A stretch of 61,890 bases of DNA, filler included. It is 6 parts of 6 records of this genome, joined end to end, with 100 filler letters (N's around TTAATTAATTAA, not from the genome) between each part and the next. Parts side by side here need not be neighbours in the genome. Positions count along the whole stretch, not along the records: positions 55,078 to 61,890 come from SRR16203515_14852; 5 more parts are not named here. One strand, written 5' to 3'. The translations under genes were made by a program, and so were the position numbers. The notes under the pieces are model-generated. The model did no database searches, was not told the origin of the DNA, and was given only the letters and a program-made list of their open reading frames with translations. Positions 1 through 61,890 of this stretch are shown here, piece by piece (position 1 is the stretch's first letter; every line of letters starts with the position of its first letter).

Positions 1-438
1 TTCCCTCATGTAGCCTATAGCTCCTGGTGTCGCTTCTAATAATTCAACCAGTTCATCTATAGATGAAACTCGTGTTGGCGTGATCCCTTGCCCAGAATAC
101 GTTAGCTGATCCCACAAACGTGACAATTGATAAGGAAACATTTTCAGCGTTTCGCGGCAAAACGATTTGTGTAGGGGCGCGCGATCATCTAACACAAAAA
201 CATGAATCTTAGTGCCATTGCTCCAATACTGTCGATGACCGGTGAATATCTGGCGCAGTTCGGTTTGTGTAAGTACTTGTTGTGATACGCTGCTGTTGAC
301 TATTACGGTGGTATCTGCGGCCAACGCAAACGCAGGCCATACCAACAAACTACAGGCAATTAGCGCCTTTAGATGAGGGGGACAACGTCGATTTTTGCAA
401 AAATTCCGTAACAGTTCGGACGTTATCTTCAAAAGCAC
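1..438 (-). CDS. Periplasmic binding-protein-like secreted protein, 3' end runs off the window
   Basis: Not in ORF track. Manual translation from GTG at 438 is open to base 1: signal-like LIACSLLVWPAFALA, then VIVNSSV...ELRQIFTGHRQYWSNG...LWDQLTYSGQG...TPGAIGY, resembling small PBP-fold proteins often labelled phosphate ABC substrate-binding. Confidence 0.65.
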   Translation of the reverse strand, partial: MLLKITSELLRNFCKNRRCPPHLKALIACSLLVWPAFALAADTTVIVNSSVSQQVLTQTELRQIFTGHRQYWSNGTKIHVFVLDDRAPLHKSFCRETLKMFPYQLSRLWDQLTYSGQGITPTRVSSIDELVELLEATPGAIGYMRE

Positions 439-524
439 ATCTCCCTGTTCTTTAGTCTTGGATATTACCGCTGATTTTAGTGTAGATAATGGTGCGGCAT
501 TTTTCACCCAATGACTATACATCG

Positions 525-1550
525 TTAGTTTAAAATTTCATTCACTTGCTGAGCCACCGCTTGGTAGCTAATTTGCGCCATTAAGTGCTGCCCTTTTGCT
601 CTTACGCCCCACGGTAGCGCATCCCATGGTTTTCCTTTTTGCGCTAGCACACAGCTTTCGTACACAGACACCGTTTGCTCAATATTATTATAGGGGCCAG
701 TACGGCGTGGATTTGAGTGGGCATACAAGCCGATAACTGGGGTACCCACAGTTGTTGCCATATGTGCCGGCCCTGTGTCTGGTGCAATCACCAAGGTGGC
801 ATGCTTTAACAACATAAGCAATTGATGGAGCGATGTTTGGCCGGTGAAATCAGCTGAAATTTTCGCCTTATGAGATAAGATAGCCTGTGAAGTCTGCTTG
901 TCCAACTTACCGGGGCCGCCGCATAACACTACCTTCTTGCCTTTTTCGTGTAAGTCATTAGCGAGACGCGCGTACCTTTCAGGCAACCAATTACGCTCAG
1001 CCTTGCTTGCGGCAGGGGCGATAACCACATAATTACCTAACTCTGCTGCCCGCTCTTTGCCCCAGCTTTCATCATCAGGCGTTACCGGAATATTCCAGCT
1101 TGGTGCGGCTACTGGGGGTACGCCGAGGGCATCGGCAAAATCCATAAAGCCGTCTAACACGTGAGCGTGTTGATGTGGACGAATGCGCTGGTTAGCAAAC
1201 AACCAGTGCAACTCTTTACTTCTAGCCCAGTCAAAACCAATACGCTGGCGGGCTTTAATAACCCGAGACGCTAGGTTTGCTCTTAATGCCACCTGCATCA
1301 TCAATAAGGCATCAAATACCTCACCCTTCACGGCTTGTTTAAGACTTTCTACGGCAGCTTTTCCCTGCGACTTATCGAAGATAATAAAGCGTACATTAGG
1401 GATTAATTTCACTAGCTGATATTCAATTTTGCCAATCACCCAGGTGATTTCGGCGTCAGGCCAGTGTTGCTGTATTCGGTTTACCATTGCCGCGGCGTGA
1501 CACACATCGCCAATTGCCGATAGACGCATTAAACAAATCTTTTTTCCCAC
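525..1550 (-). CDS. Glycosyltransferase family 9 (LPS heptosyltransferase-like)
   Basis: RLSAIGDV N-terminal motif and DTGPAHMA motif; divergent from kdkA. Confidence 0.9.
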   Translation of the reverse strand: MGKKICLMRLSAIGDVCHAAAMVNRIQQHWPDAEITWVIGKIEYQLVKLIPNVRFIIFDKSQGKAAVESLKQAVKGEVFDALLMMQVALRANLASRVIKARQRIGFDWARSKELHWLFANQRIRPHQHAHVLDGFMDFADALGVPPVAAPSWNIPVTPDDESWGKERAAELGNYVVIAPAASKAERNWLPERYARLANDLHEKGKKVVLCGGPGKLDKQTSQAILSHKAKISADFTGQTSLHQLLMLLKHATLVIAPDTGPAHMATTVGTPVIGLYAHSNPRRTGPYNNIEQTVSVYESCVLAQKGKPWDALPWGVRAKGQHLMAQISYQAVAQQVNEILN

Positions 1551-1613
1551 AGAAGCGCTCTCGTTGCTGAAATACCAGAAGAAATCGTTAGAATGGTAAA
1601 TTTACCATAAGTT

Positions 1614-2890
<1,277 letters not shown>

Positions 2891-2930
2891 CGTTAGATCA
2901 CCGTCTTATTGATTAATAAGCAAGCGCCAA

Positions 2931-3740
2931 CTAACGCTGGCAGCGTTTACAGTAAAAGGTATTACGCTGCCCAATGACCTTGCTAACAATAGCTTCGCCA
3001 CAGTGTTCGCACGGCTCGCCTTTCCTACCATAGACGTTTAATTGCTGCGCAAAATAACCCGGATTACCATCGGTTTGAGCAAAGTCTTTCAGCGTAGTGC
3101 CTCCTTGCTCGATAGCTTTTGCTAGCACTTGCTTGATAGTAGCGGTCAGCACCTGGTAGCGCGCTAAGCTAATATTACCCGCTTGCCGAGTGGGGCTAAT
3201 ACCCGCTAGAAACAGTGCTTCGTTGGCATAAATGTTCCCTACCCCCACTACCACCGCATTGTCCATGATAAAGGTTTTCACCGGGCTCTTTTTACCCCGC
3301 GAAAGCGTGTATAAACGATTATCATCAAAGGCCTCGGTTAATGGCTCTGGGCCTAGGTGCTCGAGCAAGTTTAAGCGCTCATTTGGCGGCTGAAATAACA
3401 GCGCGCCGAACCGACGTGGATCGTTGAACCGCAGACACTTACCCGATGCAAGTACAATATCAACATGATCATGCTTTATGGTAGGTACGGTGGCATCTAT
3501 CACTCTAAGCTTTCCCGACATCCCGAGGTGTAAGATGAGCGTTCCCACTTGGGTTTCTATCAGTAAGTACTTGGCGCGACGTTTTACTGCCGTGATTTTA
3601 TGCCCTTCCACCGTTGCAACCTCATGGGGAATGGGCCAGCGCATACGCCGTTCACGGACAATCACCTGACTTATCACTGTGTCTTGTAGATAGGGTAAAA
3701 CGCCTAAGCGGCTTACTTCAACTTCAGGTAATTCAGGCAT
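2931..3740 (-). CDS. mutM: Formamidopyrimidine-DNA glycosylase
   Basis: [21 protein letters not shown] and C-terminal CxxC...CxxC zinc finger. Confidence 0.98.
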
Positions 3741-3765
3741 AGACTACTCCGCTAACAACATAGGT

Positions 3766-4233
3766 TTAAGAAGGGGCCAACCAAGGCAGTAAGGTGTGCA
3801 GTTGCGCGTTTTCCAACCTATACCAGTCATTGTCTATTTTTACTTCTGTAGGATGGGTATTGGGGTAAAAGGCATACACTAGCCCCTGGGGTTGTCCGGC
3901 TAACCACACCACCACCACAATAGGAGTACCTGCCGAAGCTTCATCGGTAAGAGGCGCTGACACTAATTGGGCAGCTTGCCAGGCCGCGTATTGCTGATTC
4001 GCAGTTACGCTTACAGGCGCAACAGGAGACACCTGTCGCCAACTTTGGCCAACACGCTCTAGCTTATGGTTATCTTGTACTATTTTGAGCACATAGGCGC
4101 TTTCAGGAAGCAGAGGGCGCTGTTCGGTAGGTTTTGGTGGGGGTAATAAACTGTCTAGATTAAACAACGCAATCATTATTAGCATAGTAATAATCACTAC
4201 GTTGTTCATTGCTCGCTGTGAAAGTCGTAACAC
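3766..4233 (-). CDS. Hypothetical membrane-anchored protein
   Basis: 155-aa ORF with an N-terminal hydrophobic helix, directly upstream of mutM. Confidence 0.7.
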   Translation of the reverse strand: MLRLSQRAMNNVVIITMLIMIALFNLDSLLPPPKPTEQRPLLPESAYVLKIVQDNHKLERVGQSWRQVSPVAPVSVTANQQYAAWQAAQLVSAPLTDEASAGTPIVVVVWLAGQPQGLVYAFYPNTHPTEVKIDNDWYRLENAQLHTLLPWLAPS

Positions 4234-4304
4234 AAACTGCCCTACCCTGAGATATTCAGCATATGGTAATGCTATCTGCCTCGACTTTCCACTTTAGCTC
4301 ACGC

Positions 4305-4330
4305 AAAAAACCCGGCAAGCGCCGGGTTTT
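4305..4330 (-). terminator. Intrinsic terminator of rpmBG
   Basis: AAAAAACCCGGC-AAGC-GCCGGGTTTT hairpin with U-tract on the minus strand. Confidence 0.85.
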
Positions 4331-4353
4331 CGTGGAGACAAAAGCAAGTTTGT

Positions 4354-4509
4354 TTACTTGATTTTTGCCTCTTTGAACATAACGTGCTTACGTACAACGG
4401 GATCAAACTTTTTGATTTCCATTTTACCAGGCATGTTACGCTTGTTCTTATCAGTGGTGTAGAAGAAACCTGTACCTGCTGAAGAAACTAGTTTAATTTT
4501 ATCACGCAT
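4354..4509 (-). CDS. rpmG: 50S ribosomal protein L33
   Basis: Below the ORF-track size cutoff; manual translation [51 protein letters not shown]. Confidence 0.97.
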
Positions 4510-4520
4510 TGTTGGCTTCC

Positions 4521-4757
4521 TTAGATTTTCTCACCACGGGCACGCATATCAGTTAATACTGAATCGATACCTTTTTTGTCGATGATACGCATGCCTTTTG
4601 CAGACAAACGTAGCTTAACGAAACGGCTCTCACTCTCAACCCAAAAACGGTGAGTTTGAAGGTTTGGCAAAAAGCGACGACGTGTCGCATTTCTTGCGTG
4701 CGAACGGTTATTACCAACCGTAGGACGCTTACCTGTTACTTGACATACTCTTGACAT
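4521..4757 (-). CDS. rpmB: 50S ribosomal protein L28
   Basis: [12 protein letters not shown]...RRRFLPNLQ, 78 aa; GGAG RBS upstream. Confidence 0.98.
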
Positions 4758-5125
4758 TGTATTTGTCTCCAGAACAACGATAACTGTCGCGCCAGTCAAT
4801 CCCACGGCTCAAACAGTCGTTGGGTCAAATGACGTATTACTATAAATTAGAGGGCGCATTTTATACAGCAAAGCCCTGACTATTTCAATAAGAAAGTAAA
4901 AAAAGCGCGATATTTGTTCATCAAAACGGCTAATTTAATGCTTTCGCGTGTTTTATCCACAAAAAGCTGTACTTTTTATATAAATACTCGTCTGTAATAA
5001 TTGTTACATATTGACGCTCGCGGGGTATACTAAACCACAACCGAGACATTCTCTACTATTAGAATTAATCAGTATCGGCGCAGAATTTGTCAGCCTGCTG
5101 TAAATTAAGTAATTGGAGCCATTGT

Positions 5126-6205
5126 ATGGTGGGCAAAGTTCTTTTTGACGTTCAACACCTGTACTACATTCCACAATATCTTCCAGTCGCGCACTCGTTG
5201 CGTGAAAGCGGCGTATCCTGTTTGTTCGTGTTGCACAATGAGCCCGACTTCGATGATATAAAAGTGGCGACGCTTACCGAAGAACAGTTCGACTTTTGTT
5301 TTATTAGTGGCAAAGATCAAGCCTTGGCGTTTTATCAAAAGCAAGAGGCTGACTGGGTAATATTTGGCAACATGCCGCCGTTTAGTGCGGCAGACAAACA
5401 GCAAATCCCTGCAAAACTGGCGCTATTGCAACATGGCATTGGGCCTAAGTCGTGCTATTACACGGTATCGGAATTTCCTTTTGACGTGCGTTTTGTGGAA
5501 GGCCAGAGCCGCTTGTCTCGCCTGCAACAGATGTATCCAGATAAAACCTTTATTGATACCGGTTATGCGAAGCTCGACCCCTTACTAGATGGAAGCAAGC
5601 CAAGTTTAACTCTGTTACAACTTGGGCTAGATGAATCAAAACCAACCATTATTTATGCGCCCACGTTTTTCCCCAGTAGCATAGAGCGCTTTGCCGATAA
5701 TTGGCCTGCCGCGTTAGATCAGTTTAATGTTATTATAAAGCCTCACTTTTTTAGTGTTACCAAAGCAAAATATCAGGCGCAACGCGACAAGTTAATTCAA
5801 TGGGCAAAGTACCAGCATGTGTACGTAGCAAAAACCGAAGAGTTTTGCTTACTACCCTTTATGCACCTTGCCGATGTGATGTTGTCTGATGCGTCATCTG
5901 CCATCTTTGAATTTGCCGCTCTTGATAAGCCCGTGGTGTGGTGTGATTTCGCCCGTACCCGTTGGAGCTACGCAGGCATTCTACGTTTCCGGCTTAAACG
6001 GCGTCTTGATAGCGATCTAACATTGTTCAATGATATTGCTCACCGCGCGAAAAACCCCGGTCAAGCAAATACCTTGCTAAAGCACTGTGTAAAGGCGCCG
6101 AGCGAAAAGCAAAAACAACGTCGCTCCATTACAGAAGTCATGGTTGGCAAAACCGACGGACGATGCAGCCAGCGTATTGCAGACTATTTAACTCAAACCA
6201 ACTAG
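5126..6205 (+). CDS. CDP-glycerol glycerophosphotransferase family protein (TagB/TagF-like)
   Basis: QHG, TGYAKLD, IYAPTF, KPH and LSDASSAIFEFAALDKPVV motifs; start placed at MVGKVLFD behind GGAG. Confidence 0.8.
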   Translation: MVGKVLFDVQHLYYIPQYLPVAHSLRESGVSCLFVLHNEPDFDDIKVATLTEEQFDFCFISGKDQALAFYQKQEADWVIFGNMPPFSAADKQQIPAKLALLQHGIGPKSCYYTVSEFPFDVRFVEGQSRLSRLQQMYPDKTFIDTGYAKLDPLLDGSKPSLTLLQLGLDESKPTIIYAPTFFPSSIERFADNWPAALDQFNVIIKPHFFSVTKAKYQAQRDKLIQWAKYQHVYVAKTEEFCLLPFMHLADVMLSDASSAIFEFAALDKPVVWCDFARTRWSYAGILRFRLKRRLDSDLTLFNDIAHRAKNPGQANTLLKHCVKAPSEKQKQRRSITEVMVGKTDGRCSQRIADYLTQTN

Positions 6206-6213
6206 GTGAAAAC

Positions 6214-6612
6214 GTGCGAAGAATAATTACATTTGGCACCTTTGATGTGCTGCATATTGGGCACATACGCATTCTTAAACGTGCGCGAGAGCACGGCGAT
6301 TATTTGATTGTGGGTTTATCATCCGACGAGCTTAATTTTAGTAAGAAAGGGCGCAACCCTATTTACCCCTTTGCTAGCAGAAAAGAGTTACTTACCTCAA
6401 TGCGCTTTGTTGACGAAGTCTTTATGGAAGAGTCGTTAGATAAAAAACGCGAATATATTGTGAATAGCAAGGCTGATGTACTGGTTATGGGTGACGACTG
6501 GGAAGGCAAATTCGATGAGTTTAAGGATGTGTGTGAGGTGGTTTATCTTCCTCGAACGCCATCAATATCTACCACCGAAATTATCGAGATCATCAAGGAC
6601 TCAAACGGATGA
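6214..6612 (+). CDS. tagD: Glycerol-3-phosphate cytidylyltransferase (TagD-like)
   Basis: ITFGTFDVLHIGH, MGDDWEGKFD and YLPRTPSISTT motifs; GTG start at 6214. Confidence 0.85.
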   Translation: MRRIITFGTFDVLHIGHIRILKRAREHGDYLIVGLSSDELNFSKKGRNPIYPFASRKELLTSMRFVDEVFMEESLDKKREYIVNSKADVLVMGDDWEGKFDEFKDVCEVVYLPRTPSISTTEIIEIIKDSNG

Positions 6613-7631
6613 GATTCCTGCTGTACCTTTCTCAAAACTATTCCTTTGAAATTTTACGCCCTCTTGCCAAAGCCATGCTCGAAGAGGATCATGAGGTAAA
6701 ATGGTTTGTGGAAGGCAACAAAGTTAATCGGCAGTTATTTACACCCGCAGAAACCCTGCTAGCCTCTGTTGATGCGGCAGTGGCTTTTCAACCTGACGCA
6801 GTTTTTCTACCCGGCAATGTAGTACCTTCTTTTATACCAGGGTTAAAAGTACAGCTATTTCATGGCTTTGAATGGAAGAAGAAAGGGCACTTTAAAATTA
6901 GAGAGTGTTTCGACCTATACTGCACCCAAGGCCCCTTTTTTACTGAAAAGTTTCTGGCGCTACGACAAGCCCATCCTCACTTTACGGTAAAAGAAACCGG
7001 CTGGCCTAAACTTGACCCACTTTTTGCGATGCACGCGGGTGACACGCCAGCAGAAACATCTGCTCAAATTCTCTACGCCCCTACATTTTCCCCAAGTTTT
7101 ACCTCAGCCAGTAGCTTGTATGATGAAATTGTTCAGCTTAGCCACCAGCAGCCTTGGGTATGGAAAATAAAGTTTCATCCTAAAATGGAGCCCAGCGTTG
7201 TTGAAAAATATAAGGCGGCGCAGCATCAGAAGTTAGTTGTGGTAGAAGATGCTTCCATTCTTCCTCTGCTTAGTAGCAGCGATATCATGTTGTCAGACAC
7301 CTCGTCAGCCATTACTGAATTTTTGTTATTAAATAAACCTGTGGTGACCTTCAATAATGCACAACCTGAACCTGTGCTTATTAATATAACCGCAGCCAGT
7401 GAACTGGCGAATGGCCTTAATCAGGCCTTAGCCCGCGACCACGAGCTTATGTCGGCGATTAAGCGCTACAGCGAGCGTATGCACCCCTATAACGATGGTA
7501 AGTCGGCACAGCGGGTTTTAGCGGCCACCATTGAAGAAATTCATGCCTTTCCACGACAAGACAATGTGGGCAAACCGCGAAACTGGTTTAGAAACTTAAA
7601 GCTAAGAAAGCGGCTTAATTACTGGCGTTGA
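6609..7631 (+). CDS. CDP-glycerol glycerophosphotransferase family protein (second paralog)
   Basis: FHG, TGWPKLD, LYAPTF, KFHP and LSDTSSAITEFLLLNKPVV; ATGA overlap with tagD. Confidence 0.8.
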   Translation: MRFLLYLSQNYSFEILRPLAKAMLEEDHEVKWFVEGNKVNRQLFTPAETLLASVDAAVAFQPDAVFLPGNVVPSFIPGLKVQLFHGFEWKKKGHFKIRECFDLYCTQGPFFTEKFLALRQAHPHFTVKETGWPKLDPLFAMHAGDTPAETSAQILYAPTFSPSFTSASSLYDEIVQLSHQQPWVWKIKFHPKMEPSVVEKYKAAQHQKLVVVEDASILPLLSSSDIMLSDTSSAITEFLLLNKPVVTFNNAQPEPVLINITAASELANGLNQALARDHELMSAIKRYSERMHPYNDGKSAQRVLAATIEEIHAFPRQDNVGKPRNWFRNLKLRKRLNYWR

Positions 7632-7639
7632 TGACGAAC

Positions 7640-7666
7640 AAAAAAGGGAGCCTAGGCTCCCTTCTT
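7640..7666. terminator. Bidirectional terminator between convergent operons
   Basis: AAAAAAGGGAGCCTAGGCTCCCTTCTT. Confidence 0.8.
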
Positions 7667-7683
7667 GTTATCTATGAATTTTG

Positions 7684-9801
7684 CTAGTCGTAAAACGGCG
7701 AGCGCACTTCCGTGCTGTCAATTAAACGTACTGGCCGTCTTAGCATTTGACCACCATCTCGAGAAATAGGCACCCAAGGGAACATCCCCCTTCCTTTCGT
7801 GGGTTGTAAGAAGAACAAGTCTGAGGGAATAGAGATATAGAAGCCTTTAGTAAAGCTACCCTCGCCGTATTCTTCTGAAGACACATCGGTAAAGGCCGCA
7901 TAGGCACCGACAATGATCCCACTGTCAAAGCGCTTGGCAAAATCTAAGTTAATCCCTTTGTCTTTGGCCAGGAACTGACCTACGCTTGCAGTGATTTGCG
8001 TGCCTTCAAGGTACTCAGGCTGATAGTAAACGCTGGCGTGACCGGTAATCGCTTCATAGTCAATTGTGCCTAGTTTGCTATAAGGGTCGCGCTGCTTCAC
8101 ATAGTTAATATCAATACCGTACGCTAAGCGGCTATCAACCGGCCGATACAACAGCTCGCCCCCGACACCAGCGAACATAGTTTCAAGGTAACCACCATAT
8201 ACCTGACCAAACACATTTTCACTCACTTTATCTTTATAGTGTACGAAAGCTGTATCTAAGCCGATAGGATTTTCAGATACATATTCCCTGACTCTCGTTC
8301 TTACTCTCGGTAACGCAGAATTTTCTTTATCTACCAAAAAGTTAAACTTATCAAAATTATCGAGTAGGCTTACTCTCGCGCTGGTTAGGAACGATAGCTT
8401 GTTATTTACCGCGTAGCCGCCGCTCAACACTAATCCTGCTTGGTAAAGGTAAAAGTCTTCAGGGTTACCAAAGGACTGAGTAAAGAAGGTATCTGCGCTA
8501 TAGAACAAGCCTCCGATATTGGATGCATCAAAAGAATTTTCTATATCTTCCGACGGTGCAGTACGGACGTAAGTGGTGGTTAAGTCATTCTCTAATGATT
8601 CGTAGCGAGCTGCAGAAATAAAAGATTCTGCATCCACTTTCGTATCCACCATAAGAAGACCACCGCTACTATCGACGATGTGATAAGTTTCAACGGAATC
8701 TGGCAACTCTGAAGCAACAATTCTACCGACACGCTCTATAGCTTCACTTTCATCTCGATAGGCATACTGCCGACCGTAAAATGTAGCTTCACTCTCTGTA
8801 ATATTAGCATCGGTAAGGGCAAACCCTGCCGAACGATATAAAGTATTGTAAAGCCGCGATTTATCCACGTTATCAATATCGTTTGGCACCTTACGCACAG
8901 CTAGTGAACGCGGCGGATCATCAAACTTTATCTGACTCACCGTGTTCATATTAAATCGATAAGTGAAACCAAAACCCAAGGTATTGCCCCGCTGATAGTT
9001 TACACTCACATCTAGGTTTTCAAGGCGGTATACCGCGCCTATATTCCAGCGGGTATCTTGTTGCAACTCGCCAGCGCGATCGCGGGAGTAATTATTGCCC
9101 TCAAACTCTAGCTTTAGGGTGAGAGGCTTCCAAGGTGTTTGGTACTCTATACCACCAAAAAATGCGGCATCACCAGTAAAAAACTGTTGGTAGTCTACCT
9201 TTCCACCACGACCAGAAAAGCCCGTCGGTCTCTCGCAAAAATGTTCACGGAACTCGCACAAAGGATTGCTTATATCTCCGGTGGTGCCTAGATAGCCCCA
9301 ACCTAGCCCTAAGTGAACATCTACCGGGCCAAATGATTTACTGGCGTTGATATATTCACTCTCAAAAAAGCCAGTGCCACCAAAGTCACGAAAGCCCACC
9401 GAAATATCGGGCAAATAATAGCTTTCTTTCCATAACCTAAACTTTACGTCTAGGCCTTTATCTTTAAGGGTTTGATCGCCACTAAAAGACTCCACATTAC
9501 TGTAGAATCGTGTTCTCACATCGGTATACCGGGCAGTTGCTTCCATCCAATCGAACAATTGAAGGTTTACCGACCAGAAACGATATTCTCCATTGTCGGT
9601 ATAATTCGCGGCAAAACCGCCTTCTTCACGCATTCTCGCAGTTGGCGTTTGAATAAGCCCATTGCCCCCTTGCACCATCTGCGACGGTGTCACCGCAATA
9701 GTAGAGTCGTTACCGGTTGAATTGGCGACAGCCGAAAAAGGGCAAATACTGCTAATGATGAGAGCTAAAGCCGTTTTCTTTAAAGGAAGATTGGCACTCA
9801 T
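7684..9801 (-). CDS. yjbH: YjbH/GfcD family outer-membrane protein (group 4 capsule locus)
   Basis: 705 aa with signal peptide; GLIQTPTARM, LPRVRT, YLETMFAGVGGE, YGEGSFTKG and RDGGQ motifs. Confidence 0.9.
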   Translation of the reverse strand: MSANLPLKKTALALIISSICPFSAVANSTGNDSTIAVTPSQMVQGGNGLIQTPTARMREEGGFAANYTDNGEYRFWSVNLQLFDWMEATARYTDVRTRFYSNVESFSGDQTLKDKGLDVKFRLWKESYYLPDISVGFRDFGGTGFFESEYINASKSFGPVDVHLGLGWGYLGTTGDISNPLCEFREHFCERPTGFSGRGGKVDYQQFFTGDAAFFGGIEYQTPWKPLTLKLEFEGNNYSRDRAGELQQDTRWNIGAVYRLENLDVSVNYQRGNTLGFGFTYRFNMNTVSQIKFDDPPRSLAVRKVPNDIDNVDKSRLYNTLYRSAGFALTDANITESEATFYGRQYAYRDESEAIERVGRIVASELPDSVETYHIVDSSGGLLMVDTKVDAESFISAARYESLENDLTTTYVRTAPSEDIENSFDASNIGGLFYSADTFFTQSFGNPEDFYLYQAGLVLSGGYAVNNKLSFLTSARVSLLDNFDKFNFLVDKENSALPRVRTRVREYVSENPIGLDTAFVHYKDKVSENVFGQVYGGYLETMFAGVGGELLYRPVDSRLAYGIDINYVKQRDPYSKLGTIDYEAITGHASVYYQPEYLEGTQITASVGQFLAKDKGINLDFAKRFDSGIIVGAYAAFTDVSSEEYGEGSFTKGFYISIPSDLFFLQPTKGRGMFPWVPISRDGGQMLRRPVRLIDSTEVRSPFYD

Positions 9802-10538
9802 TGAGGAAGAATCCTATGTACTGCTAAATTTGCGATGCGCTGATTTAATCTATCCAGCGTTTTACCAACTAACTGTTCTTGTATAGGAACATACACTTGG
9901 CTACCCGGCATAAGCTGTGCGTAATTTATATTCCAATACGCAATACCACGCTGGCTCACATTACCATCTGGCGCAATAACATATACGCTACTGCGATCGG
10001 CGCCGGGCTGGTTTTTAACATTATTAGTGACAGTGTAAAGTGAGTTACTAGTGTGCTTATAAGCTCCCGGAGTGGCAACAGCACCAGTAAAATGCACCAC
10101 TGTGGGCCGGCCTGTTAGGCGAAGTAAGTATTTACCATGTTGAAATTTTGGATTCTCGTGCATGAATAAACGCGCTCGATTATAAGACACCGGTATTTTC
10201 ACCCGTGTAGCCACTGTCCATGACGCAACTTGCGCGTATAAATTCTCTAGTAACCGATAAGATGCAGATTGTGGTTCATAGCGACTTAATAATTCTCGAA
10301 TTGTAGATAATACCGCCTCTTTTTCTCTCTCTGCTGTGGCATCATTTAAGTCAAACACCCCAGAGGCAGGCCAATACCAATCACCTGAATTCGCAACAAT
10401 AGAAAGTACACTGGACAATCTAACTGGGTGTTCGAACTCATAAGGCTGATTATTTATCAAAATAGTCACTTGTGCAGATGCCGCACATGACGTCATCCAC
10501 GCGGCTATGCCTATCAAAGCGAGTTTCCAAACTTTCAT
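9798..10538 (-). CDS. yjbG: YjbG/GfcC family capsule biosynthesis protein
   Basis: Signal peptide, VYVIAPDG...AYWN...PGSQVYVP; operon position. Confidence 0.8.
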   Translation of the reverse strand: MKVWKLALIGIAAWMTSCAASAQVTILINNQPYEFEHPVRLSSVLSIVANSGDWYWPASGVFDLNDATAEREKEAVLSTIRELLSRYEPQSASYRLLENLYAQVASWTVATRVKIPVSYNRARLFMHENPKFQHGKYLLRLTGRPTVVHFTGAVATPGAYKHTSNSLYTVTNNVKNQPGADRSSVYVIAPDGNVSQRGIAYWNINYAQLMPGSQVYVPIQEQLVGKTLDRLNQRIANLAVHRILPQ

Positions 10539-11227
10539 CGTGATACTGCTCCTCTACGCTGAAGTAAACGAACCACGCGGCTTAGATAAACCATATCGTA
10601 AACGTCACCCTGAGGGTTAAATTTTTGCGAAGACGATAATAGCTCTTTAGTTTTGGCATCTAAAAAATAGTGATTTTCCCAAGTGAGACCGGTATCAATG
10701 AAAGGTGTAGTATTAGGAAAATTCCTAGTTTCCGTAATTTTTAAGACCTTGATGGGAAACCCCAAATATTTATGAGTTTCTTCGCCTCGAATGCGCCATG
10801 AAGAAGATATTGGTAAACCATAGCCCACGTTTTCAATGTCTACCTTACGTAACCATTCATAAGCAAGATTATTACTACCAGCCAGAGGGTTATTTATGAG
10901 GTTACCTGTGTACTGCAAGTCACTATCTAGCCCTTCAGTTTGTACAATAACCCCATGATGTATTGTAACAAGTACGTTATCACCAGACACCCAACGATGC
11001 TTTTTTCCATCGATATATACTAGCGCTAAGGCAGCAAGACTGCGATCTCCAGCTTTGATTTGCATAAGATCCACTTTGCTATTAGCAATGTCCTCGAGGG
11101 TAAAAGATACGGCTCTATCCTCAAAAGCTAGCTGAAGTGTCTTAATGTAAGATTGTGTCGTGGTTGAACAACCACTCATTAATATAGAAATAAAGCCTGC
11201 TATTAGCAGAAAATAGAGAGTTTTCAT
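10535..11227 (-). CDS. yjbF: YjbF/GfcB family lipoprotein
   Basis: Lipobox MSGC, WVSGD...HGVIVQTEGL; operon position. Confidence 0.8.
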   Translation of the reverse strand: MKTLYFLLIAGFISILMSGCSTTTQSYIKTLQLAFEDRAVSFTLEDIANSKVDLMQIKAGDRSLAALALVYIDGKKHRWVSGDNVLVTIHHGVIVQTEGLDSDLQYTGNLINNPLAGSNNLAYEWLRKVDIENVGYGLPISSSWRIRGEETHKYLGFPIKVLKITETRNFPNTTPFIDTGLTWENHYFLDAKTKELLSSSQKFNPQGDVYDMVYLSRVVRLLQRRGAVSR

Positions 11228-11276
11228 TAACGCGTTTCAGTTACTAGATCGGAATAAGAGGGGTTGTCCTAACAAT

Positions 11277-11305
11277 AAAAAAGCCGCTAACAAAAGCGGC
11301 TTTTC
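11277..11305 (-). terminator. Terminator-like hairpin between the gfcA-like gene and gfcB
   Basis: AAAAAAGCCGCT-AACAAA-AGCGGCTTTT. Confidence 0.75.
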
Positions 11306-11321
11306 AGACAAGTCAGCTCTA

Positions 11322-11717
11322 CTAAAGAGACGGTGCGTAAGTAAAGGTTACCGGTACTGTAATAGTTTGCGTTACAGTTTGTGTGCCGGATACTGTTACA
11401 GTATTTGTTGTAGTTTCAGTGGTTCCTACGCATACGCCATCTACCAACGGATCATCACCTTCACAAGTTGGTGTATTACCGCCACCACCACCGCCATTTC
11501 CAGGAGGGGTGGCTGAATGAGCGTTAGCCATTCCAGCACCAATAGTTGTAGCAACAAGAGCAGTCATTGCTAAGCCTGGTGCGCTAATTCCACCAAGAAC
11601 ACCTACGTTGGTAGTAGTGGTAGTAGATGTAGTAGATACAGCATCATCTTTTACTTGAGCGTTAACGCCCGCAACCATAGTTGCAGCCGCAAATAATGTA
11701 ATAATTGACTTCTTCAT
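11322..11717 (-). CDS. Thr-rich secreted protein in the YjbE/GfcA position
   Basis: Signal peptide, Thr tracts, internal hydrophobic segment; first gene of a gfcBCD-like operon. Confidence 0.65.
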   Translation of the reverse strand: MKKSIITLFAAATMVAGVNAQVKDDAVSTTSTTTTTNVGVLGGISAPGLAMTALVATTIGAGMANAHSATPPGNGGGGGGNTPTCEGDDPLVDGVCVGTTETTTNTVTVSGTQTVTQTITVPVTFTYAPSL

Positions 11718-11819
11718 AATAGTCCTTTCCTGAAATTTACCCGTTAGTATCCCATACTAAAGCATTTTTAAATAATTGACTACAATATAGTCGAAAATTA
11801 ACCAATTAATTGGCGCGCC

Positions 11820-12497
11820 CTATGATAGCAAACCTCGCTGGGCAAATGACACCGTTTCTACGTCACCGACAACGAAATGATCTAGCACGGACACATCGAT
11901 CATTGCCATGGCAGATCGGATCTCACCCGTTAAGGTGATGTCTGCCTGGCTGGGATCTGCTACGCCTGAAGGATGATTATGGACCAATATCACCGCCGCT
12001 GCATTATCTTTCATAACCTGTTTAACCAATTCTCGCGGGTACACTGCCGCACTGTTGATGGTACCTGAGAAGAGGATACGAAACGCAATCAGCTGATGTT
12101 GACTGTCTAACATCAGCAGGCCAAACTTTTCATGCTGGCAATCACGTAGCATTGATTGTAAATACCTTTTGGTGTCATCCACATTGGTAAACACATCTTG
12201 TTTCTTTAACGGAATTTCTAGGTTGCGCCGATAAATTTCAAATGCCGCCTGAAATTGCGCATATTTACACGTCCCTACACCTGTTATTGCAGTGAATTCG
12301 GCTTCACTGGCATTGATAATTTCTCGCAGTGAGCCCAAGGAAAGTAATAATTCGTGAGCCAGTGCAAGTGCAGTTTTTCCTGCCGTGCCAGCGCCGAGTA
12401 GCACGGCGAGTAACTCGGCATCAGTGAGCAGCTGAGCACCTCGATGCAACAGCTTTTCCCGCGGACGTTCATGTACCGGCCAGCCTTTTATCGACAT
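11820..12497 (-). CDS. radC: RadC family JAB-domain protein
   Basis: PREKL, LTDAELLA, HNHPSG...PSQAD, LDH; divergent from coaBC. Confidence 0.95.
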   Translation of the reverse strand: MSIKGWPVHERPREKLLHRGAQLLTDAELLAVLLGAGTAGKTALALAHELLLSLGSLREIINASEAEFTAITGVGTCKYAQFQAAFEIYRRNLEIPLKKQDVFTNVDDTKRYLQSMLRDCQHEKFGLLMLDSQHQLIAFRILFSGTINSAAVYPRELVKQVMKDNAAAVILVHNHPSGVADPSQADITLTGEIRSAMAMIDVSVLDHFVVGDVETVSFAQRGLLS

Positions 12498-12661
12498 AGG
12501 GGTTTCCTTTATAAAAGCATTAGCTAGTTATACCTTGCTACTTGGCACGCAGCGACTGGTCAAAGGAATAGAAATACTAGCGATAAGGGCGCATGAGTTC
12601 AGCTACCGTAAAAATAACCTTCATGGTAGGCTTACGTCATGCAAATTAGGTTGTTATTCGT

Positions 12662-13915
12662 ATGTCATTAGCAGATAAAAATGTGTTACTTGGGGTAAGC
12701 GGTGGGATTGCCGCATATAAAGCACCGGATCTTGTACGTAAGCTCACTGGGTTAGGCGCAAAAGTGCGGGTTGTTCTTACCGCATCTGCGGCAGAATTTG
12801 TCAGCCCACTATCACTACAGGCGGTATCAGGAAACCCTGTACACCAACACTTGCTCGACCCGGCTGCCGAAGCAGCCATGGGGCATATTGAATTAGCGAA
12901 ATGGGCCGATGTGCTTTTAATCGCGCCTGCTACCGCAAATACCCTCGCTAAGCTGGCTCACGGTATGGCCGATGACTTATTAACCACCCTGTATCTCGCC
13001 ACCAGCGCGCAAGTTTTTATTGCGCCCGCCATGAACCAACAGATGTGGAAGGCCAACGCAACCCAGCGTAACACCGATATACTCACCCTACATGGCGTGA
13101 ATTTTATTGGCCCGGCAAGTGGCGAACAAGCCTGCGGCGATGTGGGTGCCGGTAGAATGGTAGAGCCACTCGACATAGCGAATTATGTGAGCCAAAGATT
13201 AGTGAAAGAAACACCGGCTCAAGCGACCAGTGATACCACGGCGTCGTCTAATCCGCTAAAGGGCCAACGTATTTTAATTACGGCAGGTCCTACCCGAGAA
13301 CCGTTAGATCCAGTGCGCTACATTTCCAATCATAGTTCCGGCAAGATGGGGTTTGCTATTGCTAACGCCGCTGCAAAGTTAGGAGCCAAGGTGACCTTAA
13401 TTGCAGGCCCGGTCAACCTCGCCACTCCTGCGGGTTGTCAGCGTATAGATGTAGTGAGCGCCGATGACATGCTTGAAGCCTGTAACGCGCAGTCGGCTGC
13501 CACCGACATATTTATTGCCACCGCCGCCGTGGCCGATTATAAAGCTACAAACGTTGCCGATAATAAGATTAAAAAAACCGGCGATGAGTTAACACTTACT
13601 TTTATTAAAAACCCTGATATTCTAGCTACTATGGCAAGCCGAAAGGACAAGCCTTTTTGTGTAGGCTTTGCCGCAGAAAGTCAGAATGTTGAAGCCTATG
13701 CCCGGGGTAAATTAAAAAATAAAAACCTCGATATGATAGCGGCTAACGATATTACCAGTGAAGGCTTAGGCTTTAACAGTGATAACAATGCGTTACACGT
13801 TATTTGGCACGATGGCGACGTACAGTTGCCGGCCACCAGCAAAGCAGAGTTGGCGCAAGGGCTGCTACACTTAGTGGCAAAGCAATATAATAAGAACCCA
13901 GTAAGCGGCTCATAG
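12662..13915 (+). CDS. coaBC: Phosphopantothenoylcysteine decarboxylase/synthetase
   Basis: GGIAAYK, APAMN, QACGDVGAGR, TAGPTRE, SNHSSGKMG, GFAAES. Confidence 0.97.
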   Translation: MSLADKNVLLGVSGGIAAYKAPDLVRKLTGLGAKVRVVLTASAAEFVSPLSLQAVSGNPVHQHLLDPAAEAAMGHIELAKWADVLLIAPATANTLAKLAHGMADDLLTTLYLATSAQVFIAPAMNQQMWKANATQRNTDILTLHGVNFIGPASGEQACGDVGAGRMVEPLDIANYVSQRLVKETPAQATSDTTASSNPLKGQRILITAGPTREPLDPVRYISNHSSGKMGFAIANAAAKLGAKVTLIAGPVNLATPAGCQRIDVVSADDMLEACNAQSAATDIFIATAAVADYKATNVADNKIKKTGDELTLTFIKNPDILATMASRKDKPFCVGFAAESQNVEAYARGKLKNKNLDMIAANDITSEGLGFNSDNNALHVIWHDGDVQLPATSKAELAQGLLHLVAKQYNKNPVSGS

Positions 13916-14025
13916 TTTTTACCTGTGCGCCGATAATAATAAAAATATCAATAACCTATTGGCTTAGGCCAACTTAACATGGAATACGAGCTGGATAAGC
14001 TCGATTGCGGAGGAATACTCTCATC

Positions 14026-14196
14026 ATGCCTGCTGTCAAAAAAACAAATCGTAGAGCGCAAATCTTGCAAGCCCTAGCGGGAATGCTGGAAACGAACGCC
14101 GGTCAGCGTATTACCACCGCGAAACTTGCGGAAAAAGTGGGTGTATCAGAGGCGGCCCTTTATCGTCACTTTCCAAGTAAAGCGAGAATGTTTGAA
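14026..14196 (+). CDS. slmA: Nucleoid occlusion factor SlmA, truncated by contig end
   Basis: Tet[34 protein letters not shown] downstream of coaBC. Confidence 0.9.
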
Positions 14197-14296
14197 NNNN
14201 NNNNNNNNNNNNNNNNNNNNNNNNNNNNNNNNNNNNNNNNTTAATTAATTAANNNNNNNNNNNNNNNNNNNNNNNNNNNNNNNNNNNNNNNNNNNN
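14197..14296. other. Artificial contig linker
   Basis: 44 N + TTAATTAATTAA (stops in all frames) + 44 N. Confidence 0.98.
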
Positions 14297-14321
14297 GCTC
14301 TACCAACTGAGCTAAGTCGGC
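14297..14321 (-). tRNA. 5' fragment of a tRNA, probably tRNA-Thr, cut by the contig edge
   Basis: Reverse complement GCCGACTTAGCTCAGTTGGTAGAGC = acceptor 5' strand plus D-arm, matching the start of thrU-type tRNAs; anticodon not visible. Confidence 0.8.
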
Positions 14322-14356
14322 ACACTAGGTGTCCGCTGGGTTAACAGCGGACGCGT

Positions 14357-14384
14357 ATTCTATAGTGGGCCCGGTTTTTGTCAA
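14357..14384 (-). promoter_or_regulatory. Sigma70 stable-RNA-type promoter for the tRNA
   Basis: TTGACA-16bp-TAGAAT followed by GC-rich discriminator ACGCGTCCGC. Confidence 0.75.
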
Positions 14385-15517
14385 CCTTTTAAGCGCTTGG
14401 CTTCACCGCTTAATTTTGGGAAGTACTCTAGGGGCAAAAATTGACTCAAGGCGTCTAGCTTTTCACCTAACGCAGAATAGCTTTGCGCCGTCACATTGAT
14501 ATGCCCCATTTTGCGTTTTTCACGCACCGACTTTCCGTACCAATGAAGATGACTGCCGTCGATGCTAAGCAGCTCTCGAGAGAAGCTACCACAACCGATG
14601 ATATTCACCATGGCACTAGGCCCAATGGCACTTGTATCGCCTAATGGCAGGCCACACACGGCGCGTAAGTGGTTTTCAAATTGGCTGGTCACCGACCCCG
14701 ACTGTGTCCAGTGGCCCGAGTTATGTACCCGTGGGGCTAACTCATTCACCAACAGCTTGTTACCGCACTGAAATAACTCTACTGCCAGTACGCCAACATA
14801 GTCCATGCCTTCGGCTAGCTTCACGAAGATATCGTGCGCTTGGGCTTGGAGTGCATCATCCACCTTAGTCGCCGGCGCCACAGAGACATGCAACTGGCCT
14901 TGATGATGTAGGTTTTCGGCTAGTGGGTAGGTGCGGATATCACCTTGTTTATTGCGTACCCCAATTAAGGATAACTCTCGATCGAAGTCCATCATCTTCT
15001 CAACGACTAGAGGGACTTCCTTAAGATCGAGATGGCTAAGGGTTTGCATCAAACCTGGAAGCTCAGCTTCGTCGGTTAAACGCCACTGTCCGTAGCCATC
15101 ATATCCATCACGACTGGCCTTTAAGATGAGGCGGTTACCTAATTGAGCGACACAGGCCTCAAGTTGATCAAGATGCGTAACAATTCGATGCTCACAGTTA
15201 GCAACCTGCATCGACTGTAATAGCTTTTTCTCTCTCACCCGATCAGCACCTACAAGTATGCTGGCGATATCAGGCATCAGTTTGCCCGTCTTCGATGCTT
15301 CATCAAGTAAACGCTCAGGAACATGTTCAAACTCTACCGTGAGCGCATCAGCGCTTTCGAGCGCCTGAGTGAGGGTGGTATCTAAGGGGGTTTTACTTAC
15401 TGGATGTACCACGGTATCGGTATTAACATCTACCGCCTGTACGTCGATGCCTAGTGGCGCGCCCGCTAAATACATCATTTGTGCAAGTTGACCTGCACCA
15501 TAGACTACGACACTCAT
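14381..15517 (-). CDS. purK: N5-carboxyaminoimidazole ribonucleotide synthase
   Basis: [34 protein letters not shown]. Confidence 0.96.
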
Positions 15518-16008
15518 TCATCTAACTCCAGCGTATCACTTGAAGCTAATACGGTATCCGTCTGTTTTTGTCTAAACGCAATGATCGCATCACGTACTGA
15601 CTCGTCTTGCAGCGCCACAACTTGCGCTGCCAGTAGCCCTGCGTTGGCCGCTCCCGCTTCACCGATGGCTAGGGTACCTACCGCCACACCTTTCGGCATT
15701 TGCACGATAGAAAGTAGTGAGTCCAGGCCGCTTAACGCTTTCGATTGTACCGGACAACCAAATACGGGTAAGTGAGTATGCGCGGCAATCATGCCTGGAA
15801 GGTGTGCGGCACCGCCTGCGCCGGCGATAATGGCACTAAACCCCTGCTCAGCGGCTTGCTCTGCAAAAGTAACCAGTAAATTAGGGGTTCTGTGTGCGGA
15901 CACCACTTTTGCTTCGAACTCAACACCAAATGACTTCAGCATTTTTGCGGCCTGTTGCATGGTAGGCCAGTCTGAAGTTGAACCCATGACTATCGCGACT
16001 TTTGCCAT
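15514..16008 (-). CDS. purE: N5-CAIR mutase
   Basis: [32 protein letters not shown]. Confidence 0.97.
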
Positions 16009-16236
16009 CTAGAAATCCTCTGGGAGTAGTAAATTGGATACGCTGGAAAAGCTCGCGATTGTAGCCTAATTTAAAGGTAAATCCCACTGATATGCCATAA
16101 GTGATCTATCAGAACTGGGCAACACGTATTAATGATAATTAATGTAAACAGTAAAACCCAATAAATCCTTACCTCTAACAAAGTAGGTTTTTAGGTTATT
16201 GCATGACGCTTGGGTCGGTGAAAGGAGTGCGAAACC

Positions 16237-17514
16237 ATGTCAGAGCAGCATGAGCCTGATGCATTAGATGAAGTACTTGAAGAAGTTCATGAGGTCGTAT
16301 CCGACTTTTTAAATCGCGAGGCAGCACCGGGGATCCTATTAATGGTAGCCACGGTTCTCGCCCTTATTATCGCTAACTCTACCCTTAACCCCATGTACGA
16401 GCAATTCGTGAGTTTGCCCGTACAGATTTCAGCAGGCAGCTGGGCCATTGATAAGCCGCTGTTGTTGTGGATAAACGATGGCTTAATGGCCATTTTCTTT
16501 TTTCATGTCGGCTTGGAATTAAAACGGGAAGTGTGTGAAGGCGAATTGGCCAACCCTAAAGATATTGTCCTACCTGCTGCCGGTGCAATTGGCGGTATGC
16601 TGTTACCCGCACTGATTTATGTGGGTATTAATTGGGGAAACCCTGCTGCAATGGCGGGCTGGGCTATTCCTGCCGCCACAGATATTGCCTTTGCCTTGGG
16701 TATATTGGCCCTACTGGGTAGCCGGGTACCGGCAAGTTTAAAGGTATTTTTGGTCACCTTGGCCATCATTGACGATATTGGCGCCATCGTCATCATCGCG
16801 CTTTTCTACACCAACCATATTACCGCTGGCGCGCTTGTCGTGGCCGCTGGCTGTCTGGTAGTACTATGGCAAATGAACCGTAGGAACGTGGTGGATATCC
16901 CCCCCTATATTCTCGTTGGGCTCATTTTGTGGGTAGCCATGTTAAAGTCTGGGGTGCACGCCACACTAGCAGGCGTGGTACTTGCTGGCTTCATTCCCAT
17001 GCGAGATAACAAAGAACAAACCTATTCGCCAGTAACGCAGTTAGAGCACAGCCTTAATGGCACGGTGAGTTTTGCCATTTTACCTTTATTTGCCTTCGTC
17101 AATGCGGGGATTAATTTCGGTAATATTAGCCCTGAAGGCATCTTTCATCCGGTAACCTTTGGCATTTTCCTCGGGCTCGTGGTAGGCAAACAGATAGGCG
17201 TATTTGGCTTTTGCTACCTCATGGTGAAGCTAAAGCTCGCCAGCTTACCCCGTGATCTGAACTTAAAGCATATTTACGGCTGCGCCATGCTATGTGGGGT
17301 AGGTTTTACCATGAGTTTATTTATTGGCGGTCTCGCGTTTCAAGAAACCGGTATCGATCAGATGTTTGATGAAAGGGTGGGTATACTCGCTGGTTCACTG
17401 GTATCAGCGATCCTTGGTTATTTAGCCTTATATTTTATTGGCAGCCCGTCAGACCCTGATACCAAGCCGGTAGCCGGCAATGCCACTAAGCTAACCGGCA
17501 ATACCGTGGAATAG
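16237..17514 (+). CDS. nhaA: Na+/H+ antiporter NhaA
   Basis: WINDGLMAIFF, ATDIAFA, LAIIDD, GFTMSLFI. Confidence 0.95.
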   Translation: MSEQHEPDALDEVLEEVHEVVSDFLNREAAPGILLMVATVLALIIANSTLNPMYEQFVSLPVQISAGSWAIDKPLLLWINDGLMAIFFFHVGLELKREVCEGELANPKDIVLPAAGAIGGMLLPALIYVGINWGNPAAMAGWAIPAATDIAFALGILALLGSRVPASLKVFLVTLAIIDDIGAIVIIALFYTNHITAGALVVAAGCLVVLWQMNRRNVVDIPPYILVGLILWVAMLKSGVHATLAGVVLAGFIPMRDNKEQTYSPVTQLEHSLNGTVSFAILPLFAFVNAGINFGNISPEGIFHPVTFGIFLGLVVGKQIGVFGFCYLMVKLKLASLPRDLNLKHIYGCAMLCGVGFTMSLFIGGLAFQETGIDQMFDERVGILAGSLVSAILGYLALYFIGSPSDPDTKPVAGNATKLTGNTVE

Positions 17515-17582
17515 CCTAAGTTCATTTGTAATTGGAAATAACAGGGTGATTAACAGCCCACTAAGCGACAAACTTCGATAAA

Positions 17583-17617
17583 TACTTATACCGGCGGCGC
17601 CACCGCCGGTATAAGTA
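17583..17617. repeat. Perfect 15-bp inverted repeat between convergent genes
   Basis: TACTTATACCGGCGG-CGCCA-CCGCCGGTATAAGTA. Confidence 0.85.
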
Positions 17618-17646
17618 AATTACGGTTATCTAGCGTAAGTAAGGCT

Positions 17647-18939
17647 CTAGTGTTGCGCCATATAATCGAGGGTGAAGTTGGTGAGAAGTTCAACCCCGAG
17701 CTTCATCCCCTTATCATCCACATAAAACTCTGGCGTATGGTGAGCGGGGCTGTCTTCCTCTGAGACATCAAGCGGCTTGCCTCCTACCCATACATACAAA
17801 CCAGGTACTTGCTCTTGGAAAAACGAAAAGTCTTCTGCCCCAGTCACCGGTTTCGACAGCACGGTATTTTCCACTCCCGCAGTGCGTTGCATGGTAGGTA
17901 ACATCGCCTTTGTTAATGCCGGGTCGTTAAAAGTAATAGGGTAAGAATAATCAAGAGGCAAGGTAAGGGTCGCCTCGGCGCCCATACTTTCTGCAATGCC
18001 GTTCACTTTGCGCGGTAAGGACTCGTAGATATGCTCACGAGCCGCTTTATTCAGGGTGCGGATAGTTCCTACCAACTCCACTTCATTGGGGATGATATTA
18101 GAGCGATTACCGCCGTGAATAGAGCCAATGGAAACCACAGCCGCGTCGTCGATAAGCTTCAATTCGCGACTAACAATGGTTTGAATAGACATGATCATTT
18201 GCGCCGCGGTAACCACAGGATCCACACTCTTCCACGGATACGCACCATGGGCTTGTTTACCCTTAATAACAATTTTAAAGGGGTCTACTGCGGCCATGGT
18301 GCCGCCTGCGTTGTAGCGTACTTTACCCACATCGGTATTGGCGTTAATGTGCAGGCCAAAAATCACGTCTACATCTGGGTTCTTTAATACCCCCTGCTGT
18401 ACCATTACTTCAGCGCCACCGGTTTCGCCAGCCGGCGCCCCTTCTTCTGCGGGTTGGAAAATAAATTTCACTTTCCCTTTTAGCTCGCCTTTTATATCGG
18501 TGAGAATTTTTGCTGCGCCCATTAACATGGCCATATGGGTATCGTGACCACAGGCATGCATCACAGGCACTTCTTTGCCATTGTATTCCCCCACTTGCGT
18601 GGAGCGATAAGGTAAGTCGTTTTGTTCAGGTACTGGCAAACCGTCCATATCGGCACGTAGGGCGACCACAGGACCTGGTTTGCCACTATCTAAAATAGCC
18701 ACAACCCCAGTTTTAGCAACGCCAGTCTCAACCTGTAACCCCAGCGAGGTAAGGTACTTAGCGATATATTTTGCGGTGTTAAACTCTCGATTTGAAAGCT
18801 CAGGAAACTCATGAAAGTGATGTCGCCACTTTATCACATCTTCTTCAACGTCGGCTGCCCGTGCTTTGGTATCCACTGCAGCGGTGGCAGTACCCATGCA
18901 GCTTAGTAACAGTAGTGTTGATAAAATCTTTTTAGCCAT
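17647..18939 (-). CDS. Secreted M20D family amidohydrolase
   Basis: Signal peptide; LRADMD, MHACGHD, FQPAEEG, GAEDF, HHTP. Confidence 0.9.
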   Translation of the reverse strand: MAKKILSTLLLLSCMGTATAAVDTKARAADVEEDVIKWRHHFHEFPELSNREFNTAKYIAKYLTSLGLQVETGVAKTGVVAILDSGKPGPVVALRADMDGLPVPEQNDLPYRSTQVGEYNGKEVPVMHACGHDTHMAMLMGAAKILTDIKGELKGKVKFIFQPAEEGAPAGETGGAEVMVQQGVLKNPDVDVIFGLHINANTDVGKVRYNAGGTMAAVDPFKIVIKGKQAHGAYPWKSVDPVVTAAQMIMSIQTIVSRELKLIDDAAVVSIGSIHGGNRSNIIPNEVELVGTIRTLNKAAREHIYESLPRKVNGIAESMGAEATLTLPLDYSYPITFNDPALTKAMLPTMQRTAGVENTVLSKPVTGAEDFSFFQEQVPGLYVWVGGKPLDVSEEDSPAHHTPEFYVDDKGMKLGVELLTNFTLDYMAQH

Positions 18940-19076
18940 ATTTATTCTCAGTTAGTGTTAGCGTGTCACCAGAATAGAATATTTTTTAGCCAAAAACATC
19001 ACTTGCAGAAGAAAATATGGAGGGGTTTTACGAGGGTATTGTCACACCAAGGGTGGAACGACAATGCAACAGATAC

Positions 19077-19104
19077 AAAAAAAGCGCCCTGTGGCGCTTT
19101 TTTC
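19077..19104 (-). terminator. Intrinsic terminator downstream of rho
   Basis: AAAAAAAGCGCC-CTGT-GGCGCTTTTTT. Confidence 0.85.
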
Positions 19105-19119
19105 TAAACCGGAACCCAG

Positions 19120-20385
19120 TTAACTTTTTTGGCGACGCATTGCATCGAAAAATTCGTTGTTGGTTTTGGTCATGGAAAGCTTACTGATCAAAAACTCCAT
19201 GGCGTCAATTTCTGACATCTCATGAACGATTTTACGTAATATCCACATTTTCTGTAGCTCATCTTGTGCGGTAAGCAACTCTTCACGACGGGTACCCGAG
19301 CGATTAAAGTCGATGGCAGGGAACACACGCTTTTCCGCAATTTTGCGGTTAAGGTGTAATTCCATATTACCGGTACCTTTAAACTCTTCGTAGATAACCT
19401 CATCCATCTTAGAGCCGGTGTCGATAAGCGCGGTGGCGATGATGGTTAAGCTGCCGCCTTCCTCAACGTTACGGGCAGCACCAAAGAAACGCTTAGGTTT
19501 ATGCAGCGCGTTAGCATCGACACCACCGGTTAATACCTTGCCTGATGAAGGAATAACAGTGTTATAGGCACGGGCAAGACGGGTAATTGAGTCTAGCAAG
19601 ATAACTACATCTTTTTTGTGCTCAACTAAACGCTTGGCTTTTTCAATGACCATTTCAGCCACTTGTACGTGACGACTCGCTGGCTCATCGAACGTAGAGG
19701 CAACCACTTCACCTTGCACCAAACGGTGCATTTCAGTCACTTCTTCTGGACGTTCATCAATCAGTAGTACCATTAACTCACACTCAGGGTGGTTAGCGGC
19801 AATCGATTGTGCGATGTTTTGAAGAAGAAGGGTTTTACCTGCTTTAGGCGGCGCCACGATAAGGCCACGTTGGCCACGGCCAATCGGTGAGGCTAAATCG
19901 AGTACTCGTGCAGTAATATCTTCCGTTGAACCATTACCACGTTCCATACGCAAGCGGTCGGCTGCATGTAGTGGGGTAAGGTTTTCAAAGAGGATTTTAT
20001 TACGGGAGTTTTCTGGCTTGTCGAAGTTAACTTCACGAATTTTTAATAACGCAAAGTAACGTTCACTATCTTTTGGAGGACGAATCTTCCCGGCAATGGT
20101 GTCACCCGTGCGCAGGTTAAATCTGCGTATTTGGCTAGGTGAGACATAAATGTCATCTGGGCCCGCTAAATACGAAGAGTCGGCAGAGCGTAGGAAGCCA
20201 AAACCGTCCTGTAAAATTTCCAATACCCCGTCACCGAAAATGTCTTCACCGCCTTTCGCGTGTGTTTTCAGTATCGAGAAGATAATATCTTGTTTTCTAG
20301 CGCGAGCCATGCTCTCTAGGCCCATTTCTTCGGCTAGGGCAACCAACTCGCTAATCGGTTTGTTCTTTAATTCAGTTAAATTCAT
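19120..20385 (-). CDS. rho: Transcription termination factor Rho
   Basis: [30 protein letters not shown]. Confidence 0.99.
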
Positions 20386-20606
20386 ACTGGTGGGTCTTTG
20401 TGCTTGGACTTTTTACAGGACTATATAGTCACTCTGTCTGGTTTTAGAATTGATTACGCCCGGATATGGGCTAAGCAGAATGCTGCTCGGATGAGCGCTG
20501 AGGAAAAGTTAGCACTATATTTAACCAACGTCCAGCCTTTTTCAGTGGTACTGGTTAAAAAGTGCAAAGTTCTCTACTCTGCTTTTTCATTAGTGTAGGT
20601 CATTAA

Positions 20607-20639
20607 TAAAAAAACCGGTGTTTAGATCACCGGTTTTTT
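20607..20639 (-). terminator. Intrinsic terminator downstream of trxA
   Basis: AAAAAAACCGGTG...CACCGGTTTTTT. Confidence 0.85.
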
Positions 20640-20656
20640 ATTTTCTTCAACGATAA

Positions 20657-20983
20657 TTATAAATTTTCGTTTAGGAACTCAGCGAGTTGTGTCTTAGAAA
20701 GTGCGCCAACTTTAGTTGCGGCCACATTACCATTTTTGAAAAGTAGTAATGTAGGGATACCGCGAATACCATATTTAGGCGGAGTTTCGTTATTTTCATC
20801 GACATTCAACTTGCCAACTGTTAACTTGCCTTCAAACTCGGTCGCAACTTCTTCTAAGATAGGTGCGATCATTTTACAGGGGCCACACCATTCGGCCCAA
20901 AAGTCAACCAGCACAGGACCTTCAGCATTGATAACATCTGCTTCGAATTTATCGTCAGATAACTGGATAATTTTGTCGCTCAT
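20657..20983 (-). CDS. trxA: Thioredoxin 1
   Basis: WCGPC; 108 aa from MSDKII. Confidence 0.98.
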
Positions 20984-21083
20984 TCTTTTCTCCATTTTTG
21001 GTCTGTCGCTGATTTGTCTCAGCTCAGCCATAAGTGTTATATAGAAACTGTTTTTTAATGCAAGCACTGATAAGCTATAAGCT

Positions 21084-22379
21084 ATGCCTACTCACTTAAC
21101 TGATACTCATTTTTCCGATCTGCCGATTAATAGCAAGGTGGTTGACGCCTTGACGGCAGCTAATTTTAACAATTGTACACCAATTCAAGCGCTCGCACTG
21201 CCGCCTTTATTAGAAGGGCTAGACATTGCAGGTCAAGCTCAAACTGGTACCGGTAAAACCATCGCGTTTTTGGTTGCTACATTTCATCATCTGCTAAGCA
21301 AAGCAGAAAATGCAGACAACAGCAAATCAAACGGTCCACGAGCCATTATTATGGCCCCTACCCGGGAATTAGCCGTTCAAATCTATAACGACGCCAAATT
21401 GCTCAGCGAGCACACCGGATTGTCGCTTGGTTTGATTTATGGGGGCGAAGGTTACGAAAGTCAACGTGAAACCCTACAAGAAGGGGTGGATATTATTATT
21501 GGCACGACAGGCCGCATTTTGGATTACTACAAACAAAATGTGTTTAGCCTAAATAATATTCAGGTTGCTGTTCTTGATGAAGCCGATCGTATGTTCGACT
21601 TAGGCTTTATTAAAGACATTCGCTTCTTGTTTAAGCGTATGCCTGCGGCCAGTGAACGTCTTAGCATGTTGTTCTCGGCTACACTAAGCTATCGGGTCCA
21701 GGAACTGGCCTACGAGCACATGAACAACCCTACCCATGTACAGGTTGCACCTGAGCAAACTACCGCTAGCCGAGTAAGCCAAGAACTCTTTTATCCGTCT
21801 GATGACGATAAAATGTTGTTGTTGCTAACCTTGCTAGAAGAAGAATGGCCGGATAAAGCCATTGTTTTTGCCAATACCAAGCACAGTTGCGAACGTGTTA
21901 CCGACTGGCTAACCGCCGACGGTCACCGTGTTGGCTTACTCAGTGGCGATGTGCCACAGAAAAAGCGTCTTGGTATTCTCGATGACTTTACCCAAGGTAA
22001 ACTAGATATCTTGGTGGCCACGGATGTCGCCGCCCGTGGATTGCATATTGACGCGGTAACTCATGTATTTAATTACGACTTACCTGACGATGCAGAAGAT
22101 TATGTGCACCGTATCGGTCGAACGGGTCGTGCTGGACAAAGCGGCATAGCAATTAGTTTTGCATGCGAGAAATACGCATTGAACTTGCCTGCCATTGAAC
22201 AGTACATTCAGCATGCTATTCCAGTAACAGACTATGATAGCAGCGCCCTATTAGATGATGTAACCGCACCTAAACCTAGACGTAAGCGCACCCCTAACAC
22301 GCGCAATTCGTCACGCCGTGGTAATAAGGGGCGAGGTAATGGTAGAGGCAAACCATCTAATCGTGGAAACCATAATTAA
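21084..22379 (+). CDS. rhlB: ATP-dependent RNA helicase RhlB
   Basis: [26 protein letters not shown]; trxA-rhlB-gppA synteny. Confidence 0.96.
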
Positions 22380-22393
22380 TTAAAAAAACGAGT

Positions 22394-23905
22394 ATGCAGG
22401 CAGAAATTCAACAGGGCGCCCAAAGCTACGGCGAGTATTATGCAGCCGTAGACCTTGGGTCGAACAGTTTTCATATGATGATGGTGCATGTTGTTAATGG
22501 CAGCGTGCAAATCATTGGTAAAGTGAAACAAAAAGTACGACTCGCCGCAGGGTTAGACGAGCAGTTTGCCCTTGATGATATGAGTATGGAGCGGGGCTGG
22601 CAATGCCTTCAAACCTTCTCTGAACGCCTGCAAGATATCCCTCCCTCGAATATTAAAGTGGTGGCTACCGCCACCCTACGTCTTGCGACCAATGCCCATG
22701 TTTTTGTGCAGAAAGCTGAGCAAATTCTCAAGCATAAGCTGGACGTTATTAGTGGCGAAGAAGAAGCGCGACAAATTTATCTTGGTGTCGCCTACACGTC
22801 GGCTAACCAAGGAAACAGCTTAGTCATCGATATTGGCGGGGCCAGTACCGAGATTGTGATTGGCAATGACATGCAACCTATTCATCTAAAAAGTTTAGAC
22901 ATGGGTTGTGTCACCTTTATGGAAAGATACTTTGAAGGTGGCAACATTAGCGCCGACAACTTTACCAAGGCAAAGTCGGCGGCCAAAGCCCTTATCGACA
23001 CTCACGCCGATGCATTTTTGTGTTTCGACTGGGAGAATTGCTTGGGGGCCTCAGGGACGCCTCAGGCCATTACCGAAATACTGGTGGCTCAAGGCATTAG
23101 CGACGCTATCCGTCTCGACTATCTGTATCATTTAGAAGCCCAGTGTATTAAGTGTGGCCATATTGGCCAGCTTGACATTGAAGGGCTTGAAGAAAACCGC
23201 AAAGCTATCTTCCCTTCTGGCCTGGCTATTTTGATTTGCTTGTTTGAGTGTCTCAACATTAAACACATGAATATATCCGGTGGTGCCCTACGGGAAGGCC
23301 TGATATACGGTATGCTGGATAACTTACAAGAAAATGATCGCAGGGAGCAGACCCTGAATCAAGCCATGGCGCGCTACCATATTGATACCGCTCACGCGAA
23401 TGCAGTGAAAGGCGTAGCGCTTATGCTGTGTCATCAGTTGTGCGCGCAACAAGATATTTGCCATTTAGACACCGAAGCCATTTTAAGCGCGGCGTCGCTG
23501 CTGCATGAAATTGGCCTACATATCGAATATAAGAAGCACCATCAACACGGCGCGTACATACTTAGTTATATTGACTTACCGGGTTTCACTCGCTTGCAAC
23601 GGGCAGCAGTTAAAGACTTGATCGCACAGCATCGGCTAACGGTTACCGGCGCGCCCTTTTCCGATTACCACCCAGAGTTTCAACCTATGTTGCTGGGTTT
23701 GCTACGTATTTTACGTATTGCGGTGGTGTTATGTTTACGACGTCAGAACAAACATATTCCTGAAGTCGAACTACGCTGTAGCGGCGATGAGTGGGTATTG
23801 CAATTCCCCGAGGGCTGGTTGAAAGCCCACCCATTAATTAACGCCGAACTGGCCAATGAAAGTTGGCTGCAGCATAAGGCAGGCTGGAAACTACACTGCC
23901 AATAG
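22394..23905 (+). CDS. gppA: pppGpp pyrophosphatase (Ppx/GppA family)
   Basis: AVDLGSNSFH, ISGEEEA, DIGGASTE, ALREG; follows rhlB. Confidence 0.9.
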   Translation: MQAEIQQGAQSYGEYYAAVDLGSNSFHMMMVHVVNGSVQIIGKVKQKVRLAAGLDEQFALDDMSMERGWQCLQTFSERLQDIPPSNIKVVATATLRLATNAHVFVQKAEQILKHKLDVISGEEEARQIYLGVAYTSANQGNSLVIDIGGASTEIVIGNDMQPIHLKSLDMGCVTFMERYFEGGNISADNFTKAKSAAKALIDTHADAFLCFDWENCLGASGTPQAITEILVAQGISDAIRLDYLYHLEAQCIKCGHIGQLDIEGLEENRKAIFPSGLAILICLFECLNIKHMNISGGALREGLIYGMLDNLQENDRREQTLNQAMARYHIDTAHANAVKGVALMLCHQLCAQQDICHLDTEAILSAASLLHEIGLHIEYKKHHQHGAYILSYIDLPGFTRLQRAAVKDLIAQHRLTVTGAPFSDYHPEFQPMLLGLLRILRIAVVLCLRRQNKHIPEVELRCSGDEWVLQFPEGWLKAHPLINAELANESWLQHKAGWKLHCQ

Positions 23906-23958
23906 TACTCTACCCTTAGCGTATCACGGCGCCCATCGCCTAGTGGGTTAGCTCTAAC

Positions 23959-23984
23959 AATGCCGCGTAAATACGCGGCATTTT
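23959..23984. terminator. Terminator hairpin between gppA and hemB
   Basis: AATGCCGCGTA-AA-TACGCGGCATTTT. Confidence 0.75.
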
Positions 23985-23995
23985 ATATTGCAGAT

Positions 23996-26892
<2,897 letters not shown>

Positions 26893-26902
26893 GGCTCGCA
26901 GG

Positions 26903-27679
26903 TCACTTCAGGGAAAATAAACGACAAGTATTAGCATAACTGGTGGATTGCAATTGTTCAGCATCTATCGATAACAATTGTCCAACTTGCTCGCCAATAT
27001 GGGGCAAAAATGCCGGTTCGTTATTACGTTTTCTAGGCCTTAGAGTTTTTGGAAACAAATAAGGGGCGTCCGTTTCTAACACCAACTTATCTTGCGGTAT
27101 GTGCATAAGGGCATCTCTTAGTGCCTCGCCGCGCTTGTCATCGCATACCCACCCCGTAATTCCAATATACAGCCCCATATCCAGGTAGGTTTTAAGCTGT
27201 TTGGTGGTGCCGGTAAAACAGTGAGCAATGCCTCCAGGTAACTGACCGATCGCCTTTTCGAGACAGGCAACTTGCTCATCAAAGGCATCTCTTTCGTGCA
27301 AATACACCGGCAGTTGCAGTTCGTTGGCAATGCGCAATTGGGCTTCAAACACGGCTTTTTGCACAGGCCGTGGCGAAAAGTCACGGTTAAAGTCGAGCCC
27401 GCACTCACCAATCGCCACCACGCCGGGTGCCTGTGCGGCAACGTTTAAACGGGTAAGGTCTACTTCACTGACATCTTTCGCGTTGTGGGGATGCACGCCA
27501 ATGGTATAACAAAGGTGTTCGGGAAAGGCATGGTACAGTTGTGCCGCCCTCTCCCATTCATTTGGATGGGTGGTGATAACGCACATTTTTTGCACCCCTG
27601 CGTCAATCGCACGGGTAATGACTTGGTGGGCGTCGAACCTGCGATCAAGCAGGTTAACGCCAGCATCGAACCAAGGCAT
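26903..27679 (-). CDS. tatD: TatD family nuclease
   Basis: GVHPH, IGECGLDF, HCFTG, ETDAPY. Confidence 0.95.
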   Translation of the reverse strand: MPWFDAGVNLLDRRFDAHQVITRAIDAGVQKMCVITTHPNEWERAAQLYHAFPEHLCYTIGVHPHNAKDVSEVDLTRLNVAAQAPGVVAIGECGLDFNRDFSPRPVQKAVFEAQLRIANELQLPVYLHERDAFDEQVACLEKAIGQLPGGIAHCFTGTTKQLKTYLDMGLYIGITGWVCDDKRGEALRDALMHIPQDKLVLETDAPYLFPKTLRPRKRNNEPAFLPHIGEQVGQLLSIDAEQLQSTSYANTCRLFSLK

Positions 27680-27680
27680 G

Positions 27681-28232
27681 TTATTTAAGACGCTTGACTT
27701 TCATAGTACGATTTAGGCCCTTTACCTTAAGGTAAAATGCGCCAAATAACCCGCGCTCAATAGTAACCTGCTGGCCCACCTTGAGATTTTGGGTGCTGTT
27801 ATCCACCTGCAGCCATACTGAACCATTGTCAAAAGTAACGGTTTTTTCACCCCTTACTCTCTCAGCAATATTGACGATTTTAACGGAGATGGAATCGGCT
27901 TGGCGTTCTCGCTGCACTTTTTCTTCTAACCCAAACTCAACCTGAGGTGCAGGTTTGTTGACTGCCGGTGCTGGGGCAGGTTTAGATTTGGGCGCGGGTT
28001 TAGATGCCGTTGGCGGTTTAGGCTTTGCTGCAACAACTGAATTGCTGTTGTCATGCTTGGTTTGCTTAATGACCATACGGTCGTAGCACACTAAACGTTG
28101 TAAACTATCATCTAGTGCCCGGCATTTTTCTACCGCTTGGGTCAGGGTTTCTGCCTGCGCCACGCTGCTAATCAGGGTAACACTTACAGCGAATAAGGTG
28201 CTTAGGCCAAACGTTGTCGAGTTTTTATTCAT
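27681..28232 (-). CDS. Hypothetical secreted protein
   Basis: Signal peptide, C-x10-C helical segment (CRALDDSLQRLVCYD), Pro/Lys-rich linker, small beta-rich C-terminal domain. Confidence 0.75.
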   Translation of the reverse strand: MNKNSTTFGLSTLFAVSVTLISSVAQAETLTQAVEKCRALDDSLQRLVCYDRMVIKQTKHDNSNSVVAAKPKPPTASKPAPKSKPAPAPAVNKPAPQVEFGLEEKVQRERQADSISVKIVNIAERVRGEKTVTFDNGSVWLQVDNSTQNLKVGQQVTIERGLFGAFYLKVKGLNRTMKVKRLK

Positions 28233-28234
28233 TA

Positions 28235-28990
28235 TTATTCTCTTTCTTCGTCGGTTTCAATATCGGTATCAGGCTCACGTTTGCCCGCATAGATGCCCCC
28301 TACAATAACGCCAACTTCAAACAGTAGCCACATAGGAATCGCTAATAAGGTCTGCGAGATGACATCAGGTGGCGTAAGCAGCATACCAAGTACAAAGGCC
28401 CCCACCACAATATAGGGGCGCTTGGCGCGCAGCGTGGCTGCATCAGTTACCCCTGTCCAGCACATTAATATAATGGCGATAGGGATTTCAAAGGACACCC
28501 CAAAAGCAAAAAACAACTTTAATACGAAGTTTAAGTAGCTTGAAATATCTGTACTTACTGTAACCCCTTCCGGCGCAACGCTGTTAAAAAACGCAAACGC
28601 GATGGGAAACACCACAAAGTAGGCGAAGGCCATGCCAGCATAAAACAACAAGGTACTTGAAAGCAGCAAGGGTGCCACCAGCTTTTTCTCGTTGCGGTAC
28701 AGCCCTGGGGCCACGAACCCCCACACTTGATAAAGTACGTAAGGGATGGCGATAAAGAAGGATAACACCAGCGTTAACTTAAACGGTGCGAAAAAAGGTG
28801 ACGCCACATCGGTGGCTATCATACTGGCGTTTTCTGGCAGCGACTCTAGCAGTGGCAGCGCCAGCAACCGATATAAATCCTGGGCAAAATAGGCCAAGCA
28901 AATAAAAACCACCAGCACACTTAAAAGCGCTTTTAAGATACGGCTACGAAGCTCAATTAAATGAGAGATTAAACTGTTAGCGTCAGACAT
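28235..28990 (-). CDS. tatC: Twin-arginine translocase TatC
   Basis: [27 protein letters not shown]. Confidence 0.97.
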
Positions 28991-29290
28991 TTATTGTTTT
29001 TTATATGGTTCCTGAACAGATTCAGCGGCTTTTTTTAACTCATCGACGCTTTCTTCAAGCTCAGGCGATAAGTCTTTCAACCCCTGCTGTTCAGCTTTCT
29101 TTAGGTTTTCGTGTAATTCGTGTACCCGCAACTGGTGCTCAACTTCTGTTTTAAAGCCGGTCGCCACATTGCGCACACTTCGAATAGTGTTAATTGTAGA
29201 TCGCATGGCCCCTGGTAATCGTTCAGGCCCTAAAATGAGTAGGGCCAATACACCTATTACCAGTAGTTCCCAAAAACCTATGTCAAACAT
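28991..29290 (-). CDS. tatB: Twin-arginine translocase TatB
   Basis: MFDIGFWEL...LGPERLP. Confidence 0.97.
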   Translation of the reverse strand: MFDIGFWELLVIGVLALLILGPERLPGAMRSTINTIRSVRNVATGFKTEVEHQLRVHELHENLKKAEQQGLKDLSPELEESVDELKKAAESVQEPYKKQ

Positions 29291-29529
29291 TAAGACTTTT
29301 CTTTTACGTCGCTCTGCGTTTTAGTGGCTACAGGATCGGCAGCGTCTTTTTCTTCAACCTGCTTTCTCTGCTCGAAATCAGCGTCTTGCTCATTATCATT
29401 AACGGCTTTTTTGAAGCCTTTAATTGCGCTACCTAAGTCTGACCCCATACCTTTAAGACGCTTTGTTCCAAAAAGTAACACAACAATTACTAGAACAATA
29501 AGTAATTGCCAAATACTAATACCACCCAT
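29290..29529 (-). CDS. tatA: Twin-arginine translocase TatA
   Basis: [11 protein letters not shown]...LFGTKRL...GFKKA. Confidence 0.97.
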
Positions 29530-29710
29530 AAAAATTTTCTCCCTAACATCAGTAGTGACAGTATGCCACCCCCTGACCCTGCTTGCATCTGAATATTTGC
29601 CTAGCAGAATAATCGTTGAAATTTATTCCTACAAGTCGCATGCTGGGAATCAACCAGTTAGCACGATGTAAGGTGTTAATCCCTGCAAACAGGAAGGAGA
29701 ATGAAAAGGA

Positions 29711-30670
29711 ATGTTGTGTGTTGCTGTCACGCTTTGTCACTTAGTTATGCCACCTAGCACGCACGATAACTCAAGCGCATCGATAGCTGAGCCCACGTCA
29801 ACGAGTGCAGATGCCAAAGAGGAAGCCTGGTTTGATGTGTGGCAGCGCAGTTTTACCGACTCAATGGATTTTACGGTTCGCCAATTCGACGGCTTATTTT
29901 CACGGGCCCAGACGAAAAATACCGGTGAGCATGCAAAAGCGGAAGGACGGATTCAGTTAAGCTGGGAGCCAAGAAGTAGAGATCTGGCCCAAACCGATTT
30001 ACGCTTTCGTATTCGCGTATCGTTACCGCGACTTGAAAATCGGGTTGATTTACTGCTGAGTGACAACGAAGATGAAAGCCAAAGTGATACCATAAAAGCA
30101 GCCCGTTCCAACGCGTTTGATCAAGGGGACAACACCACTATAGCGCTGCGTTTTAGACCAGATCAAAATTCCCATTATTCCTATCGGTTAGGTGCGGGAA
30201 GACGGGACCAACTATACCTAAGAAGTCGCTTTCGCGATGCCATGGCATTTAATGCACACTGGGCCATGTTATACGATGCCGAGCTGTACTATTACACACG
30301 AGATAGACTAGGCGCGGAAGTAGGCGCTGCCATTCAACATGTATCGCCCACTGATCAGGTTACCCGGTTTAATAATCGTTATTACTATCGTGATATTTCT
30401 AACGACTGGTTGTGGCGTCATGAGGTGCAACACCTCTACCCTATCAATAGTCACCATGCGTTAGTCTATCGGTTAATGGTAGAGGGCTATGATAAGCCAA
30501 AGTATCACGTGGATGAGGTTTATACCGGCCTGAGATGGCGCTTTAATCCGTTGCGCGATTGGCTGTATTTTGATGTGGAGCCATTTATGCTGTGGCGTCG
30601 CGATGAAGACTTTAACACTTCTTACGGCGTGGCACTGCGGGTTGAAGCCTATTATGGTAAAGCCCATTAA
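29711..30670 (+). CDS. Hypothetical exported protein, possible outer-membrane beta-barrel
   Basis: 319-aa ORF with alternating aromatic-rich beta-strand pattern ending LRVEAYYG; start uncertain. Confidence 0.65.
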   Translation: MLCVAVTLCHLVMPPSTHDNSSASIAEPTSTSADAKEEAWFDVWQRSFTDSMDFTVRQFDGLFSRAQTKNTGEHAKAEGRIQLSWEPRSRDLAQTDLRFRIRVSLPRLENRVDLLLSDNEDESQSDTIKAARSNAFDQGDNTTIALRFRPDQNSHYSYRLGAGRRDQLYLRSRFRDAMAFNAHWAMLYDAELYYYTRDRLGAEVGAAIQHVSPTDQVTRFNNRYYYRDISNDWLWRHEVQHLYPINSHHALVYRLMVEGYDKPKYHVDEVYTGLRWRFNPLRDWLYFDVEPFMLWRRDEDFNTSYGVALRVEAYYGKAH

Positions 30671-30694
30671 AAAAGCTGCCGAAGCAGCTTTTTT
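30669..30694. terminator. Bidirectional terminator
   Basis: AAAAAAGCTGC-CGAA-GCAGCTTTTTT. Confidence 0.85.
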
Positions 30695-30749
30695 AATCAA
30701 TGTGTGCCTAGCTTATAGACCACAAAAGTGATTGAACCTTCTATTCGCC

Positions 30750-31247
30750 CTATGGACGCAAGGCCCGTTCACCACGGGCAAGCCCGCACACGCCGGTACG
30801 AGACGACTCAATAATTTCTGCGCATTGCCCCATGGTGGTAGCAAAAGCGTCTAGCTTGTCGGTAGTGCCGGTAAGTTCAATGGTGTAGCTATTAGCATTG
30901 ACGTCTAAAATCACCCCACGAAATATATCTGCATTACGCTTCACTTCTGCGCGTACCGATTCGGTTCGTGTGGCCACTTTAATAAGCATAAGCTCACGCT
31001 CTATGTGTGCGCCTTCGGTGAGATCAACCACTTTAAGCACATCAATAAGCTTGTTCACTTGCTTAGTAATTTGCTCAATCACCTTATCATCACCGTGGGT
31101 CACTATGGTTAATCGAGACAAACTGGCGTCATCCGTGGGTGCTACACACAATGAGTCTACGTTATAGCCACGCTGTGAAAATGCACCGACGATGCGAGAA
31201 AGTGCGCCCGGGGCATTTTCCATTAATACTGAAATAATACGTTTCAT
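30750..31247 (-). CDS. ilvH: Acetolactate synthase small subunit
   Basis: ACT domain ENAPGALSRIVGAFSQRGYNVDSL, HIERELMLIKV. Confidence 0.95.
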   Translation of the reverse strand: MKRIISVLMENAPGALSRIVGAFSQRGYNVDSLCVAPTDDASLSRLTIVTHGDDKVIEQITKQVNKLIDVLKVVDLTEGAHIERELMLIKVATRTESVRAEVKRNADIFRGVILDVNANSYTIELTGTTDKLDAFATTMGQCAEIIESSRTGVCGLARGERALRP

Positions 31248-32965
31248 CAGGTTCGCTCCGTCTTGCTCAAGCGCATGTCATCCATAGCGCCGTACTTAAT
31301 TTGCATGGGATATACGTGTTCGTTTTGGTCGATTGCGATGTCCATAAACACGAGGCGATCTGTATAACTGAAACACTTCTCCATGGCGGCATCTAAATCT
31401 TCTAACTTGTCGACTTTGATTCCTATGTGCCCATAGGCTTCTGCTAACTTCACAAAATCAGGCATTGAATCCATGTAAGAATGAGAGTGACGGCCTTTGT
31501 AAATCATATCCTGCCACTGACGAACCATACCTAACGCTCGGTTATTCAATGAGATGATTTTGATAGGTAAATTATACTGTAAGCAAGTCGACAGCTCTTG
31601 AATATTCATTTGGATACTACCGTCACCAGTAACCACCACAGAAGTTGCCTGAGGGTGAGCAAACTGTACGCCCATAGCCGCGGGTAAGCCAAAGCCCATG
31701 GTGCCAAGGCCGCCTGAGTTTATCCACTAACGAGGTTTATCGTACTGGTAGTATAGCGCCGCAAACATTTGATGCTGACCTACGTCTGAGCTGACGTAGG
31801 CTTCACCATTGGTGTGCTTATACAGCGATTGGATAACTTTCTGTGGCTTAATCACCTCTTCGCCCTGCTCAAAGTTCAAGCAAGCACGGCCACGCCACTG
31901 TTCAATTTGCTGCCACCAATCGGCTAACTTTTGTTGCTGCTGCGAGAGGTCTTGATTAACCAGTTGCTCATGGATTTGATCGAGTACTTTATCTACCGAA
32001 CCCACCACAGGAATATGCGCATTAACGGTTTTAGAGATAGACGCAGGGTCAATATCCACGTGAATAATGTCAGCATGAGGACAAAATTTATCCACGTTGT
32101 TGGTCACGCGATCGTCAAAACGCGCGCCTAAGGCAATAATACAATCGGCATTATGCATGGTTTTATTGGCTTCTAACGTGCCGTGCATACCAAGCATGCC
32201 GATAAATTGCTTGTGGGTGCCTGGCATCGCACCTAACCCCATTAAAGTACAGGTTACCGGCGCATGGAGTTTTTCAGCTAATTCAATCACCCGTGAAGAC
32301 GCTTCGCAGGCCACCGCGCCACCACCTACATACAACACTGGGCGTTCGGCTTTTATCAAGGCACTAACGGCCTTCTTAATTTGCTTAGGATGACCTTTTA
32401 GCGTGGGGTTATACGATCGCATAGTCACATCGTTAGGAAAGACATAAGGATGTTCATCCGCGACGTTAACTAAATCTTTCGGTAAATCTACGACCACAGG
32501 ACCGGGCCGACCGGTATTCGCGATATAGTAGGCCTTAGCAATGGCTTCTGGAATATCAACCGCACGCTTGACCAAGAAACTGTGTTTTACGATGGGACGA
32601 GAACACCCAACCATATCAGTTTCTTGGAAGGCGTCTTCCCCAATATGCATAGACGGCACCTGACCAGAAAGCACCACCATAGGAATAGAATCCATATAGG
32701 CTGTGGCTATCCCGGTTATCGTATTCGTTGCACCTGGACCTGATGTGACGAGTACTGTGCCGGTTTTTCCTGTTGAACGTGCATAACCGTCTGCCATATG
32801 GGCAGCTGCCTGTTCATGACGTACGAGGACGTGTTTGACATCATCTTGCGCAAATAACGCATCATAAATGTCCAGTACGGCACCGCCTGGGTAACCGAAC
32901 ACATGTGTCACTCCTACATCTTTTAGCGCTTCTACCACCATGGCTGCGCCCGACATCATTTTCAC
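31247..32965 (-). pseudogene. ilvI: Acetolactate synthase III large subunit interrupted by an in-frame TAG at 31727-31729
   Basis: ORFs 31727..33091 and 31247..31699 share a frame; junction reads [22 protein letters not shown] start at 32965 behind AGGAGA; motifs FGYPGGA, RHEQ, GDGS. Confidence 0.9.
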
Positions 32966-33284
32966 AGTACTTTCTCCTGTAATAGGTTGGGGTTTGTCAG
33001 CGTACGTTGACGATGTCGGGACTATAACGAAGGTTGTAGGAAGATAAAACACCAAACAACGTAAAAGTGAGATATATATCCCAATATTCAAGATAATTAG
33101 GATAAATATTTCGAACCAGCGCTTTCCTTCGTTGATTTTAGGATAAGGTTTACATTACGTTAACATCCTGACATACGCCTGCGCGTTGCTGAGTGTGTGG
33201 TTATCGCGCATATAAGGTTAACCGTCAACCGCTACTTTGGTCCTACCTCTGACGACCTTGAACAGGCCGCCTTACCTAGCCTTG

Positions 33285-33320
33285 CTACTTACTTGGTTAC
33301 TTACTTGGCTACTTACTTGA
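33285..33320. repeat. Three tandem copies of a 12-bp unit
   Basis: CTACTTACTTGG TTACTTACTTGG CTACTTACTTGA. Confidence 0.85.
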
Positions 33321-33803
33321 TTTAGGGATCCACGCCCAAATCATTTCACATAACACAGGTTCGATGCCTTGAGCATCGGTGACGGTTACTGCCACCTTAA
33401 CCTCACCTTTTTCTTGGGTTTGCATAAGCGCGATTTGTTGGTCGGTAAGTGTGGCTACCGCCTGCATATCTCCTTGCGCACGTTTAACGTATTTAAAGTT
33501 CATTTCTTTGATCAAAGGTAGCTTATCGCCCGGTAAATTCACCCCTACCACAAAGCCAGTAGATGATTCCGCTAATAGCGCCATGCCTGCGGCGTGAACA
33601 CTGCCAATATGATTTTGTACCTTTTTGTAATTCTTTTGCCGAAAGGTCACTGACTTTAAATCGGTTTCGACAATATCAATACTGACCGTACCGGTAAGCT
33701 TTACTTTGTAACGAAACATCCAGGTAAGCATTTTCTGACCCAGCCAAGTAGGGTAGCTATTGGCTTTTTTCGCAAAAGCGCGTAGCGGATTCGGTGCGGG
33801 CAT
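33309..33803 (-). CDS. Hotdog-fold thioesterase-like protein (DUF4442/PaaI-like)
   Basis: VQNHIGSVHAAGMALLAES motif; start placed at MPAPNP. Confidence 0.8.
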   Translation of the reverse strand: MPAPNPLRAFAKKANSYPTWLGQKMLTWMFRYKVKLTGTVSIDIVETDLKSVTFRQKNYKKVQNHIGSVHAAGMALLAESSTGFVVGVNLPGDKLPLIKEMNFKYVKRAQGDMQAVATLTDQQIALMQTQEKGEVKVAVTVTDAQGIEPVLCEMIWAWIPKSSK

Positions 33804-33880
33804 ACATTTACTCTCTTTATTATCGACTGCTCTGGTTAGACCAGTTAGCTTAGGCCCAGCCGCCTGCGGTTGCAAGGTTT

Positions 33881-35158
33881 TTAACCGCCCGCTAATAACG
33901 CTTGTAAGGATTTAGTCTGCCCTTGATAACGCCGCCAGCGCCCAATAGAACGGGTGTTAATTGGCTCTCTTACTTGCACCTTGCTTGCGGTAGACACGGG
34001 TAGACGATTATCTTCAACCGCTACGCACTGTGCTTCGAAAGGTAGCTCGCAATACCTAAGCAATGCCTTTACTTCACTGTCGGGGTCGGTCACTAAGTCT
34101 TCATAGGATTGCACATAAATAGCGCTGGGGTGGACTGCGCTAAACGCCTCAATCCAGCGATTAAAGTGTTGATAAAAACGGCCTATCACGTCCAGATCAT
34201 AAGCGTATGCATAGTAAGGGCTGTTGATGGAAAATAGTTGTCTGTAATTGCCCACACAGGTATCCATGCCATCACGCTTTAAACAAATAATTTTTGCCTT
34301 AGGTAATGCCCGACGGATTAAATCTATGTAGAAGAAATTAAACGGTAATTTATCGACGAAGCGCGGTGAGTGTGCATGTAAAAAACCGGTACGCTCAATA
34401 TAGCGTTGCCCGATAGCAGTAAGATTACTGTGGTATCCCTGCTTAAGTGTCTCGGCGTCTAGTACCAGTGGGCTTTCGGTCTTTACCACTTCTTTCACTG
34501 CCACGCCAAAGTCTTGCAGTTCACCGCCTGAAGCTACGTGGGAATGATGACTTAGTATACGTTCAACCAATGTGGTGCCACTTCTTGGCATCCCCACCAC
34601 AAAGATAGGTGCATCACTATGCTCATCACTGGCCATACTGGCTTGATTAAGTTGAACGCGCAGGGTATCGAATAAGCCTTGGTAGTCCTCCATGGCTTTT
34701 TTACTTCGTTGACGATGGGGTAACTTAGCGTGGGCTAAGGCGTTAAATGCATCATCATACTGGCCTATCCTTTCATACTCTTTGGCCAGGGCATGACCTA
34801 TATGCAAGCGGCCTTGTGGATCAGCATCTAGCTTAGTTGCTAAGGTTTCAAGACGTGCAAGATGGTGGGATTGATTTTCACCACTGCCTAAATCGGATAG
34901 CGCAAAGTGAGCTTGATAAAATTCTGGGGCAATCACAATGGCTTTTTCAAAGTGTTTACGAGCAATAGCAAACTGCCCAGCAAATTTAGCACTGACCGCA
35001 TAGTTATAGTGGTATTGGGCATTATCTGGGGCTAGCACTAGTGCCCGCTTAAAGTAATCCGCCGCCTCGTGATGTAGACCCACGCGACTAAGAGAAACCC
35101 CCACGGTATCTAACTCTAGGGCGCGCTCAAGGGCTTCTACTGGCGCTTGCTTTGTCAT
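33881..35158 (-). CDS. TPR-containing sulfotransferase family protein, probably 5'-truncated at contig edge
   Basis: TPR-like helices then PAPS-binding IFVVGMPRSGTTL, DKLPFNF, TASKVQVR. Confidence 0.88.
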   Translation of the reverse strand: MTKQAPVEALERALELDTVGVSLSRVGLHHEAADYFKRALVLAPDNAQYHYNYAVSAKFAGQFAIARKHFEKAIVIAPEFYQAHFALSDLGSGENQSHHLARLETLATKLDADPQGRLHIGHALAKEYERIGQYDDAFNALAHAKLPHRQRSKKAMEDYQGLFDTLRVQLNQASMASDEHSDAPIFVVGMPRSGTTLVERILSHHSHVASGGELQDFGVAVKEVVKTESPLVLDAETLKQGYHSNLTAIGQRYIERTGFLHAHSPRFVDKLPFNFFYIDLIRRALPKAKIICLKRDGMDTCVGNYRQLFSINSPYYAYAYDLDVIGRFYQHFNRWIEAFSAVHPSAIYVQSYEDLVTDPDSEVKALLRYCELPFEAQCVAVEDNRLPVSTASKVQVREPINTRSIGRWRRYQGQTKSLQALLAGG

Positions 35159-35258
35159 NNNNNNNNNNNNNNNNNNNNNNNNNNNNNNNNNNNNNNNNNN
35201 NNTTAATTAATTAANNNNNNNNNNNNNNNNNNNNNNNNNNNNNNNNNNNNNNNNNNNN
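35159..35258. other. Artificial contig linker
   Basis: 44 N + TTAATTAATTAA + 44 N. Confidence 0.98.
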
Positions 35259-35486
35259 AAAAAACGTGCTGAACTAGGTGCGGTACAAAACCGGTTCCAG
35301 TCAACTATTCGTAACCAATCGAATATTTCTGAAAACTTGAGTGCTGCAAAATCACGTATTAAAGATACTGACTTTGCTCAAGAAACGGCTAACTTAACTA
35401 AGATGCAGATATTACAACAGGCAAGCCAAACAATCCTTAGTCAAGCTAATCAACGTCCGCAGGCTGCATTAAGTCTTTTAGGTTAA
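35259..35486 (+). CDS. fliC: Flagellin, C-terminal fragment (copy 1)
   Basis: Not in ORF track; [75 protein letters not shown]. Confidence 0.95.
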
Positions 35487-35630
35487 TAGTTGGGGAGAGT
35501 CAATTAATTGACTAGGAATGTAGCGCCTTTGTCTAATGGGGTATTAACAAAGGCGCTGAAACGGATTGATAAAGCAGAGGCGCTTAAAAATCCTTGAGTG
35601 TTCTAACATTTGTAAGAACATAATTTACAA

Positions 35631-35647
35631 AGCACAAACTATGCCAA
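35631..35647 (-). promoter_or_regulatory. Leftward sigma54 (-24/-12)-like motif
   Basis: Reverse complement TTGGCATAGTTTGTGCT, GG-N10-GC spacing; no protein gene downstream on that strand. Confidence 0.45.
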
Positions 35648-35685
35648 TGTTTTTGCTTTTAACCCACTCTCAAACTTATCTTTAT

Positions 35686-35711
35686 AAGGGTCTTTTAAAG
35701 GCCCTTTTTTT
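35686..35711 (+). terminator. Intrinsic terminator downstream of flagellin copy 1
   Basis: AAGGGTCTTTTAAAGGCCCTTTTTTT. Confidence 0.7.
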
Positions 35712-35735
35712 ATGGGGTCAAAAAAAATCATAAAG

Positions 35736-35751
35736 TTGGCCTAAAGATTGC
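35736..35751 (+). promoter_or_regulatory. Sigma54 promoter motif for flagellin copy 2
   Basis: TTGGCCTAAAGATTGC, GG-N10-GC. Confidence 0.65.
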
Positions 35752-35899
35752 TCAATACTTATTAAGTTTTTAATTTAACCTGCAAAGTGGCAGTTTATTG
35801 CCTAGGGCCAATATATCTTGGTTGCTGTAGCTAGTCACTTTGTCAAAGCTCCACTCATTTCGAGTGGCTTAAATTTGACAGATAATAAGAGAGTTTATT

Positions 35900-36868
35900 A
35901 TGGCTTTATTTGTAAACACGAATGTTAGTGCGTTAAATGCACAAAGACAGCTAGAAAGAACTGGAAACGACTTAGATACCTCATTTAAACGCCTATCGTC
36001 AGGTTTGCGTATCAATAGCGCTGCCGATGATGCCGCAGGTTTACAAATTTCGGATCGTTTACAATCACAAATCCTAGGCTTAAACCAAGGCAATCGAAAT
36101 GCAAATGATGGTATCTCTTTAGCACAAACAGCTGAAGGTGCACTTGATGAAATTACCTCAACATTTCAACGAATTCGAACACTTGCCCAGCAATCTGCTA
36201 ATGGTTCTAATACTGACGAAGACAGGTTAGCCATTCAAGAAGAAATTAGACAGCTGTCTGATGAAGTGAATAGAATTGCTGCCGATACTACTTTTGGTGG
36301 TCAAAACTTATTAGACGGCTCTTACTCTGCAAGCTTCCAGGTTGGAGCCGATGCAGTGCAAACCATTGGCTTTAGCATGCAATCAGTGGGTAGTACGGCA
36401 AACTCATTGGCAGCTAATGGTGGCTTTACAATTTCAGGTGTTGCGGGTGTGGCATCTGCAGTAGGTGGAAAGTCGCTTTCAACACTTGCAGCAAACGTCA
36501 GTACTATTGATGGTGCAACAGCGGCGTCAACGTTAGATTTCTCAACAGTATTTACAGCTGAAGGGATCAGCGTATCTTCGCAAGTAAACGCACAAGCTGT
36601 GTTTGCTGGAATGGATTCGTTAATTGCTGTTGTTGATAAAAAGCGCGCCGAGCTTGGTGCTGTACAGAATCGTTTTCAGTCGACAATTCGAAATCAGGCA
36701 AATATTTCTGAAAACTTAGCTTCAGCAAAGTCGCGAATTAAAGATGCTGATTTTGCAGCTGAGACAGCAAATTTGACTAAAAACCAAATATTACAACAAG
36801 CAAGCCAAACTATTTTAGGTCAAGCAAATCAACGACCTCAGGCCGCATTAAGCTTGTTGCAGGGTTAA
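35900..36868 (+). CDS. fliC: Flagellin (copy 2)
   Basis: [17 protein letters not shown] and conserved C-terminal domain. Confidence 0.97.
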
Positions 36869-36904
36869 AATAGAGTAAATTTGTTAAAAGATTATAAATA
36901 AAGC

Positions 36905-36931
36905 TAAAGTTTCCGTTTTATCTGACGATAA
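36905..36931 (+). promoter_or_regulatory. Sigma28 (FliA) promoter motif for flagellin copy 3
   Basis: TAAA-N15-GACGATAA versus consensus TAAA-N15-GCCGATAA. Confidence 0.8.
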
Positions 36932-37033
36932 CAGACTTAGAGAACTAAAAATCTAGGACTCTCAGTCTGGAATAATAGCAGGGTAGGGGTATCCCGTTAT
37001 TATTCTATCTAAAATGATAAAGCGGAGGCTATT

Positions 37034-37996
37034 ATGGCTTTATATGTAAATACTAATGTGAGTTCATTGAACGCACAACGTCAGTTAATGAAATCTGGCA
37101 ACCAACTTGATACATCCTTTCAACGTCTATCATCAGGTTTTCGTATTAACAGTGCGAAAGATGATGCTGCTGGTATGCAAATATCTAACCGTTTGACTAG
37201 CCAAATAAGCGGCTTAGATCAAGGTAACCGTAATGCAAATGATGGTATTTCACTAGCACAAACTGCTGAGGGTGCGCTTGATGAAACAACATCTATGTTT
37301 CAACGTATGCGTACTTTGGCACAGCAAGCATCAAATGGTTCTAATACTGATGAAGATCGCTTAGCTATTCAAGAAGAAATTCGTTCACTATCGTCAGAAG
37401 TAAACCGTGTTGCTGCCGATACTACGTTTGGTGGTCAAAACTTATTAGATGGATCATTCTCTGCAAACTTTCAAGTAGGTGCGGATGCTGTTCAGAATAT
37501 TAGCTTTAGTATGAAAGATGTTGGCGGTACAGCTAACTCAATTGCAGCTGATGGCGGCTTTACTATGTCAGGTATTGCAAGTGTTGCGAGTGCTGTTACG
37601 GGCGCAAGCTTAAGTGCAACAGCTGGTACTATTAGTACGCAAGTAGGTGCTTCAGCAGATGAAACTGCTTTTTCATCAGTGTTTTCGTCAACAGGAATTA
37701 GTGTATCTTCGCAGGCAAATGCGCAAGCAGTTATGGCAGGTATGGATGCGATGATTGCTGTGGTTGACAAAAAGCGAGCAGAGTTAGGTGCGGTTCAAAA
37801 CCGGTTCCAATCAACAATTCGAAATCAATCAAATATCTCTGAGAACTTAAGTGCTGCAAAATCACGTATTAAAGATACAGATTTCGCAGCTGAAACAGCT
37901 AACCTCACAAAATCGCAAATACTTCAACAGGCAAGTCAATCGATTTTGAGTCAAGCAAATCAGCGTCCACAAGTAGCACTTTCGCTACTAGGCTAA
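37034..37996 (+). CDS. fliC: Flagellin (copy 3)
   Basis: RLSSGFRINSAKDDAAG and conserved C-terminal domain. Confidence 0.97.
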   Translation: MALYVNTNVSSLNAQRQLMKSGNQLDTSFQRLSSGFRINSAKDDAAGMQISNRLTSQISGLDQGNRNANDGISLAQTAEGALDETTSMFQRMRTLAQQASNGSNTDEDRLAIQEEIRSLSSEVNRVAADTTFGGQNLLDGSFSANFQVGADAVQNISFSMKDVGGTANSIAADGGFTMSGIASVASAVTGASLSATAGTISTQVGASADETAFSSVFSSTGISVSSQANAQAVMAGMDAMIAVVDKKRAELGAVQNRFQSTIRNQSNISENLSAAKSRIKDTDFAAETANLTKSQILQQASQSILSQANQRPQVALSLLG

Positions 37997-38071
37997 TGGG
38001 TTTCTAAGTCATTATTGAGCTTTTGCTTGATAATGGCTTATACTTTGAGTGTGTTTTGAAGGAGACCTACC

Positions 38072-38506
38072 ATGGCTGATTTAACTGCAATAATTAAATC
38101 AAACGAAAATTTGTCTGCTAATTCATCTTTTACGAATAAAAGTGAATTAAATGAAGCTACTAAAAAAGCAAATCTTGAACAAGATGGCGTGAAAATTGCT
38201 GGAAGAGAACCAAGCTTTGTTGAAGACGGCAAAGAACTAGATTCTGAAGGCGAAAGAAAAGCGCTCATAGAAGAAGTTAAAGAAAATTTAGAAAAGTTAA
38301 ACAAGTATATTCCCGTTACTTCAACTAATTTAGTATTTGAGTTTGATGAAGATGGCGATCCGCCGATTATCAAAGTATTTGATAAAAAAAGCGAAGAAGT
38401 GATCCGTGAAATTCCTACTAAAGAATTTAGAGAAGTAGCTAAAGCTTTAGATGAATTTGCCGATAAACTTACTAATAAAGGGTTGTTATTGAATCAAACA
38501 GCCTAA
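38072..38506 (+). CDS. flaG: Flagellar protein FlaG
   Basis: LVFEFDE...IKVFDKKSEEVIREIP; position between flagellin and fliD. Confidence 0.85.
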   Translation: MADLTAIIKSNENLSANSSFTNKSELNEATKKANLEQDGVKIAGREPSFVEDGKELDSEGERKALIEEVKENLEKLNKYIPVTSTNLVFEFDEDGDPPIIKVFDKKSEEVIREIPTKEFREVAKALDEFADKLTNKGLLLNQTA

Positions 38507-38536
38507 CACGTTTGCAACAGATAGTAGGAGAGAAAT

Positions 38537-39940
38537 ATGCCACTAATTACATCCGCAGGTATTGGCTCGGGGCTAGATCTCGAAAGTATCATTAGTGCAT
38601 CTGTTGCAGCAGAAAACACGCCTAAAATGAATGCATTTGCTTCGAAAGAAGAGTCTTTAAAAGTTGAACTATCATCATTAGGTGAAGTCAAGTCAGCGAT
38701 GTCTAAGCTGCAAGATACAATTGAAAAGCTAGCTGATCCAGATAACTTTGATAAGCGAATTGCTGACATCACTCAACCAAATAGCGAGGACGGAGATTTA
38801 ATATCTGTCACTCCAACCTCAGATATCACTCCCGGCAATTTCAATATAGAGGTTGTTGAGCTTGCACAGGGTAGCCGTGCGGTCTCCAATGACTCACTTT
38901 TTACTACGACAGATGATGTTGTCACAGCTTCAGGAGGAACGCTTTCTTTTGCCGCTGGTCCAGATAAAAGTTTTGATTTAACACTGGATGCAGGCGCTAC
39001 TTTAGCGGAATTACGTGATGCTATAAATGATTCAGATGATAACTTTGGTGTGACGGCTAATATAATAAACACGGGAACTGAAGCTAAGTTAGTTTTAACA
39101 TCGAATGTAACTGGTGATAGTAATGATCTTGTGATCACTAATGACAATGCTGAGCTGGATAATGTATCAACAGTAGCAAATGCTGGTGGTGCTGGTGGTA
39201 TAGGTATATCTGCTGAGAACCAAGCTAAAAGTGCAATAATTAAAGTCGATGGTATCGAAATAACAAACGATACAAATACGTTTAAAGATGCAGTGCAAGA
39301 TATGACAATTACTGCTAAGCGTCAAAGTGTTGACAATGAAACAGCAAAGCTTTCTGTTTCATACGATAAAAGCAGCGTTACTACACTCGTTGATGAGTTG
39401 GTTGCAAATTACAATAACCTAATAGGGCAAATTGGTTTGCAAACCCGTGTTGATAAACCTTTAAATGGTGACTCTACAATTAGATCATTTGACTCTCAGT
39501 TAGTTAATACTCTGTCTACAGAGCTATCTGATGGAGGGCCATTTTCTAGCATATTTGATATTGGTTTAGGTATTGATAAAGATGGGTATTTAGAAAAATC
39601 ATCTCTTGTTCGAAGTTTAAATGAGGCTATGGACGAAAACTTTGATGATATTGGTAAGGCATTTTCTGGAGAAAATGGCTTAGCAACTAAATTTGAGGCC
39701 CTTTTAAGTAATTACGTTGATTCAGATGGAATTATGAAACAACGTGAAGATAGCCTAAATTCTCAAATAGATGAATTAGAAGATGATGTTATTAACCATG
39801 AATACCGTATGGAGTCGTTAGAAGCAAGGTTACGAGAACAATATGCTGGACTAGATGTTTTATTAGCACAAATGCAGTCAACTCAAACGTATTTAAGTGC
39901 CCAGCTGTCAAGCTTACCGGGCTTTACTAAATCTAGTTAA
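38537..39940 (+). CDS. fliD: Flagellar filament cap protein
   Basis: AGIGSGLDLESII N-terminus; C-terminal QYAGLD...LSAQL. Confidence 0.95.
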   Translation: MPLITSAGIGSGLDLESIISASVAAENTPKMNAFASKEESLKVELSSLGEVKSAMSKLQDTIEKLADPDNFDKRIADITQPNSEDGDLISVTPTSDITPGNFNIEVVELAQGSRAVSNDSLFTTTDDVVTASGGTLSFAAGPDKSFDLTLDAGATLAELRDAINDSDDNFGVTANIINTGTEAKLVLTSNVTGDSNDLVITNDNAELDNVSTVANAGGAGGIGISAENQAKSAIIKVDGIEITNDTNTFKDAVQDMTITAKRQSVDNETAKLSVSYDKSSVTTLVDELVANYNNLIGQIGLQTRVDKPLNGDSTIRSFDSQLVNTLSTELSDGGPFSSIFDIGLGIDKDGYLEKSSLVRSLNEAMDENFDDIGKAFSGENGLATKFEALLSNYVDSDGIMKQREDSLNSQIDELEDDVINHEYRMESLEARLREQYAGLDVLLAQMQSTQTYLSAQLSSLPGFTKSS

Positions 39941-39980
39941 AGTATTTTTTAATTTATAGAATATTTACTATAGGTGATAT

Positions 39981-40409
39981 ATGTATAACGCTAAAGTCAA
40001 AAATTATCAAAAAGAAGCATTAAAAACACGAGTAGCTGGTGCTGATCGATATGAAATAATTCAAATGCTTATGGCTGGTGCGATTGAAAAAATGGTGATG
40101 TCAAAAGTAGCTATTGAAAAGAGGCATATGGAAGCAAAAGCCGAACACTTATCTAAGGCGACAGCAATTATTGAAGCGCTCAGAGGATGTTTAGACTTTG
40201 AAGTGGGTGGTGAAGTGACGGATAATTTATATGCACTTTATTCTTACATGATAGATCGCTTAGTCGATGCAACAATAAAAAATGACCCTGCGATAATTGA
40301 TGAAGTATCTAACCTTCTTAAAGAAATTAAGTCTGCGTGGGATGCAATACCTCATGACATTCGTGAAAAAACACTTAACGAAAATGGTATAGACGCAAAT
40401 GTCGGCTAA
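39981..40409 (+). CDS. fliS: Flagellin export chaperone
   Basis: LDFEVGGEVTDNLYALYSYM...IKSAW. Confidence 0.95.
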   Translation: MYNAKVKNYQKEALKTRVAGADRYEIIQMLMAGAIEKMVMSKVAIEKRHMEAKAEHLSKATAIIEALRGCLDFEVGGEVTDNLYALYSYMIDRLVDATIKNDPAIIDEVSNLLKEIKSAWDAIPHDIREKTLNENGIDANVG

Positions 40410-40698
40410 TTTGCGCTCTAAACTACTTCCTAGACTATCAATAATAAACCAACATATACAAGACGGTGATGCTGAATCAGCTCAAGTTGAATTAAACCAA
40501 CTTGATGATTTATTAAAATATCTATTTAAGTCTCCAGAAACACTTACAGAGGATGAAATTTTATTCTTATCTGACTTTTCCACGCAGTTAAATACGACAG
40601 TGCAGGATTTAAGTAAGAGAAAAGGCGTTTTAGCTCAAAAAATTGGTGTTCATATGAATACACAAAAAAAAATAAATGTTTATAAAAGTATTAAGTAG
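40399..40698 (+). CDS. Small helical protein in the FliT position
   Basis: 99 aa, overlaps fliS end, ends KINVYKSIK; call is positional only. Confidence 0.6.
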   Translation: MSANLRSKLLPRLSIINQHIQDGDAESAQVELNQLDDLLKYLFKSPETLTEDEILFLSDFSTQLNTTVQDLSKRKGVLAQKIGVHMNTQKKINVYKSIK

Positions 40699-40710
40699 GT
40701 AATAGGAATT

Positions 40711-41720
40711 ATGCAAAATAATGATTTTAACGAAGAGCTTAACCTATTATCAGCAAAATTAGAAAATACAGTCAAGCACCAAGAACGAGAAGCCATTTTT
40801 GCTAGAGAAGCAAATGAACGTTTTGAAAAGAATTGGGAGTGCTTGGCACAATATTACCCTGAAATTGTAAGTGCTTTATCTAAGTTCACATTACGGGATG
40901 ACTTCTGCATTCACGTCACGCTAAGTGGTCATGGCAACATAATACCTAAGAATGCTCCAGCCCCTATTTATTCACAAAATCCGCTTAAACAGAGTCAAGA
41001 GCAGGTTAAACGACAGATCACTCACCCAGTTTTTAGTTTAACTGACTATACAGGGTATCCCGAAAGCACTTCAGATGAACGCTTACACACTGAGTATATG
41101 GTTAAGCTTGGCCAGTTTATGCGTAAGTTGAGAGAGTTTGAAGAAAAAAAAATAGAGCAGTTACCTAGTAATTTCCCATCAGGTATCATCTTTGGCGTAG
41201 GGCTGGGCTATCATATACCAGAATTGCTAAATCATACATCGTTTGATTATTTATTTATCATTGAGCCAGATATAGAACAGTTTTATGCAAGTTTATTTTG
41301 TATTGACTGGTGTGATGTTATTAAAAAAATTGATGATCAGGGAAACTGTCTTTTCTTTAATCTGGGGGCAGATAAAAATACGTTTATACAAGATTTAGAA
41401 AATGTAGTTGAAGATATTGGCGCGTTTTCAGCTGTCAGAAGCTTTTGCTACCAACATACACCAGGGCGTGAAATCAATGATTTGATAGCTAATTGGGCGG
41501 CGGATTACTTCCGTTTTCAAATGGGACATGGATTTTTTAATGATGCAATAACTGGGTTTGCTCACTCAATTTCCCACCTTGAAAATAACCAGACTTTTCT
41601 TACAAACAAAGATAGATTACCGACTTCGTTATTAGATACTCCAGTGTTTTTAGTTGGTAATGGCCCATCGTTAGATGAGGCTATTGAATATTTAAAAAAT
41701 AATCAAAATAAAGGGATTGT
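40711..41720 (+). CDS. Motility-associated factor (Maf/DUF115-type flagellin glycosyltransferase-like), truncated by contig end
   Basis: FGVGLGYH, IIEPD and VFLVGNGPSLD motifs; follows fliS. Confidence 0.8.
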
Positions 41721-41820
41721 NNNNNNNNNNNNNNNNNNNNNNNNNNNNNNNNNNNNNNNNNNNNTTAATTAATTAANNNNNNNNNNNNNNNNNNNNNNNN
41801 NNNNNNNNNNNNNNNNNNNN
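41721..41820. other. Artificial contig linker
   Basis: 44 N + TTAATTAATTAA + 44 N. Confidence 0.98.
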
Positions 41821-41821
41821 A

Positions 41822-44698
41822 AAGGACGATGGAGAGTCTTCAACGGGTGGAGAGACAGCTTCAGACCATGCTTTTATCATTGATTTCGATAATCTATATA
41901 ACAACACCTTTTCAGTCGTCAATCAGTTTACGATTACAGGCACTAAACAGCCACGTCGGCCTGATGTTATTTGCTTTATTAATGGCTTACCGATTGCTGT
42001 ACTTGAGCTGAAAAGTCCAAGCGATGAGAACGCCGATATTTGGGATGCCTTTAATCAGCTGCAAACTTATAAAGATGAAGTTTCAGACCTTTTCATCTTT
42101 AATGAGGCGTTAGTCGTCAGTGATGGTTACACCGCTAGGGTAGGCTCGCTAACTGCTAACCAAGAGCGTTTTATGCCTTGGCGCACCATTAAAAATGAAG
42201 ATGACAAACCGCTACTGGAGTGGCAGCTAGAAACCATGGTTCGCGGTTTCTTTGACCGTGAGTTGCTTCTGGATTACATACGATTTTTTGTGTTGTTTGA
42301 AACCGATGGTGAGGCGATTATTAAAAAAATCGCGGGCTATCATCAATTTCATGCTGTGCGAGAAGCAGTAAAAGCAACCGTGGTTGCGGCACAGAATATC
42401 GGCGGCATCAGCGAAAAACGCGCGACTTATGCCGATGAAGTGGTGCCCGGTAGCAAAAAAGCCGGTGTGGTGTGGCACACCCAGGGCAGTGGTAAAAGCA
42501 TTTCTATGTGTTGCTATGCGGGTAAATTGCTGCAAGAGCCTGCCATGAAAAACCCAACGCTTATAGTGGTGACTGATCGCAATGACCTAGACAGCCAATT
42601 GTTTGAAACCTTCAGCAATGCCGTTGAACTGCTGAAACAACCCCCAGTAAAAGCGGGCAACCGTGATGAGCTAAGGCAGTTACTGGCCGAGCGTGAATCG
42701 GGCGGTATTATTTTTACCACGGTGCAAAAGTTTGCGCTGCTAGACGATGAAAATCACCACCCCGTACTTAATGACCGACAGAATATTGTGGTGGTGTCAG
42801 ATGAGGCACACCGCAGCCAATACGGTCTAAAAGCCCAGCTAAACAAAGACACCGGCGAGTATAAATTTGGCTATGCCAAACACATGCGTGATGCCTTGCC
42901 CTTTGCCTCGTTTATTGGCTTTACTGGCACCCCCATATCGCAAGAAGATAAAGACACCCGCGCCGTGTTTGGTGGTTATGTGTCTATTTACGATATTCAA
43001 GATGCGGTGGACGATGGCGCGACGGTGCCTATTTATTACGAATCGCGCCTTGCCAAGCTGGATTTAAACCACGATGCAATTGCCGCTTTGTCTGACCAAG
43101 TGGATGAAGTCGTGGAAGATGAAGAAGACGTAAGCTCGCGCGAGAAAACCAAAGGCGAGTGGAGCCGCCTTGAAAAGCTGGTGGGCGCCACCCCGCGCTT
43201 ACAACAAATTGCCGCCGACATTGTTGGGCATTTTGAAATCCGCAATGCCAGCATGGATGGTAAAGCTATGATTGTGGGTATGAGCCGTGATATTTGCGCG
43301 CATTTATACAACGAGATTGTGGCCCTGCGCCCTTAATGGCATTCAGACGACCCGGAAAAAGGCGCCATCAAAATTGTGATGACAGGCAGCGCCTCTGACA
43401 AGCCGTTATTGCAGCCGCACATCTATAACAAAACAACCAAAAAACGCTTAGAGAAGCGTTTTAAAGACGCGAACGACCCGCTAAAGCTAGTGATTGTGCG
43501 CGATATGTGGCTTACCGGTTTTGATGCCCCTTGCTGCCACACCATGTATATCGACAAGCCCATGAAGGGCCATAACCTGATGCAAGCCATTGCCCGTGTT
43601 AACCGGGTGTTTAAAAACAAACCTGGCGGCTTGGTGGTGGATTACATCGGTATTGCCAATGAACTTAAACAGGCACTAAAAACCTATACCGACTCTAAAG
43701 GTAAAGGCGAACCTACCCTTAATGCTGAAGAAGCCTTCGCGATTTTGCTAGAAAAAATCGATGCTCTTCGCGGCCTTTTTGCAAAAACCCCTAAAGGTGC
43801 TGGTTTAGATATTTCTGGCTTTGAAACAGACGCGCATAAGCTGTTGGTGCCTGTTGCCAACTATGTGCTAGGTATAGAAGATGGCAAAAAACGCTTTCTT
43901 GATTTGGTGTTAGCCGCTAGCAAAGCCTACTCACTTTGTAGCACCTTGGATGAAGCGAAAGACCTGCGCAAAGAAATAGCTTTTTACTCGGCCATAAAAG
44001 CGGCCATTAGCAAGTTCACCAGTGTCGATAAAAAGCGCAGCATCGAGGAGAAAAACTCCGCCTTAAAACAAATTCTAGACAATGCCGTGATCGCAGAAGG
44101 AGTTGCTGACGTGTTCGCACTTTGTGGCTTAGACAAACCCAACATCGGCTTGCTATCGGATGAGTTTTTAGAAGACGTGAGACAGATGCCGGAGCGCAAC
44201 CTTGCCGTTGAGTTACTTGAAAAACTTCTCAAGGATGACATTAAAGCGAAAACTCGTAATAACGTCGTGCAAGAGAAGAAATACGCAGAACGCTTGCAAG
44301 AAACGCTTAGAAAGTACAACAACCGTGCTATTGAAACCGCACAGGTGATTGAAGAACTCATTGAAATGGCTAAAGCCTTTCAAGAAGAAATAGCCCGTGA
44401 AGCAGGCCTTGGGCTTACCCCTGATGAAATCGCCTTCTACGATGCACTTGCTGATAACGAAAGTGCCGTGAGAGAGTTAGGCAATGCAACCCTCAAAAAA
44501 ATTGCAGTTGAAATTACCGACAAACTTAGAAAGTCCACCACTGTAGACTGGCAAGTTCGAGACAGCGTGCGCGCGAAATTAAAAATATTGGTACGACGCA
44601 CTTTACAGCGTTATAAGTACCCGCCTGACAGGGCTATTGAAGCGGTAGAGTTAATACTTAAACAAGCTGAAACTTTGTCTAACTCATGGACGAAATAG
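41822..44698 (+). pseudogene. hsdR: Type I restriction enzyme R subunit, 5'-truncated by contig edge, with in-frame TAA at 43334-43336
   Basis: Frame is open from 41822 (RRPDVICFINGLPIAVLELK and QLQTY nuclease motifs); [30 protein letters not shown]; junction reads [21 protein letters not shown]. Confidence 0.92.
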
Positions 44699-44779
44699 GG
44701 AGTTTGATGGAAAATTGGATTATAAATTCTGTTAGCCATAGTTAAATCAAAGTTTCGTATTCTTTGAGTTTTGATTTAA

Positions 44780-44874
44780 GTAGTACCGTTGGTAGTATCT
44801 TTGAGGTTGCATTTTTATTTTTTAATTTCTTATCAATAGCTTAAAATGCCGGTTAAGGTGACCCCAGCCCACCA
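44780..44874 (+). mobile_element. Putative attR boundary of an integrated genomic island (tmRNA-type site)
   Basis: GTAGTA direct repeat (44780, 44792), IHF consensus TATCAATAGCTTA (44831-44843), CCCCAGCCCACCA (44862-44874) resembling the ssrA 3' end with a 1-nt deletion, then a terminator. Confidence 0.6.
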
Positions 44875-44908
44875 ATACAGGTATTTAAGTTCGTTACTTA
44901 AAAACCAT

Positions 44909-44949
44909 AAAAAACCGCTAATTTGAGCAATCAAGTTGGCGGTTTTTTT
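44909..44949. terminator. Bidirectional intrinsic terminator
   Basis: AAAAAACCGCTAATTTGA-GCAA-TCAAGTTGGCGGTTTTTTT. Confidence 0.85.
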
Positions 44950-44960
44950 ATGGCTTTAAT

Positions 44961-46028
44961 TTATTCTGTGCTTGTAGCGGCTAGCTTCATTTTTATCGAC
45001 CTTACTTTCATTTTAATACTAATAATAATAAGCGTTAAAAACGACATTAAGCTAATTAGTAGAGTTAAATCTAATATCGGTGACTTGGCGAGATGTGTGT
45101 TTGTAGGCGTGACGGGCAAAGCGTCAGGCTTATTTTGTTGTTGCCTAATGTAGCTTTGGCTTATCCAATCAACGGCGTTGATCCATTGAATTTTATCAGG
45201 GTTATCATTACCAAGCTTGCTCATTACATGGGCGTCGTTATTGAGCGATTTAGCAAGGTTAATTAATTGCTCCCAAAATACATGTTCAGTGCCTAGCGCA
45301 TCTATTTCTTGTAGGTGCTGCTTTAACCTTTCTGCGCCCATGCTGTTTATATTTGGTTGCTTTAGAATTTTTGCGTAACTGTTTATATGCGTTGAAAAAC
45401 GAGCAAAATAGCTATCAATTTTTTGCTGCGCCCCTTGGTTAAGCTCATCTGTGTTGTGGGTGTTAGGCAAGGTGACTTCTGGGTGCTTTTTTTGATTTGC
45501 TAAGTACTGCTTATAATGAACGTAATTTAATGTTGTTGAGGGCGAAGCTGATGAGCTGTCTATCATACTCATTTTAAGTGTGTTAAAGCTTATTACTGCT
45601 GAGCAAATAAGGCAGATGAATAATAAGCTATAACAAAAAAACAATGCGCTTTGCAGTGCTAATTTGGGCAAGGCGGTTGGGCTATTTACGCTGGACTTTT
45701 TAATGCTGGTTATTGTATTAGCTATTTTTTTTACTGCAGGCTCATTGTGAGCAACAACCAGTTTGGTACCCGCGGCTCTTTGGGGTGCCCTTACACTTGC
45801 GTGCGGTTCTACTTTGGTGATTAAACCAAAACTTTTTAGTTTAGATTCTGTTTTAACTGCATCAATACTTGATAGGTCTTTGACGAGTGCGTAGGCTCGG
45901 CCATCAAATAATTTTACAGCGACATTATGAGGAATTTTTAAAAACTGACAGAGTTGCTCTTGTACGGTACTAATGTCAGCATTTTGGTGTAACTGACCAT
46001 TAAAAATAATTTTAAATGAGGCGCTCAC
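44961..46028 (-). CDS. Hypothetical membrane protein
   Basis: 355 aa; soluble N-terminal domain (FKIIFNGQL...), two hydrophobic segments flanking a helical region. Confidence 0.7.
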   Translation of the reverse strand: MSASFKIIFNGQLHQNADISTVQEQLCQFLKIPHNVAVKLFDGRAYALVKDLSSIDAVKTESKLKSFGLITKVEPHASVRAPQRAAGTKLVVAHNEPAVKKIANTITSIKKSSVNSPTALPKLALQSALFFCYSLLFICLICSAVISFNTLKMSMIDSSSASPSTTLNYVHYKQYLANQKKHPEVTLPNTHNTDELNQGAQQKIDSYFARFSTHINSYAKILKQPNINSMGAERLKQHLQEIDALGTEHVFWEQLINLAKSLNNDAHVMSKLGNDNPDKIQWINAVDWISQSYIRQQQNKPDALPVTPTNTHLAKSPILDLTLLISLMSFLTLIIISIKMKVRSIKMKLAATSTE

Positions 46029-46381
46029 GCTATGTCCTTATTCGTGCAACTTCCATTGAGGAATTTTTATTATTGTTTTAACACGCTGTTAATTTACCAG
46101 ATAAAATAAGGGGTTTCTAGTATTTAGCCTTATTAAACTAGTAAAAAAGCCTGAACAAAATTTACTCTGTTGAGTTTTTAACGCATTGTTTTGTGGTGAT
46201 TTTAGTGGAAGTGCTTGTTTTTCATGTTGTTTTATTAGGAACGCGGTGTGTAGGCTTTTATAAAGCGATTTAAACGTGTTGTTTACATTTAATAAATATA
46301 GTGAAGCAAGGGAGGGCGCGTGCGATTTAGCATTTAAATACGTTGCCCTTTGCAAGGGGTTTACAAAGGGCAACCAGGTGT

Positions 46382-47017
46382 TTATTTTACAGCTGCTTTA
46401 ATGGGCGTTTCACCGTCAAATAGTTCAAAAACGCGGTTGCCATTAAATGCGTTAGTAGCAATATGTAATAGGGCATTGGCAACGTTTTCGCGGCTAATTT
46501 TAGCTTTAGAACGATCGTTTGGACGCTCGGTGGTTACTTTCATTGAGGCGCTTTCATCGGTCAGCCCACCTGGGCGCACTATGGTGTAGTTTAAGCCACT
46601 GTTGATAAGGTGCTCATCGGCCATATGTTTGGCAACTAAGTAAGGTTTTAAGTCACTTTCTATTGAGTCTGGATCGTCAGCGCCAATAGAGCTAATCATA
46701 ATAAAATGCTTTACGCCATGCTCTTTAGCATACGTTGCTGCTTTGGTGGCTGCCCATAAATCAATTAGCACGGTTTTATCTGTGCCTGTACTCCCTCCAG
46801 AGCCAGCAGCAAAAATAACTTGATTGCAATCTTTTAACGCATCAGAAAAATCGCCTTCGAGATCTTGCTCCACAATGGTTAAAAATGGACTATCTAAATC
46901 ATCTAACTTACTTTTATCACGCACTAATGCAGATACATTTTGCTCATTGTTTAAAAGCAACTTGGTTGCCATTTTACCAATTTGTCCGCTAGCGCCAATA
47001 ATTAGGGTCTTACTCAT
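46382..47017 (-). CDS. NAD(P)-binding SDR-like oxidoreductase
   Basis: IIGASGQIG, FAAGSGG, YLVAK, IVRPGGLTD. Confidence 0.9.
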   Translation of the reverse strand: MSKTLIIGASGQIGKMATKLLLNNEQNVSALVRDKSKLDDLDSPFLTIVEQDLEGDFSDALKDCNQVIFAAGSGGSTGTDKTVLIDLWAATKAATYAKEHGVKHFIMISSIGADDPDSIESDLKPYLVAKHMADEHLINSGLNYTIVRPGGLTDESASMKVTTERPNDRSKAKISRENVANALLHIATNAFNGNRVFELFDGETPIKAAVK

Positions 47018-47186
47018 AATTAATTCCTTCTCAATTTAGTGTAAAGGTATTTAGTACAAATAGACCTTGGGGTAGGCATTCGTTTTTAAAGGGTAAAACG
47101 CTGTTTTTCTCTACAAAGTGGTTATTTAAAAGTAAATAAAAATTGAGTCTGAACTGAGTATGAAAATTAGCCGCTTTTTACTGTGT

Positions 47187-47510
47187 TTATTCAATCATTA
47201 TGCTGATTTCGGTAACATAATTATGATGGTATAAACTGATGCGAACAGCATGGTTTTGGTAGTTATAGTAAAGGGTGCGGTAGTTATTATCGCCTTTGCT
47301 GTTAATGGGGTCACCAAGGGCCTGCTGATAAAATTTAGAAATAGCATCAATAGAAGCAGCTAAATACCCTGTTCTAACCAGTGGGTATTCGCCAGTTACA
47401 TCCATGGTGGTGATGAATTCTTCAGGTAAGGGGATGGCGGTTACGTCTTGGCTAAATGTGTTAAACGATATAGCGGCGAGTAATGTTACAGCACAGGTTA
47501 AAGCTTTCAT
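47187..47510 (-). CDS. Hypothetical secreted protein
   Basis: Signal peptide from MKALTC behind AAGGA RBS. Confidence 0.65.
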   Translation of the reverse strand: MKALTCAVTLLAAISFNTFSQDVTAIPLPEEFITTMDVTGEYPLVRTGYLAASIDAISKFYQQALGDPINSKGDNNYRTLYYNYQNHAVRISLYHHNYVTEISIMIE

Positions 47511-47609
47511 TGTGATCCTTTTATTGATACCCATCCGCATTCATACATATGGTGCGCATTGGTTATATAATACCAGTGCGCAATAATACTTAATCATTTT
47601 GCGGTGCTA

Positions 47610-47709
47610 NNNNNNNNNNNNNNNNNNNNNNNNNNNNNNNNNNNNNNNNNNNNTTAATTAATTAANNNNNNNNNNNNNNNNNNNNNNNNNNNNNNNNNNN
47701 NNNNNNNNN
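47610..47709. other. Artificial contig linker
   Basis: 44 N + TTAATTAATTAA + 44 N. Confidence 0.98.
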
Positions 47710-47806
47710 AAAAGTGCTCGACTTATTAGCACAGGTAAATAATGAAAAATAGATACAAATGAGAAGCCCTACTCAAAGGGCTTTAATTTACTTTAAATAC
47801 TTTTAC

Positions 47807-50800
47807 TTATTCTAAAAAAAGTTTATTTATTAATGCTTCATGCTCTATCCCTGCTTCAAATTTTAATGCTCGTATAAAATCCATAGAATTGGCGGGACTG
47901 TTTGGATAACCATGATTTTTCCAAACCAACTTGAGCGCATTAATAATGGGTTCATCCCCAATAGCAGCGCGTAACTTAGCAAAGACAATGGTTGCTCGCG
48001 AATATTGGTCAAAGCTTTGCGTAGCATCAACTAAAGCTGATCGCTCCTTTATGTTCATCAGCATATTTTGCTCATAGCGTGTTGTTTCATACTCAACCAG
48101 CGCTTGCATGGCCTTTTTCCCATAACGCTGCTCTATAACAACAAGCTCAATATATTTTGCCATAGACTCCACTAAAAAAGCGCTATCTGAAACTACCCCA
48201 TTACCAATATCATGGCCAAACCATTGATGCGCAGTTTCATGAACTGCACGGCGATAGCGTTGATCAAAGCCTGTATTAGCGCTTGGCTTTGCTCTAAAAC
48301 CAACACTGTCTTCAATTAGTATAAGTTGCGGCAATGCATAACCTGTAGCACCCACACTAGGCGAGCCTATTAAATTCAATTGTTTTGCTCTATAAGGGCT
48401 TATATTATTAAGCCATTTTATTGTATCGCCCATTGCGCTTAGGTTTACAGCTATAGACTGCGCTCGTGCTGGCTCGTTTTTATCTTTAGCAAACACGTTT
48501 AACATCACGCCATTTTGCTGCTTGGTAACAGGGGAATAAGGCACCGTCACCCAAGCTGGGATTGCATTTATGGGTGTACGAGTCTCAAAATGAAATATTT
48601 CGCGGTCATCTTTACTGGTACGTGATATTTCCTCTCCTTGGGTTATAACCTGATAACCACTTGTTGTACTCACTTTACTCGACATAGTAAGCCACTGGTA
48701 ATGAGTACTTGCTTCAGCCGTTTTAGCAAATAGCTTCGTAGGTCTAATCACCGTCTTCACTTTAAGTGCGTGTTGCTGACGAAGTATAGGATCGGTTAAT
48801 TCATAATTATCTTGATAGCCAACAGTCGGCAATAAAGGCACTGATCGTATATAGCTAAATTCAGGGGTTATTATCTGATGCCCTCTTACTGGCCAAAGCT
48901 TAGCTTGATGGACATCAAACCGTGTAACTAGTTTACGTATTTCTCCTGGCTGCATTTCATTCTCAAACTCAAACACAGCTTGATTAAGTAAGGGAAAGCT
49001 TTTAGCCCTTTTCGCGCCATCGATTTCAATATCGGCCCATTTATAAAAACCAGAGCGCCCAACCAATATCTCTTTAATAGGGGCTTGATGGGTGTTTTTT
49101 AAGGTATATATTAAGGAAAAATGAGCTTGCTGCTGATACGGATAAAAGTCTACATTTGCATCAATGTGCACAATGTTTGGCTGTGCTACATTGCGCCATT
49201 GTGAGAATGCTTTTTCGTATTGTGATTTAAATCCCTCGCGTTTATGCGAGTTGGTTAAAGGCTTCTCCTCAACCAGTCTTAAATGTAATTGAGTAAATAG
49301 TGCCACAGTGATAAGTAAAGGTATAAGTAACCAAAAATGTTTAACCCCCATTATTCTTCGGCTCAATCCGGCACCTCGGTGATTAAAAATCCCCGTAATT
49401 ATAACTAAACTTATACACGCCCCTGACCAAACTGATATATAAGGCCAATAACTACTTATACTTGCACGATAACCCCAAAAGTTATCAGGTGCCTGCAAAG
49501 GCGTCCAACCAACACTCCACAATGTATGCGTGAGGCCAAGCTTAGTCATAATCGGTGTAAATTTGATCAGTAAAATAACAGCAATTAGCAAACCCGCAAT
49601 AAGTTGCGAACGACACAAATTAAATACACACAAAAATACACACGCAACAATGGCAAGCACAATTGCCATCAAAAATAAAATAGTTAAATGTACTTCAAAT
49701 TGATATGCACTGTGTAAAAACCACTGAGCTGCACTTGCCCCTAATAAGCTCATTGTTAAAAAAATCAATATCATAGTACCTAGGACTAATAACTGACTGT
49801 TTAAAAAGTAATATGTTTTGAGCGGTGTGGCAGCTATCAGCTCAGCTATATTATAGTATTTAGCGAAACAGCTTACTTGCCAGCTCCACAAAGCCATTAA
49901 TAAAGTGCCAAGCAACAATTGCATATCAAATGCATAATAGCTAATTGCATCAAGGCTTGTGGTGCTCATAACACTCATTGGTTCAACATAACCAGACGAC
50001 GAGGCAACACTATTAAAAACCATCACCGGCCAAACAAAAATAATCAGTAAAGTAACAGGGTGTGAAACCAAATTAACCAGCGTAATATTGTATAAACTGG
50101 CCATCATCCAAAATGGTTTTTGTGTGACTCTCGCTGTTTTATATTCAGCAGGTTCTAACGTGTTGTAACGAATGTATTCGTTAGTATTTTTACCTTTTTC
50201 ATTCTTTAATAATGTGTTTTTTTTATTTTTACTAAAAGTAATATAAAAAATACCAACAGTAAGCATACTCACAACAACGCGATTAATAGCAAATGAAGCT
50301 CCTAATGAATTGGTTAAACTGTTTATTACGGCTGTGCATGCAAAAGGGTCAAGCCAAACAAATAATGTATAAAAGCTATTACTTTTAATACTACTTCCAG
50401 CAAGTAATGGATTTCCGGTAATACTTGCAAGCATTATGTAGCCTATCCACAACACCGCAAAAACAACGTAATTGGGTAATGAAGTAGTTGATTTATGGCA
50501 AACAAAAAAGGCAACAACAACTAAAAAGCAGCTATTTGGTAACAACACTAAAAAGCTATTAAATACAGTAAAAGAAACCATATTCGGTATATGGCCCAAT
50601 TGCCTTACTTGCATGTATATCATTACTAAATCACTGATTAAAATAATAATAAAAACCAAGCAAATCAGTAAGCATACTCTTGCTAAACTGCGCTTAAATA
50701 GGCTAGTTTGAGTAGCATAAATAAGCTCCTGCATTGACGCGTGCTGATCTCGTAAAAATATAACGGGCGCTAATACTCCTACAAGCACAGGTAACTGCAT

Positions 50801-50962
50801 CATTTGTAGCATTGTAATATTTAACTTAAATTGTTTTAACGAATCAACTTCAACTGCTCCAAGCCCAGAGGACAACATAACCACAAATACCAAAGGGATA
50901 ATAATGCACAGCCAAACAAGTGGTTGGCGCACTGCATATCGCCACTCATTAAAAATTAACAT
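47807..50962 (-). CDS. ABC-2-type permease fused to a C-terminal M1-family zinc aminopeptidase domain
   Basis: N-terminal ~560 aa with two repeated multi-TM blocks (MQELIYATQ / IAELIAATP); C-terminal HETAHQWFG with downstream E (LVESMAKY). Confidence 0.85.
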   Translation of the reverse strand: MLIFNEWRYAVRQPLVWLCIIIPLVFVVMLSSGLGAVEVDSLKQFKLNITMLQMMQLPVLVGVLAPVIFLRDQHASMQELIYATQTSLFKRSLARVCLLICLVFIIILISDLVMIYMQVRQLGHIPNMVSFTVFNSFLVLLPNSCFLVVVAFFVCHKSTTSLPNYVVFAVLWIGYIMLASITGNPLLAGSSIKSNSFYTLFVWLDPFACTAVINSLTNSLGASFAINRVVVSMLTVGIFYITFSKNKKNTLLKNEKGKNTNEYIRYNTLEPAEYKTARVTQKPFWMMASLYNITLVNLVSHPVTLLIIFVWPVMVFNSVASSSGYVEPMSVMSTTSLDAISYYAFDMQLLLGTLLMALWSWQVSCFAKYYNIAELIAATPLKTYYFLNSQLLVLGTMILIFLTMSLLGASAAQWFLHSAYQFEVHLTILFLMAIVLAIVACVFLCVFNLCRSQLIAGLLIAVILLIKFTPIMTKLGLTHTLWSVGWTPLQAPDNFWGYRASISSYWPYISVWSGACISLVIITGIFNHRGAGLSRRIMGVKHFWLLIPLLITVALFTQLHLRLVEEKPLTNSHKREGFKSQYEKAFSQWRNVAQPNIVHIDANVDFYPYQQQAHFSLIYTLKNTHQAPIKEILVGRSGFYKWADIEIDGAKRAKSFPLLNQAVFEFENEMQPGEIRKLVTRFDVHQAKLWPVRGHQIITPEFSYIRSVPLLPTVGYQDNYELTDPILRQQHALKVKTVIRPTKLFAKTAEASTHYQWLTMSSKVSTTSGYQVITQGEEISRTSKDDREIFHFETRTPINAIPAWVTVPYSPVTKQQNGVMLNVFAKDKNEPARAQSIAVNLSAMGDTIKWLNNISPYRAKQLNLIGSPSVGATGYALPQLILIEDSVGFRAKPSANTGFDQRYRRAVHETAHQWFGHDIGNGVVSDSAFLVESMAKYIELVVIEQRYGKKAMQALVEYETTRYEQNMLMNIKERSALVDATQSFDQYSRATIVFAKLRAAIGDEPIINALKLVWKNHGYPNSPANSMDFIRALKFEAGIEHEALINKLFLE

Positions 50963-51819
50963 GTTTGACTTCCTTCATTGAGTGCAAAAAAGTACTTGTC
51001 TTGAAGCGTAGCGGGCGAGTTTATTGCATTTTGTGCAGGCGCTGTGTCTGCATACACACGAAATGACGCTCTACCATAGCGATGGCTCTTACTTAATACA
51101 TGCTGATTTGGTATGCCCGTAGGTAAACTTTCGAGCTGCCAAACCTTACCTTCTAAAGGAACTAGTAACTCTTTTACGTCACCGCTTTGTATGAGTGCTC
51201 CTTGATCTATAATGGCCACGTAGTGACATAAATTTTCTACATCTTCAACAATATGGGTCGATAACAATACCAACCTATTTTGACTAATACTAACGAGTAA
51301 ATTATTTAAACTTTCTCGTTCCACAGGATCAAGCCCAGCAGTGGGTTCATCCATAATAATTAGCTTTGGGTTACCTAACAAAGCCTGAGCCACACCAAAA
51401 CGCTGCTTCATACCTCCCGAAAAATTAACGACCTTTTTATTAGCAAACTGAGTCAAATTGGTTAGTTCAAGTAAACTATTAATTTGGTTTTTGCGTGCAT
51501 TACCATCTATACCTTTTAATACAGCAATATGCTCAAGTAACGCCCGACAACTCATATTGGGATACACGCCAAAATATTGTGGTAAATAACCTAGCTGCGA
51601 TCTAAGCGCATCTGGTTGGCTAATCACATTAAGGCCATTAAAATTAATATGTCCGGAGTCAGCATTTTGTAAACACGCGATTGTGCGCATAAGTGTTGAT
51701 TTACCCGCCCCATTAGGGCCAAGTAGACCGACCATACCGGCAGGTAGAGTGATCGTCACATCATTCAAAGCCTGCGTACCATCTGCGTATTTTTTGTTGA
51801 TATTTTTCAGTGTAAGCAT
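50956..51819 (-). CDS. ABC transporter ATP-binding protein
   Basis: GPNGAGKST, FSGGMKQR, IMDEPTAGLD, STH; start at MLTLKNI behind AAGGA. Confidence 0.95.
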   Translation of the reverse strand: MLTLKNINKKYADGTQALNDVTITLPAGMVGLLGPNGAGKSTLMRTIACLQNADSGHINFNGLNVISQPDALRSQLGYLPQYFGVYPNMSCRALLEHIAVLKGIDGNARKNQINSLLELTNLTQFANKKVVNFSGGMKQRFGVAQALLGNPKLIIMDEPTAGLDPVERESLNNLLVSISQNRLVLLSTHIVEDVENLCHYVAIIDQGALIQSGDVKELLVPLEGKVWQLESLPTGIPNQHVLSKSHRYGRASFRVYADTAPAQNAINSPATLQDKYFFALNEGSQTC

Positions 51820-52152
51820 TAGTTTCATCCTTAGTTGATATAACACCAGCTTAAGAAATCAAGTTGAAACAAGCGAACATGTAATGGCTAACGCATTGAA
51901 ATAAGTGATGAAAACGAAAAAGTGACGTTGATCATTTAAATATGTACTTTCATCATTAAAATAAGAAGCCTAGGCACACTTGGAATATTCATTAACAACA
52001 TGAAATAAAACAATTATTTTGAATAAATAATTACGATTCAAATGTTTTTATCGATAAACTAATCCGCTTAGCGTAGTGAATTATGTAAAGGTAGTGTTTA
52101 CAATAAAAAGACAACTTTATCCCAGCCTAACTGCTCACTAATTATAATAAAA

Positions 52153-53673
52153 ATGGAGTTATATATGCTGCAAGCCAATACACCAATATGGCAACGCTTT
52201 AGCATTCCCCAACTTATAATCTATTTACCTCTAATGGCTGCTATTTTGCTTGAATCCCACATACGCTTTTTGTCATCACATATGGATACAACGAGCCAAT
52301 ATCTGGCTATTAATATTCAACTTTTTTTACAGTGTATTCCCTTTTTTATTGCCCATGCATTTGCATATCGTTTATTACTTACACCCGCAATCATAGTTTG
52401 GCTGTTAGGCTTTTTAGCCTATCCATCTCTCTTGCTAGTATTTGATAGCCAGCTTATTAACTTTTCGCAATGGCAATACCTTGATGCACAATGTTGGGCA
52501 CTGTGCGCATCTACAAGTGGTATATGGCTTATTACTAAACGCACTAATAAAAATAACAATGTGTTGAGTAATAAATGGCTTAAATCCTTGTTTTCACTTG
52601 ATACAGTCGTGTTCATAGTACTTTTAGGTTGGGCAATAGTTACATCAAGCATACTCAATACGCACACTGACCCTATGCTAAACCAGCCTATTGAGCCTAT
52701 TATTGACGTTTATAAAGTTTTCACACAGTTTGATACTTTTTTGGGTTACCTTTGGCAAATTACTGTTTGTGTCGGATTAGTATATGGAGTGTATTTATTA
52801 AATAGATATTTATTAATACGCTACGTATTAACTTATCATGGCGTATTAATATTTTTGTTTGCAAGTTTAATATGCCTCGTTGTACTTACACCTATATTAA
52901 CTTCGTGCTTGCTACTGTTACCTATTAACGATTTACCCTCAGGTATTGCTAATTTAACACCAGGCGGTAATGATAATATTTTCAGCCCTGAAAATTATCA
53001 GTTTGTATTTTTATTTTTAGCTATAAGCACACCGATTATTTTAGCGTTTGAACGACAGCAACAACACGTTCAAATTAGCAACATTGCCCAGCAACAAACA
53101 AAAACAGAGCTAAAGCTACTTCAACAGCAAATTAACCCTCATTTTTTATTTAACACATTAAATAACCTTTACGCACTGACATTAAAAAAAGCTGATAATG
53201 CACCAGATCTTGTCATGCAATTAGCTAATTTACTACGTTACAGTGTTTACGAAGGTCAAAAAACTCAAGTAAGTTTAGAAAAAGAAATCAATTACTTAAA
53301 AGATTTTATTGCCTTACACCGTATACGAAACACTGAACGCTGTAACTTTGATGTGCAATGGCCTGAATATCAACAACACTATTTAATTTCTCCACTATTG
53401 TTAATAATGATTTTAGAAAATGCGATAAAGCATGGTGTTGAGCCCACATCAAAAAAAGTAACCGTTGAATTCAAAATCACAGTATCCAATAACATACTTA
53501 CTCTATTTTCCTCTAACCCTATTCTAACTAATAACAATTCAGAGCACGGCGTAGGGCTCAACAATTTACGCCGCAGGCTAACTCTTTTATATCCTAATAA
53601 GCACACATTAATTACTTATAAAAATAACACTCTTTGGCAAACTACACTTAAACTGGAGCTGGCTGCATGCTAA
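52153..53673 (+). CDS. LytS/YehU-type membrane histidine kinase
   Basis: Multi-TM N-terminus; QQQINPHFLFNTLNNLY, ENAIKHG, GVGLNNLRRRL. Confidence 0.92.
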   Translation: MELYMLQANTPIWQRFSIPQLIIYLPLMAAILLESHIRFLSSHMDTTSQYLAINIQLFLQCIPFFIAHAFAYRLLLTPAIIVWLLGFLAYPSLLLVFDSQLINFSQWQYLDAQCWALCASTSGIWLITKRTNKNNNVLSNKWLKSLFSLDTVVFIVLLGWAIVTSSILNTHTDPMLNQPIEPIIDVYKVFTQFDTFLGYLWQITVCVGLVYGVYLLNRYLLIRYVLTYHGVLIFLFASLICLVVLTPILTSCLLLLPINDLPSGIANLTPGGNDNIFSPENYQFVFLFLAISTPIILAFERQQQHVQISNIAQQQTKTELKLLQQQINPHFLFNTLNNLYALTLKKADNAPDLVMQLANLLRYSVYEGQKTQVSLEKEINYLKDFIALHRIRNTERCNFDVQWPEYQQHYLISPLLLIMILENAIKHGVEPTSKKVTVEFKITVSNNILTLFSSNPILTNNNSEHGVGLNNLRRRLTLLYPNKHTLITYKNNTLWQTTLKLELAAC

Positions 53674-54347
53674 ACACAATAATTGTTGATGACGAGCCGC
53701 TCGCTCATGAAGTGTTACTGCATCATCTAAGTACTCATAAAGATATTAATATAACAGGGCAATACCTTAACGCTAAAGATGCATTATGTGCTTTAGCCAC
53801 ATCATCTATTGATTTGTTATTTTTAGACATAAACATGCCAGAGATATCAGGCATTGCATTACTAAAAGTGCTCGCGAATCGACCTCAAGTTGTTATTATT
53901 AGTGCATATCAAGAATATGCTTTAGCTGGTTTTGAACTTGATGTAACTGACTACCTACTTAAACCCGTCTCTGCGCAACGCCTTGACCGAGCAATAAATA
54001 AAGTACGGCAAAAAAGAAAACTCGTAACGCTAAATTCCATGACACCCCAAACTATTACGCTTAAAATCGACCGTGAAAAACATAAAATTCATTTAAGCGA
54101 CATAGACATGTTTGAGGCGTATGGAAATTATGTAAAAGTATGGCAAGGTGAAAAAGCTTTACTTGCAAGTTGTACTCTCAAATCCATATTACAAGAGCTT
54201 GATACTTCATTTATTCAAGTCCATAAATCTTACGTTATTAATAAAAAAAAAGTTGTTGCGTTAAGTAATGAAAGCGTTCAACTAGCATCAGGCGTGTCAG
54301 TTAAAATTGGCAAGTCATACAAACAACTAGTTCGTGATATTATCTAA
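53667..54347 (+). CDS. LytTR family response regulator
   Basis: VDDEPLA, FLDINMP, DYLLKP, FIQVHKSYVIN. Confidence 0.93.
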   Translation: MLNTIIVDDEPLAHEVLLHHLSTHKDINITGQYLNAKDALCALATSSIDLLFLDINMPEISGIALLKVLANRPQVVIISAYQEYALAGFELDVTDYLLKPVSAQRLDRAINKVRQKRKLVTLNSMTPQTITLKIDREKHKIHLSDIDMFEAYGNYVKVWQGEKALLASCTLKSILQELDTSFIQVHKSYVINKKKVVALSNESVQLASGVSVKIGKSYKQLVRDII

Positions 54348-54460
54348 CATACAGTCTGTTAAAGACTACCTTTTTATTGAAAAGCCCTTATATTATAGGG
54401 CTTAAGGTTATAATACCTAAATAGTAGATTACACTTTGCGGTGTATTATTTTAGAGGCAC

Positions 54461-54976
54461 TTAAAAGCGATACGTTACAGACGCACCTAACGTTTGAGGG
54501 TTAACAACAGCAACATAGCCGGTTGGGTAAGAGCCACTTGCAGGTTCTACCGACGTATAAGCCTCTTCATCAAACACATTATTTACATAACCACTTATTA
54601 GCCAATGCTCACTATCGTAACTAATAGTTGCTCGCGTAATTGTATAGCCCCCGGCAATACGCTCTTGTGTGTTAGTTAAATCACCATAATACTCATCTAC
54701 GTAATTAGCACTAACATTTAACTTTAAGCTATCAGTAAACCAATGCGACAACCCTAAACTTGCTGTTAACTCTGGTGCCGAATTGAGCTGATTACCAACA
54801 GCATCCGAATAAGTGGCTGATTCATCTATTTTAGTTTTAAGTAACCCAAGCCCCGCATGCAATTGCCATTGTTCGCCTAGCATACTGTATGCCTCAAGCT
54901 CTAAACCATAGCTGTGTGCATCATCAATATTTGTGATTTTTCTATCTGAACTTAACGCTTGATAACCATTAAAATT
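54461..54976 (-). CDS. TonB-dependent receptor, C-terminal fragment
   Basis: Frame open to contig edge (SYGLELE), YVNNVFDEEAY, ends GASVTYRF. Confidence 0.85.
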   Translation of the reverse strand, partial: NFNGYQALSSDRKITNIDDAHSYGLELEAYSMLGEQWQLHAGLGLLKTKIDESATYSDAVGNQLNSAPELTASLGLSHWFTDSLKLNVSANYVDEYYGDLTNTQERIAGGYTITRATISYDSEHWLISGYVNNVFDEEAYTSVEPASGSYPTGYVAVVNPQTLGASVTYRF

Positions 54977-54977
54977 A

Positions 54978-55077
54978 NNNNNNNNNNNNNNNNNNNNNNN
55001 NNNNNNNNNNNNNNNNNNNNNTTAATTAATTAANNNNNNNNNNNNNNNNNNNNNNNNNNNNNNNNNNNNNNNNNNNN
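54978..55077. other. Artificial contig linker
   Basis: 44 N + TTAATTAATTAA + 44 N. Confidence 0.98.
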
Positions 55078-55078
55078 A

Positions 55079-56623
55079 ATTTCTGCAGAAATTCTTAAAA
55101 AAATGAAAAAAACTGCCGAAGATTATCTTGGTGAAAAAGTAACAGGTGCAGTAATTACAGTTCCTGCTTATTTTAACGATGCTCAACGTCAAGCAACAAA
55201 AGATGCAGGTCGAATTGCAGGTCTTGATGTAAAACGTATTATCAATGAACCAACAGCAGCAGCATTGGCTTATGGTATGGATAAGCAAGAAGAAGAGCAA
55301 ACTGTTGTTGTTTATGACCTTGGTGGTGGTACATTTGATGTTTCTATCATTGAAATTAATAACTTTGAAGGTGAAAAATCTATTGAAGTTCTTTCAACAA
55401 ATGGTGATACACACCTTGGCGGTGAAGATTTTGATAGCTGCATCATTAACTACATTGTAGAAGAGTTTAAAAATGAACAAAACATCGATCTTAAACAAGA
55501 TCCTCTTGCAATGCAACGTGTAAAAGAAGCAGGTGAAAAAGCGAAAATTGAACTTTCTTCTGCGAAACAAACAGATGTAAGTCTTCCTTATGTTACAGCA
55601 GATGCTACTGGACCTAAGCACCTTAACGTAAAAATTACTCGTGCAAAACTTGAATCTCTTGTTGAAGAACTTGTTGATCGTAGCTTTATTGCAATGAAAA
55701 ATGCAATGGAAGATGCAAGTATCGGTATTGATGATATTACTGATGTAATTCTTGTTGGTGGTATGACTCGTATGCCATTGGTACAAGAAAAAGTAACAGC
55801 ATTCTTTGGCAAAGAAGCACGTAAAGATGTAAACCCTGATGAAGCAGTAGCACAAGGTGCAGCAATTCAAGGTGGTGTACTTTCTGGTGATGTTGATGAT
55901 GTTCTTCTTCTTGATGTAACGCCTCTATCCTTTGGTATTGAAGTTGCAGGTGGTGTAATGGCTAAACTAATTGAAAAGAACTCAACTATTCCAACAGAAG
56001 GTAATGAAGTGTTCTCAACAGCAGTTGATAATCAACAAGCAGTAACAATTCATGTTCTACAAGGTGATCGTGACCAAGCTAAGTTTAACAAATCTCTTGG
56101 TGAGTTTAATCTTGAAGGCATTCGTCCTGCACTTCGTGGTCAACCACAAATTGAAGTTAAATTTTCTCTTGATGCTGACGGTATCCTGACTGTATCAGCA
56201 GAAGATAAAGATACAGGTAAGAAGCAAGATATTACTATTCAAGCAAATGGTGGTATGTCAGAAGAAGAAATTGCAGAAGCAATCAAGGATGCAGAAGCAA
56301 ATGCTGAAACTGATAAGCTTTTTGCTCAAAAAGTTGAAATGAGCAATCGTTCAGAAGTTCTAATTAATTCTGTTCGTAAAGAAATGGGTGAAGCAAAAGA
56401 TGATGCTGTTGAAGCTAAAATTGTTGAACTTCAAGAAGCTATGAAAGCAGAAGATACATCAATGATGGAACAAGTTCAAAAAGACCTTACTGGTACGTTC
56501 CAAACTTGGTTGCAAGCAAATCAACAAGCTGAAAATCAATCAGAACAAGCTCAACCAGAGTCAGCAGAGCCAGAAGCGTCAAAAGATGATATTGTAGATG
56601 CTGATTTTGAAGAAGTAAAATAA
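55079..56623 (+). CDS. dnaK: Hsp70 chaperone DnaK, 5'-truncated by contig edge
   Basis: [42 protein letters not shown] linker, ends DADFEEVK. Confidence 0.97.
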
Positions 56624-56641
56624 GAATCAACTAAAATAACG

Positions 56642-56676
56642 AAAATAAAGCCTCTTTTGAGGCTTTATTTTTTTTT
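56642..56676 (+). terminator. Intrinsic terminator after dnaK
   Basis: AAAATAAAGCCTC-TTTT-GAGGCTTTATTTT plus T-run. Confidence 0.88.
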
Positions 56677-56829
56677 GTAAATAATGTATAATAATAAAAA
56701 AAAGAGGCAAATCTTGCCTCTATCAAAAACGAAAAAATAAAAACTTATCATCCTTAATGAGTGTGTATAATTAAGAGGTGAAAAATCAGAAAAAAGTTTC
56801 AAAATTAAACAAAAAATATAGGAATTTTT

Positions 56830-57423
56830 ATGAGAAATAAATTTGCAATATTATTATCTATAATAACATTATCAGGTTGTTCAACAATAAAAGATGTACA
56901 GTATTCAATGTTAGAGGATAAAACAGAATATAAAGAATCTAAATTAGATTCAAATTTAACAGGTAATATGACAAGTTATTCTTATCTTGAATATTTAAGT
57001 TCTGATGATGGTCATTTTATAACTCATGAATATGGCTGTATAGTATATGAAGATAAACATCGGGTTTCTACATTTTCTTATTACATGGGATTAGCAAAAG
57101 ATTTCGAAGATATTTATTTTAATTCGACTCCTGTATATATAAAAAGTTCAGATTTTTTAGAAATGAAAATTGAAGGAATTAAATTTATAAATATTTTGTC
57201 AGGACTTGATATTTCATCTACGAAAAAAACGTTGAAAAATCTTGAAAAACTATCATTATCAGAAAAATATATAATATCTATTCCAGAATTAAATAAAACA
57301 TTTAAAAGTAAAGAAAGAAATGTAGAAAAAGCTTTGAAAGTAACAAATAAATGTTTCAAAAATTATTATATAGAAATGGAAAAGTCTAAATTAAAAGAAA
57401 AAAATAAAATGCAATTAATTTAA
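56830..57423 (+). CDS. Hypothetical lipoprotein
   Basis: MRNKFAILLSIITLSGC lipobox. Confidence 0.75.
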   Translation: MRNKFAILLSIITLSGCSTIKDVQYSMLEDKTEYKESKLDSNLTGNMTSYSYLEYLSSDDGHFITHEYGCIVYEDKHRVSTFSYYMGLAKDFEDIYFNSTPVYIKSSDFLEMKIEGIKFINILSGLDISSTKKTLKNLEKLSLSEKYIISIPELNKTFKSKERNVEKALKVTNKCFKNYYIEMEKSKLKEKNKMQLI

Positions 57424-57440
57424 AATAAAAAGGTATTAAA

Positions 57441-58430
57441 ATGAAAACAATTTTAGTAACAGGTGCGGCAGGTTTTATTGGAAGTCATGTAGTAAAAGCT
57501 TTAACCGAAAAAAATAAAGTTGTCGGGATCGATAATTTAAATGATTACTATGATGTAAATTTAAAAAAAGATAGATTAAAAATGATCGAACATGAAAATT
57601 TTAAATTTATAAAGCTTGATATATCTGATCAATCTGGATTATCTGAATTATTTGAAAATGAGTTGTTTGATCAAGTTATTCATTTAGCTGCACAAGCAGG
57701 AGTTAGATATTCAATTGAAAATCCAATGGCTTATGTTCAATCAAATATAGTCGGTATGACAAATATATTAGAATGTTGTAGGATTAACAAGGTAGATCAT
57801 TTAGTTTATGCCTCATCAAGTTCAGTTTATGGATTGAATGAAGAAGTTCCATTTAAAGAAAATCAAAAAACCGATTCACCTGCATCTTTTTATGGCGCAA
57901 CAAAAAAATCCAACGAAAATATGGCTCATTCATATGCTCACCTTCATAAAATGAATATAACAGGATTAAGATTTTTTACAGTTTATGGTGAATGGGGTAG
58001 ACCAGATATGGCTCCGTTTTTATTTACCAAAGCAATAACAGAAAAAAAAGAAATTAAAGTATTTAATTATGGTGAAATGGAAAGAGATTTTACTTATGTT
58101 GGAGATATTGTTGAAGGTATATTAAAAATAAAAGAAGTATTGCCAGAATCAATAAATAATAATAAAAATAAAACAAAATATCATGAAGTTTATAATATAG
58201 GTAATAATAAACCAGAAAAACTTAATGATTTTATTAAATGTATTGAATTGAATTTAGAAGCAAATGCAATTAAAAAATTATTACCGATGCAAAAGGGAGA
58301 TGTTTTAAAAACTTATGCATCAATTGATAAGATTAATAAAGCTTGTGGGTATAAACCAAAAGTATCCATAGATGAAGGGATTAAAAAGTTTATATTTTGG
58401 TATAAGAATTATTATAAAATAAATATTTAA
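57441..58430 (+). CDS. NAD-dependent nucleotide-sugar epimerase (UDP-glucuronate 4-epimerase-like)
   Basis: TGAAGFIG, HLAAQAGVRYS, YASSSSVYG, YGATKK, LRFFTVYGEWGRPDMA. Confidence 0.92.
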   Translation: MKTILVTGAAGFIGSHVVKALTEKNKVVGIDNLNDYYDVNLKKDRLKMIEHENFKFIKLDISDQSGLSELFENELFDQVIHLAAQAGVRYSIENPMAYVQSNIVGMTNILECCRINKVDHLVYASSSSVYGLNEEVPFKENQKTDSPASFYGATKKSNENMAHSYAHLHKMNITGLRFFTVYGEWGRPDMAPFLFTKAITEKKEIKVFNYGEMERDFTYVGDIVEGILKIKEVLPESINNNKNKTKYHEVYNIGNNKPEKLNDFIKCIELNLEANAIKKLLPMQKGDVLKTYASIDKINKACGYKPKVSIDEGIKKFIFWYKNYYKINI

Positions 58431-58433
58431 AAT

Positions 58434-58463
58434 AAAAAGCCGTAGAAATGACTACGGCTTTTT
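58434..58463. terminator. Intrinsic terminator after epimerase
   Basis: AAAAAGCCGTAG-AAATGA-CTACGGCTTTTT. Confidence 0.85.
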
Positions 58464-58482
58464 TATTTAATTTATTGTAAAT

Positions 58483-58510
58483 AAAAAAGCTTCCAATAGG
58501 AAGCTTTTTT
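58483..58510. terminator. Intrinsic terminator after exonuclease
   Basis: AAAAAAGCTTCC-AATA-GGAAGCTTTTTT. Confidence 0.85.
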
Positions 58511-59067
58511 TAATTATTCAAAATAGGTTTGATTTTATCAATCATTTTTTTAAATATTTGAGTAGTATTAATAGCATCATCTAATCCAGTATGTGCTTTA
58601 CCTTCTGCTTCAACTTCATAAAAGTCCATAGCTTCTTGTAATGAATATTTTTTAGATGTTTGGTTTAACATGGAGTGCATCATACTTAAATCCATATATT
58701 GACCAGATAATGGAAAATCAATATTTTTCAATTCACATTCCATCTCAAATTGTTTCCAATCAGAACCCCAAGCAATAATTGTTTTATTTCGAGTTCCCAA
58801 ATTTTTTAAACGATTACAAGCTTGTTTGAATTTTATTCCATTAGTTTTTAAAAATGGGAAATCATAACCAGTAAGTTGAGTGCAATATTCAGAAATTTTG
58901 TTAATTTGAGGTTTAATAAAAATTTGCTCTTTATGAGTTACTTCACCCTTTGTATTAACTTTAACTAATCCAATTTCTATAATTTCAGGCTTATAACCTT
59001 TTTCTCTCTTCTCTTCACAAGTCATTTCTAAATCAATAATGAAGTATTCTTTATTATTTCGGCTCAT
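58510..59067 (-). CDS. DEDDh 3'-5' exonuclease (KapD/ERI-1-like)
   Basis: IIDLEMTC, EIIEIG, CTQLTG, AWGSD, AHTGLDDA; start placed at MSRNNK. Confidence 0.85.
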   Translation of the reverse strand: MSRNNKEYFIIDLEMTCEEKREKGYKPEIIEIGLVKVNTKGEVTHKEQIFIKPQINKISEYCTQLTGYDFPFLKTNGIKFKQACNRLKNLGTRNKTIIAWGSDWKQFEMECELKNIDFPLSGQYMDLSMMHSMLNQTSKKYSLQEAMDFYEVEAEGKAHTGLDDAINTTQIFKKMIDKIKPILNN

Positions 59068-59068
59068 A

Positions 59069-59641
59069 TTACCATCCACTTATAATCATTAAGTCTTTAT
59101 CCCAATCAAATGTATTGTAAATAAAAACTAAATTAAAGATTTGATATTCAATAGATTCATCAGTAGCAATTGCACCATCCATATCTTTATTCTTTTTAAT
59201 AATCTCATTGTCTAATCGATAAGGTCTAAATTTTCGACCTTGTATTTCAAGAGACCAACGTTCTTTTTTTTGTATTAAATTAAACAACTCAATTTGATGT
59301 TCACCTGATTCTAATAATTGAATTTTACGCTCAAACATTTCAATGATTTCATCGTTGTACTTTTCAATGATATCTAAAAGACCATTTTTATGTATGATAT
59401 AGAAATCATGTCCATTATCTTTTGGACTATATTTATTGAAAAAAGGTGTTGTAAAACTTTTGAAAAACTCTTTATCTATGCCAGTTTGAAGAATTAATAA
59501 ATCTCTCTGTTCTGGCAAAGATGTTATACTTTCATAATCATATTCTAATTGACAAAGTTTATGTAACTGTTTTCTATTTGCATTTTTATATTTATCAAAA
59601 GATTCTTTTGGAAATCTTGATAATCGAATTCTATAACCCAT
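59069..59641 (-). CDS. Hypothetical protein
   Basis: 190-aa ORF with AAGGTG RBS and its own promoter motif. Confidence 0.75.
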   Translation of the reverse strand: MGYRIRLSRFPKESFDKYKNANRKQLHKLCQLEYDYESITSLPEQRDLLILQTGIDKEFFKSFTTPFFNKYSPKDNGHDFYIIHKNGLLDIIEKYNDEIIEMFERKIQLLESGEHQIELFNLIQKKERWSLEIQGRKFRPYRLDNEIIKKNKDMDGAIATDESIEYQIFNLVFIYNTFDWDKDLMIISGW

Positions 59642-59663
59642 AATTTCACCTTTATTTTTAATT

Positions 59664-59692
59664 ATTATATCATAAAAATAAAATAAAATCGA
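59664..59692 (-). promoter_or_regulatory. Extended -10 sigma70 promoter
   Basis: TCGATT-17bp(ending TGA)-TATAAT. Confidence 0.65.
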
Positions 59693-59706
59693 TTAATATT
59701 TTTAAA

Positions 59707-60309
59707 TTAATAGACTAAAAATGGGAGAATTTGTTCATTATCTTTTTCAATTGAAAAAGATTCAATATTAGATTCAACTCTATGGTTGTTTTTACAAAAA
59801 AATTGTTGGATATTATAAAAATCTTCGGTTTCTTTGAAAAATATTAAAATTTGATTATTCAATGCTACATTACGACATTTTATATTTTCGCTTTTTATTT
59901 TCTCTTGAAATGCTTTAATAAATCCACTTTCTAATAATTCTTTTGAAGTTTCAGAATTTAATTTAAAGAATTTATCATAAAAATAATTTGGATTAGTTTT
60001 ATGTATTATTTTTAATTGTGAATTTTCACAACAAAATTTTAATTTTAAATCTCTAAGCTCTTTTGATTTATTGTAGAAAAAATCTTCCAACTCTTCAACA
60101 GTTTTATTTGCTTCATTAAAAATATCTATATTATAGCTTAAATCAATTTCTTTTAGCTGTTCTGTATCTACTTCAATACACTTTACATTATTCCCTAATG
60201 CTATTGCACCTAATAAAGTTTTACTAATTGCTTCTAACTGTAATTTAACATGTTCAATTTTGATTTGATAATCTACAGCTTTTTTTGCAACACTTTTATA
60301 ATTGTCCAT
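59707..60309 (-). CDS. Hypothetical protein
   Basis: 200-aa ORF with GGAG RBS in very AT-rich DNA. Confidence 0.7.
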   Translation of the reverse strand: MDNYKSVAKKAVDYQIKIEHVKLQLEAISKTLLGAIALGNNVKCIEVDTEQLKEIDLSYNIDIFNEANKTVEELEDFFYNKSKELRDLKLKFCCENSQLKIIHKTNPNYFYDKFFKLNSETSKELLESGFIKAFQEKIKSENIKCRNVALNNQILIFFKETEDFYNIQQFFCKNNHRVESNIESFSIEKDNEQILPFLVY

Positions 60310-60334
60310 AATAACTCCATCTATTTTTTAAAAG

Positions 60335-60362
60335 AGTATATCATCGAGATAATTAAAATCAA
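60335..60362 (-). promoter_or_regulatory. Extended -10 sigma70 promoter
   Basis: TTGATT-16bp(ending TGA)-TATACT. Confidence 0.6.
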
Positions 60363-60390
60363 TAATATATAAAAGAAAAAATATTCAATA

Positions 60391-60418
60391 TTGAATTACA
60401 AAATTTATATGATACGAT
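60391..60418 (+). promoter_or_regulatory. Extended -10 sigma70 promoter
   Basis: TTGAAT-16bp(ending TGA)-TACGAT. Confidence 0.5.
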
Positions 60419-60448
60419 AAAATCATCATAATTGAAAAGGATAAAAAA

Positions 60449-61195
60449 ATGAGTTTTAAAAGCACATTAAAAACAATAAAAGACAACAAGGGCTTTTTAA
60501 GTTTATTAGTAGGGATTATAGCAGTAAAATCGTCAATAATTGATTGGAATTATGTACCAACAGGTTCAATGAGACCTACTTTGGCTGATGGTGATCAAAT
60601 TATAATAAATAAACTTGCATATGACTTAACAATTCCATTAACCTATATTTCATTACATAAATTTGGAGATCCAGTTGTAGGAGATATTGTAGTATTTGAT
60701 ACAGCTAAACAAGATGTAAGAATGGTTAAGAGAGTTGTTGCAGTGCCAGGTGATAAAATTAAAATGAGAGCTAATAAAGTTTATATTAATGATGAAGTTG
60801 TCGGTTATAAAGATGAATATAATTCTGAATTCTTAGATTCTACATTTAAGGCTTTGGATGAAGAAGATAAAAAAGACTATAAAAAATCAGGTGAAGATTT
60901 AGAAGACTTTAAAGTTGAATATAAAACTGAAATCATCAATGGTATATCTCATGGTATCAGAATAGAAACAGGTAAGCATTTACAAATAGGAACTTTAAAT
61001 TTCCAAGAAAGAGTTTTGAAAGAAAATGAATACTTTATGGTTGGTGATAATAGAAATAACAGTTTTGATTCAAGGTTTTGGGGTTTTGTTGAAAGGGATG
61101 AAATTATTGGTAAAGTAAACCATGTTGTCTTTTCATTAGATCAAGACCATTGGTTAAAACCAAGAATAAATAGATTTTTTGCAGATGTAGAATAA
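60449..61195 (+). CDS. lepB: Signal peptidase I (S26)
   Basis: VPTGSMRPTL (catalytic Ser), MVKRVVAVPGD (catalytic Lys), GDNRNNSFDSRFWG. Confidence 0.92.
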   Translation: MSFKSTLKTIKDNKGFLSLLVGIIAVKSSIIDWNYVPTGSMRPTLADGDQIIINKLAYDLTIPLTYISLHKFGDPVVGDIVVFDTAKQDVRMVKRVVAVPGDKIKMRANKVYINDEVVGYKDEYNSEFLDSTFKALDEEDKKDYKKSGEDLEDFKVEYKTEIINGISHGIRIETGKHLQIGTLNFQERVLKENEYFMVGDNRNNSFDSRFWGFVERDEIIGKVNHVVFSLDQDHWLKPRINRFFADVE

Positions 61196-61212
61196 ATACC
61201 TTAAATTTATAT

Positions 61213-61240
61213 AAAGAGATTCCATCAGGAATCTCTTTTT
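61213..61240. terminator. Bidirectional terminator
   Basis: AAAGAGATTCC-ATCA-GGAATCTCTTTTT. Confidence 0.8.
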
Positions 61241-61653
61241 TAATAATCTTTATGTTCTTGTAAAGTCTCTTTATTAACCCACTCTTTAGCTTGCTCTATT
61301 TTATTAAAAGAAAATCTTTTAAACTTACAAAGCAAAGGAATTGCTAAAAAAAATCCAGTTATAGCGAAAAAAGAACCTAACAATCCTTGCCACCCATTTA
61401 ATAAATTATGAGTAATTAAACAACATTTATCAAACCTCTTTAAGTTTAATAAATAGAATTTTAATATTTTCAAAAAACCTTTGAAATCAATTCCTTCAAA
61501 ATTGTCTATAATCTTTACAATTTTTATAGTATCCCAATCATCTAATAAACGTTTAAGGTGCATTAAATAGAAATCAATATTTTCTTTTTCAATAAATCCT
61601 TCAACTGTTACAATTAATACTTTATTTTGACTATCTTCTTCAAATTTCAACAT
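61240..61653 (-). CDS. SpoIIAA-like (STAS/SEC14) protein
   Basis: VLIVTVEGFI...NFEGID...RFDKCCLI...IEQAKEWV pattern. Confidence 0.65.
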   Translation of the reverse strand: MLKFEEDSQNKVLIVTVEGFIEKENIDFYLMHLKRLLDDWDTIKIVKIIDNFEGIDFKGFLKILKFYLLNLKRFDKCCLITHNLLNGWQGLLGSFFAITGFFLAIPLLCKFKRFSFNKIEQAKEWVNKETLQEHKDY

Positions 61654-61740
61654 ATAACCTCTTTATAATAAATTTAAGATATTAAATAATTTAATGATTT
61701 TTTTTATTTTTTAAATTAATGTTATTATTATTATTTGTTC

Positions 61741-61769
61741 ATTATATCACCAATAAAAAAATAAATAAA
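61741..61769 (-). promoter_or_regulatory. Extended -10 sigma70 promoter
   Basis: TTTATT-17bp(ending TGA)-TATAAT. Confidence 0.5.
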
Positions 61770-61862
61770 GTTGTATATAAATTTTTTTAACAATACTTTA
61801 ATATAAGACCTTAAAAATAGAAAAAACTTTTATTTTTTTACATTGATTAAAAAAAGATTAAA

Positions 61863-61890
61863 AAAAAAGACTCAATAAAGAGTCTTTTTT
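61863..61890. terminator. Terminator hairpin at window end
   Basis: AAAAAAGACTC-AATAAA-GAGTCTTTTTT. Confidence 0.8.

Follow-up and report, generated by a model that had tools for sequence, protein, structure and literature searches.

A very AT-rich contig co-assembled with Alteromonas is probably a fragment of a giant, pMEGA-like extrachromosomal element

What kind of replicon would carry a chaperone, a signal peptidase and several orphan genes on DNA of 26.8% GC, in an assembly that otherwise looks like Alteromonas? The question is raised by the last of six contigs that are joined by N spacers into the stretch of DNA analysed here (the window, 61,890 nucleotides). This contig is 6,813 b long, and the five others in the window have GC contents of 45.5, 46.9, 37.6, 42.2 and 36.7%, so an earlier note on this DNA was right to describe its GC content as far below theirs (26.8% vs 36.7-46.9%). 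The large co-assembled contigs, at 45.5-46.9% GC, leave a gap of about 19 points; rho-rhlB-gppA is present on them, and their GppA is 91% identical to that of A. profundi. The other contigs of the window are Alteromonas, and the AT-rich contig is therefore foreign to the Alteromonas chromosome.

All eight genes that had been listed for the contig were found (Table 1), in the strand order + + + - - - + -. The strand switches described earlier number three along these genes, and the proposed arrangement in units of one or two genes holds for most of the contig, except that the exonuclease gene, orfA and orfB may form a single three-gene unit. The genes do lie outside their usual operons, in that no dnaJ follows dnaK and the neighbours of lepB are an orphan and a STAS gene rather than lepA or rnc. 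As had been stated, no capsid, terminase or rep gene was found on the contig in Pfam, NCBIfam and PHROG scans, and no tRNA gene was found there either. Three of the eight genes are without any family, which may be set beside the roughly 80% of hypothetical or novel genes reported for the pMEGA megaplasmids. The lipoprotein (197 aa) is one of these, having no Pfam, NCBIfam or PHROG family and no homolog on the AT-rich contigs of bin G001, which is considered below; for the epimerase, every NCBIfam equivalog scored below its cut-off. A scan for terminator-like hairpins returned nine sites at six places, against 1.4 +/- 1.3 in shuffles, and so approximately recovered the six hairpins claimed for these 6.8 kb, one of them weakly. 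Each gene or gene pair is closed by a G+C stem and a T run, in keeping with transcription by the RNA polymerase of a bacterial host.

Table 1. Position of the genes and terminator-like hairpins on the AT-rich contig, numbered along the window
Feature	Position	Strand	Basis or remark
Whole AT-rich contig	55078..61890	.	26.8% GC; N spacer parts from preceding contig
dnaK, 5'-truncated by contig end	55079..56623	+	HSP70 E 1e-186; NCBIfam DnaK equivalog 733 bits, cut-off 648
Two-way terminator-like hairpin after dnaK	56641..56672	.	14-pair stem then T run
Second terminator-like hairpin, dnaK-lipoprotein spacer	56703..56721	-	scan
Putative lipoprotein, 197 aa	56830..57423	+	signal peptide and LSGC lipobox, read from translation
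NAD-dependent nucleotide-sugar epimerase/dehydratase	57441..58430	+	family match
Two-way terminator-like hairpin after epimerase gene	58434..58463	.	scan
Terminator-like hairpin, 3' end of exonuclease gene region	58483..58510	+	scan
DEDDh 3'-5' exonuclease	58510..59079	-	RNase_T; KapD-like, below cut-off
orfA, 190 aa	59069..59641	-	no Pfam, NCBIfam or PHROG family
Weak terminator-like place inside orfA	59410-59427		scan
orfB, 200 aa	59707..60309	-	no Pfam, NCBIfam or PHROG family
lepB, signal peptidase I	60449..61195	+	TIGR02227 143 bits, cut-off 47
SpoIIAA-like (STAS-fold) protein, 137 aa	61240..61653	-	PF11964; hydrophobic C-terminal stretch
Terminator-like hairpin at contig end	61863..61890	-	scan

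Judged by sequence comparison, the DnaK, the signal peptidase, orfA and orfB are members of small families confined to metagenomes. The nearest relatives of the DnaK are metagenome proteins of 88-72% identity on contigs of up to 221 kb, with the best named organism at 67-68% and an Alteromonadaceae DnaK at 65%. A quick tree built from 41 rows groups it with the DnaK of contig G001:C2 and 15 metagenome proteins (100% support), inside a larger clade (99%) to which Psychromonas, Alteromonadaceae and Vibrio/Photobacterium also belong. LepB has 21 metagenome clusters at 46-81% identity, followed by a plateau at or below 42% that includes cellular LepB, and its best match in 72,556 plasmid records is at 34%. 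The orfA family, marked by the invariant C-terminal motif YQIFN..F.NTFDW..GW, comprises 10 related clusters among 5.8 billion, with one homolog on G001:C2 (37%); the mis-binned G001:C2 is also its only locus among the species genomes searched. For orfB there are 12 cluster representatives among 1.84 billion, and the gene is divergent to lepB on both the AT-rich contig and G001:C2. A confident structure model of orfA, and a predicted model of orfB with a long helical hairpin and an alpha/beta domain, were both without a match in fold searches. No relative of orfA or LepB was found in IMG/VR, where DnaK matches reached at most 60% identity, and the E. coli complete-genome collection held no match to positions 58510-61890. 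A plasmid search for orfA, of the sort suggested earlier as a check, gave a 25% homolog on the Vibrio coralliilyticus plasmid p380.

The only long relative read, G001:C2, is 215 kb long at 26.6% GC and carries a DnaK (67% identity), the orfA homolog, and an orfB (28%) divergent to a lepB (68%), while four of the eight genes have no homolog on it. Homologs elsewhere in the AT-rich set of this bin are limited to C22, with a weak match to the exonuclease (28% identity). Linkage of DnaK with LepB, or of orfA with LepB, is suggested in four more relatives (21,517, 113,738, 220,900 and 28,080 b) by equal lengths of the longest contigs of their clusters. Bin G001 has 30 contigs, of which nine, C2 included, are AT-rich (26.4-31.5% GC) and together make up 1,226,367 b, half of the bin. 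These nine carry 99 tRNAs (92 unique), grouped into blocks that share an anticodon; the 11 tRNA-Glu(UUC), for instance, have a median identity of 66%. None of the 15 core-marker matches in the bin (16S rRNA, RpoB, GTP_EFTU, S2, L13, L20) falls on the nine; all are on contigs of 33-38% GC, with the sole RpoB-type match at 35% GC, and L19 has no match anywhere in this incomplete bin. The earlier note had named as evidence against its reading that the contig might co-bin with ribosomal genes from a known low-GC bacterium; this was not seen in G001, the sole relative bin examined. A Pfam scan covered 785 of the 1,315 ORFs on the AT-rich contigs; 216 had a family and 569 (72%) had none, and among the 785 there was neither a ribosomal or RNA polymerase family nor one for capsid, terminase or portal. 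Rep, ParA/B and T4SS families were likewise not found among the 785, and TrwC and VirB4 had no match in the incomplete G001. The AT-rich half of this bin is tRNA-rich and, as far as it was scanned, non-cellular in make-up. Their binning and shared oddities suggest that the nine contigs are one element or close kin.

We infer that the AT-rich contig derives from an element like this one in size and kind, and we consider it reasonably probable that its source was a marine extrachromosomal element that is very AT-rich, probably of megabase scale and similar to the pMEGA megaplasmids. It is relatives and one mixed bin, rather than the 6.8 kb itself, that indirectly favour the view already taken from the sequence, that of a large non-chromosomal replicon with host-like genes linked to gammaproteobacteria. 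The earlier wording, a jumbo phage or giant extrachromosomal element, fares better in its second half than in its first, and the kind of replicon can no longer be called uncharacterised since pMEGA megaplasmids were described in 2025. Co-assembly is what points to Alteromonas as the putative host, and the labelling of the bin that holds G001:C2 as another phylum counts against that link. Also to be counted against a pMEGA-like element are the lack of any replication, partition or conjugation gene found on the contig or in the scanned G001 ORFs, the four genes without a homolog on G001:C2, the negative search of E. coli complete genomes, and the presence of cell-like operons, TilS, MutS and RNase R on some AT-rich contigs. 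Such an element would replicate beside the chromosome, its copies of housekeeping genes having been taken long ago from gammaproteobacteria and then drifted to its own low GC content. Here these diverged host-type copies would be the Hsp70, signal peptidase I, STAS-fold protein, exonuclease, sugar epimerase and lipoprotein, and in the relatives they would extend to some 100 divergent tRNAs, tmRNA with SmpB, DnaJ, FtsH, ClpB and DNA polymerases. The duplicated chaperone and secretion genes may serve the large secreted and membrane proteome of the element and broaden the range of hosts open to it, which is what the authors of the pMEGA study propose for theirs.

An alternative is that the contig is a chromosome fragment of a very AT-rich cellular gammaproteobacterium, whether streamlined, symbiotic or a large-genome uncultured one, that was mis-binned with Alteromonas. 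The five annotated genes are all ordinary bacterial ones, and the DnaK nests within Gammaproteobacteria. There are also many cell-type genes on the AT-rich contigs of the relative, among them MutS, FtsH, ClpB, TilS, RNase R, PolA, Pol III alpha, OmpA, a porin and MCPs, together with cell-like operons for the arginine deiminase pathway and for secretin with T2SS E and F proteins (a T2SS/T4P cluster). A genome above 5 Mb could, moreover, miss all core markers in 1.23 Mb, which is not very unlikely. Against this, no core-marker match falls on AT-rich DNA that is half of the bin, some 72% of scanned ORFs are without Pfam, and the 99 tRNAs stand in divergent same-anticodon blocks. Host-type genes are solitary and outside operons (CcmE, FliC, CheW, dnaK without dnaJ, lepB without lepA), dnaK and lepB being so on both the contig and C2. 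The single orfA locus among the species genomes is the mis-binned C2, and the DnaK, at 65-68% identity to any named gammaproteobacterium, is unusually divergent. Taken together, these data make a cellular origin unlikely.

Huge phages are known to carry DnaK, tRNAs, tmRNA and aminoacyl-tRNA synthetases, and the contig could be a fragment of such a megaphage with host-derived auxiliary genes. They are similarly large and AT-rich, with many tRNAs, tmRNA, chaperones and mostly unknown genes. DnaK is found in uncultured phage records of 480-735 kb; on G001:C2 there are a protein with a tail-collar fibre domain (phrog_523, 2.5e-51), a match to a long-tail-fibre hinge connector, and RNA ligases, PBECR5, Thg1 and PTH2; C22 has an Acb1 anti-CBASS homolog; and C11 and C19 combine CUA-anticodon suppressor tRNAs with lower coding density. 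Ten of the 150 C2 ORFs scanned had any PHROG, and no capsid, portal, terminase, sheath or baseplate was found in these 150 or in the 785 Pfam-scanned ORFs (of 1,315), nor any virion family on the contig itself. With 1.23 Mb, the AT-rich set would exceed the largest phage genome cited (735 kb; PMC7162821), unless several phages are present. IMG/VR, moreover, lacks relatives of orfA and LepB and has no closer DnaK than 60%, and we regard a phage origin as improbable.

That the contig belongs to a gammaproteobacterial chromid or second chromosome seems very unlikely. The dnaK-bearing secondary replicons of Pseudoalteromonas, presumably chromids with host-like composition, are large marine gammaproteobacterial replicons, and among plasmids it was the PLSDB records of this genus (680-919 kb) that matched best at the DNA level, with 73-74% over 1.2 kb. 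That similarity is limited to dnaK, 18% of the query. A chromid has the GC content of the chromosome that it accompanies (introduction of 10.1101/2025.09.30.679422), which sits poorly with a gap of about 19 points. Of the double jelly-roll capsid, PolB and viral RNA polymerase expected of Nucleocytoviricota, the capsid was sought with Capsid_NCLDV, which had no match, in the control genomes either; the replicative genes on the AT-rich contigs are bacterial PolA and Pol III alpha, and tmRNA, SmpB and the sigma-70 factor point to a bacterial host.

If the contig and its 215 kb relative are of the pMEGA kind, such giant plasmids would be older and more widely spread than described, from the gut to marine settings, and would span the Enterobacterales of GTDB, an order that includes Alteromonadaceae and Vibrionaceae. 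Hundreds of kilobases of such DNA may then sit undetected in MAGs, because it lacks the single-copy markers that flag contamination, with a bearing on MAG quality control and on the upper limit of plasmid size. The word 'marine' does not occur in the main text of the pMEGA paper (10.1101/2025.09.30.679422), and when counterparts from the sea or from Alteromonas were sought in the literature, nothing came up beyond that paper and unrelated work. More tentatively, and with some doubt on our part, marine waters may harbour a separate clade of megabase, tRNA-laden elements of about 26% GC, related to gut pMEGA, riding Alteromonas-like gammaproteobacteria and hiding in public MAGs as marker-free 'contamination'. 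Such a clade would carry a tmRNA in two pieces, suppressor tRNAs, an anti-CBASS gene and numerous domains of animal type (fibrinogen, thrombospondin, PARP and RCC1), possibly without the conjugation and Rep genes of pMEGA, and could stand between plasmid and virus as a distinct class of replicon.

Among known systems, p380 of V. coralliilyticus RE98 (NZ_CP009619.1) shares the distant orfA homolog (E 1e-13); it differs in being 381 kb, with no second gene of the contig found there. Its orfA homolog lies close to a gene of the sigma-70 family, within an extended stretch of hypothetical genes. The pMEGA megaplasmids were reported from Enterobacteriaceae sampled in guts and in other host-associated settings (Guitor et al., 10.1101/2025.09.30.679422 / PMC12633466), in contrast to the marine Alteromonas co-assembly here. 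They have a T4SS, a MOBF relaxase, a RepC/TrfA-like Rep (<31% identical to known ones) and ParA-type partition (10.1101/2025.09.30.679422), whereas the G001 relative, as far as it was scanned, yielded neither a T4SS or relaxase nor Rep or CRISPR-Cas, and its two-piece tmRNA has no mention in the text of that paper. At 1.33-1.58 Mb and 26% GC against 51% in the host (10.1101/2025.09.30.679422), they resemble a contig of 26.8% against 45.5-46.9%, if Alteromonas is assumed to be the host. Their single-copy core genes include DnaK, signal peptidase I and a STAS protein (10.1101/2025.09.30.679422), and all three lie on our 6.8 kb, a correspondence at family level only (STAS PF11964 here, PF13466 in pMEGA). 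In both, genes of host-like type are dispersed through ORFs that are mostly novel. They lack rRNA, ribosomal proteins and core metabolism, with about 80% hypothetical genes (10.1101/2025.09.30.679422); on the nine AT-rich contigs no rRNA or ribosomal protein was found in the scans, an arginine deiminase operon is present, and 72% of the scanned ORFs are without Pfam, the two measures not being identical. Their 105-208 divergent tRNAs stand in same-anticodon blocks (105, 91 unique, in pMEGA4; 10.1101/2025.09.30.679422), as do the 99 (92 unique) of G001. Both also share fliC, chemotaxis genes (MCPs in G001), pilus genes (a pilus/secretion cluster in G001), FtsH, RNase H1, TnpB and paralogs in tandem runs (10.1101/2025.09.30.679422); further likenesses seen in G001 are a ribosome hibernation factor, NAD-metabolism genes and many methyltransferases. 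At the sequence level one figure hints at kinship: P0009, a DnaK of the same clade as ours and 72% identical to it, has 66.14% identity to E. coli DnaK, and the published value for pMEGA4 DnaK against its host DnaK is 66.1% (0.661 in Table S16, 10.1101/2025.09.30.679422).

The window (61,890 bases) consists of six contigs with N spacers between them. The last contig of the window (55078-61890; 6,813 b) has a GC content of 26.8%, whilst the remaining five stand at 45.5, 46.9, 37.6, 42.2 and 36.7%, bearing out the earlier note's claim that its GC is much lower than that of the others (26.8% vs 36.7-46.9%). The large contigs encode rho-rhlB-gppA, nhaA, purK, coaBC and ilvI, and their GppA shares 91% identity with that of Alteromonas profundi and 72-84% with those of many other Alteromonas. 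From this identity and gene content, the assembly is therefore that of an Alteromonas, and the AT-rich contig is foreign to that chromosome. ORF calling and Pfam searches recovered all eight genes that had been named on it, five with a Pfam family, and the terminator-like hairpins were likewise found at six places, amounting to nine sites over both strands compared with 1.4 ± 1.3 in shuffles. Two of the genes are indeed outside their usual operons, with no dnaJ downstream of dnaK and neither lepA nor rnc beside lepB, the signal peptidase I gene. Promoter-like sites were not enriched on the contig (52 vs 45 ± 6), an Rfam scan of it gave sub-threshold matches alone, over the hairpins, and none of the eight ORFs matched a virion PHROG. 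The flagellin-bearing contig of the same window is a low-GC flagellar region, separate from the 26.8% GC contig. Elsewhere in the window, two ORFs match TIGR00348 (HsdR) at positions 196-542 and 570-673, and this hsdR gene looks split or frameshifted.

Features of the window and of its relatives (G001, a public genome bin; C, its contigs; L, loci on them, except L281, on NZ_CP009619.1)
Feature	Position	Remarks
dnaK		AT-rich window contig; start cut by contig start
197-aa protein		AT-rich window contig; signal peptide and LSGC lipobox (lipobox read from translation)
NAD-dependent sugar epimerase/dehydratase		one of the eight ORFs
DEDDh exonuclease		one of the eight ORFs
orfA	59069-59641	no family
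orfB	59707-60309	no family
Signal peptidase I (lepB)		one of the eight ORFs
SpoIIAA-like protein		one of the eight ORFs
Two adjacent same-strand ORFs (387, 440 aa)	42173-44698	front and end of one HsdR type I restriction subunit
Alteromonas contig, 37.6% GC	35259-41720	flagellin and FliD genes
C2 two-piece (permuted) tmRNA	186615-186970 (L102 6615-6970)	RF04321, 102 bits; RF01850 (beta_tmRNA), 90 bits, gathering score 84
C2 paralog run, near contig end	L103 1082-11095	eight in a row, same strand, 416-486 aa, no Pfam family
C22 ORF run	L192 549-8698	11 consecutive same-strand ORFs, 202-260 aa, no Pfam family
C15 polymerase fusion	L174 4821-9644	1,607 aa; N-terminal RNase_T exonuclease domain, PHP and Pol III alpha domains; full PolA 1.2 kb away
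C22 anti-CBASS Acb1 homolog	L197 15953-16600	PF23474, 3e-17
AbiTii-domain protein	L201 13780-14529
Distant orfA homolog	L281 77158-77664	Vibrio coralliilyticus RE98 plasmid p380 (381 kb), among 27 mostly hypothetical genes
AT-rich G001, animal-type domains	C21 (L179 10834-11829), C15, C12, C22, C1, C25	Fibrinogen_C (4e-61), thrombospondin C-terminal and TSP1 repeats, PARP with WGR, RCC1 repeats, TROVE, trypsins
AT-rich G001, replication/repair/RNA turnover		MutS, RNase R, RNase II, SbcB, PolA, epsilon-Pol III alpha fusion, two more aaRS, RNA ligases, TilS
AT-rich G001, proteostasis		FtsH, ClpB
AT-rich G001, envelope/secretion/signalling		secretin with T2SS E and F proteins, about seven MCPs, Rhs proteins, L,D-transpeptidase
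AT-rich G001, NAD/nucleotide metabolism		NAD synthase, NrtR, Sir2, guanylate, adenylate and thymidylate kinases
AT-rich G001, defence/counter-defence		Upf1-like helicase, Ser/Thr kinase, PP2C, ADP-ribosylglycohydrolase, TelA, Dam methylases, Acb1
AT-rich G001, metabolism		arginine deiminase operon
C2, translation/RNA		CCA enzyme, class II aaRS, RNase H1, RNA ligase, Thg1, two PTH2, SmpB, ribosome hibernation factor
C2, replication/DNA modification		NAD ligase, three DNA methylases
C2, proteostasis/stress		IscU, DnaK, DnaJ, PspA
C2, motility/signalling		flagellin, MCPs, CheW, hybrid kinase, ECF-type sigma factor
C2, metabolism/envelope		AsnB, GlmS, CcmE, OMPLA, AOX
C2, mobile		TnpB

The contig is probably a piece of a giant extrachromosomal element resembling pMEGA, the giant plasmids of Enterobacteriaceae; Alteromonas as its host is inferred from co-assembly only. 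Its DnaK, LepB and both orphans belong to small families seen in metagenomes. DnaK finds its best organism-named matches in Vibrio or Photobacterium (67-68% identity), with closer metagenome proteins at 88, 80, 79, 74 and 72%, some on 114-221 kb contigs. A quick maximum-likelihood tree built on 41 rows groups the window protein, that of G001:C2 and 15 metagenome proteins in one clade (SH-aLRT support 100%), which is nested in a 99% clade that also includes Psychromonas, Alteromonadaceae and Vibrio/Photobacterium. LepB has 21 metagenome clusters at 81-46% identity, followed by a sharp drop to the plateau of ordinary LepBs at 42% or below; its top match in PLSDB is at 34%. We found 10 clusters related to orfA among 5.8 billion and 12 representatives of orfB among 1.84 billion. 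Judging by equal longest-contig values (21,517; 113,738; 220,900; 28,080), LepB may share its contig with DnaK or with orfA in four relatives. Both orphans gave confident structural models (pLDDT 81.8 for orfA, 90.8 for orfB), but fold searches returned no usable match for either (Foldseek best E 0.68 and 0.059; for orfA, VIA best Z 5.8, to a helical hairpin only).

Initial locus scans based on DnaK met cellular DnaKs only, at 68% or below and with no shared neighbours. Against phages and plasmids, only dnaK of the contig matched at the DNA level (18% of the query), in complete E. coli genomes only the chromosomal epimerase and dnaK did, with no match to 58510-61890, and scans of IMG/VR with orfA, LepB and DnaK found no relative, the DnaK matches there being at most 60% identical. 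A search of sequencing runs gave shares (0.07-0.12, in 5 runs) too small to count as evidence. A metagenome scan turned up orfA at 44% on a contig of 53 kb and 24% GC; it also met C2 twice more in near-identical form, as well as a distant homolog on a 43% GC contig. Plasmid p380 carries a distant orfA homolog and resembles C2 in having a protein of about 315 aa directly upstream.

Among the species genomes in genome_contigs, the orfA family occurs in a single place, contig C2 of G001 (214,927 b, 26.6% GC), whose record is titled a Chloroflexota MAG. C2 carries homologs of DnaK (67%), orfA (37%), orfB (28%) and lepB (68%), with orfB divergent to lepB as in the window, and lacks homologs of the other four window genes. 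Its annotated genes are isolated and host-type; 62 of the 214 ORFs scanned have a Pfam family (E ≤ 1e-5), and 10 of 150 have a PHROG match of any sort. DnaK, SmpB, tmRNA and LepB all lie inside 45 kb; SmpB is 8 kb from the tmRNA, for which ARAGORN gives the tag ANDESYAMAA.

G001 comprises 30 contigs and about 2.5 Mb. Nine of these (C1, C2, C11, C12, C15, C19, C21, C22 and C25), totalling 1,226,367 b, have 26.4-31.5% GC throughout, the others 32-38% (first 5 kb of each). We sought 16S rRNA, RpoB domain 6, GTP_EFTU and ribosomal proteins S2, L13, L20 and L19 across the bin; L19 had no match anywhere, and all 15 matches were on 33-38% GC contigs, none on the nine. The earlier note had named co-binning with a full ribosomal gene set of a known low-GC bacterium as what would refute its reading: in G001, the one relative bin examined, the markers do share the bin, only on the 33-38% GC contigs, and the AT-rich half is free of those tested. 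An AT-rich cell as the source of the contig would fit some cell-like operons on the AT-rich G001 contigs but is harder to square with this distribution of markers, and we consider it unlikely. About half of a public MAG (1.23 of ~2.5 Mb) is therefore DNA that marker-based contamination checks would miss, since it carries no tested core marker.

A huge phage, which we rank next and also regard as improbable, would be expected to show itself in virion genes, but no capsid, portal or terminase family was found among the 785 of 1,315 ORFs scanned with Pfam on the nine contigs, C2 included. The same scan, in which 216 ORFs had a family, returned no ribosomal or RNA polymerase family. On the other eight contigs a family was found in 100 of 271 ORFs of at least 300 aa and in 54 of the 300 scanned (of 314) of 200-299 aa. 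Protein searches of a phage collection with an MCP-like protein of C2 and the C15 polymerase were uninformative. That the contig derives from a chromid is very improbable, and the small remainder falls to something else. A giant virus of eukaryotes, brought to mind by AOX, Thg1, PTH2, AsnB, GlmS and NAD ligase, was set aside in view of the intrinsic terminators, the bacterial polymerases, a sigma-70 factor, and tmRNA with SmpB.

The AT-rich half of G001 also encodes 99 tRNAs, 92 of them unique, and a tmRNA. The tRNAs lie in one-anticodon blocks, such as five tRNA-Phe on C2, and their bodies are strongly diverged (median identity 66% for 11 Glu(UUC), 58% for 7 Asp(GUC) and 61% for 5 Phe). C11 and C19 (L159-L162, L186-L191) each have a CUA-anticodon tRNA (ARAGORN 'Pyl') inside similar Leu/Arg/Met blocks, a coding density of 73-75% under code 11 vs 82-87%, and a higher GC of 30-31.5%. 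These traits may mean that TAG is read through or that a second, related element is present, and the nine contigs may represent more than one element.

If the contig is part of a pMEGA-like element, that element would replicate autonomously at giant size and rely on the host polymerase for transcription, as might be expected because an intrinsic terminator closes each gene or gene pair. It would come with diverged versions of a chaperone, a signal peptidase, an exonuclease and an enzyme that modifies the envelope and, elsewhere on the element, with tRNAs, tmRNA with SmpB and proteases. These could serve a proteome that is AT-rich and for the most part secreted or membrane-bound, and reduce dependence on any one host. 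The DnaK tree suggests that gammaproteobacteria akin to Alteromonas or Vibrio may have been the source of the genes long ago, and that the genes have since taken on the composition of the element; the pMEGA authors argue for the same history in their elements (Guitor et al., 10.1101/2025.09.30.679422).

The pMEGA elements are described as circles of 1.33-1.58 Mb with about 26% GC, compared with 51% in their E. coli host; they lack core metabolism, rRNA and ribosomal proteins, and some 80% of their genes are hypothetical (10.1101/2025.09.30.679422). They carry 105-208 tRNAs (91 unique of 105 in pMEGA4), 'mostly arrayed in blocks' of the same codon and divergent sequence. Further features listed are an isolated fliC and genes for chemotaxis, pili and secretion; several FtsH, TnpB, many methyltransferases, phosphatases and RNase H1 families; genes of NAD metabolism and for deacetylases; tandem paralog runs and a ribosome hibernation factor; and an L,D-transpeptidase, a Ser/Thr kinase, Upf1-like helicases and resistance to tellurium (10.1101/2025.09.30.679422). 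The word tmRNA does not occur in the main text of that paper, whereas C2 has a two-piece tmRNA. The pMEGA elements were named plasmids because T4SS, MOBF relaxases, Rep proteins and ParF are present, the Rep proteins being visible to the authors through structure prediction only (10.1101/2025.09.30.679422). In contrast, no Rep, Par (ParF included), relaxase (MOBF included) or T4SS family was found among the 785 of 1,315 ORFs scanned in G001, an incomplete bin, in which TrwC and VirB4 also had no match. In the library searched, we found no paper on such elements from marine bacteria; the pMEGA sample sources (Tables S5 and S7) could bear on whether relatives from outside the gut are already on record. 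For pMEGA2 and pMEGA3, multicopy subfamilies in tandem are described, of which the ORF runs on C2 and C22 are reminiscent. In Table S16, pMEGA4 DnaK is 66.1% identical to that of its host (10.1101/2025.09.30.679422), and DnaKs of the window clade share 63.4-70.9% identity with E. coli DnaK (66.14% for P0009), so that two of its members, P0008 and P0009, are compatible with being pMEGA DnaKs, a match of figures that falls short of proof. DnaK, signal peptidase I and a STAS protein are single-copy core genes of pMEGA (genes 1203, 1246 and 1269 in pMEGA4, with SmpB at 1250; 10.1101/2025.09.30.679422), and the window contig, like that core, has all three families, within 6.8 kb.
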